From assembly GCA_045837725.1 (NCBI GenBank), contig JBEWZL010000143.1, forward strand, positions 1 to 52,946: a DNA stretch of 52,946 bases, read 5' to 3'. The translations under genes were made by a program, and so were the position numbers. The notes under the pieces were generated by a model. It was not told the DNA's origin. It made no database searches and was given only the letters and a program-made list of their open reading frames with translations. Source of the DNA: Vermamoeba vermiformis (Eukaryota). The stretch's first letter is position 1, and each line of letters opens with the position of its first letter. Positions 1 through 52,946 of this stretch are shown here, piece by piece.

Positions 1-74
1 GATAATCACGATCAAAACCCAAAGATATTTTGACTTCTTTTTATCGTTCTATGCTTACACATTTCGATTTGCAG

Positions 75-319
75 ATATTTGGTCATTTGGTATTCTGATG
101 TACGAAGTGATTACACGACAAGAGCCTCACAGCGAAGCAGATCCGATTGAGATTGGTCGATTGATCAGAGACTCAGGTTCGACACCTGTCATTCCATCAT
201 CGTGTCATCATCAACTTGCCGATGTCATGAAACAATGCTGGCAGATGTCACCGCAATCAAGACCAAAGATAGAAGCGATAATTGAGTCTTTGGAATCACT
301 ACAATCCGCTATTGATTAG
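75..319 (+). CDS. Terminal exon of a receptor tyrosine-kinase paralog (gene begins upstream of window)
   Basis: Acceptor gcAG at 73-74, then (D)IWSFGILMYEVITRQEPH...CWQMSPQSRP (kinase subdomains IX-XI). Near-identical to exons at 10635-10876, 23153-23394 and 52659-52900. Confidence 0.9.
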
Positions 320-532
320 CTCGAACCACTGAAACAGTAAACTACTGCTTTAAATATGCTGACAAAAGACTAAATCAATACTCTTTATGATTGTAGATTG
401 AATCAAGGACGTTTATTTACCTAAACTTGATCGACCTGGTAATGCGTAACAAAGATCTTGGGCTTTGCGAATGACCGGTCACACCTTCAAAAAGTTAGCG
501 TTGATGTAGTATTAAATTAGCTAACTTCTTAC

Positions 533-1424
533 TCATTCTCGGTACGTTGCTTTAATAGGATACTTGGCCATTTTCAATCGCATCTCCGAATCCGCGTTAC
601 CGAGGTAACAGCCCAGTCTCTCGTATAACTGGAGCTGTTCAAAAAATCCTGCATATAAGATTTGTGTTAATATTTGTGCGTTTAGAGCGTCCTTTTTTGG
701 AGAATATGGAACATACCTGGATTCGGATGGGCTAAAGGACGCTGCTTTTTTATTATTGATAAGGCATCATATGCGTCTAAATCACGTTCCTTCATCAAGT
801 AGGCGGCGACTATAGTACAACTACGCGATATTCCTGCCTCACTATTGCGTACTAGGTTAACATAAGCCGCTCCAAGTTGCGTGCACACAGAGTTCATACC
901 AAACTACTGCCACGCCTTGTCCTTGCTTAATGCCTTCGCTAATGAATTCATAAGTACTATAAATAGGTATAGTTAGTAATGATGAGCGGCTAGTCAGGTA
1001 GCAAAGCTGAATCCGTACGTGTCAAAATGGCTTAACAAGTTCTGCTCTTCTGAATCTACGGCTGCAAAATCGTTTCGCGTATTAGACGTTAGCAATTTTT
1101 TTGAGGTGTTTTTAGGCATTACCATCAATGAAGGCAACCTTGAAAGCCTGTATGAAAATAGATCAGAGGAGTGCAATTAGTTTAACACCGTAAATTACAT
1201 TCGCAAATAGCGGGATCTTTTATTATTGTTGTAATAATTAAATCTATATTAAATGCAACTACCTGAAATTTATGATCGAGATTTGGCGGGATGGTGAGTT
1301 TAGCTACAATAAGGATGCGTTGAATGCCAAGCGCAAGTAAACGTTCGTGCCCTGCGTTTGATAATACATTGACGTTGCCTAAATATAAATTGGGTACTAT
1401 TTCTGTTGTGGTCTCATTTATCAT
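533..1424 (-). CDS. Atypical dual-specificity protein phosphatase (multi-exon)
   Basis: EIVPNLYLGN; spliced CX5R motif VVCEAGISRS; AYLM; PNPGFFEQL. ATG at 1424, TGA at 533-535. Internal exon borders partly inferred. Confidence 0.85.
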
Positions 1425-1761
1425 TTTATAAATAAATCGCAATTAAGCACTTGAATTTATCATCGAAGATTGCGAAGCCATCACCATAACATAGATTTTG
1501 TGTATTCATTAACAAGATGAAAATTTAGATTGTGTTTTGGTTGCATGTGAGTTTTACTGATCGAATAGATCAACGTTCATTTAACGGTATCGGTAAGATA
1601 GATGAGACATCACTATTATTTGTGCGAGTAGTGTTCGCTAAATAAAGCAAATCTTGGGAATATTTCGGTGAGTTTCCTCGTGAAAAGGCGCCTGGGCCGA
1701 ATTGTGTTCGTCGTCATTTGTTTTTTTTATTGCACAAACGAGATCAAACACAGTCCTCACC

Positions 1762-3531
1762 ATGATGGAATTAGATTATGGAATGTATTCACCGCGATTT
1801 GGTCGCTCTGATTTTTCCAATTACGGTTATGCCGGCGGAATGGGCGGATATGGCGCGCAGCCTCGCCATGAGCCTGGAACGATTCTTTCACTTACTATGA
1901 AACCAGCATTAAATACAACAACAACTATGTACATGTTAGAAGCATTTACAGTACGTGTACAACTCAGTCTTCAACCTCCCGTTACGAATGACGAACTGAT
2001 CACTGCCGAATTGGTGAGTTTGACCGAATCAAGTTGCTATATATTTAAGAAATATCCTATTACCACCGATTATACTGTTTTTAAATTGAAATTGCTTTAG
2101 TGAAGCTAGAAGTGGTTGGGATCTTGTGAACAGTCATTTTCACCTTTATAACGTAAAAATACAAAATAATACAATATTATCATAGTGTGTAATAATGGCT
2201 TCAATTTCATAATTGTCCGATAATACTCTTGCGACTGTTCATTTTTTTGTTGGAAATCTAACCATTATTCGCTTCCCCACGAAATTTTTACTCTTTTTGT
2301 AATTTATACATACTACATCATATTAAATGAAGGAATTATAAGATTTAAAATTTCAGGATTTGAATTACAACGTTGCTAAATTTCCAATTTTACTTTTCTG
2401 TAGGTTACGAATCTAATTCACCAAGGAAACCCTGACGGCGGTTGGCATCATATTCCAATGGAAATTGAACGATCGCCATACTACATTCCCTCGAGCGACG
2501 TTGCTTACAATTTCAAAACCACGGTAATGTGTACAACGGAGGGCAAGTTCGAGTTTACGGCAAGGATCCGCAATAACAAAGGAGGTAAGTCCAAGCTAGT
2601 AAAAGATATTAGAGGAGAGCAACGTCAGACGGATATTTCCTGAAATGGAACATTCGTGCCGACTTTCTTGCTGTCTTTCTTGGTTTTGATCAGATCGGAA
2701 ACTCAATTGATCCTTTTTGTAGAATGGATTTGGATCAGCTCATATGGATCTAATGCCATTGTCGACGTACTTCCACCCAGTCCTAATTCTAAATGGACAC
2801 AAGGACCACAATACAACGAAATTGCGCCAAATTTCTTCGTTGGAAATTTCATTGCAGCGAACCAGGTACGCATTGAATCGCACTCGTAAATGAGAGACAG
2901 TACATCGTATTAATATATTAATCTATAGGCTACCTCATTAGGATTTACTGCAGTTTTGAATATGGCCGAGGAATTAGAAGTCGTGTTCCCTCCAGCTTCA
3001 CCAGGCGAAACCCCCATCCAATATAAAAAAGTTCCTGTGCCTGGTAAGTCTTTTAACTCACTTTGAAGTGCACGTACTGACTCAACGTGGATTTTTGCTT
3101 TTTTAATTTTTGATGCTCAAAATTACCGTTATATTTGGTCGTTACATGACCTTAGAGACGCATAGCAAAGCTAAATATGAGAATAAATTTACTTAAATAT
3201 GAATATATGTCGGTTATAGAATGCTAGCTAACCGATTGTACAATTAGATGGTGCTTCGAACCCGATCCCCTCACAGTATATAGTTCAAGCAGTAGATTGG
3301 ATTGGCAATATGCTAGCAAAAGGACATAAAGTCTTAGTACATTGTAGAGCAGGAATAGGCAGATCTGGATCCATTGGAATAGCGTACATTTACAAACATA
3401 ACCGAACGTGGAGCTACGACCAAGTACGCAAGTTTGTTTGGTCTAAAAAATCTGATGTTTATCCGCATAAGAACTTGTATGATAGTTTAAGTCGATTGTA
3501 TCCTAGAGCTGTTATCTCCACTGAGAGCTAA
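1762..3531 (+). CDS. Dual-specificity phosphatase with N-terminal beta-sandwich-like domain (multi-exon)
   Basis: EIAPNFFVGN, AVLNMAEE, PVPDG, VLVHCRAGIGRS. Exons joined across GT-AG introns; N-terminal aromatic-rich beta region. Confidence 0.85.
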
Positions 3532-3754
3532 CGTGATCCGCTCGAATTGTTGATATCGACTTGTATTTTTAAATGTATACTTTGTAAATAAACCAAACCG
3601 AAATGACAATAATCAATTGCAATGCAATTATCTCGCGCAAGACAAGCGACTTCAGGTTGGATATAACTGGGCGAAAAGTCCGTGTTTCGGATCAACGTAG
3701 AAATTTTTTTGTTTTGTTCACAATATACCAACACAACAATAGCGTGCAGCAACA

Positions 3755-4898
3755 ATGTCAAGTGAGGTAAGGAATAATTCCTTGTTGTTAAGCAAGGAGG
3801 GCATTGATACGGATAAATCCTAAGGAGTGGCTTCCGTTCCGCGGATCGGTCTTTCATTCAACAGAAATACAATTATTTAAATTACCTATACTAACGACAA
3901 TGTACTATTTAGAAGCCTGTTCTATTTTCCTATTGGCGCAGCTCGTCTGCTTGGCGAGTTAGAATTGCTTTGGCTATTAAAGGCATTGATTACGAATATA
4001 GAGGTAATAATAATTCTAATTAGCTGTTAATACTAGTAGTGTTTTATTATTATACAGGCCGATTTTAACTTACTCAGATCCTAAATAGAATTTTTTTTAT
4101 TTATTTTTCCTTTTATGATACTTACCAATATTAATGCAGCCGTCGATTTACTGAAGGCAGAACAAAATAGCCCCGAATATATTAAACACAATCCTTTGCA
4201 AATGATTCCTTGCTTGATTGACAAAGGGGTATCTCTCGTCGAGTCCGTTCCTATTATTGAATATTTAGAAGAGGCTTATCCAAATACTCATCCATTATTG
4301 CCCAAGTAAGTTACTCTACGTAGAGTAAAGATTTACCCGAATATGTACATCCGAAGTTTCGGCGTTTCGGCGTTCTTCTAGAAGCAAAGCGCTCATCAAT
4401 CTTTCAAATCGGAAATTAAACTTGATTACCTAAATAATATAATATGCGGTATTAATCTTTACTATAGGGATGCAGTGGGTAGAGCCAAAGTTCGTGCATT
4501 GACTCAAGCAGTCGTCAGCGACATTCAGCCCATTCAAAACATGCGTGTGTTGAAGAAAATCAGCAACGAGCAAGAGAAGAAGAACGAATGGGCCAAGTAC
4601 TGGATCGAAGAAGGATTTAAAGGCCTTGAAAAGATGTTGGAAACCACCGCTGGAAAATACTGCTACGGTGATGAACTTTCAATGGCTGATTGTGTTTTAG
4701 TTCCTCAAGTATGTTAGTTCATGACATTAATGGCATTGATGTCTAATATGCTTTATATAGATCTATAATGCCGTTAGATTCGGTGTTGATATGAAATTGT
4801 TCCCTATCATCTCACGCATTAACGCGGATCTGAGCCAATTAGAAGCGTTCAAAAAGGCTGACGCTGCTAATCAACCTGATACTCCTAAGACTAACTAA
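3755..4898 (+). CDS. GSTZ1: Glutathione S-transferase zeta / maleylacetoacetate isomerase
   Basis: [68 protein letters not shown]. Five exons with GT-AG introns. Confidence 0.93.
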
Positions 4899-4999
4899 GT
4901 ACGAGTACAATTTGTTGAGTTAAAATATAAAGGCTAACCCTTTATTTGGAGGGCTGAATCCTGATACTAGCGTCAACTTTAAAAATACACTATTAATCC

Positions 5000-7004
5000 T
5001 TAATTATCGGCGTTTTTAGCCTGTTGCGGAGCTTGATGTTTTTTGCTCTTGTTGCAAACAGTTGATTCGAACTCCACGGAATAACAGCACGACCAATGTT
5101 GCTTGCCAATGTTGTTGACCAATCCGAAGGCACATTTGATGTAATTGCAGTCACTGTAGCTCGCGTGCCAAGTGCCGGTATGAATGCATTTACCCGAGTG
5201 GTTGTTGTCAGGATCAAATTCATCGTTGCATCGCACGCAGCGCGGCAATGGCGGCTTTTCCTTCGTGATGACAGCCTTATATAACGCATCGTCTTTCAGA
5301 GCATCAACAGGCACTACAACCATGAAGTCTTCGAGGTTGTTACTAGCTTCAAATGATTTGAATCCATGGCCCTGTAAGTGCGATGAATAACTCGTGTCGT
5401 GTCGCGCAAACGAATTTGATCTAACGTACTCTAATAGGCAATCGAGTATGAAGTATTCCGTCCTTGGGGTTCATGTAAGTGCCATATATAGTCAAACTGT
5501 TAATGATTGGTTCGCGTGACATCATATTCCTATTGAAAAAATTAGCGCAAAGTGGTTGGTCAGTGAGTATTTCTTGTTACCATAAGGTGTCTTCAGTGAC
5601 CTTTGTGAGTGCAGGCAGCCTGTGATTTACAATACCACGTCGTCTAATTGACCATAAGATGTCGTCATCTGCATTGTCACTCCAGTGATCTGCAAGCAGA
5701 TCGTTAATTCCCCGATCCTTTTAACAACGGATCTGTTGTAAAGCACGTACCTATATTAGTTTGAACAATGAATGGCGTATCTTCGCCTAACGTCTTGCGG
5801 TTTTCTTCTTTGGACTGACGACGAGTGATCAAACAGCCTTCACCTGGGTTAGCACCAGCTACGGTGAAATAGCACGGCGCAATTAACTCTGAGTTCGCTA
5901 ACCACGTGACTGCTTGATCGAAGGTCGTGGCTTCTTCTAAGACTTCTCGCACGAGAAATCCGATGGGCCAAGCTGAGGCCATGGCCTTCTTCACGTTGGT
6001 CCACATCGATCCACCGGTGTTTCTAAAATTCACTGAAACACTGCACACTCCTGGCTTCATGCCCGTAAGAATGCCCATGTATCTATATTTGGTAGTGTTA
6101 ATTAGTATCATTTGTGCAAGTGAGCGAATCCAAGCTGATCCAAAAAAGGTTTTTTTCGTCAGTTCTATCGATAATAATTTGGATTATAATAATATAATAA
6201 TTACCCTGCAAATGTGGTAGCAATAAATACGGTTTGACCTCCGCGCACAAATTCAATTTCAACGGTCAGCGGACCCAAGTGATCCATTCCCCAGTCCATT
6301 GTTCGAATATGGTGATTATTGTTGTCACTGTCCGGCACTACAATAGATGTACAGCAAGCAGCAGCTTCGTAAGCAAATTGAAGAGCGACCATGCGGCCTA
6401 ACTTCATGCCTAAAAATAGAACAAATGAGATCAACTATGTGATCAATTAGCACCTCTACTTAATATTCTTATTAATTTATGGCATTATTAATTGTCAGAT
6501 GCAGTGAAATATAGTTATGCCTTAAATCCGGTTGTGAATTAAATATTTGGCTCTGCCTAATCGCTTACCTGAGCGTTCAGCAAGAGCTTTAAGCTCTTTT
6601 CCATAATAAACTTTTCCTAATCTCGTGACATCGCGCATAACGCTTGTGATCAGACTTTCAACGATCGATCCTTTAATTTTACCCAACGCTCCTTGTAAAT
6701 CCTGCTTCAAGGAGGTTGATATTAAGTGCCATTGGTCTATTAATAGGAAATATTAATTTTTTGAATTTATTTTAAATAAATAGAAATGAGTCTTTGGCGA
6801 GTAAATTTTATTTTGCAAATCCGACTCGTATTCTGCACGATCTTTCTGTGCAAACGAATTACCTTTATAATCATCAGCAAGTTGATTCCATCTTGTTTCT
6901 GGCGGTTGATCAAGATCTATAACGTATCTGGGAACAGATGCGATGTTCTTCAAACTTTGATATGAGGCTACGTCTCTTTCAACTTGTAAAATTTCTCGCT
7001 CCAT
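5000..7004 (-). CDS. Acid ceramidase / NAAA-like Ntn-hydrolase with C-terminal Cys/His cluster (multi-exon)
   Basis: IDLDQPPETRW, YEAAACCTSIV (autocleavage nucleophile Cys), RTMDW, FAGYMGILTG, APCYF, VQTN. C-terminal CVRC...HTGTWH...WSCC...C...H. Confidence 0.85.
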
Positions 7005-7104
7005 CAAAGCTCTTGACTCTTGTGTTGTTCCACCTTAGTTTGGTGTGAACCAAAAATGCGAAGAATGTTCTTCAAATCCCATTGACGTCACGAGTGAAAT
7101 TATT

Positions 7105-7253
7105 TGCACATGACAAAAGCCTCGCAACGAAGCAGATCCAATTGAAATGGTCGATTGATCAGAGACTCAGGTTCTACACCTGTCATTCATTCCATCAGTG
7201 TGATCCTAAACTCGCCGAGAAGATGAATAATGCTCGCAGGTGTCACCGCAATC
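7105..7253 (+). pseudogene. Decayed relic of the receptor-kinase terminal exon
   Basis: gaagcagatccaattgaaatggtcgattgatcagagactcaggttctacacctgtcatt matches the kinase last exons, with indels and substitutions. No upstream exons. Confidence 0.85.
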
Positions 7254-7711
7254 GTCGATTATATCTATTATGTCTAATCAGTCTAATCAATTAATGAAAT
7301 TAAATCGAACAGGGTGTGCACCAACTGATTCATGAATCACAAGACACCGAAAAAAACAAAGAACGCTAGCGCAAATCATTTTGGAATGGTTTTTATAGCC
7401 AAACAATAGTTAGTGTAAAAAGATGCTACTCCTGCCAATCAAAATGACGTTTTGTAATTCACAAAAGTGATTCAAAGACCAAATTTTACGGTTCCTATTG
7501 TTTGGCTACATGCCTGGCTGAAAATAACTACAGCTCTCGACGCAAAATCAATCCCGTATGTACGTATAAGCTAGCTTAATTTTTTCTACTTCAATTGGTA
7601 TGTGTGCGTACTACTAATTCTGCCTACTTACTATTACACTTTCTGATTTATTTTCCTTATACAATACCATATTAATTTTATTATTCGATTGAACAGCCGT
7701 TATAAGATCAG

Positions 7712-10700
7712 ATGCATCCGAATGCCCTGATAATTATAGGAGTATTCTGGTGTTCTTTTCTCGTGAACGCCAATATTGTGTCACTAACGGAGCAATTATC
7801 CTCAAATCGAAACGATGTTGGTGGAATCCGGATCGGAGACAAATTTTATTTTGCTGGCGGATTCGAATACGGCGATAATGTTCCTACAAATATCGTCGAA
7901 ATTTATAACTTCACGAGTAGACAGTGGAATCAGCCAATTCACTTGGATGAACCTCGAGCGTGGATCTCGACTGCTGTCATCGGTCAAAACATCTTCTTCA
8001 TTGGTGGTGCTCATTACGAAGGAAGCTGCACCATGTTATATAACTCTACTTTACATCAATACGAAGACATTGGATGTGGTCCAACAGTTCGGACGCCTAT
8101 TCAAGTCTCGAATCACAACTCAACTGTGACAGTTCTTGGCAGTTTTTCAGCAGACTTCTACGACGCAACAAATGGATGGTACAACAGACCTAAACTTACG
8201 TCGTGGATGCAAAGCATTAGCGGAGGAATCAAGCTCGTTCATGAAAACTTGATTATTGGAATTGGTGGCATTAACACAACGACACTCGAAAAGCTTCTTG
8301 ATGCATGGATATACGACACTAGTACGGATAATATGATAGTATTCAATAACATCACTACAACTCCGCTTGATCAGTCAAACTCGACTGTCAGCTTTTCTAT
8401 TGCGAACGAAAAGATTGTTATTTTCACCGCTGACAGGTACTTTGCGCACGAGTTTGGCACAACACAATGGTTCGAACACTTTATGGCAGGCATATATCAA
8501 GCAGTACCACTCACTGACGTAGCATTCACGTTCAATTCATCAGGATATATGATATACTATTATGGCACGAACATCGTGACATGGACTCCCAACGCGAACA
8601 TCAACTGGGTGATGGCATTCGAAAATCAAGTAGCCATTATACAACGACAGACTTACATTACTATATACGAGAATGGTGTATGGACCGATGCTGCGATTAG
8701 TGCTATACCTGATAAGCTGATCCGATGGAGCGACGTCTACTTGCTCTACAATGCCTCGTATTATATCTGCCTCTACAACTCATCGACGAAAAGCATCATC
8801 ACGACTATCCAATCAATATCTGATGTTAAAACTATTATACCTGTCGATAACACAACGATTGTGTTTTTCGCGGGCAGTGGTGTGGTTGGAATATACAACA
8901 TAACTGTGGATCAAATCTTTGTTCGCGCTGTTCCCATGATTGGCGAATATGCTATTGGTCGCGATATCATCAGTCTCAAAGATCAAAAGATTTTCATCAA
9001 CCTTGCCATCGTGGCTCAGCTTGTCGTGGATAATCCGAACCTACTTTCCCAAGACAACACCATTGTATCGCTTGATAATATGATCAAACCGTACAATTAC
9101 ATTGACGTGTATAATCACATCACCGGAGAGCGACAGTCAGCAATATTGATGAACATGACAGAGTCTGTTGACAACAACTTTATGTCAGTGGCAGTCATCG
9201 ATGACATGTTGGTCGTTATGAACAATGCGACAGTATTCAGATACAATACAACGAGCGGCGAGTCATTCCAAACAACATCAAATTCAGCGTTAACGTCTTT
9301 TTCAACTGTTTGTACTGTCAATGTTGTCAACGGCGTGGGACACTTGCCTGCGTCCAATCCTTCAGCCATCATCTCCGTAGATTCGATTTCGATAAGTTTA
9401 ACGGATAAAATGACATTCAAAACGTCAAAACAACGCAGTTTGTGACCACTAAAGACAACGTCTTGTATATAACAGCGAAAGCGAGTCGATACGAACAGAT
9501 TTACACGTATGATGTCAGCACTCAAATATTGCAAACATTTTCATTGCCAGTAGCTCAAGACCGATTGACGATTGCAATCACAAACGACATTTTAGTTGTG
9601 TTGGGAAGTGACGGATACGTCTACGCCACAAAATTGAACGATTATTCGACTTGGTATCAAGTTGCCTTGGAGCGTGAATTTGTACCAACGATTGCAGAAG
9701 GAATGAACGACGGAACGATCATGGTTGTTGGAGGCAAGCATGTTTCCCTCGGAGTGTTCACAAACGAGATCACATTCGTCAACGCATCGGCCATCGTCGA
9801 ACTTGGAACGGTCATTTCAATCAACCAACCTGTATCTACACCAATGTCCGCTGTCATCGAAACACCAAGTAGTACACAAGGACTAACTGTCGGAGAGCTT
9901 GTTGCAGCCATTGTTGTTCCGATAGTGGTCGTTGTTGCAGGTGTCATAGCTCTTGTCATCGTGTTGATCAAACGAAGAAAACACAAATCGTCAACTACAA
10001 TTGGATTGGAGGCACGATATGGAGCATGGTTCACTCCGTTCAATCAGATCACTTTCGGAGAGCAGCTTGGACAAGGAGCATCAGGTCAAGTGTTCAAAGG
10101 CACTTGGAAGAACACAACAGTTGCACTCAAAGTGAGCATGACTCAAGCAAACACGAGTGTCATCGCTGAACTCGAACTCATGATGCAACTCAGACCTCAT
10201 CCAAATGTCGTTCAGTTGCTTGGCTTCAGTGTGCATCCAGAGACAGACAGCATCATTTTGATCATTGAGTTCTGTGAAGGTGGATCACTTGACGCCAAGC
10301 TCTATGACAACCGCGATGAGATATCACTTCAAACTCAACTTCAGTGGCTCACAGGCATCGCCAAAGGACTCAGTCACTTGCATTCGAACAACATCGTGCA
10401 CAGAGATGTTGCTGCAAGGAACATCTTGCTTGACAGAAACGAACCAAAACTGACAGATTTTGGCATGTCACGACTCGTTGATGAACAGAAACAACACGGA
10501 ACAACAAAGTCAGAACTTGGACCAATCAGATGGATGTCGCCAGAGTCGTTGAAGAACAAAGAATACTCCACAAAGTCTGGTAAGAGAAGTGACGCAACGT
10601 TTGACAGGTGTCATTCTTACCCATTCGTACTTAGATATTTGGTCATTTGGCATTCTGATGTACGAAGTGTTTGCACGACAAGAGCCTCACAGCGATGCAG

Positions 10701-10876
10701 ACCCAATTGAGATCGGTCGATTGATCAGAGACTCAGGTTCGACACCTGTCATTCCATCATCGTGTCATCCTCAACTTGCTGATGTCATGAAACAATGCTG
10801 GCAGATGTCGCCGCACTCCAGACCAAAGATAGAATCAATCATCGAGTCATTGGAATCACTACAAACTCAACTATAA
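7712..10876 (+). CDS. Kelch/beta-propeller-ectodomain receptor tyrosine kinase, reading frame broken near 9420-9442
   Basis: Signal peptide, kelch-like FYFAGG..IVEIYN..W, TM (IVVPIVVVVAGVIALVIVLI-KRRK), GQGASG, HRDVAARN, DFG, PIRWMSPE. Intron 10580-10634. Colinear with 20244-23394. Confidence 0.85.
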
Positions 10877-10957
10877 AAATGCATTGCAGGCAGCTTTATT
10901 TGTCTGAAGCAAGATCTAATGTCTTCAAATCAGAATGGTGATCGCATGGTTTAGTCC

Positions 10958-11693
10958 TTAAGGGTGCTTCGGACCTTCGGTCTTGCTTGCTTTGCCGGTG
11001 TCTTGAGAAATCTTAGCCATTGTCTCGTTCAACGTGGTTTCGCCGGCCAAATCCGCCATCGAAAGAATGCCAACGAGTCTCTTATCGCGGTTCAAGACGG
11101 GACTGCGCAAGAATTGAATTAATTTACGTTTGAAACACTACTTTAAAGCAACTTACAGTCTTCTAATTTGTTTCTCGCCCATCATTTTCTTGACCTCGGC
11201 AATGTCTTGATCATCGAAGCAGTAAACGAGATCAGGAGTCATGGCTTGGCTGATCTTTGTACTCTTGGGGTCTAATATTATTAGAATAATCAGAATATGT
11301 CTCGATTTTTATCCAAGCTTGCTCGGATTTTTTACCTGCGCCGGTGGCAATGCATCTGACGACAATGTCTCTGTCAGTGACAGTTCCAACCAATCGATCG
11401 TCTTTTCCGATAGGTAAGAAGCCAGTATCAACATTTTTCATTTCCTTTGCAGCTTCCTAAATTCAAAAAAATTAAGGGCAAATTTTGAAAAAGTTTCAGA
11501 TTCGTTTTGTTCGTGATCTTACTTGGATAGTCATATCAGGGCTGATAATTTTGGCACCCTTAGTCATTACAGCCTGTACTTTTTGTTCGCGAGGCTTGCT
11601 GGTGAAAAGCGTAGCGATAGGAGCGGATGTAGCTCTGTTTGCTTTTGCTACGTGCACCGAGGTACGCTTAATGATGTTAGTCAGAGAGTTCAT
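10958..11693 (-). CDS. Stand-alone CBS-pair (Bateman) domain protein with probable mitochondrial presequence
   Basis: Four exons splice to VMTKG..ISPDMTIQEAAKEM..TGFLPIG.DDRLVGTVTDRDIVVR...IRRLPVLNRDKRLVGILSMADL. Basic, acid-free N-terminus. Confidence 0.88.
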
Positions 11694-11942
11694 GTTGTAG
11701 TGCTAAATTTGTTTTTGTAATTAAAGTATACCAATGATGATCGACTTGCCAGACTTTTATGCTTTTTGTCGCGCGATCCATTTTTTACTCGGCAAAGGTT
11801 TAAACTTCACTTAGATTTGCTGAGAATTTTTAGATATAATCCAATAGGCAATGTTATTCGGATTTCTTATTGGTGATCGAAGGCACAAAAGTATTTCAAA
11901 CTTGCCAAGATTTGCTCGGATCGAGCTTCTATCGGATCAAGT

Positions 11943-14521
11943 TTATTTTTCTTCTTTCTTTTTACAAATTAATTTGTGCGTGGGCCAATCTTTTTTCTGG
12001 CAATCAGCAGAACAATAATAAACGGATTTGCATCGCGAACATAACTTGACGTTCTGGATGCTCTTACAAACATTACAAAACTTCACTTTAGGCAAATGCA
12101 ATTCTGCCATAGTCTCGCCAGGCATAGGTATGTTAAACGGATCCATATTTCCAAATTTGGAATTCATTTCTTCGGTTTCTTTGTCCAACTCTTTCAGCAA
12201 CGCAGGTCCATTTGCTTTTACCCATTCAATAGCGCTTTCATTATAGCCCCAGTACCTCTTAAAGTTCTTCAGGTAATATTGGGCTTCTGATTTATCTCCT
12301 TGCGGCTTTTTTCCGGTCTCAAATCGGATCGAGTAAGTCATCGGTCCTTCAGTGAACCGTTCTTTGCCCGCTAAGAAGTCGTAAACGCTTGGATTTTGAT
12401 CCAAAGCACTTTTTAAGGCTCGAATTGATGCAGGATTATCAGGACCCTAAATTTTAATGGTTTAGTTCATTTTGCAGATCCTCGAACAAAATGATCATTT
12501 GGATCAATAAAAAAGTGCGATATGACGCTGAATAAACATTTGGATCGCTACATGCTACGTAGATTTACATTAATTTCAAATTCAATTATAAAGATATTAA
12601 TGGCTTCTGAATATTAAAGTTTTTGTTTCCACGAAAGAAACGTACCTTGCTTAAATAAGTCAATAAAGCGGCAGACCAGAACCAAGTAGCACTCCATTCA
12701 TCAGGGTACATATGTAGTAATTGCAAGGCTCTATCGTACTCCTTAATCTCGAACATCAGATCCAGCGCGAAATATCGTACGGCCATGTGATCATCTGGAT
12801 CAAACTTTAGCAATAGCATGGCCATATCTAATGCTTCTTTAGTAGATTCTACTTCTTCTAGCTTCCATAAGGCATTGGCGAGGCCGTACAACGTTGGATA
12901 ATATTTTGGACTGGATTTAGGCGTGGATGCGACTTGTTTTCTGTAATATTCTACAGCCAATCCAATACGGTTCTTTTCTTTAGGAACAGGTGGTACATAT
13001 CCAGGCATCATTCCTAACTTTCGATCTTTCATTGCGATGAGACCTTTCGCCGGATACGAAAACTGAATCCACTTGATGCTGTTCTTTGAGCTTGCAGGTG
13101 TTTCATATTTGACTGTTAATGGATCGTAGTGATATACATCTGAATGCTTCAGCTTGTTTCTGATTACGTCCTAAATCATGGTTATTTCCTAATTTGGAAA
13201 ATGTACCGGATCTGCTACTTACATTCAAATACTTGAAGCAGAGATCAATTATTTCAATAACAAATAAATCCGGATGAGGTCGTGCATATGAAGTGAAATT
13301 AGGATACGTATTATCGCCTGGAGCTAATGGCAAATTCAATCGTTTGAGCGCCTGTCGATCTGGCTTCGACATCTCGTCTATATCTTGGAAAAAGAAGCTA
13401 ACGCAATCGCCTATGACATATTGTGAATATATGCTAATTTTGGTAATATTATTGGTTTGTTTTACCTTCAAAAAATGCTTTTTCGGCTTCGCCTAACAAC
13501 AGCTGCTCAAGATCTTTGACGGTTCCCCAAAGAGCCAATCCATAATCATATCCTCCATTGCCCATAACTTGAACGACTTTTTTAACAATTTTTCCGTCTT
13601 TAGCAGGGACTTCTATATCAAAAACATGATGGCTTGGCAAAAGAAACCAAGGTTGGTGTTCAAAGTACGTCTTTGCCGTTGAAAACCACTCGATTAAAAA
13701 CTCGTCGGTCATGCCAGGCGTGGTTGATAATGAAGGTTGAATTGGCTCTCGATTCGGTAAATTCAAATAAGTATCGTTTATGACCTAGAGATCAAATCCG
13801 GTCAGTAAATAATATTTCATTTGCAAGTAGCCTATATATGATACAAATATGCAAATAAATATTTTTAGATGCTATATTAGTATTAAAACAGATCGGCGAG
13901 TGTATTTTTGGGTCATCCAGGATCCGATCGGAAACTAAATATTTTCGGGATGGCTTAATCTTACCTTCGCTGCTTTTTTCGATCGTGTGGTGGATATTTT
14001 AAATGGAATTCGTAGAATTTGTAGCACTTTGACAAGGACGTCTCGATCTGATTGGTCGATATTCGTCGAGACTATTGTCAGCTTCGCTGGACGATATTTG
14101 ACTTGCGAACAAGCATTGACTAAGCTCGTAAGAATGACTGAATAGTTCACTGGTTTGTGCGATGTTGGATTAATAAGCCCATCTGGCTCTTCCTTGCCTG
14201 TCTAAAACAAAATGTTTCGTGATCCCAGTCGAAAATGAAAGAAATATTAATATATTAATATATTCAATTTTAAAACATAATTTAACGTATGAGACATGCA
14301 TATATTCAAGGTTTCAATAATTTGAAATTTTTTTTTGCATTTTTCGGTGGATCGCAAGAAACCAAGCGTGTACTTACTGTATCAGTAACAATAGTATGAA
14401 TTATCCATCCATCCGTTAATTTTCCTTCCATATTATCAATTGTTATCTCCCACTCGTACGGCTTGGAAGGGAAAGCCATGACGTGCTTCATGATTGTGTT
14501 AACACTTTTCTCTCCGGACAT
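11943..14521 (-). CDS. Multi-exon protein with TPR-like segment and C-terminal MYND zinc finger
   Basis: CNVC...[29 protein letters not shown]-like LANALWKL...[14 protein letters not shown]. Exon ORFs in series on the - strand. Confidence 0.8.
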
Positions 14522-15024
14522 TGTGAAGGCTGATCACATATAGTGTTTAAATGTTGTACGGATAATAGACTGTTTGTAATTAAAGAAACAATCACGAGCA
14601 AAAAATAAGCTCGAGAGATTTTCGCGCACTTTTTATTAGTACCAACAGTCCCGACACACAAGTGAACTGTGCTTCTTCGCTATTAACTAATATAACTTGA
14701 TAAAGTGACCTTAATCAAGGTACGTGCCAATTTGCAACTGAGATGCGCACCTCGATCGACTTTCAGAGGCCATCTGGCTTGCGATAAACTCAAATTTAAT
14801 TAAAATTATTATGCACAAAATATTTTAAATTATCGGACCGATAAAGCCGAGATTTTGTTGGATGTTGCAAATCTTCACATCCTGCCAGTTTTAATCGAAA
14901 TATCTTTAAATGTTTTGCGTTCTTATTAGTGAGTAAGGATTGTATGGGGTTATGCCCATACGTGCAATCTTTTTATTTAAATTGACCTGTCAAAACAACA
15001 TTCACATTATTTTTGAGAACCAAC

Positions 15025-17088
15025 ATGGCACAGGCACAATATAACCGTAAAACGGCCAATTTATTATTATATTCGATTGTTGTTATCATCATTTTGGCTT
15101 ACATCGTTGAAGCCAAACGAATTTACATCGAGCCACATCCTTCGAGTTCAAAAAGATCCGCGGATATTGCGAGCAGAGTTGGCAAAATCAAGCGAGAATT
15201 TCCTGAACTTGGTGGCTACGTAGTGGAGGTAAGAAATCAGCCATGTCTTTGTTTGCTATCCAAGTGTCAATGAATGGAAATTATGAACTATAATTGTCGG
15301 CATTGGATCCAATAATATATTACATTGGACTAATTGTTATTAATATACATAAGGTACCAGATAACTACTCAGTGGAGATACTGCGTCAAGATTCTAGCTT
15401 CGCTTTCGTAGATGAAATTCCGAGAGGTGCGTACACGAACTAATCAAGTCCTTATCAGTGTATTGATTCAAAATTATATAGCTTACGTCGGAGTGACGCC
15501 CGATGATACGTATTTCTCGGATATGTGGCACATGACCAAACTACAAATGATACAAGTTTGGGATCTGATTCCGTGGTCCCAAACAAAGACGGCTAATATA
15601 GTAAGTTTATAATAGTTCGTTAATATGGTGGTGCTTATGTTTAATAACTTATTTCATAGTCCGTTGGTATTTGCGACACCGGATTTGACTTCACGCACGA
15701 GGATGTTGACGGGACAAGAGTAATTTGGCAATGGGACTACTACGAGGACGATAATAACGTGCAAGATGATAGCTCCACTGGTCATGGTATTGCTATAGTT
15801 CTAAGCTTGAGGTCTTTTTTCTAACGTACAAAAAACGTCATTAGGTGTACACGTGAGCGGTATCATTGCGGCAGTTACAAACAACAATCTAGGTAAGTTT
15901 GAGCTACAGATGTAGTGCTAATTCGTAGTGCTCTAAGCCTCCTTATAGGTGTATCAGGCCTATCTTATGGAGTTAACTTGATGATCGGCAAATTATGGGG
16001 CAACAACTCGACTGACGGAGGTAGTTATGACCTGTTGATGTCTTGCATGACCGATTTAGCGAGTGCTGGTGCTCGCATCATCAATCTGAGCCTAGGTGTA
16101 AGTATTTACATAGGTCTTATTATTGAAATGCATCATGCTTACAGTTTTTAGGGAACGACGGCTTGGCAACCTTTGGAACAATTGATTAATAACTTGTACA
16201 ACAAAGGTAAGCGTAAAAGTATTCCGAATTTATATTACTGGCGTATACTTATGGATATTTAGGTGTTTTAATTAACTCGTGTGCTGGCAATAGTTATCTG
16301 GATGGCAATCCAACTATTTATCCAGCTGCGTATACGAATACATTTGCCGTTACAAACATTGATGCGAACGACAGTAGATACGAAGCATCTAATACTGGTA
16401 GTTATATCGATATTGCTGCGCCAGGTACGGGTTTAAATTAATTTCGTATAAATTACTTAACTCGGGTTGGACAAGGATCAAATATCCTGAGTACCGTGCG
16501 TGGCGGCTATGCATATTGGTATGGATGCTCAATGGCCACACCAGTCGTTAGTGGCCTATCTGCGCTCATGCTCAGCGTCAAGCCGGATTTAACAGCTCAA
16601 GAATTGATGGATCTGTTCTCTAGCACCGCTGTTGATCTTGGAGACGTTGGAAAGGTAATAACAATGATTAATTATTTGCCAATTTGAAGCAAATATCTGA
16701 CCAAGAGTTCAGGATACGACTTTTGGGTACGGTCGCATTGATCCGTTAGCAGCAGCGCAAAGTAAGTAGCTTTTGGCTTGCAAACATAACTAATGACATA
16801 AACAGAGCTTTTGAACGTTACTGAAATTGCAGCTTCGAGTCCTAGTGGTTCTACTCCAAGTAAGCTTCGTGGATTATAATCCATCGAAAATTGATCTGAC
16901 TTCCTAATTTAGCCACAACTGTAGCATCACCTGCTGCATCTCCTGTAACACCAAAGACAATCGTTAGTCCTACTACACGAACAACCTCTCCTGTGAAAGC
17001 AACCAACACGGTTTCAACTGCTCCGAAACTGATCCCATTCATTGGATTTGCAAGCGCTATCGTAACTTGGGCCTCTCTGTTCTGGTAA
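15025..17088 (+). CDS. Secreted subtilisin-like S8 protease, Ser/Thr/Pro stalk and probable GPI signal (many exons)
   Basis: Signal peptide, I9-like prodomain, ICDTG, GHGVHVSG, CAGN, DIAAPG, GCSMATP, FGYGRID. Ends ...PKLIPFIGFASAIVTWASLFW*. Confidence 0.88.
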
Positions 17089-17250
17089 CCATAAATCGAC
17101 ATTTATTTCATTTGATTATTTTATTGAGCGATCACCTGCGTTACTTAGAAAGTAATCCACACAGTTTTTATACCCGATCCAAATTTGGAAATATTTCTGC
17201 TACAAAAGACTGCGAAAAAGAAATATTTGTTGTACTATTCGGCCGAGAAC

Positions 17251-19354
17251 ATGGCCACAAATCATAGGATTTTTTTTGCATTAATTGTGGCTCTGTTGCT
17301 CGTTGCCGAAGCAAAAAGAATTTATGTCAAGCCGCATCCATCTACTGGATCTAAGCGGTCGACAGAACTTCTCAGCCAAATTGGAAGAATACACAGGTCA
17401 TTTCCAGAAGTAAACGGCTTCGTATTAGAGGTAAAACCAACTCTGATCGCAAAAAAGATTTTGGATCAAACGAATTCTTTTTTTATGCATTTTAATCAAG
17501 TTATTAATAACATCAATAATTAGGTACCCGATAATATGCCTATTGAAAATATTAGAAAGCACGCTGAATTAATTTTTGTGGATGAGATCCCAAATGGTAC
17601 GAGATAAATTAATTACTTCAATATTAATTCCGACTTTAGTTATGACTGGTAGAGTAATGGATGTTCCCAATGATCCTAAATTGCCAGATATGTGGCACCT
17701 TGCTAAGTTGCGGATGGCAGAAGTTTGGGATCTAATTCCCTGGGACTTAACTAGCCTAGAAAATATCGTAAGTATAATAAATTAGCAATTAAAGTTCTAA
17801 AACTTGCAGACGGTTGCTATTTGCGACACGGGATTTGATTTTACGCATCCGGATCTGGATTCATCGCGAGTAGTTTGGCAATGGGACTACGCTGAGAACG
17901 ATGCAAATACGCAAGATGATAGTACGAATGGACATGGTACGTGATATATATACTTAAAATGAAAGATACATAGCTAATTAAACGATTTAGGAGTTCATGT
18001 TGCTGGCACGATCTCAGCCATTACGAACAATTCCATTGGTAAGTTCAAAAGCACTAAATTCCAAATATATATTAATTAAATGCTTATTTAGGCGTTGCTG
18101 GAGTATCCTACGGAGTTTCATTAATGATTGGCAAAATGTGGGATAGCAACGGAGGCGGTGGTTACGAGAAGTTGATGGCCTGTATGCTCGACTCTGCAAA
18201 TAACGGCGCTCGCATTATATCATTAAGCGTGGGGGTAAGTACCGGTACTAAAAAATGAGAGTATTATTATATGCATACTAAGTGAGATCCATAGGGCACA
18301 ATGGACTGGGATCCGTTGAGAGAAACAATGGAGTACTTGTACGAGAAAGGTAACGATATTAATTTGCACGTGACTGCCATTCAATTTGTTCCATTTTTAC
18401 TAATTTGGAATGCTATTTTAGGAGTTTTTGTTTCGGCTTGTGCCGGAAACGATCACGAGCAAGGAAACAATCCTTGGTATCCAGCTGCATATAACACCAC
18501 TTTTGCTGTCACAAACATCGATCAAAACGATGCGCGATTTTATGCCTCGAATACCGGAGACTATATTGACATCGCTGCTCCAGGTAAGAATTGGATCTAA
18601 AATTTCAATCTTTGTGCCAGGCATCCATATTTTGTAGATAACCCCGTTATTTAATAACATTTATACCATATGAATATAGCGATTTATTGTTAATAAGACC
18701 AAGCATCAATACTCCGCATATTTGCAAATTCTAATCAGCGTTATTTCAGGATCTAGTATCTGGAGTACGGTGAGAAACAGTGACTACGACGCGTGGTACG
18801 GCTGTTCAATGGCTACACCTGTCGTGAGTGGTTTAGCGGCCTTGATGTTGAGTGTCAAACCCGAATTGAAACCACGCGAGATAATGGATCTGTTCGCGAG
18901 CACTGCTGTTGATCTTGGCGAGCCTGGCAAGGTAAATTGATAATACATCTTTAATATATGAATATAGAGACTAATAAGGGCGGCTTAGGATTCGACATTT
19001 GGTTACGGACGAATTGATCCGTTAGCTGCAGCGAGAAGTAAGTCAGACTCCACTATAATTACTCACAATATGAGACATTGCAAAAATTCTAACAGTATAT
19101 TTACTATGATAGAATTGTTGAATATCGTTAATATTCCTACTGGTAAGTGCAAGTCGTTCCGATCGACGAAAGTGGATCTAACACGTTGCTAATTCCGTTA
19201 CTAATTAGACTTGGGTTTTGTGGTGCCTACTAGTAATAATAATATGATAGCTCCTGTTACGCCCAACGATTCAAACTTGCATTCGGGTGGCGTGAAGTTG
19301 TCGCTGCGTTACCTCAGTGCAGTTGCGTTGATTCCTGTATTATATTTAATGTGA
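17251..19354 (+). CDS. Secreted subtilisin-like S8 protease paralog, probable GPI signal
   Basis: Same exon layout as 15025-17088. ICDTG, GHGVHVAG, GCSMATP. Ends ...SGGVKLSLRYLSAVALIPVLYLM*. Confidence 0.88.
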
Positions 19355-20243
19355 GGTAACAACTAAATTGTAAATAATTGCGGATTTTCAACGACGTAGA
19401 GTGTATAATTAAACCCGAAATCAACACTGACAACAGAACGCATCCGATCCAATCTAACGGAGAGAAAATAAGCGATGACTGAAAAACATTTAAATGTCGC
19501 CAAGTCAAAGCTCACGCTTCGAAATCCTATCGACAGTCATATCACGTGCATCAACGAGTTTAATGCTTTTGCAGTTGCCTGCGCTCTGGTACGTTCGCTG
19601 TCGCATTTACCTTTCGAAACTTTTTGACATTTTGACACTTAAGAAAGAACACGAGCCAAGAACAATCAGCTTCATCGATAGACGAGATTTATTGATCTAC
19701 CTCTCTGTTTCGGTTGCAACCACTCCAAATTTTAAACTATGCAGCATATTTTAAGTTGCGAAATTGGTCGGAATAGTGCACTTTGTGGCTACTTTGCTCC
19801 ATGTGTCGGTCGTCATTTCCCAGATGTTCAACGCCAAAAAGATTCCAGTTTTGAGGTGGTTTTGCCTCACGGTCACTTGTGAATTTCATTCCTATTTTTC
19901 TTTTGTTTTGAGTTGTCGAAGTGCAAGAAGCTCTGTACCTTTGTGACTCTCTTTCGCGCCAATAAGATCGCAATTTTTGAAAATTAATAAATCATAACCG
20001 GAATCCTTCCAGGATTTTGATTCGTCCATCGAAACGCAAGACCACACCAGGAGTAGTAATAATAATAACCTACCTGGTATTTAGTCAAAAATTATCTATG
20101 ATTATGAAACAAGTAAGTGCCACATTAGAGCAACCGGATAACATCCGAAATAAGATTTTTTCTATAACCGATTCTCTTGGCTTATTACTTTTTAAGCAGT
20201 AATAAAACTTATCAATTGATTATTTTTGCAACAGGACCGATAA

Positions 20244-23200
20244 ATGGCACATCCAATAATCCTAACGCTCTTGGCATTTACTCTGTGCCTTACAATTACC
20301 CGTAGCACTCTTGTGATTAAAAAAGAGCGCTTCTCTGCACCACGTGACGCAGTAGGAGCGATCCGAGTTGCAGATCAATTTTATTTTGCTGGTGGCTTCG
20401 AGTTCAACGATTATATTCCCACAAATATCGTCGAAATATACAATCTAACATCAGGCGAATGGGAAGAGCCGATTTTCTTGGAAGAGCCTCGCGGACTCAT
20501 CTCCACAGCTGTCATCGGTCAAAATATTTATTTTGTTGGCGGAACTCAATTCCCAAATTCATGTGCAATGCTTTACAACTCGTCTTTACATCAATACGAA
20601 GACATTGGATGTGGACCAACAGTTCGGACGCCAATTCAAGTCTCGAATCACAACTCAACAGTGACAGTTCTCGGAGCGTTCTCCGCTGACTTCTTCAACT
20701 CTTCGAAGCAATGGGACTACATACCAACTCTAACATCATGGATGCAAGGAATCAGTGGAGGCATTAAGCTCGTTTATGAAAACTTGATCGTTGGCATTGG
20801 CGGTGTCAACACAACTACACTTCAGCCACTGTACGCTGCTTGGATCTACGACACGTATACACACAACTTGACAGTATTCAACAGCGTCACCACGGCAAGC
20901 AGTTTCAGTTCGACTTTTGGCTTCACTGTAGCGCATGGTAGACTTGTCGCGTACTCGTCTGACAGGTACTTTGTGCATCAGTTTGGCACGGATGAATGGC
21001 ACGAAGTTCTCCTCGACAGTCCAACGCAGGCAGTAGTACTCAGTGACGTGGCATTCGTGTTCAATATAACCGGATACAGCATTTTTGATTGGAGCACCAA
21101 CGTCGCCAACTGGACGGCAAGAATAACTCAGAGAGCACTGTTCTGGGACAATCAAATAGTGATTGTCCATGATATATATGTGCTTGATATCTACGAAGCT
21201 GGCTCTTGGAGTTCAATCGTCGTAACTGCAGAGATTATTAAGGCGTATCGTTGGTTCGACAAGTACATCTTTTACAATCCAGCAGACGATCTGCGTGTCT
21301 ACGACTCGAAGTCAAGATCAATCTCAACAATACCAAACACAATATCTGTGACTTGGGATTCAATCGTATCAATAGATCCAAGCACATTAGTTCTATTCGC
21401 CAACGGCAACGCGCAGATTTACAACGCGGAAACTCAGCAAATGTCAGAAGCAATTCTTGTCAATTTCATCGGCGATTTTGCGATTGGAACAGATGTCATC
21501 AGTTTGGGTAGCAGAGTATTGTGGTTCAACTTCACTCAAGTGGTTAACCTGCCTTTTTCATCGGTGAGCGTAGTTTCAGAAGATGGTTCAGCTATTGTTC
21601 AACTCAAAACTTCCTTGCGCTACCAAAAGATCAATGTATACAATTACGTGACAAAAACGTGGCTGCCAAGCATAGAAGTACCGTTCAATAATGTTCGGAC
21701 AGCTTTCTCTCCAGTGATGGTCATTGATGACGTGCTCATTGCATTGCTGGGAAAGTACACGTATCGATACAACACCACAAGCGGAGAATTGCTCCAAGTT
21801 CCTGACGGCCCAATGCCCACCTACTTCACCGATAATACAGTGCCCGTGGTTGATGGTGTGGGCTATGTACCGGCCCTCGTAGTTTCCTTAATCTATCGAG
21901 TCAATTCAACTTCTGTCGAACGTGTTCCACAACCAGGCGAAGATTCAACATGGCAGTTTGTGACTAAAGATAATGTCATGCATATTTCAACGATTAGATC
22001 GCAATTCATGAAGATTTACACGTACGACATCAATGCTGGAACCATGGACACTTATGCGTTACCAAAGCCTCAAGACAAGTTATCAATTGCAATCGTTGAC
22101 AGTACTCTGGTGGCATTGGGCAGCGACGGACTGGCATACGCGGTGAATCTGAACGACAAATCAATCTGGTACACAGTGCCGTTCCAATATGGCTTCGTTT
22201 CAACAATATCAACAGGATTGCACGATAGGACAGTCATGGTGGCAGGAGGAAAGCACTATCAACTTGGACATTACACAGACGAGATATTGTTCCTCAACGC
22301 ATCCGTTATCCTCGAGTCTGATGTCATCGTTGATCTCACACCTCATGCGTCGAACAATGACACAACTCCGAACAACAGCCAAGCACTGACTGACGGAGAG
22401 CTCGCAGCAGCAATTGTAGTGCCTGTAGTCGTTATCATTGGAGGTGTCATAGCGCTCATAGTTCTATTGGTCAAGAGAAGGCGCAGCAACAAGAAGAAAG
22501 GCTCATCAAGCACTGTTGGATTGGAGGCACGATATGGAGCATGGTTCACTCCGTTCGATCAAATCACTTTCAGAGAGCAGCTCGGTCAAGGAGCATCAGG
22601 TCAAGTATTCAAAGGCACTTGGAAGAACACAACAGTTGCACTCAAAGTGAGCATGACTCAAGCAAACACGAGTGTCATCGCTGAACTCGAACTCATGATG
22701 CAACTCAGACCTCATCCGAATGTTGTTCAGCTGCTTGGCTTTAGTGTGCATCCAGAGACAGACAGCATCATTTTGATCATCGAGTTCTGTGAAGGTGGAT
22801 CGCTCGATGCCAAGTTGTACGACAACCAAGATGACATATCACTTCAAACACAAGTTCAATGGCTCACAGGCATCGCCAAAGGACTCAGTCACTTACATTC
22901 GAACAACATCGTGCACAGAGATGTTGCTGCAAGGAACATCTTGCTTGATAGAAACGAACCAAAACTGACTGACTTTGGCATGTCGCGACTCGTTGATGAT
23001 CAGAAACAACATGGAACAACGAAGTCAGAACTTGGACCAATCAGATGGATGTCACCGGAGTCGTTGAAGAACAAAGAGTACTCCACAAAGTCTGGTAATT
23101 TGACACTTTGACATGTAGCGATGGCGCATCATAACTGAATACGTTTTAACAGATATTTGGTCATTTGGTATTCTGATGTACGAAGTGATTGCACGACAAG

Positions 23201-23394
23201 AGCCTCACAACGAAGCAGATCCAATCGAGATTGGACGCCTGATCAGAGACTCAGGTTTGACACCTGTCATTCCATCGTCGTGTCATCCTCAACTCGCTGA
23301 TGTCATGAAACAATGCTGGCAGATGTCACCGCAATCAAGACCAAAGATTGAATCAATCATTGAGTGTTTGGAATCACTACAAGCTACAATTTAA
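20244..23394 (+). CDS. Intact kelch/beta-propeller-ectodomain receptor tyrosine kinase
   Basis: 955-codon first ORF with signal peptide, kelch-like repeats, TM, HRDVAARN, PIRWMSPE. Intron 23095-23152, terminal exon 23153-23394. Confidence 0.93.
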
Positions 23395-23921
23395 CTGTAC
23401 ATACAAGCAAGAAAAAAATTATAACAGTGTGTCGTTGTGAGCGAATATTTATTCTACGGTACCATCGACTGGCCATTTTCGTAGTTCAACCAAGGTCAGC
23501 TTATTTGTACAATACTACGCTTCAATCAAATACATTATATACAATAGGCTTAAGTGAGGTTAGAAGATCAAGGCAAAGAGTGTCATGGTGAGGCACGATA
23601 GACCAAGAGAAGCGAGTGCTGTCGTTACTGTAGTACTTGAACTTCCATTTCAAGCTGCGCTCGCAGTCGGAGCCAGTGTCCGAGACACGAGTGTACACTT
23701 CGCTGGTGCCCTTGTCGTCCAGTGTGAACACCGCGTACGTGGAGTTGGCAGATCCGAGAGCGAGAAGATAGCCACCACGGGACGAGTTAACATAGTAATC
23801 GATCCAACAGAAGGCGTTGTAGTAGCAGTAGCTTTGGAATTCAAGTTCAGTTGAAATTTCTTTGTTTCTGATAATTTTTTGATTTTATGTAGGCGTCCCA
23901 ATTCAAACAGATCTACAAAAT

Positions 23922-26094
23922 ATGTCGACCACCAAGGCTATCCTAGTCTTAATAGCTATCTTAGCCGTTGGTGCGTTAATTGAGGCTAGAAATGTCTACG
24001 TCAAGCCTCACGAGTCTCATGGCGCCAAACGTTCATTGCACATTGCTAGTCAATTAGGAGAAATTCGAAATGAATTTCCTAATATTAATGGGTTTGTAAT
24101 CGAGGTAATATTACGAATTACTTTATTTACACAAATCATTTCAAATAATTATTTGCTATAATTTTTAGTTAAATGTAAATTATCTACCTACGGCGTTATT
24201 CATTACCCTTTATAGGTACCCGATAATATGCCTATTGAAGAGTTAAGAAAGGATCCAAGAATCGAGTACGCTGAAGAGATCGGATTCGGTACGTTTTTAT
24301 CTTGCATCTGAAAGTCAACAAACCTGCTTTACTAACCTATTTTTCATTGTAGCATCGATCGCTGGTGCCCCAAACGACCCTTTTTTCAATCAAGAATGGC
24401 ATCTACAAAAGTTGGGCATGCTTGCAGTTTGGGATATCATTCCATTCGATATCGCTGCTCAGTCTGATATCGTAGGTGCACTAAATCGATTTAATATACT
24501 CGGAGCTAATAATGAATTATTTTATAGAAAGTTGGTATTTGCGATTCCGGATTTATGTTCGACCATCCGGATTTGGACGGCTCAAAGGTTGTCTGGCAAC
24601 GCGATTACGTTGATAACGATGGTAACACTCAAATTACCAAGTTAGAGGAGTTCCACGGTATGAAATTAAAGAAAATTAATATCTAGATCTCAAATGATCT
24701 GGTGATTTAGGACCTGCTGTTGCCGGTGTTATCAGCGCTGTTACTAACAACAATGCCGGTAAGTTATTGAAGCTGTCGCCTATACTCAAACTAATACCTT
24801 GTCGTAGGTGTCGCTAGCATAGCATCTGGAGTTAAGCTGATGATTGGTCGCGTGTTCGATGCTACCAACATTGCTCCCTACAACAGAATTTTGCAGTGCA
24901 TGAACGATCTCGCTAATGCAGGCGCTCGTATTATCAACTTGAGCATTGGTGTAAGTATTAGCAGGATAAGCCAAAAACAAAAAACTGATCCGAATCTGTT
25001 GTTTAGGGCACTGATCCGTTCACTCCTTTTGACGATGCAATGAAAAACTTTCTCTCGCGAGGTGGGCATAGTCATATATCCAGCACTTATATCAGCATTT
25101 AATATAATATGTAGGTATTCTCACTGTTGTCTCTGCTGGAAACTACGGCGATAAGGGCAACATTGCGAATTATCCTGGTGCTTATGACAGCGCTTTTACT
25201 GTCGGTGCTACGGATAGAAATGATCAACGTGGTTATTTATCGAACTATCTTAACTATGTCGACATCTCAGCTCCTGGTAAGTCACATCCAAAACACATCC
25301 AGATCGATCCAAGGTCTAACAATTTTTTGTAGGTATTGAAGTTTTATCGGTCTACTTCCCTCAAGATATTGGCATGTTTGAAGGCACTTCATTCGCAGCG
25401 CCGATCGTCTCCGGTGTTGCCGCCCTTTTGTGGTCCATCAAGGCAGATCAAACTCCGCAACAGATCCAAAGTTTGTTGACTTCAACTGCTGTTGATCTTG
25501 GCGAGTGGGGCAAGGTATAATTTGCTTTATGTATTTATATAACCTTCCTACAATAGCTACTGACGAGAGCTTTCTTAGGATCCTTCTTTCGGATTCGGTC
25601 GAGTTGATCCATTGCAAGCCGTCAAGAGTGCGTCATCAAACCATATATATCCAAGAGTTACTTAACAAAAATTTACTTTAGAGCTGTTAAACAAACCTCC
25701 TGCCTTCGCGGTCGAATCGGCGTACACGATGACAGTTGGCCAAGATTTCGTAGCAACAATCAAGTGCTATTGTAAGTATCGTTCACTGAACGGTGAAATT
25801 TCGCTGCCGAACCTTTAAAGTAACATATATCGCTAGCTATTGAATCATTTGACTCGTGCACTACGTTGGCTTACACCGACTTCCCTTCATTCGTGACCGT
25901 CAAACAAATCTCGCCTTCGGAGATTCAAATCTCAGCTGCACCGACCTCTGACAATGTTGGAGCTTTCACCGTTGTATTCCGCGCTGTGGACACGATGTCG
26001 ACTTGGAACTTTGTGCAGGTCTCTTTCAACGGTACGTTGAGTAAAGCTTCAAGTACTACTCGTACTGACCAATTTTACAGTTCAACAGGCATAA
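23922..26094 (+). CDS. Secreted subtilisin-like S8 protease with C-terminal Ig/cadherin-like domain
   Basis: Signal peptide, ICDSG, FHGPAVAG, SAGN, DISAPG, GTSFAAP. C-terminal PPAF...TVGQ...ISAAPTSDNVGAFTVVFRAVD, stop at 26092-26094. Confidence 0.87.
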
Positions 26095-26128
26095 GCTGTG
26101 ATTCGTTGGTTCAAAAATAAAGTTAAAT

Positions 26129-28367
26129 TTATTGGTTCGTGTTATTGGGTTGCATTTTCTCCAAATACTCGATGATTTGGTCGGCATTCGGCCTTGCTTG
26201 CGGGTCCGTTTGGCAACAGTCGATAATGAGCTGGTTGAACTCCGTATGAGCTGCATGCTGATTGAGCCGATTTCTTAAGTTCGCTTCTTTGAGTATGACA
26301 GGCAAACGAGTATTCGTGACCATCGCGAATAAAAGAACGCCGAACCTAGAGTATTGTAAGCTGACATGATGATACAATGGCACTTGATGTGTGACTTACG
26401 AATAAATATCCACTTTTTCGTCTTGACCCTTTTCCTCCAATATTTCTGGAGAGGTGTAACCTAATGTACCACATGGGGTCTTGGCTTTTGTATCCTCAGT
26501 AAGGGGTCTTGCTGTTCCGAAGTCTGAAATTTTGGCTCTCTTTTTGTTATTGTACAGCTTATCTGCGATCAGAAATTGAAAAAATAACAATGAAAGAACG
26601 TACCAGCACGTTATCGGGTTTTAAATCTCGATGAATAATTTTAGGTTTCAGCGAATGCAAATATCTTAAGCCCTGGGCTACATCAAGTGCCAACTGGATA
26701 ATCCGCGGTTTTTCGAGTTTAACTTTTTCCTTAAATATCATGTCTTCCAGCGATCCATCCTTCATATATTCCATGAATAGGTATATCGTGTCACCTTCTC
26801 GCCTGAATTCCAGAAACTTCACGATATTCTTGTGGCGTAGTGATCTGAAACAACATCAATAAATGAATAAAAAATTGAAATTGACGCAGGCGTACATTAA
26901 GATTTTCGTTTCTTGTATTAGTTGCTCTTCGTGTCCTGGTCCCTTTGGCACTTTGATCGCGACATATTGCTGGGGCTTTTTTCCTCGGTATACTTTCCCG
27001 TTACCACCGGAACCAATTTGTTCCCAAGACTCTGAAAATTTGTAAGACAACTGACACTTTAACAATCGCTTACCTTCGGGGCTATTTTCTACTTGAGATC
27101 GCAGGAGCGGAGCCATTTCGCTTAGACCTCTGTTCGTGTCTTGACTGCTGCGACTATTCTTTTTCTTCAAATAAAAAACATTCACCGCGACACCTACAAA
27201 TACTACCGGCACTAAAATTATGACTAACACTTGTGCGGGTGATATAAAAAGGTTGTCAGCGGTAAATACATCCACAGTGTCGTAGACAATTGAATTGTCA
27301 ATCTCTCCTCCTCCACCAAAAAAGGCAATATTTCCGGTCGATGCAGCAGCTAAATCTCCACGTGCAACGGAAAGTTCGGTGGTGCTCCACTGACCAGATT
27401 CGGAGTCAAAAATGTCAACGACGTACGACATTTTGCCTTTGTAATTACATCCTCCTCCAAACAGCGCATATTTTCCCAGATTTGTAGCTGCGAAGATCAT
27501 TCGAGGTGCGCTCAGCTGTGCCGTTGACCATTTTTCACTCGAATAGTCGTAAATGTCTACTACATCACTCGGAGTGTTGCCTCTAATGCGACCACCGGCA
27601 AACAATGCAAACTTTCCAACAGATGTGGCTGCTACGTCTGTTCGTCCTTGGCTCAGTTCGGCAGTCGACCATTGCAAGGTAACGGCATTGAAGATGTCCA
27701 CTCGACTTAAAAATGTTCCGTTGGCAGAACCTCCGCCAAACAATGCAATTGTTCCATTGGACGTCGCGCCATGACCAAATCGAGCGATTGATAAATTAGC
27801 CGTCGACCAGGATCCATTGACGCTGTCAAAAATGTCAACGACGGAACTGGCAAAGTCGTACTCGTCATTGTATCCGCCGGAAAAAAGCGCAAATCGACCG
27901 GCAGAGGTTGCACCTTGAAAAGCACGCTCGGGATTTTTCGTGACAGCCGACCAGGTCCAGGGAGTAGTATTCATATCCAAAATGTCATACACGTGCTGAT
28001 TGTCATCGGACTGCCCTCCGCCGAAAATAACGTAGTTGCCAACATTAGTCGAACGAAGATGACCTCGATGAGTGCTAAGCTTGTCTGTCGTCCAGCGCGA
28101 AGTCTTTGTGTCGTAGATGTCGATTGTGTTAGAACGAGCTTCGCCGTCAAAGCCACCTGCGAAGAAAACATATCTTTCGGTCGCTGTCGCCGCTAATCCT
28201 AGTCGTGGTTGCGTCAAACTCGCCCAGGAGAGTGAGATTAACGATAGGCAAAAGACATATTTTAGGATCGCCGTAGCTGCCAAATTAAATTTTGTCAATT
28301 CGAATTTTTTAGTATTGTATTATTAAAGTTAATTTGAATTTAGTGCCGTGGTTTACTTGCCTGCCAT
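26129..28367 (-). CDS. Kelch-repeat-ectodomain receptor Ser/Thr (TKL-type) kinase
   Basis: About 6-7 clear kelch repeats (ALFGGG..VDIFD..WST..LS..R), TM, GSGGNG, HRDLKPDN, DFG, CGTLGYTSPE. Start inferred via a GC-AG intron at 28277-28360. Confidence 0.88.
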
Positions 28368-29150
28368 TCTGATTCAGTTTGCAAATGTCAAATCGTTCAA
28401 TGTGAAAGTGACTGTTTTCTCTAACAAACTTACTGCAAGCTGCAGCGTAGCACTGTTGTGTTATTCAATGAGAGTAATTGTGAAATCAGAAAAAGTTTCC
28501 CAATCGGTTTTACATACTGAAAAATGGGAAATTTCTATTAAATTCAAGGGATTCAATCTAAACATATTCCTTTTATAGTAAAGCAAGTGATATTTTTACC
28601 GACCATTTTAAATTTTCTCGATTAATATTTAAAGGTGGCTCGGAGATAAAATATGAATTTAAACTTCCGGTTCTATTTGCGCCAATCAAAAAATTTGACC
28701 TTTCGTCTCCCAACCAGTCTGGGGTCTCCCAGCGGAGTTCCTACACGCATAATTTTATTAATTTTTATTATTTTAATTTTTGTAATATTATCTGCCTTTA
28801 TTCGAAAGATAATGCGCATTACTCAATTAATTCTTAAATTAAATTCTTAACTGCAGGTTGCTTCAATTACCTTTCATTTAAATACTATCCCATAGCAACA
28901 TTCTGTTATGGTCGAGCGCTGAGTAAAAAATTAAATACTATCGTATCGTAATTGAACTCAGTTGTGGTCGAACCTGGCACAATAAGATCAGAAGTAAAAA
29001 TACAACCGACCTCCCTCCCGTGCAAAATTCTCTAAAATACAGAATATAGCTATCAAGTTAATATATAATAACTTTCGAATATATTACGCCATTTGCCCGA
29101 GCGAGAACTGTAAATGAACTCGATCTGCCTCAACGAGGTATTTCTTCATT

Positions 29151-31521
29151 TGTGACAGCCAAAAAAATGTAGGATCAACCGTAAAAAAATTAAATAGCGT
29201 TATTGTATATAAATAAAAATTATCAAATAATAAACTATATTCTTTATTATTACCATATTAATATTTGGTGGTGCTTAAAAAGTAATTGGCACGTGAAAAA
29301 ATAAAAATAAATTTTCATCCGATCCGCTAATAATCTCGGCGGAGGCAGAATACAGAATTGAAAGCTAAAACACTATTTATTTATCATATAAATTTTAGTT
29401 AAAGCATTATATTTATTTGTTTTTACAATGAGATTATATTTTTTGTTTGGTTTTGTCATATTAATACGATGTAAGTACTATTTAGAATATTTGAAAATAA
29501 TTACTAAAAAATCTAAAAATATTAACTTCACGTCTAGATAGTGTCGGCAGTAATTCTCTTTGATTGTTGACGGGCTTGACGAGGACCTTGCTCTTCGCCG
29601 GCACAGGCAAGTTTCCATCTGTGAGATTCGCTTCGCTTCTTTGTATCTGACGCTTTAATAGGTTCAGTCTTCGAGTCCACAGCCGTTGCAATTGTTGGTG
29701 ATGTTGGGGGCTTTGGCTTTTGCTTCTTTGTTGGTGTCTTTGGCTTGAGATCAGCGGCAGATGCAATTCTTTTTTTCCCTTTGTTGACCGGTAAGATCTC
29801 TGCATACTCTCCCTTTGCAATTTTCTCGCGTTCTGACTTGATTTTGTCGAAGTGCTCAGAGTTCTCACGAACAAAAAAAGGTTCGATCTGATCCACATCT
29901 GCTTGAAATACTTCGCCTTTGTTGCCGCCAGCGAGCATTACTGCAGTGTATTGGCCAGCACTGAACGACTTGATGACTACGGCAGGCTGCTTGTCCATAT
30001 ATTTCTTCACTTTAGTCTTCTTTCCAACGTCAATTAGCACGGTGTCGCCACTTTGGTAAGTTCTAATCTTATGCTTCTTTTCAAACCGCTTAATGTGTCG
30101 ATTGGCAGCGGTTTCAATGGCAGCATTTGTCTCCTGAAGAACTTGACGAGCGTAGTCGATCCGCTTCTGCATCTCTTCATCACCTGCACGTAGGTCATTA
30201 GTAACATTCTTTGCTCGTGTCATCTACTTACCATTAGCATCCATCTTCAAGTATCGCGTGCCGCGCAAGACTTCAAATGGAGCACGACCAATTGTAGCAT
30301 GAAACTTGCCGTTATATTGTTCAACAGCAGCTATCGCAACTGCAGACCATGGAGCTCCAATAACTCCATTAGTCATTTTGCGAATTAGTGCCTTGAAGGT
30401 GCCATTGAGCCTCTCGATCTGTCCATTGGTTTGGGGATGCTTTGGTCGCGAGTGCTTTGGTTTGCTTTCAATCAACCGTAAGTACTCCTTGACAATTGCT
30501 GCAGTGAATTCCTTGCCATTGTCAAACTGTACAATTGCAGGGTAACCTTCATTTGAGAAGATCTCTAACATTGCACGTGCAACAGGAGCGGCATGCTTCG
30601 AGGCAAAAGTCTTGATCCACAAGAACTTCGAGTGCGAGTCTACAATTGTCAGAATGTACCGGTCACCAGTGTCAGGGTCAGCGTAGTCCATCTCAGTGAA
30701 GTCAATCTCCACGCGCTCAAGAGGCTCGCTCGCTGTAATTGGTCGGAGTGGTGGTTTAGGGATGTGTCGCCGCTGCTTACCAATCTGACATTTCTCACAA
30801 GTTTTGATGAAGTACTCAACATCATTCTTCATACCCACCCAATGGTAGTCACCACTGATGGCATACAGCGTTGAATCTCGGCCTGCGAGAGATTAGTAAC
30901 GGCTAGTACTATATTTAGTAAGTCACTCACCCAAATGCGTGCCAAATTCTCCATCTCGATGGTAAGCTCCAATGAGCTCTTCTTTCGATTTAAAATCATT
31001 CTTCCCAGGTAAAAATACTCTTCGAAGGCCCTCGTCTATTTTGAAGAATTTTGTACTCAATTTAAAATTTTAATCTAATTTGATCTTACCACCAGACCCT
31101 CTGGGACGGATTGTCTTCGTGAATTTAATTCTTTTAAACAAGACACCATCAACAAGCACATGGGATTCAGCAGCCTGCTTCAGATAGCGACGGCGATTCT
31201 CTTTGGCCATCCCTTGGAGCTCAGGAGGCCACACAATCTGCTTCATCGTATATGCAGCGTGCAAGATGGCAAACAAACCAACGTATGTCTCGTAATCCAT
31301 GTTTGAATGTTAAATAAACAAATTTTGAGCAACAAAATTTTTTTGGCGGATGTGGTCAAAATTTTTCAACACACCAACTCAATACTAATTCATAATATTC
31401 TAATATAATACTGTCACCTAATCATGTGAATATCTCCCATTACTAATTCTTTATTAGTTCAAAGTACAAGAAAAGTGCGCCATTTTTTTAATCTGCGTCC
31501 TGGAGATTTTTGGCTGTCACA
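29151..31521 (-). mobile_element. Complete integrase-type DNA transposon (Ginger2/TDD-like)
   Basis: Perfect 15-bp TIR TGTGACAGCCAAAAA at 29151 and its reverse complement ending at 31521, imperfectly extending to ~40 bp. Direct repeat TTCATT at 29145-29150 and 31522-31527. Single integrase gene; no RT or LTR. Confidence 0.92.
29534..31300 (-). CDS. Retroviral-like DDE integrase/transposase, 4 exons
   Basis: Introns 31036-31089, 30883-30930 and 30184-30231 (GT..AG) give HHCC (YH..THLG..CEKC), DDE (EIDF, FDNGKEF, GQIERLN) and an SH3-like C-terminus (YQSGDTVLI...DQIEPF). Confidence 0.9.
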
Positions 31522-32428
31522 TTCATTCCTCATCGTGCAAATGAGTCGAAACTGCACCAATGAGTTATATAAGTGGTATTCTACTCATTCCTGCGTTTTG
31601 AGTGGATTCGCACGAGGGACAACCAAAAGAGAATCGTCGCCTTCATTATTTGTTGTAGATCTGTTTTATCAACCACAATGGACCAACGTAATGATGCTAT
31701 ATTAGTGGCGCATATACACTTTGTCGCTCACACCTCGACAAAGAGTAAGTAAGCCTTGTAGCTGCACATGTGTTGGCGATACCTCTCGCATCCTTCTGGT
31801 TAGTTCCACACAAAACAATTGATTTTAATTCCACTTTCTCTAAAAATGAACCTCCTTGGTATAGAAATCGTAGAATGAATTTTACAAATTTTCTGACCGA
31901 AATACAAAATTTGTTGATTCGATCTTTCGTCATTTTAATTGCTTTGCGATCTAATAACCATCTCTCGAGTGAATTTAAAATACACCAATATTTATTACTG
32001 AAAAGATTGATCAGCCACTCAAGTTTAATCCTCAGTTCGTCAATTAAATTGAATGCTTTGAACGCTCGATCATGACTTTGCTGACGCCGTACTCGACCAA
32101 CATTGAGATTGGGCCTGCATTGCACGTCACCACCGAAACAAGCTCGGCAATGACGTTAAGAAGAGTGGCTACCTCAATGGTACGAGCGGTGCCGTGGTTG
32201 GCTATCACTGGATTCGCTGCTGCCGTCAGGTATGTTCGAAATGCATTGGATTCAAATACAACAAAAGGTATTTCTGATCTATTGGTCGTGAGAGAACTAA
32301 TACTAAAAATTAGAAAGCTTTCAGCTAAAGACATAAATTGTGAGTCGAAGCGAATTGGCAGTTCGACACAATTGAATTGAATTGAAGCATTAGTCTCTTG
32401 TTATACCACAACTAGCATAAGACCTTAG

Positions 32429-33970
32429 CTGTATTCAGAAGACAAGTTGGCTTCCTCGCAGCAAAATCCATACCAACATATTTGGCCCGTGGCTATTTCA
32501 CAAGACAGTTTGTTACGCCGCGCTATTTCCCGGCAAGTTTTTCCGAACGGCACCTACGTTCCAAACAGATATGAAGTCTACGTCCCGCAAGGTGGCTACG
32601 GCTTGAGCGCAATGTATGATCTTAATCCAGACCTGTTGCTGTACAAGACTGCGACGTATTACATGAAAACTCTCATCGACATGCTTATTGGACAAAATTT
32701 CACGATGGGCGTGGATCTGTTTGGATTTCCGTACGATTGGCGCTACCCTGTGAACTATAGACCTCATTTGGATTCCTTGGAAAAAATCTTGAATTCAAAG
32801 CCGAATGAAGAGTGGTTCGTCATTGCTCATTCGATGGGCGGATTAGTGATGCAGGAATACTTCAAGTCAGGCCTGAGCAGCAATCGCAACGACAGTCACA
32901 TCACGCTAATAACGGTCGGCACTCCGTTTCACGGTGTTGGCGGGCGAAGTTTGCAAGGGTTTACGACTGGCTATAACTTTGGCAATTCGCGGCTGTCAAA
33001 TAATGTGGCAAAAGAATTCACCATCGAGACTTTTTCCGCTTACGACTTATTGCCCCAACCGCAACTACAACCTCGTCCGACTGTCAACTTCAAAGATTAT
33101 TACAAAGAAATTGCTGTTGGCGGGTTTCATCCTGAACGAGTGCGAACGCGAGAATGCTTCACGAGACCGAAGTCATACTACGTTTTCAATAGTGGAGTGG
33201 CCACACCTCACGACATCATCACCACGAAAGCTTCAGAAGAAGAGAACGATTACGCAGAAACTTTCGTCGATGGTGACGGAACAGTTCCCAGCAGCTCGGC
33301 GACGAATCACGGCTGTCATAACGAACGTCCCATCAATTTAATGATCAAAGCCGATCACCTGGACATGTTGAACCACATCAGATTTTTAGGACTAGTCTAC
33401 ACTATCATCTACAGCAAGTGTCCAGACGTGAGCGGATATTATCGATGCTCCGACGAGACCATCGTGCATGTGGAACAAACCGTACCCACAATTGATTTCT
33501 TCAGAGGCTGGTACGTCTATGGAAAGAGTAGCAATACAGTAACGCAGGAGATGTATTATTTGGTTGGCCAAACATGTGGCGCATACATTGCCAAATCAGC
33601 AGAAGCATATTGTTACAAGCGTGAAACCACGAAGTTGACCGGATTATCGCCGTCGTTGAAGAATTGGACCGAGACAATCGAGTGCCCAAAAGACTACGTC
33701 TTGGTCGATGGTTTTTGTCTGCGAAACGTAACGACCGTTGTTTATCAATGTGGCGAAGGTTCACAACTTGTCGCCGGAAAATGCACTGCAATGGTCTTGA
33801 ACGAAAAAGAGTCAGTGCCAATGGTGACTATCGGGTTAGGTATTGTGTCAGTCGTGTCAATATCTGGCGCAGCCGTACTAGCGTACCTCTACATCAAGAA
33901 ACGCAAACTTGACAACTTCCAGCCTCTCACCGCCGAAATGGAAGAAGTTTCTGTGGAACGCATGATGTAG
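32429..33970 (+). CDS. LCAT / group XV phospholipase A2-like alpha/beta-hydrolase with Cys-rich stalk and C-terminal TM; 5' end missing
   Basis: LFGFPYDWR, IAHSMGG, GTPFHG, DGDGTVP, ADHLDML; TM VTIGLGIVSVVSISGAAVLAYLYI-KKRK. No in-frame ATG or signal peptide upstream. Confidence 0.8.
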   Translation: MYSEDKLASSQQNPYQHIWPVAISQDSLLRRAISRQVFPNGTYVPNRYEVYVPQGGYGLSAMYDLNPDLLLYKTATYYMKTLIDMLIGQNFTMGVDLFGFPYDWRYPVNYRPHLDSLEKILNSKPNEEWFVIAHSMGGLVMQEYFKSGLSSNRNDSHITLITVGTPFHGVGGRSLQGFTTGYNFGNSRLSNNVAKEFTIETFSAYDLLPQPQLQPRPTVNFKDYYKEIAVGGFHPERVRTRECFTRPKSYYVFNSGVATPHDIITTKASEEENDYAETFVDGDGTVPSSSATNHGCHNERPINLMIKADHLDMLNHIRFLGLVYTIIYSKCPDVSGYYRCSDETIVHVEQTVPTIDFFRGWYVYGKSSNTVTQEMYYLVGQTCGAYIAKSAEAYCYKRETTKLTGLSPSLKNWTETIECPKDYVLVDGFCLRNVTTVVYQCGEGSQLVAGKCTAMVLNEKESVPMVTIGLGIVSVVSISGAAVLAYLYIKKRKLDNFQPLTAEMEEVSVERMM

Positions 33971-34639
33971 TCTGAAACGTAATAAATGGGATTTTTCTGA
34001 GTGTTTAGAACAATGAAGCACACGATCTGACTGCGTCCCAGTTTCTTATCGGGCACCATAGGTTAGTGTAGAAGAAATCGTCTGCCCATCTGAGACCCGA
34101 GAAGGCGTGCAATTGAAAATCTTTGCGAATTTCCCTCGTTGTACAAATAAGTCAGTCGTTCCGTTTGTTCTCGAAGAACAACACGGATAATTGTTGCATG
34201 CTTCTCTATAATTACCATATAATCGACTTCAATCAGTATTCACCGGCTATTCATCAATATGTCGAAGGATGCCCTATTTATCCGCGGAAACAAACTGCGT
34301 CATAGATCCGCGTTTGGAATTAATAATTATTTAATAAGCGGTAATGATTAATTTAGGAACGCCAAAAATAAGCACTTTCCTAATATGCACTCAGAACTTC
34401 TTAAATTAGCAGTCGGATCAAATCAGTTGGATTAAAACTAGAATTTGCGCAAGTACTATTGTTATGCTTTTGCAATATATTTTTAAATTCAGTATTAATT
34501 TTTTTTCGAGCTTAGCTCGTGAATAGGGTAGAAGGGACCTCCTTGACCTAATCCGTAAATCCTTCAACTTTTTTGTTCGGTAAGTTACATAACAATGTTT
34601 AAGGGCGATTTAAATGCCCAGAGAAGCAAGTTGATTTTC

Positions 34640-37600
34640 AGATAGAAGGGTCTATTTTAAGGAAAGATGACTTGAACGAGTGTTATTCCGCTCTTCGAAA
34701 TTAAATTGCCTCGACCCGAATCAAGATAAAAATATGCAAATGCTCGTTTAAAGTATAATTAGATCAATATTGTGCCCATTAATAATGGAGATTTTAAGGG
34801 TGGTTCGGAGAAAGATTGATCTATTTTGTCTGCGTCTCGTAAATATCGAATTTGTTCTTTGTTTTATCACTCAAAGAACTGATTACATCACCGCCTAACG
34901 ATATTAATTTAGTTGCAATGGCCGATGATTTGCCGCCCGATCCGCCGAGTAAGTTGTTTGATACAGGAATAGTGTGTTCGATTATTAATGTGATGTTGCA
35001 GACAATCAAAGCGAAGATCGTCGTTGGGCGAATGAACAAGAAAAGGTCGCACATTTACTCAAGTATTTGGACTATGATCTCATTACAGCCGATCTTCACA
35101 CGCATCTCATGGGAATGGGAGATCACTCGTTCTGGATCGATCAAATCATGCGAAGCTACCTATTTACAATGAAAAATCGAAAATTGGAATCGTTGGAGTG
35201 GTACGGTCCTCTTTGCTATCGCCAACTTCCAAACTTGGAGATCGTGTTGAAGAACACTGAAGAAGCAGGGAACTATTCTGCTCGCTACGATAACAATGAC
35301 GTGGAAATGAAGGTAATGAGCTTCGATTTTTGCTATAAGACTCTCTAACGCAGATAACATTAGCTTCGAAATGATGGTTTCCATTTTACTTTGCATCCAA
35401 CTTCAGATCCGTTTATGTTCGATGTCGTCAGAGAACATCAGAACCAAGAAATAACAAAGCACTTCAAGATAAGCAACTGGGGTCTTTTAACTCACGTTGG
35501 CTGTGAGTGGAATGCCGAATCAAGCAACGGAATTGTGAACGTAGATGCCGTATGTAGCGACTCTGCATGAGCAATCAATCTAATTTCGTTTAATCCTTAG
35601 AAATCCAAGGCAAAGCAAGATTGGCTAAAAATTGGCTTGCCACAAGATGCTTGGCGAGTTAACACTATACTAAATTGGCATGACCTCAAACCAGTCCCGT
35701 TTGAAGACCAACTTGTCGTCAATATTCTTCGACTTCACCGAGAAAGAAGCTGGATGAATCTCCCTCTGTCCACATCGCTGTGCAGGCAGTTGATGTCAAT
35801 GGAAGAAGCTTCAAACACGTTGTCCTGGGACTGGAAAGCAGCACTCAACTTCACCACCGACGTAGTATTTGATATTGAATCATTTCAAGATTCGATGCAT
35901 ATTGCAAGAGAATTCGGAGAGGCCAACGTTCTGCACGAAATAATTGCTCGGCTTGCTTTAAATCGCAATGGTGACAGTGATCGCTACCTCAAGAAGTACA
36001 TGTTCTTCAACGTGAAGACACAGCAATTTGACTATCAATGGGGAATCACCAACACTGATCTATGCTATCTTATGGAAGTACGCAGCGGGACAGAACTCGA
36101 AGCGAAGGCAACACTTGCTCAAATTCGCAACTGCTTCACGATGCTCAACGTCGACGGCTCAGCACCATCAAACGCTGATTTGGTTCATCGATTCAGACGT
36201 CACTTCACCCCCGAGTTTTACCCGATGCGTTTCAAGCTTCGTGATCCAATCCTCGAGCAACATCCATACACACTCACACTTCTGCTCAAGAACGTCTTGA
36301 AGAGCTACTCGCTATCAAGAACAAGCTATGTCGAGTTCTCGCTGGGGTTGAGCACTTTGATAACACCTTGGATCTACAAATACTTGGTTCACGAATCAAT
36401 TTGGAACGCAATTCCCAGTCCCGAAGTGAATGCCGAACGACCAATGATGAAATACAGATTCTTGATTGCATTTTCCCGCAACAGCGTGAAGCTTCCTATT
36501 GACGGAGAATTACGCACGGCTACAGATAGTGAAGAAGCATGGAACTTCTTAGTTAAATCTCCGAACATTGCGATGGCACACTCATTCAACCCTGAAGCTT
36601 ATTCGGACTACGAACCATTCTTCAAACAACTGCATGCAATTTTGTCCTATCTGAAGACAACCAAAGCTTACCAAGATAGCGAACGCGGACTTTTGAAGGC
36701 AGTCGTTGGCTTGGATTTTGTTTCTGATGAACTCGGATATCCGTACTGTCCGTTCATTCAAGACAAATGGCTCGATTTGGCATCGAAGTTCAAGCTTGGC
36801 ATTCGTTTGCATTGTGGCGAAGGTGTTGTTCGAGAGAAGAAAGGACCCATTAAAAGAGCAATGTACGCTCACATGTACATCATGGCACTAGCGATCCGTC
36901 GCATTTGCGCTCGTGGAATCAAGTGTAGAATCGGTCACGGAGTTGCATTTCAAGACTGTATAGTTGAAGAGTTGACTGAAAAGAAGAAGAGCTATGAGCG
37001 CGTTCCTTCCTCTCGCTCGTATTGCATTCCTGATGGCACACGATCCCTAACTCCATTCTTGGCTCTCATCTCAGATTTGTTGGTCGAAGTGAACATCACC
37101 AGCAACTCGTACCTTGTTCAACATGCAGACTCGTCTTCGTTGATCAAACTGCTTGACCACTGGCTTCTATGCACTGATGACGATGGTGTGTGGGCACCTC
37201 CACCGTGTGCTCATGATCACAGACTCCAAGCACTCGAGTATTGTCGTGCTATATCAATGGGTTACATCGACCAAGATGACCTGCATAAGGCAGAACGTTG
37301 GCGAGAGTTCTGTTTTGATCACTCAGAACCAGAGCAAAAAGAGACTCTGAAGCTGGAAGATACCTGGACGTGCAAGTTTCATCCTATTCGTGCCTACGCC
37401 ATGATCTCCCTGGCATTGTGTACCCAACCAGAGGTTTGGAGCGATTCAATTCTTTCTCTTGGGTTGACCGAACTTTTGCACTCATTTGGCTTTTACGATG
37501 GATTTGCAAGATTCGCGAAAACGATCACTCCGTTTGCCGAGCGCTTGACGGATACGACATTTTGGCACAGCAAGGATCGTAAAATTCAGTACTTCCTACG

Positions 37601-40600
37601 AGTACTGAATCCAGATGGGTCATTCTATGGATTACTGCGCTCATTGTTCTTGGGCTACGACGAGTGTCTTCAACTTATTTGGTATGAACGAGACATCAAG
37701 GCACTTTGTGATATAGATTGTCCGGTACCGCCTCTGTTGCCCAAGTACACAAACAATGCTGAAGCCAGACGAGCAGAAGCAAAGAAGCTACTCAGGCTAT
37801 CCAAGGCTGCAGCAAAACAAATCGTTCATTGGATAACAGACGTTCGCAACCTGGCCGAAGAAAAGAACGATTCGGACTTGATTCGATGGATGAACTCACG
37901 CTCATCCCTTCTCAACGAACGTGGTCGTTCTGAGATGAAATATGCTACCAAATACAATCAATCCAATCAGTTGGACTTGCACGAGGGTCCGTACGACGAA
38001 TCTCTCTTCAGCAAGTGGCTACAGAAGAGTGCAAACGATGGCGTCTGGAAAACAGTTGTCGAGAAGTCCGAAAAGATCAAGGACTTAGAAGGACTAATTC
38101 TCTGCGAATCGAAATTTTTGCAACCAAGTATCGCAGACCAGCAAGATGCGCACAACTTCTTCCACATCATTTGCAACATGCAAGACCAGGACTGGTATAT
38201 TCGCCCTCTTCAGCCCAGCTATCTCGGAGAGCACGTGCACATTGACACCCCTGATTTAGAGGAATTTCACACAACTATTACCAAGGATGACAGAGTTCCT
38301 CTTGTCTGGTACCGTGCTGCGTTGTCAGTTGCAAAGCGATTATTTCCACTTACTCAGTCCGTACGATCGAGTGATGCAATCAATAAGAAGGCCAAAGATG
38401 AATATGAGAACAATCCGCAAATCATTCGCATTGCTGGCGTTGGCTACGCAGGATCAGCCATCGCAGTTCTTGCTGGACTGATGATTGCAACGGAATTTCA
38501 TCACCAAGAGGCAGTGAAGAAAACGTCAGTCTCAAACGAAGTAGTTGTTTGGACGTATGGCGGCAAGCAGTTTGGCTCCAAATCGTTCCACAACAAAGTC
38601 CACGACTTGTGCGCTTACAACTTGGAAATCACTCAGTGGCGAAGCTTGCAAGATCTTGAATCTCGAACTGGCGAGATCGACTCGTTGTTCTCACCTCCGT
38701 ACTGCTACCTGAAAGACATCTTGGTTTACCCAATTGGACCACCAATGATAATACCATGGGGCCTACGACCTTCTTGGCATTACTTCACATTGATGCTTCA
38801 TCACCTTCCTCCATGTATGGAATTCCGCAGCAAGATAACGAAACCAAACGAAATGAACATCTTTTTCGCTGATGACAAGAAAGACTTGAAGTCTCTCGCT
38901 CAGTCTCTCTACTTCCCTGAATGCACATTAATATGCACACATGAGGACCAACGTGATGAAAATACCGACTACGGCCCTCTAACGGAAAAGAATCCGAATG
39001 TGCAGGCTATCCCTATGAACAAAGTCAGAATATCACCATACGTATGGAAGTGGCATCCTCAACAGCGCAAGAGCTGGACCGACATATTCAATTGGACTCC
39101 CGTGCAAACAACAATGCGACTTCTTGCAGATTTATTGCTTGCAATACTTAGCCTTCCCGACGATATCATCATATCGCTCTCTCCAAATCAATGTGATATC
39201 GTAACATTCGTTACAATGTCCCCAACAGACGTACAGGAGTTAAATGATGCAATAGCACGTTATGCCAGAAAGTCTGGACAGAAAAAACTCCCGCACTTCA
39301 TGAACCTCATGAACCGACAAGACACTTTCAACGAAGAGTACTGCTTGCTTCTCTTGGACCTCACGTACTTGCGTAGAAGCTCTGATAATAACTCACGCAC
39401 CTCCAAGATCAGGCGACAGCTGGAAAAAGCGTTTTCAACAACAATCAAACCCTTCCGTCATCCAGAGAGCGATTTAATCACGAACATGGAAATATTGCTC
39501 ATTACTCTGCAAAACAGCAACGCTTGCAATCCCTTTTTGCGTTTCATTCTCAGTCAGCTTGATAATATGATAGACGAACCAAACGTGCACTTGGACATTG
39601 GCAAATTCAAATCGGATGTTACCCAACTACTCCGCCGTGGCTCGCCAAATGATTACGAAGCCTGGAAATTGAAAACGGAGATTGACGACGCGATGGACTA
39701 TTACAGCAAGTACAAAAAGAAGTTCGACAAAGCCGAAGTCGGTTCATACAAGTCGTTTGATTTGGCCCTTTCACTCTACTTTTTGAGCGGCGAAGACAAA
39801 ACCCAAGTCTACGAGGTGATGTTACGACAACTTTGGAATGTTTCAAATTGGTTGATTGTACGAATTGAACACCAAGATATTGCCGAAGTTAAAGGTCTGT
39901 GGAAGTACAAGCTTGAACAAGTACAAGCAACACTCGATTTTTTGCAAAACGAAAAAGAAAATATGTCAGAAGAATGCAATTACACCTACAACGTGGAACT
40001 CCAAAAGTTCAGAATCCTCACTAATGAGATGAATGCAAGTGGTACATTAAAATGGTATCGGTTCACTCGTTTCACATTTCTAATTCATTTCAGACGGGTG
40101 GAAATCGCTTCACAAGACTCTCAATTCATGGCGTACAATGACAACGAGAAAGAATCACGTTCTTTTGGGCAACGCACTTTTCCGATACCTTCAGGCCGTT
40201 GCAGAGCCAAATAACGATTTGCTATCAAGTTGCAAAGATTTGGTCAATCGCTTAAGCCACATCAAGAATGATCCCGTTGCCCCGTGGGTTAAAGGATTGT
40301 TACTTTACGAACTTGGACTGTTTGAAAAGGATCGCAGCTATTTCGTCAAGGCTGTCGATGTGTTCTCAACGATATGGAAGACGGGCGTTCAGCCAAAGGA
40401 CAGATTCTTGATTGCCTTGAACGCTGCATGTTGCTCAGCGAGAGTCGGAGACAAAGGCCACATAGCGCAAGCAGTATCTTGGATTGGTAACTTCTTCGAA
40501 GTGCTTGAAATCGCTGACGACATCGATCGCAAGGTGGCGTTTGTTTGGCTCGAAGACGAATTGGAAAGCAAAACGGGCGACTTGAATAACCCTCAACTTA

Positions 40601-40860
40601 AGCAAATCATTGAACCATGGTTCGACGAAACAAAGTCACACTTTGGAGGCAAGCCTGCAACTCCTCAAGTTTCAAACGTTGCCAAGCCTTCGACCCCTCA
40701 ATCTTCGCAAGGTGAAAATCTTTCAGTCCAAGAGCAGCAAGAAGCTTGAATCAAGTTTGCGCTAGGGATTGCGCTCAAAAACGTTTTTGACGGTGCAATG
40801 CCGTTTTTTAATTTTACAGAATTGAATTAGTTGAAACGTAAATAAATTTTTGGTTTTATT
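34640..40860 (+). repeat. Segmental duplication unit (copy A); copy B at approx. 44091-50530
   Basis: Upstream region, exons, introns and 3' flank (tacagaattgaattagtt...gtaaataaattttttggttttatt) align between the copies. Confidence 0.9.
34918..40749 (+). CDS. Large adenosine-deaminase-like / pseudo-lipase / helical-TPR-like fusion protein, copy 1 (5 exons)
   Basis: Exons approx. 34918-34948, 35002-35312, 35364-35549, 35601-40041 and 40094-40749 splice in frame. DLHTH, GLDFVSDE, LHCGE, RIGHG, EVNITSN, CTDDDG. Confidence 0.85.
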
Positions 40861-41099
40861 CCATTCGATCGCGTCTCATCCGGATTTATGAACCCATCGC
40901 TAAATTAAAGCAATAAATATCAATAATATAATATTCACATACTTAACATGCAATTTATCTCCAAACAAATGTTGTACGCAAGATCTGAATTTTTCTGGTG
41001 GAACGTAATAATTCACTTTATTTTCGCTTGCCACTCGAAAATATCGCTTCAAATATCCTGTAACGATTAAGAGCGCTATCCGTAGCGCTCGTCTCGTGT

Positions 41100-41617
41100 G
41101 GGACCCGTTTAAGTAAATCGGGCCGGACTGGAAAACGGACGTACAAAAACCGACCCGACATTAGGCCGGCTTAAGTTGAGATATCCTTTACACCACGATA
41201 CCGTACTTACCCACCTATTTTTTATGATACCTTGGGCCTACTTTACCGTAACAATTTCGATGCGGCCACGAATGGTGACAGTACCCCTCCCATAGCAGAT
41301 TGCATCGATTTCCAGATCTCCATCATAGAAGCCAAAGATCAAATAAATTCTGCCATAAAACACCATAATCTATGTAGGGCATCCTATCTTACAAGGCATA
41401 AGTGCTATCATGATGAGATTGAATGGTGGGATCTACGAGATTCGTTCCAAAGCATTTTCTTTTAAAATCACCTTCCAGTCATGTAGCCCTTAGGTGTCGC
41501 CAGCATATCCCAACTGGAGATAGGTGATTTGGTGCTAGTCCGGCAAACCGGCAAAAGGTCGGCTTTGAAATCGGACGTCGGTTTTTCAGTCCGGCCCGAT
41601 TTACATAAACGGGTCCC
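41100..41617. mobile_element. Non-autonomous TIR element (MITE), Merlin/IS1595-like
   Basis: ~43-bp TIR GGGACCCGTTTAWGTAAATCGGGCCGGACTGRAAAACSGACGT. 8-bp TSD TCTCGTGT at 41092-41099 and 41618-41625. No transposase. Confidence 0.9.
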
Positions 41618-42706
41618 TCTCGTGTTCAACTTAAATAATTCGTAAACAATAATTTTTATTGTCGTTAATTTTAATAAACTCTCATACACACGTAAGCAAT
41701 CTTACATATCAAAATATGCTGCGACTTCCTACTCTTGAAATCGTTGTCATGTGGATTCGGTCGAGCAAATCCGCTTTGTTCTCGCCACCACGATCAAGAC
41801 GGCGATGAATACAATACTTTTTCCTCTCTCCGTTGAGTTCTATGGGTGCTCTCGCTTATCCGGCATAGCGCTTGTTGGGGATAACAGGCGTGTTGGCGGG
41901 AACGAATTTAATTGATCTAAGTTGCGTGCATGATTCAAGGAGTTAAAACACAAACAACATGTTAAGACCGCGCAATAACGTCAACAACACGTGATGGCAT
42001 TCAACCAATGCGCGCGTTCGTTCTTCAAGAGCTAATCGTTTATCAGATTGCAAGCATCTCGTCTGCTTGTCCAGCAAATACAAGCCGTAAATTAAAACCA
42101 ACGGTAAGTGGACAATTTTCTATATTTTTTGAGGCCAGCCTGGCAATTTTTAGAACAAATAGCAATTTTTTAGATCACGATAAAAATTAGTTTCTGCTAA
42201 CAAATGCATTTGCTGTCTCGTTTATGCTCATTTAGATGTGATATTATATTACGAGTTAAAAGGCGATACTAACAAATCTTGAACAGAGAAAAACAAGATA
42301 ACAAACCAGATCACTTACACGCTTAGATAACAAAGCAATACACTTTGAACTCGTACGTCGTCTTTTTATCCACGGACCACACTACGTCGCAGAGCTATTG
42401 CACGGAATAACTCTGGCGAAGTCTATTTTGAAAGCTTAATTTGATTTTATCTTGACAAGGGTTCGAAGGTATGTCTTTTGAACGGCGGAATAACATTCGT
42501 TCAAGTCATCTTTCCTTAAAATAGACCCTTCTATCTAAATATCGAAGCGTTTCTGTCAATTTTATTATTGTTCATCCTATTTTAGTCGGCTGCCCTACCT
42601 TGGGCCAGGCCCCATTTATGCTGAAAATTCGGGTGGCACAAAAGGATATAAGGCTTTAACCCCATTCTAACTGTATTTATCTTCAGCTACTCGCATCATC
42701 ACCACC

Positions 42707-43558
42707 ATGGCTCGAAGAAGTTTGATGGTGAACGACAACTTAGTCGACATTAGCCATAGTTTCGACGTACCTCTGCCTGACAAAGTCTTCAAAATCAATG
42801 CACGCGACAAATCTTTGAATTTGCCCGCATGCATCACGGACTTACCGAACTACGAATTAAGAGAACACCTTTACTCATTTAAGACCGCCTCAGCTCTTGG
42901 ACTCTCCTATGGCCCTTTATCGAGCAATTGGAACTTGACATCCGACGACAAAGTTTACATCAGCGAGGTCGTCAAGTACAAAGATATCTTCGACGGGAAC
43001 CTGACAATTCGCTATGGCGTTGGCATGCGCGTCTTCTATCAACTGAAAATTCTGAACACTGAGGCAAAAGTGTCAAGTCTCCCTCTCATTCTGGCTTCAG
43101 CGCAGTTTGACTACATCAAAGCGAACGTCGAAGTAAAGGTCATTGGAGTGCCGACATTCACCGCACCGATGAGCACCACGTTGTCGATGGAATCTTACCA
43201 GACGATCCAGAAGGCGGTGGAAGCGTTTCAATCGATGATCCAAACCGAGAACACTGGCATTTCTCCGCAAATATTATCGATCGCTTACGATGACCACAAA
43301 CTTACTAACGTCATCGATAAGTACGATAAAGTGTCCGCTCAGTGCTTTGCGCTCAAGATGATTAAGAAAGGATACACTCGTTCACAAGCATTGGCCAAAT
43401 GTCCAAAAGCTCCTGCGGGGTTTAGAGACGAGGTGGATCAAGTATTCAGCGACTTTAGTTCCTTGGACTCAAACGTGGCTGCGTGGTACGGCACTAGACT
43501 TTTAAAGAACTTGTCTGTAACATACCACGACAAATGGGATCAGTCCAACCCGTATTAA
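42707..43558 (+). CDS. Intronless 283-aa protein of unknown function (beta-rich N-terminal part, helical C-terminal part)
   Basis: Clean ORF, accaccATGG start context, TATA-like gatataag near 42645, aataaa near 43625, coding-like C-ending codons. Confidence 0.85.
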   Translation: MARRSLMVNDNLVDISHSFDVPLPDKVFKINARDKSLNLPACITDLPNYELREHLYSFKTASALGLSYGPLSSNWNLTSDDKVYISEVVKYKDIFDGNLTIRYGVGMRVFYQLKILNTEAKVSSLPLILASAQFDYIKANVEVKVIGVPTFTAPMSTTLSMESYQTIQKAVEAFQSMIQTENTGISPQILSIAYDDHKLTNVIDKYDKVSAQCFALKMIKKGYTRSQALAKCPKAPAGFRDEVDQVFSDFSSLDSNVAAWYGTRLLKNLSVTYHDKWDQSNPY

Positions 43559-44391
43559 CTTTTAAATAGTACTAATTATCGGTGTTATCGTTCTCAGTAT
43601 TCATAACAGTTTTTTGCGTTACAAATAAAAGATCTCGGATTCGAATTTTGTTGCATCGCTCATGTTCTTAGTTTTAGCGGTTATCTTGTTATCGAGCCGC
43701 AAATAACATCTTTACTTAATACTTTGTTCGTTTCCTTTTGTTCCAAACAGACAATCGCGGTAGGGCGAAATTCGATTTTAACTTAAAATAGCGAACTGGA
43801 ACAACACTCGCCTCTTCAATATGATCTTCAAATTATTATTGGACCTTACCTGTGCGTTAAGTACAGAAATTAACACTCTAATTGGCACGCAGCATGTTTG
43901 GAGCAAGATGGGCTAAAACCGAGTTGACGGTAAGCCATGTCCCCTTATTTTATTACAATAATTTGCACGTCGTAATTAAACGCTAATTTGGGCATTAAAT
44001 TGAAATGTAAGACCAATCCGATCGAATCCAATTTTAAATAAATTCCGAGCTTGATAATTAAAAAAAATACTAGTTTTGGGAAGCGCTTTCAGATAAAGGG
44101 CTCTATTTTAAGGAAAGATGACTTGAACGAATGTTATTCCGCTCTTGAAAATTAAAAATCGTTCAAAAAGGCATCACGCCGCCCTCGACCCCGAATCAAG
44201 ATAAAAATTTGCAAATGGTCGTTTAAAGTATAATTCGATCAATATTATACTCAAATAATGGAGATTTTGGAGGTGGTTCGGAGAAAGCTTGATCTGTTTT
44301 GTCTTGCGCAGCTTAAATATCAAGTTTGTTCATTGTTTTATCGCTCAAAGAACTTATTACATCACCTTCTAACGATCGTAATTTAGTTGCA

Positions 44392-47300
44392 ATGGACAAT
44401 GATTTGCCGCCCGATCGGGCGCGAGGTTAGTTTCGTGAACACATTCTCCCTGCGCTTTTCTAACCATGATGACCTGAGCAGATAATCAGCAAAAAAAAGA
44501 CGATCATGTTACTCGAGATCACGGTACCAATAATGATTTGACCCAACTGAGTAAGTTGTTTAGTACCAGGATCTTGTGGTCGATTATTAACGTGATGTTG
44601 CAGACGACGATTGGGAGAATGAACAAGACAAGATCGCACGTTTACTCAAGTATTTGAACCAAAAGCTCATAATGGCCGATCTTCACACGCATCTCATGGG
44701 AATGGGAGATCACTCGTTCTGGATCGATCAAATCATGCGAAACTACCTATTTACAAAGAGATATCGACCGTTGGAATCATTGGAGTGGTACGGTCCTCTT
44801 TGCTATCGGAAACTTCCAAACTTGGAGATCGTGTTGAAGAACACTGAAGACGAAGGAAGCTATTCTGCTCACTACGAGAACCAAAAAGACGTGGAAATGA
44901 AGGTATGAGCAAGAGATTAATTGCGATAACAATATCAATCTAACGTCAATAACATTAGCTTCACAATGACGGTTACCATTTTACGTTGCATCCAACTTCA
45001 GATCCGTTTACATTCCATGTTGTCAGAACAGTCAGGCACAAAAAAATAACAAAACATTTCAAGCTAAGCAATTGGGGTCTTTTAACTCATGTTGCATGCA
45101 AGTGGAATGCAAAAGCACGCAACGGAATTGTGCACGTCGATGCGGTATGTTACGTTACTACTTCGCATTAACGATCAATCTAATTTGTTTTGATCTTTAG
45201 AAATCAAAGGCAAAGCAAGATTGGTTCAAAATTGGTTTACCAAAAGATGCTTGGCGAGTTAACACGATACTCAATTGGCATGACCTTAAAACTGTCCCGT
45301 TTAACGATCGACTTGTCTTTAATATCCTCCGACTTCACCCAGAAACAAGCTGGATGAATCTTCCTCTGTCCACATCGCTGTGCAAGCAGTTGATGTCAAT
45401 GGGAGAAGCTTTGAACATTTCGACATGGAAAGCAGCACTCAACTTCACCACTGATGTGGTATTTGATATTGAATCATTTCAAGAATCGATGCACATTGCA
45501 AGAGAAGTCGGAGAGGCCAACGTTCTCCACGAAATAATTGCTCGGCTAGGTTTAAATCGCAAACGCAAAGGTGAGATCACTGACAGTGATCGCTACCTCA
45601 AGAAGTACATGTTCTTCAACGTGAAGAAACAACAATTTGACTATCAATGGGGAATCACCAACACTGATCTGTGCTACCTCATGGAAGTACGCAGCGGGAC
45701 AGAACTCGAAGCGAAGGCAACACTTGCTCAGATTCGCAACTGCTTCACGATGCTCAACGTCGACGGCTCAACACCATCAAACGCTGATTTGGTTCATCGA
45801 TTCAGACGTCACTTCACCCCCGAGTTCTACCCGATGCGTTTCAAACTTCGCGATCCAATCTACGAACAACATCCATACACACTCACACTTCTGCTCAAGC
45901 ACGTGTTGCAAATCTACTCGCGATCAAGAACAACCTATGTCGAGTTCTCACTGGGGTTGAGCACCTTGATAACGCCTTGGCTCTACAAATACTTGGTTCA
46001 CAAATCAATTTGGAACGCAATTCCCAGTCCTGAAGTGAATCCCGAACGACCAATGATGAAATACAGATTCTTAATTGCATTTTCCCGCAACAGCGTGAAG
46101 CTTCCTATTGACGGAGAATTACGCACGGCTACAGACAGTGAAGAAGCATGGAACTTCTTAGTTAAATCTCCGAACATTGCGATGGCACACTCATTCAACC
46201 CCGAAGCTTATTCGGACTATGACCCATTCTTCAAACAACTGAATGCGATATTGTCCTGTCTGAAGACGACCAACACTTACCAAGATAGCGAACGCGGACT
46301 TCTGAATGCAGTTGTTGGCTTGGACTATGTTTCTGATGAACTCGGATATCCGTACTGTCCATTCATTCAAGACAAATGGCTTAATTTGGCACACGAATTC
46401 AAGTTTGGCATTCGCTTGCATTGTGGCGAAGGTGTCGTTCGAGAGACAAAAGGGCCCATTAAACGAGCAATGTACGCACACATGTACATCATGGCACTGG
46501 CAATCCGTCGCATTTGCGCTCGTGGAATCAAGTGCAGAATCGGTCACGGAGTTGCATTTCAAGACTGTATAGTTGAAGAGTTGACTGAAAAGAAGAAGAG
46601 CTACGAGCGAGTTCCTTCATCTCGCTCGTATTGCATTCCTGATGGCACACGATCCCTTACTCCATTCTTGGCTCTCATCTCAGATCTGTTGGTCGAAGTG
46701 AACATCACCAGCAACTCGTACCTTGTTCAACGTGCAGACTCGTCTTCTTTGATCAAACTGCTCGATAACTGGCTTCTATGCACCGATGACGATGGTGTGT
46801 GGGCACCTTCACCATGTGCTCATGATCACAGACTTCAAGCACTCGAATACTGTCGTGCAATATCAATGAGCTACATCGACCTTGATGACTTGAAGAAGGC
46901 AGAACATTGGCGAAAGTTCTGTTTTGATCACTCAGAACCAGAGCAAAAAGAGATTCTGAAGCTGGAAGATACCTGGACGTGCAAGTTTCATCCTATTCGT
47001 GCCTATGCCATGATCTCCATGGCATTGTGCACCCATCCCGAGGTTTGGAGTGATTCAATTCTTTCTCTTGGGTTGACCGAACTTTTGCACTCATTTGGCT
47101 TTTACGATGGATTTGCAAGCTTCGCGAAAGCGATCACTCCGTTTGCAGAACACTTGATGGATGCGACATTTTGGCACAGTGAGGATCGTAAAATTCAATA
47201 CTTCCTACAAGTACTGAATCCAGAAGCCAAGATGAAGGAGAAAACCGCAGCCCGGCGCAGTGGTGGGTCACAACAGATCCTAGCTGCATCGTGTGCAACG

Positions 47301-50300
47301 GACAAACCCAAACAGTTCAAATATGGAATATTGCGCTCATTGTTCTTGGGCTACGACGAGTGTCTTCAACTTATTTGGTATGAACGAGACGTCAAGGCAC
47401 TTTGTGAAATAGATTGTCCGGTACCACCTCTGTCGCCAAAGTACTCAAACGATTCTGAAGCCAGACGAGCAGAAGCAGAGAAGCTACTCAGGCTCGCCGA
47501 GGCTGCAGCAAAACAAATCGTTAATTGGATCACTCATGTTCGCAACTTGGCTGAAGCAGAGAACGATTTGGAGTTGATTCGATGGATGAACTCACGCTTA
47601 TCTCTTCTCGATGAACGTGGTCGTTCTGAGATGGAGTATGGCACCAAATACTGTCAGTCCAGTAAGTCGGACTTGAATGAGGGTCCGTACGACGAATCTC
47701 TCTTCGGCAAGTTGCTAGAAAACGCAAATAGTGTTTGGAAAACAGTTGTCGAGAAGTTTGAAAGGATCAAGGAATTGGAAGGACTAATTCTCTGTGAATT
47801 GAAATTTTTGCAACCAAGTATCAACGCAGACCAGCAAGACGAGCTCAATTTCTTCCACATCGTTTGTAACACACAAGACCAGGACTGGTATGTTCGCCCT
47901 CTTCAGCCCAGTTATCTCGGAGAGCCCGCGCACGTCGATGCACCAGATTTGGAAGAATTTCACACAACAATTACCAAGGACGATAGAGTTCCTCTTGTCT
48001 GGTACCAAGCTGCCTTGTCAATTGCAAAGCGATTATTTTCGCCGACATCACAAAAAGCAAAGTCTCTATCGAGTAAGGTTGCAATATCGAGCGATGAAAG
48101 AAAAAAGAAGGCCAAAGATGAATATGAGAACAATCCTCAAATCATTCGCATTGCTGGTGTTGGCTACTCAGGATCAGCCATTGCAGTTCTTGCCGGACTG
48201 ATGATTGCGACGGAATTTCATCACCAAGAGGCAGTGAAGAAAACGTCAGTCTCAAATGAAGTAGTTGTTTGGACTTACGGCGGCAAGCAGTTTGGCTCTA
48301 AATCGTTCCACAACAAAGTCCACGACTTATGTACTTACAACTTAGAAATCACTCAATGGCGAAGCTTGCAAGATGTTGAATCTCGAACTGGCGAGGTCGA
48401 CTCGTTGTTCTCACCTCCGTACTGCTACCTGAAAGACATCTTGGTTTACCCAATTGGACCACCAATGATAATACCATGGGGCCTACGACCTTCTTGGCAT
48501 TACTTCACATTGATGCTTCATCACCTTCCTCCATGCATGGAGTTCCGCAGCGAGATAAAGAAACCGAACGAAATGAACATCTTTTTCGCCGATGACAAGA
48601 AAGACTTGGTGTCTCTCGCTCAGTCTCTCTACTTCCCTGAATGCACATTAATATGCACAGACGAGGACCAACACGATGAAAATGCCAACTATGGCCCTCT
48701 AACCAAAAAGAACCCGGATATGAAGGTTGTCCCCATGGACAGAGTCAGAATATCGCCGTACGTATGGAAGTGGCATCCTCAACAGCGCAAGAGTTGGACC
48801 GACATATTCAATTGGACTCCCGTGCAAACAACAATGCGACTTGTTGGAGATTTATTGCTTGCAATACTGAGCCTTCCCAACGATATCATCATATCACTCT
48901 CTCCAACTCAATGTGATATCGTAACCTTCGCTACAATGTCTCCAAAGGACATATGGAAGTTAAATAAGGCAATGGCACGTTATGCCAGAAACTCTGGACA
49001 GAAAAGACTCCCACACTTCATGAACCTCATTAACCGGCGAGACACTTTCAACGAAGAGTACTGTTTGCTTCTCTTGGACCTCACGTACTTGCGTAGAATA
49101 TCTGATAATTACTCGCATACCAAGATCAGACGACAGCTGGAAAAAGCATTTTCAACAACTATCAAACCCTTCCGTCATCCAGAGAGCGATTTACTCACGA
49201 ACATGGAAATATTGCTTATTACTCTGCAAAACAGCAACACTTGCAATCCCTTTTTGCATTTCATCCTTGGTCAGCTGGATAATATGATAGACGAATACTT
49301 GGACATCGGCAAATTCAAATCTGATGTTACTCAACTACTCCACCTTGGCTCACCAAATAATTGCAATGCCTGGAAATTGAAAACGGAGAACAACGCTGCA
49401 ACGGTGGATTACAAAAAGAAGTTCAACAAAGCTGAAGTCGGTTCATACAAGTCGTTTGATTTAGCCCTTTCACTCTTCTTTCTGAGCGGCGAAGACAAAA
49501 CCCAAGTCTACGAGGTCATGCTACGACAAATTTGGAATATAACAGACTGGTTGACCAGACGAATTGCACAACAAGATATTGCCGAAGTTAAAGATCTGTG
49601 GGAGTACAAGATTAAGGAAGCACTACAGAGACTTAAATTTTTGCGAAACGAAAAAGAAAATATGTCAGAAGAATGCAATTACATCTACGACGTGGAACGT
49701 CAAAAGGTCATGATCCTCACTAAAAAGAAAAATGCAAATGGTACGTTAAAATGGTTTCAGTTCACCCAATTCATATTTCTAAGACCATTTCAGACGGTTG
49801 GAAATCGCTTCAAGACACTCTCAATTCATGGCGTTCAATGGCAACGAGAAAGAATCACGTTCTTTTTGGTGACGCGCTTTTCCGATACCTTCAGGCCGTT
49901 GCCCCACCAAATAACGAATTCCTATCAAGTTGTGAAGACTTAATCAATCCCTTAAGCCCCTTAAGCCGCATCAAGAACGACCCCGTTGCCCTATGGGTTA
50001 AAGGATTGTTATTTTACGAACTTGGACTGCACAAGGATCGCAGCTATTTCGTCAAGGCTGTCGATGTGTTCTCAACGTTATGGAAGACGGGCATTCAACC
50101 GAAGGACAGATTCTCTATTGCTTTGAACGCTGCATGTTGCTCGACAAGAGTCGGAGACAAAGGCCACATAGCGCAAGCAGTATCTTGGATTGGTAACTTC
50201 TTCGAAGTGCTTGAAATCGCTGACGACATCGATCGCAAGGTGGCGTTTGCTTGGCTAGAAAACGAATTGGAAAGCAAAACGGGCGACTTGAACAATGCTC

Positions 50301-50482
50301 AACTTAAGCAAATCATTGAACCATGGTTCGACGAAACAAAGTCACACTTTGGAGGCAAGCCTTCAATGCCTCAAGTTTCAGTCGTTGTCAAGCCTTCGCC
50401 CTCAATCTTCGCAAGGCGAAAATCTTGCAGTCCAAGAGCAAGAATCAGCTTGAATCAAGTTTGGCGCGAGCGATTGTTTTAA
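44392..50482 (+). CDS. Large adenosine-deaminase-like / pseudo-lipase / helical-TPR-like fusion protein, copy 2 (6 exons)
   Basis: Same motifs (DLHTH, GLDYVSDE, LHCGE, RIGHG, EVNITSN, CTDDDG). Extra exon 44482-44550. C-terminal tail frameshifted relative to copy 1. Confidence 0.85.
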
Positions 50483-50552
50483 TTATACAGAATTGAATTA
50501 GTTTGATACGTAAATAAATTTTTGGTTTTATTTTACTCCATTCTTCCATAAG

Positions 50553-51821
50553 ATGAGCGAGCATGCAACTCTATTCGATAGAGCACTTTATCCGCTATTC
50601 AGTGTCGACGAAATGTTCGGCAGGCGAAAGACAGCTGGTGGAAGCGTGGAGGCTGCGAAGGAAAAAGTAGCAGAAATAATTCGGAATTATTTAAAAATAT
50701 TCAGCAAAATTCAAATAATGTCAACTGGTAGGTAGTACTATTTTTCTTTTGACTATACCAATTTTTTTAATTTTTTCTAACAGATCAATACTTGTTACAC
50801 GACATTTTCGCTTTACTAAAGAAGGAAGGAACGCCAAATGACTGGCACGAGGAAACGTCAATAATTTATGACGAAATTGAGATAATCCATTGCTGTACCT
50901 TCTCAAGAGCACGGGATCTGGCAAAAGTATTACGTAATGTTATCAATACAGGAGACCATTGCTTCTTATACAAATCATAGGTATCTTTTGGCAATGCCGT
51001 ATTTAGTCACACCTTGCCCAGTGAGATTTGGCACTTAATCTTCGAGTTTGTTGATTGGAAAACGTGGCTTGATCTGCATCTAGTTTCAAAATCTAGCAGG
51101 CGGATCACTCAGAATACTAAAAGTGGTCACAAATTAATAGATCACTTACGTTACAATAATCCACACGAAAAAGATGCGACATTCTGCGTATTGAAGGATT
51201 TTTCGTGGCGAAGATCTCCAGGTTAGGATCCGGTTGTTAATACCGTGTATTAAATCGACTATAATTCTAATAATTTTATATTTAAAGACCTCTTGATTTG
51301 GATGAAACAAGGCAAGGCAGATATTGAAATAGTGTTGGACAACGAAGCTAAAGATCAGCCGTTATTACCTCTTTTTGTTCCCATGATTTCCTCGAAAGAA
51401 TTACGACGAATATACAAGATGCTAAGACAAAATGTAAGCTATTACTATAGTAATACTATTTGTTACAATTTATTCGGATCCGAAATATTTACTAATTTAA
51501 ATTTCATCGGATCAGAGTTTTTATAACAGCACTGGTGTGTCGTTTCGCGGAAGCAAAGATGAATTCTACATTTATTATTTGCAGCAAGCGGATCAGTTCG
51601 CAGTTCTCAAAACACAGTCGACGCGTCAAGGAGCGATGGGCATGCCCGACACACGCGAGCACGAAGAGTTTTTTTATTACAATGGCGATTGCATGACGAT
51701 AATTGTGCCTGCCAGGAAATATCGGATTGAATACAGAGGACGAAATTTGATCAGTTGTGAGCTGGAGTCTTTGGATCAGTTACCGATATTAATATTAAAC
51801 GAACGGCCGATTGAAGACTAA
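50553..51821 (+). CDS. F-box-containing protein (multi-exon)
   Basis: LPSEIWHLIFEFVDWKTWLDLHLVSKSSRRI is an F-box pattern. Successive + strand exons with GT-AG borders; exact exon structure uncertain. Confidence 0.65.
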
Positions 51822-52165
51822 TTGATTGATAATGACCGATTGGACTGATAGTGGGACGGAGTTGCCGAAGTTAGCTATTTCTCTGCCCGTTAAGGCAATA
51901 AATGATACTATATGACGCAAAAATGGGTTCAGTCCAACAACTATTCAGCAAGTCATATCACTCTCGTGGATGGTTCAACGTCCTGCATCCAACGTCGCAA
52001 TGAGTCTAGGCTTGATGAAACCTCCTGTGGGCACGGCTACGGCACCATCGGTATCAATTTTCTGCCCGAGCGCGTAGAGAGTTATTTTGGTCACCGTTGA
52101 TTGGAGCAATGTTTGATACGCGTTGCTGTTGGCAGTCAGAGAGCCACTATCGCCCGTCACCATCG

Positions 52166-52461
52166 TTACGAATGGCAAAGGCACGGAGTTGCTTTGAGAG
52201 AGTTGTAGTGCGCTGGGACTTCACCGAGAACATCGTCGAAGCAGAAGAAATCAACCGTGTTCACAATCAGCGAGTTGTCAATCTTGCCGCCTCCACCAAA
52301 CAAAGCCTTTTTGCCGATAGTAGATGCTGCAAAATCTCCACAAGCAAAACTTAAGGTTGTAGTACTCGCCCATTGGCCTGCCTCCGCGTCAAAAATATCC
52401 ACGTCAAACGTGGTGCTATCGTAGTTGCATCCTCCACCAAACAGTGCGTATTTTCCGACAG
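52166..52461 (-). pseudogene. Fragment of a kelch receptor-kinase ectodomain
   Basis: GKYALFGGGCNY..VDIFDAEAGQW..GDFAAST..ALFGGGGKIDNSLIVNTVDFF parallels ~27250-27480. No start, TM or kinase. Confidence 0.75.
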
Positions 52462-52658
52462 AATTGGTTCACAGATGTCGTTGATATCTTCAACTACGCG
52501 ACAGGTGCCTGGTCTACGTCCCAGCTCAGCGTTCCTCGCATGCTCTTCGCTGCTTCTAATAATTATTAGCCAGTCGATGGTACCGTAGGATAAATATTCG
52601 ATAGAAACGACACTGTTATAATTTTTTCTTGCTCATGAAAGCTGTCGTGTGACGCATT

Positions 52659-52900
52659 TTATATTTGAGTTTGTATTGATTCCAAAGACTCGATGATTGA
52701 TTCAATCTTTGGTCTCGATTGCGGTGACATCTGCCAGCATTGTTTCATGACATCAGCGAGTTGAGGATGACATGACGATGGAATGACAGGTGTCAAACCT
52801 GAGTCTCTGATCAATCGACCGATCTCAATCGGATCTGCTTCGCTGTGAGGCTCTTGTCGTGCAGTGACTTCGTACATCAGAATACCAAATGACCAAATAT
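52659..52900 (-). CDS. Terminal exon of another receptor tyrosine-kinase paralog (gene continues beyond window)
   Basis: aacAG acceptor at 52901-52902, then IWSFGILMYEVTARQEPH...CWQMSPQSRP...TQI*. Confidence 0.9.
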
Positions 52901-52946
52901 CTGTTAAAACGTACTTGTTAATAATGATGCGTCATCGGTCCCGCGT

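Follow-up and report, generated by a model that had tools for sequence, protein, structure and literature searches.

A tandem pair of large spliced genes in Vermamoeba vermiformis that encode a divergent adenosine-deaminase-fold domain in a multidomain context

The window considered here is a stretch of 52,946 nucleotides from Vermamoeba vermiformis (contig JBEWZL010000143.1). Two genes lie on its forward strand between the ATG of copy 1 at 34918 and 50482, where the stop codon of copy 2 ends (Table 1). An earlier reading made from the sequence without database searches (the sequence-only reading) had announced two spliced genes of ~1,850 amino acids in this interval, and two were indeed found. 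Their introns are all of the GT-AG type and 51–56 nt long. The large exons, uninterrupted for 1,537 (copy 1) and 1,580 codons (copy 2), are open for far more codons than expected by chance in DNA of 41% GC.

Table 1. Genes of the tandem pair and features of copy 1 (positions in the window)
Feature	Position	Strand	Basis or remark
Copy 1 gene	34918..40749	+	5 exons, 1,874 aa
Copy 1 exons	34918-34948, 35002-35312, 35364-35549, 35601-40041, 40094-40749	+	in-frame model, GT-AG introns of 51-53 nt
Divergent ADA-fold deaminase domain, copy 1	35002..37328	+	exons 2-4; motifs, AF2 model, fold matches
HxH motif, copy 1	35097-35105	+	read from sequence
Family-specific insertion, barrel strand 1 (HxH) to strand 2 (YVEFSLG), copy 1	35106..36326	+	AF2 model, conservation
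GLDFVSDE motif, copy 1	36708-36731	+	frame-derived coordinates
HCGE motif, copy 1	36810-36821	+	frame-derived coordinates
RIGHG motif, copy 1	36927-36941	+	frame-derived coordinates
EVNITSN motif, copy 1	37086-37106	+	frame-derived coordinates
TDD motif, copy 1	37173-37181	+	frame-derived coordinates
Helical linker with conserved GRSEMEYG motif, copy 1	37329..38051	+	low-confidence AF2, mostly helical
Class-3-lipase-like alpha/beta-hydrolase domain, copy 1	38052..38825	+	weak, concordant sequence and fold evidence
Nucleophile position (Tyr codon), copy 1	38445-38447	+	
C-terminal helices closing exon 4, copy 1	38826..40041	+	AF2 DSSP helices, low confidence
Exon 5 conserved tail (ALNAACCSARVG..AQAVSWIG), copy 1	40094..40749	+	alignment to P0180 tail
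Copy 2 gene	44392..50482	+	6 exons, 1,938 aa
Copy 2 exons	44392-44425, 44482-44550, 44604-44902, 44959-45144, 45201-49740, 49794-50482	+	in-frame model, canonical splice sites

Both genes are real and expressed. In contigs from two public runs (X8 and X10) five of the nine introns are spliced out: 35313-35363, 35550-35600 and 40042-40093 of copy 1 and, in an X8 contig, the two introns flanking the extra 69-nt exon of copy 2 (joints 44426-44481 and 44551-44603). The end of exon 1 of copy 1 is carried by a loose end at 35002. Exon 3 and the N-terminus of copy 1 have homologous counterparts in P0180, a full-length relative, which confirms them. Over the 3.2-kb intergenic stretch the depth is zero. 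The raw RNA runs whose species label is that of the best DNA holder yielded 0 reads (X21) and 6 reads (X23), a result that neither tests nor supports the explanation favoured below.

As predicted, the genes are tandem duplicates: they are 88–90% identical in DNA, introns included, and their proteins are 82% identical, a value obtained with a model of copy 2 that lacks the 69-nt exon. At the C-terminus, the tail of copy 2 is frame-shifted relative to copy 1. The duplication is, however, not very recent, contrary to what had been proposed (dS = 0.25). Both copies, the catalytic core included, are under purifying selection, with dN/dS of 0.33 overall, 0.16 in the deaminase core and 0.02 at copy-1 residues 595–694, where RIGHG, EVNITSN and the beginning of TDD lie. 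The highest values are those of the N-terminus (0.57) and the tail (0.43–0.46). An arms-race signature, sought as dN/dS between the copies, was not seen, every residue window being at or below 0.8.

The deaminase domain has a very divergent adenosine deaminase (ADA) fold with every metal-binding and catalytic residue in place. Reading of the frame recovered the full ADA/AMP-deaminase motif set where the sequence-only reading had put it, and both copies retain every metal ligand as well as the catalytic Glu and Asp; HxH, HxxE, GHG and TDD are invariant or near-invariant among 31 and 53 relatives. The AF2 model of residues 1–600 of copy 1 exon 4 has a pLDDT of 83.8 and a pTM of 0.85. In a second VIA search with the deaminase model the best 42 rows were all from the ADA clan (Z 14.2–17.6), headed by 2qvn (Z 17.6 over 285 residues); the longest alignment was with RdrB (8hr7_K, Z 16.1 over 354 residues, rmsd 4.7), and Cad1 reached Z 15.3 over 300 residues. 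The wide VIA search gave ADA 17.5 (3ou8), ADAL 17.0 (8qch), ADA2 15.4, RdrB 14.8 and Cad1 14.0. The modelled fold is about equally near ADA, ADAL, RdrB, ADGF and Cad1 (Z 15–17.6). N6-mAMP deaminases (6ijm, Z 15.1; 6iv5, Z 15.6) also match, and cytosine deaminases are slightly lower (Z 13.0–13.6).

An insertion of ~300 residues after HxH had been noted; it is real but somewhat larger, with ~375 residues from HxH to barrel strand 2 and 535 from HxH to HCGE. It is modelled as helices and a beta-hairpin with blocks of pLDDT 85–96, and its last part is the conserved FTPEFYPxRFxLKDxxYxQ block (columns F202–Q220); the alignments of most relatives start near query residue 80. The deaminase of the two copies has no significant match in Pfam, NCBIfam or PADLOC, and at the sequence level the PDB offers hints to MAPDA and ADA only (E 0.2–0.36). 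The proteins are, as had been suspected, neither housekeeping ADA/AMPD orthologues nor members of a named family: the family is undescribed and no curated family covers the copies.

This family is rare, patchy and so far known from eukaryotes only. At E ≤ 1e-3 the deaminase module was found in 257 clusters among 1.84 billion representatives, the named members being from rotifers and one choanoflagellate, and a pattern scan of 185,579 prokaryotic species (one genome each) and of IMG/VR yielded no prokaryotic or viral relative. Contrary to what had been supposed, neither the module nor the architecture is lineage-specific: P0180 is 51% identical over residues 11–1833, and the deaminase is joined to a dead-lipase-like domain in at least four other divergent cluster groups (P0180, P0004/5/6, P0120 and P0083). 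Across the family the module has been shuffled among many partner domains. Thirty long relatives contained Roc (5), ankyrin (3) and UCH, kinase, Dynamin_N, Lipase_3, Trypsin_2 and OTU (1 each), frequencies that are inflated because these relatives were selected by length; among 61 further relatives one had Kelch and one (P0068) a SAVED-like domain. The partner domains in the family include an intact lipase. The SAVED-like match, the only one in the 91 relatives scanned, covers profile positions 11–184 of 190 with 22.8 bits, which is below the Pfam cut-off of 26.2, and P0068 matches the solved SAVED-CHAT protein 8tl0 weakly (E 0.42).

Behind the deaminase follow a linker, conserved in P0180, P0187, P0004 and P0120, and a domain whose class-3-lipase identity is indicated by weak but concordant evidence from sequence and model, as the sequence-only reading had it. 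The Pfam Lipase_3 match is sub-threshold (E 0.014–0.05; 13.9–15.8 bits, cut-off 22), the best ten Foldseek rows are all fungal class-3 lipases or plant PLA1 (E 0.19–0.45), and the wide VIA search gave 3g7n_B (Z 10.0 over 186 residues), 6a0w (Z 9.3) and 6qpr (Z 9.0). An hhalign alignment with the GHSLGG elbow of the relative P0089 (E 0.12) places a Tyr of copy 1 opposite the nucleophile serine, and in the AF2 model a strand ends there at V947 and a helix starts at G948; among relatives the position is Tyr, Phe, Asn, Ala or Met. With its serine replaced the domain is presumably non-catalytic. Of the helical, TPR-like end that had been proposed, the helical part stands at low AF2 confidence (pLDDT of the C-terminal part 56.3, which is poor); the helical region at the end of exon 4 has no Pfam family and no useful Atlas neighbour. 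The exon 5 tail is 34% identical to that of P0180 (E 2e-22) and has no Pfam TPR match at E ≤ 1; its protein-language-model (Atlas) neighbours named TPR score 0.91–0.93 with low recognition, so that its TPR-like nature is only a lead.

Each copy would be a large cytosolic multidomain enzyme, the working part of which is a zinc-dependent hydrolytic deaminase of the ADA/AMP-deaminase fold. The enzyme is probably active; its substrate, most likely an adenine nucleoside or nucleotide and perhaps phosphorylated, would be turned into the inosine form. The linker, the dead lipase-like domain and the helical tail probably regulate the deaminase or act as sensor. By analogy with RdrB, Cad1 and KomA the role may lie in conflict or stress, via poisoning of the nucleotide pool or an inosine-nucleotide signal. 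To this explanation as a whole we assign a probability of roughly 45%. A nucleotide-depleting immune effector, which is what the sequence-only reading had in mind, is a plausible candidate. Shuffled architectures, the sub-threshold SAVED-like fusion in one relative and the tandem duplication are circumstantial points for it. Several points speak against the explanation: neither a sensor nor an immune domain was recognised in the two proteins by Pfam and PADLOC scans, selection between the copies is purifying throughout, the SAVED-like match is sub-threshold and confined to 1 of 91 relatives, the C-terminal model is poor, many ordinary signalling proteins also carry Roc, ankyrin, kinase or UCH, and no prokaryotic or viral relative links the family to defence islands. 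If the explanation holds, a rare eukaryotic family comprises a regulated nucleotide-modifying enzyme of defence or signalling.

It is less probable, though still a serious contender, that the copies are regulated enzymes of purine metabolism or signalling outside immunity, which would control the local levels of adenosine, AMP or ATP or clear modified adenine nucleotides in the manner of ADAL/MAPDA, with the extra domains for localisation or scaffolding. ADAL and the N6-mAMP deaminases fit the fold as well as the immune ADAs do, MAPDA and ADA are the sole sequence hints in the PDB, both copies are under purifying selection, and the Roc, ankyrin, kinase and UCH partners are typical of general signalling. 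Such an enzyme is less in line with the very patchy distribution, the highly variable architectures, the duplication, the SAVED-like fusion and the fact that no curated ADA model recognises the two proteins. Clearly unlikely is an active amidohydrolase that acts on something other than a simple adenine nucleotide, such as a base within a polymer, a different purine or pyrimidine, or a nucleotide signal that is cyclic or derived from ADP-ribose. Many chemistries occur on the amidohydrolase fold, cytosine deaminases come just below in fold score, and the big insertion, with its FTPEFYPxRFxLKD block beside strand 2, could reshape the pocket; yet the ADA-type set HxH, HxxE, GHG, SN and TDD is complete and the best 42 structural rows are all deaminases of adenine, adenosine or AMP/ATP. 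That the ADA-like domain merely binds a nucleotide in a scaffold protein, in line with the loss of catalysis in the adjoining lipase-like domain, is very improbable in view of the conserved ligands and catalytic residues in both copies and the dN/dS of 0.02 over the motifs. Least credible of all is direct homology to RdrB of the bacterial RADAR system (or to Cad1) through horizontal transfer: RdrB gave the longest alignment and is likewise an enlarged ADA fold with insertions (PMC9994260), but its Z is on a par with that of plain ADAs without such insertions, PADLOC matched RdrB in none of 6 proteins and none of 31 family members (E ≤ 10 for the latter), relatives are absent from the prokaryotic and IMG/VR scan, spliceosomal introns are present and no RdrA-like neighbour was found.

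The favoured explanation, a gated deaminase of an adenine nucleotide or nucleoside, can be set beside several known systems. With ADA, ADAL and ADGF (PF00962) the copies share the (beta/alpha)8 barrel, the HxH/HxxE/GHG/TDD set and the best fold matches (2qvn, 3ou8, 8qch). They differ in having no Pfam match at E ≤ 1 (8 of 91 relatives match at E ≤ 1e-3, all scores seen being below the cut-off), in the long stretch between strands 1 and 2, in the ~1,900-residue multidomain context and in rarity. The lipase-like domain is closest in fold to fungal class-3 lipases (PF01764, Z 9.0–10.0), from which the sub-threshold score and the lost serine set it apart. It also matches EDS1-PAD4 (7xey_B, Z 8.2; 8b28, Z 7.7), which with SAG101 belong to the lipase-like immune regulators of plants. 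PAD4 and SAG101 either lack the nucleophile or can do without it, and their lipase-like part is followed by helices. The EDS1 alignments are limited to the lipase-like part, so an EP domain in the copies does not follow from them, and EDS1 proteins have no deaminase.

In bacteria ADA-fold immune enzymes are established: RdrB converts ATP/dATP to ITP/dITP (PMC9994260), KomA of the Kongming system makes a dITP signal (bioRxiv 10.1101/2024.12.20.629578), and a deaminase fused to CARF forms ITP from ATP (PMC13276650). RdrB is described as having the histidine tetrad and catalytic Glu that are present here (PMC9994260). Its enlarged fold with large insertions is a likeness of form that does not imply homology of the insertions, and RdrB, a protein of ~90 kDa, forms a dodecamer. 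The copies are eukaryotic and intron-bearing, and lack an RdrA partner. The parallel drawn by the sequence-only reading holds for structure: because there is no sequence match and the fold score is tied with those of ADA, ADAL, ADGF and Cad1, RdrB is an analogue rather than a demonstrable relative. KomA differs in being a Pfam-recognisable ADA, which the family of the copies is not. In Cad1/CAAD of type III CRISPR, as in KomA, an ADA-fold effector or signal maker stands under a sensor domain; Pfam detected neither CARF nor SAVED in the copies, and CARF_ADA matched 1 of 31 relatives at chance level (E 0.022). SAVED, to which the domain of P0068 bears its likeness, is like CARF a sensor fold for cyclic oligonucleotides.

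The two large genes of the window belong to a rare deaminase family which is so far known from eukaryotes only and which, judged from its sequence, looks catalytically intact, although curated models miss the window proteins. The DNA is eukaryotic (GC ~41%), and the gene models were derived from three sources: the sequence, the full-length relative P0180 (1,847 aa, from the cluster to which the best match P0003 belongs) and spliced contigs. All nine introns are GT-AG introns of 51–56 nt. Copy 1 aligns with P0180 at 51% identity over residues 11–1833, which confirms the small exon 3. Coordinates of the genes and their neighbours are collected in the table.

Genes, open frames and neighbouring features of the window
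Feature	Coordinates	Strand	Remarks
Copy 1	34918-34948, 35002-35312, 35364-35549, 35601-40041, 40094-40749	+	5 exons, 1,874 aa
Copy 2	44392-44425, 44482-44550, 44604-44902, 44959-45144, 45201-49740, 49794-50482	+	6 exons, 1,938 aa
Stop-to-stop frame	35601-40214	+	1,537 codons
Stop-to-stop frame	45201-49943	+	1,580 codons
Receptor kinase	7706-10710	+	
Receptor kinase	20244-23111	+	
Receptor kinase	26856-28319	-	
Receptor kinase	52166-52931	-	
Retroelement-like ORFs	29534-30892	-	integrase-core-like sequence, by eye
LCAT-family alpha/beta hydrolase	32429-33970	+	PF02450, E 2e-14; C-terminal hydrophobic segment
Open frame between the copies	42671-43558	+	295 codons; no Pfam family (best E 0.045)

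In contigs of two public sequencing runs, X8 and X10, the introns 35313-35363, 35550-35600, 40042-40093, 44426-44481 and 44551-44603 are spliced out, and in one X8 contig the end of exon 1 is joined at 35002. Exons are covered in both runs, whereas the intergenic stretch 40992-44237 has zero depth. This pattern of splicing and depth indicates that the contigs are spliced transcripts, either of the window genes themselves or of alleles or orthologues that share at least 97% identity with them. It should be noted that the organism labels of X8 and X10 differ from each other and from that of the best-matching DNA run, and that their RNA type is presumed. Two raw RNA runs labelled with the same species as the best DNA run gave 0 and 6 reads, which allows no verdict on expression either way. 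One X8 contig joins position 38028 in copy 1 to 47730, its counterpart in copy 2, and leaves out the 9,701 bases in between; either the assembly has fused the paralogues into a chimera or the organism of that run has a recombinant or single-copy allele.

That the genes are duplicated was borne out by blastn: the two loci are the product of a single tandem duplication, with 88–90% DNA identity over 5.8 kb. The identity extends through the introns and part of the upstream region, and the unit is ~9.45 kb long. Copy 2 differs by the gain of a 69-nt exon and by a shift of its C-terminal tail, its final ~45 residues (50330-50482) being out of frame relative to copy 1 (40600-40749), so that the proteins end differently. 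About 100 bp upstream of copy 1 (34633-34731) recur inverted between the copies (42445-42543, 84% identity) and may be left over from the duplication or represent a small repeat. The open frame between the copies has zero depth in X8 and X10 and may not be a gene. The neighbourhood of the deaminase genes is rich in lineage-specific duplicated genes. The four receptor kinases are paralogous single-pass proteins with large repeat-rich ectodomains, Kelch-like by eye, and HRDVAARN-type kinase domains; the two on the forward strand have nearly identical kinase parts. For the upstream LCAT-family hydrolase, adjacency is the sole link to the deaminase genes that was seen.

Divergence between the copies was estimated by the Nei-Gojobori method on earlier gene models, differing by one codon and the 69-nt exon. 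Overall, dN is 0.082, dS 0.251 and dN/dS 0.33. The ratio is 0.16 in the deaminase core, falling to 0.02 in the 100-codon segment (copy-1 residues 595–694) that holds RIGHG, EVNITSN and the beginning of TDD. It is 0.21 in the lipase-like part, lies at 0.40–0.46 in the linker, the helical region and the tail, and is highest, 0.57, at the N-terminus. These regional values indicate that both copies are maintained by selection; at the regional resolution of the method there is no sign of diversifying selection between them.

The metal-binding and catalytic motifs listed in the sequence-only reading were all found where they had been placed: DLHTHLMG (HxH, 35097), GLDFVSDE, HCGE (36810), RIGHG, EVNITSN and CTDDDG (37173). 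In copy 1 the corresponding residues are H43/H45, H580/E583, H622 and D702/D703, with equivalents present in copy 2, and HxH, HxxE, the His of GHG and the Asp of TDD are conserved across alignments of 31 and 53 relatives. They are the defining residues of the adenosine deaminase (ADA)/AMP-deaminase superfamily. The same set is given as defining for RdrB and ADA in PMC9994260. Pfam A_deaminase (gathering cut-off 27 bits) does not match the window proteins P0001 and P0002 at E ≤ 1; it reaches E ≤ 1e-3 in 8 of 91 relatives scanned, and relatives score 17.9–23.6 bits. Since these scores are under the cut-off, the domain is a superfamily-level relative that falls outside PF00962 in its current form. 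NCBIfam has no family for the window proteins, and P0001 has no match among PDB chain sequences at E ≤ 1. A profile of 31 relatives matched the Arabidopsis N6-mAMP deaminase and the Vibrio ADA in the PDB over EVNITSN to TDD at sub-significant E values of 0.2–0.36; a further match of this profile, to huntingtin, is low-complexity and was discarded.

An insertion after HxH does exist, but it is longer than the ~300 aa first proposed: with exons 2 and 3 counted, HxH lies ~375 residues from strand 2 and 535 residues from HCGE. The latter spacing is 197 in mouse ADA. For E. coli RdrB a spacing of 344 (H154 to H498) follows from PMC9994260. Outside the catalytic residues, the family is most conserved in the block FTPEFYPxRFxLKDxxYxQ, found immediately N-terminal of strand 2, and we infer that this block lines the pocket. 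The residues following HxH are L-M-G. At the position of this Met, nucleoside-specific ADAs have an Asp that contacts the 5′-OH. As a lead rather than a result, the Met may point to a phosphorylated substrate.

The predicted structure agrees with this assignment. An AlphaFold2 (AF2) model of exon-4 residues 1–600, built from a 53-sequence alignment, has a pLDDT of 83.8 and a pTM of 0.85. Strand 1 with HxH, encoded by exon 2, lies outside the model, which contains barrel strands 2 to 8 (YVEFSLG, YRFLIAFSR, VVGLDFV, IRLHC, CRIG, VEVN and LCT) and, preceding strand 2, a well-ordered helical and beta-hairpin subdomain. Foldseek, which the sequence-only reading had proposed as a check, retrieved ADGF, ADAL, ADA, AMPD2 and Cad1 (45 rows at E ≤ 1e-3), identifying a (beta/alpha)8 barrel nearest to adenosine/AMP deaminases. 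In a Foldseek-independent wide VIA search of 48,161 chains, ADA from P. aeruginosa came top (Z 17.5, 280 aa), followed by human ADAL (17.0), P. vivax ADA (16.2) and ADA2 (15.4, 343 aa) and, further down, by RdrB (14.8, 337 aa), Cad1 (14.0) and plant AMPD (12.6). When VIA was applied to 1,000 Foldseek chains, the best 42 rows were without exception ADA-clan enzymes (Z 14.2–17.6), among them RdrB (8hr7_K, Z 16.1), whose alignment is the longest (354 aa, rmsd 4.7); next came cytosine deaminases at Z 13.6. Scores tied within ~1.5 Z mean that the fold is ADA-type and not specifically RdrB-like.

The proposal that the deaminase is followed by a dead class-3 lipase is the best reading of several weak but concordant lines of evidence from Pfam, Foldseek, VIA and hhalign, and of the fact that the nucleophilic Ser is never present. 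Pfam Lipase_3 stays below threshold on the window proteins (E 0.014–0.05, 13.9–15.8 bits versus a cut-off of 22). The model of the 913 residues after the deaminase, built from 6 sequences only, is poor (mean pLDDT 56.3), with pLDDT 77–86 in the strand-helix core around IIRIAGVGYAGSAIAVLAG. The best ten Foldseek rows are all class-3 lipases of fungi or PLA1 of plants, with weak E values of 0.19–0.45, and the top lipases in the wide VIA search, with a model of pLDDT ~56, are those of Penicillium (Z 10.0), Rhizopus (9.3) and Rhizomucor (9.0), over 174–186 aa. Below these come EDS1-PAD4 (Z 8.2) and other EDS1 entries (7.0–7.7); the lipase and the EDS1/PAD4 alignments are confined to model residues ~250–530, the lipase-like part. 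Tyr949 of the big exon aligns weakly (hhalign, E 0.12) with the Ser of the GHSLGG elbow of the relative P0089, and the AF2 model has a strand-to-helix turn at G948/Y949; when the C-terminal alignment was compared with P0089 by hhalign, the deaminase parts alone matched. The nucleophile position is Tyr in copy 2 also, Phe in P0180 and P0187, Asn in P0120, Ala in P0004 and Met in P0083, and a Ser (GxSxG) is absent from every protein carrying this module. A Gly-Ser beside the nucleophile position is invariant, as are an Asp and a His further along. For the last ~400 residues of exon 4, AF2 predicts helices with low confidence; they match no Pfam family and have uninformative Atlas neighbours (0.75–0.77). 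Exon 5 is conserved with P0180. No TPR was found by Pfam in the window proteins, exon 5 included, at E ≤ 1; Atlas feature neighbours of exon 5 that are named TPR score 0.91–0.93, with recognition below the usual level. Its TPR-like character is a lead only.

When the 600-residue domain was searched with HMMER against all of 1.84 billion representatives, 257 clusters were found at E ≤ 1e-3 (189 at 1e-10, 53 at 1e-30), ordinary ADAs being outside the reach of the search. A housekeeping enzyme would have far more. Named members come from bdelloid rotifers (Adineta ricciae and Rotaria species, automatically named "adenosine deaminase domain-containing protein" in UniProt) and the choanoflagellate Salpingoeca kvevrii; the rest are metagenome or transcriptome proteins. 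Two short peptide patterns found no relative in one genome each of 185,579 prokaryotic species or in IMG/VR, which does not prove absence from either, and the viral structures of BFVD gave 0 matches at E ≤ 0.001, a search of limited sensitivity. The one plasmid tblastn match to the catalytic half (E 3) is due to chance.

Very few relatives exist for the C-terminal 940 residues: residues 600–1537 match the P0187 and P0003 clusters only. The architecture is not lineage-specific as had been supposed: in local HMM searches the lipase-like module also follows the deaminase in P0180's cluster, P0004, P0120 and P0083. It is present in P0187 too, which starts directly after the deaminase domain, and the linker is common to P0005 and P0006. 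In a midpoint-rooted FastTree of 113 domain segments, with branching taken without supports and P0004, P0120 and P0083 outside the coverage filter, the window copies are sisters, joined successively by P0180, P0037 and P0038/P0005/P0006.

Other members carry other partners. Among 30 relatives that were chosen as long and are therefore enriched for extra domains, Pfam found Roc in 5, ankyrin repeats in 3 and, in one each, UCH, a Tyr/Ser-Thr kinase, Dynamin_N, a genuine Lipase_3 (E 5.6e-9), Trypsin_2 and OTU. The genuine Lipase_3 protein is presumably P0089 (2,136 aa), whose canonical elbow SGHSLGGA at residue ~1218, the sole GHSLGG among the stored relatives, is upstream of the deaminase domain; the deaminase-lipase pairing thus recurs in the opposite order and with the nucleophile intact. 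In a further set of 61 relatives, Kelch repeats occur in one (P0048), and one (P0068) gives a SAVED match of 22.8 bits versus a cut-off of 26.2, over profile positions 11–184 of 190. P0068 is an N-terminally incomplete protein of 695 aa from a 3.7-kb ENA contig; its C-terminal SAVED-like stretch (residues 491–685) matches the solved SAVED-CHAT protein 8tl0 weakly (E 0.42). SAVED was found in none of 19 other relatives from two subset scans.

How might these proteins work? The N-terminal module would be an active deaminase that depends on zinc and has a small adenine-bearing molecule as its substrate, and the non-catalytic C-terminal two-thirds would control when or where it acts. Our tentative preference, with a probability of about 0.45, is for a gated deaminase with a conflict-related role. 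We lean to a conflict or stress role because of the rare and patchy spread, the way the module is freely shuffled with partners (GTPase, repeat, protease, kinase and lipase), the fusion to a SAVED-like domain in P0068, the duplication and the bacterial precedents, all of which are circumstantial. These facts fit nearly as well with a regulated enzyme that has nothing to do with immunity, for which the ordinary selection pattern and the window proteins' being without a recognised immune or sensor domain also speak; we consider this somewhat less probable than the conflict-related role. Distinctly less probable is the most specific version, in which the proteins would be undescribed eukaryotic sensor-gated ATP/dATP (or AMP) deaminases of cell-autonomous immunity, counterparts by analogy of RdrB, Cad1 and KomA. 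The dead lipase-like domain and the helical tail would then be the receptor for a small-molecule or protein trigger, as in EDS1/PAD4, and activation would lead to a flood of inosine nucleotides or to ATP depletion and so block a giant virus or an intracellular bacterium.

The proteins represent a new ADA subfamily and a new architecture. As the sequence-only reading had suspected, they belong to no named family: Pfam, NCBIfam, PADLOC and the full-text literature are without one, and in the literature searchable in full text neither this family nor any RdrB/Cad1-like deaminase of eukaryotes was found. Should the gated nucleotide deaminase prove true, immunity or signalling by base-modified nucleotides would extend to eukaryotes, and a second dead class-3 lipase, besides plant EDS1, would have been reused as a regulatory module. 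Even if non-immune, a new ADA subfamily with a ~375-residue insertion merits biochemistry.

ADA-fold enzymes have recently emerged as bacterial anti-phage effectors or signal makers (RdrB, Cad1/CAAD and KomA), the precedents being RdrB (PMC9994260), a CARF-fused deaminase (PMC13276650) and KomA (bioRxiv 10.1101/2024.12.20.629578). By sequence and context the window domain is not a member of the RdrB or Cad1 family, and its fold score for RdrB ties with those for other ADA-clan enzymes. PADLOC found no RdrB among 6 proteins at E ≤ 0.01 or among 31 family members at E ≤ 10. PADLOC 2.0 presumably contains an RdrB model. No RdrA AAA+ ATPase partner adjoins the genes, the neighbours being the LCAT-like hydrolase upstream and the family-less open frame between the copies, and Pfam detects no CARF or SAVED domain in P0001 and P0002. 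Any likeness to RdrB/Cad1 in function is presumptive; RdrB converts ATP/dATP to ITP/dITP and forms a dodecameric shell. With EDS1/PAD4, in which an EP helical domain comes after the lipase-like domain, the match is limited to model residues ~252–528, the lipase-like part, the helical region after it being poorly modelled, and at the position where class-3 lipases have the Ser of GxSxG the window proteins have, by a weak alignment, a Tyr.
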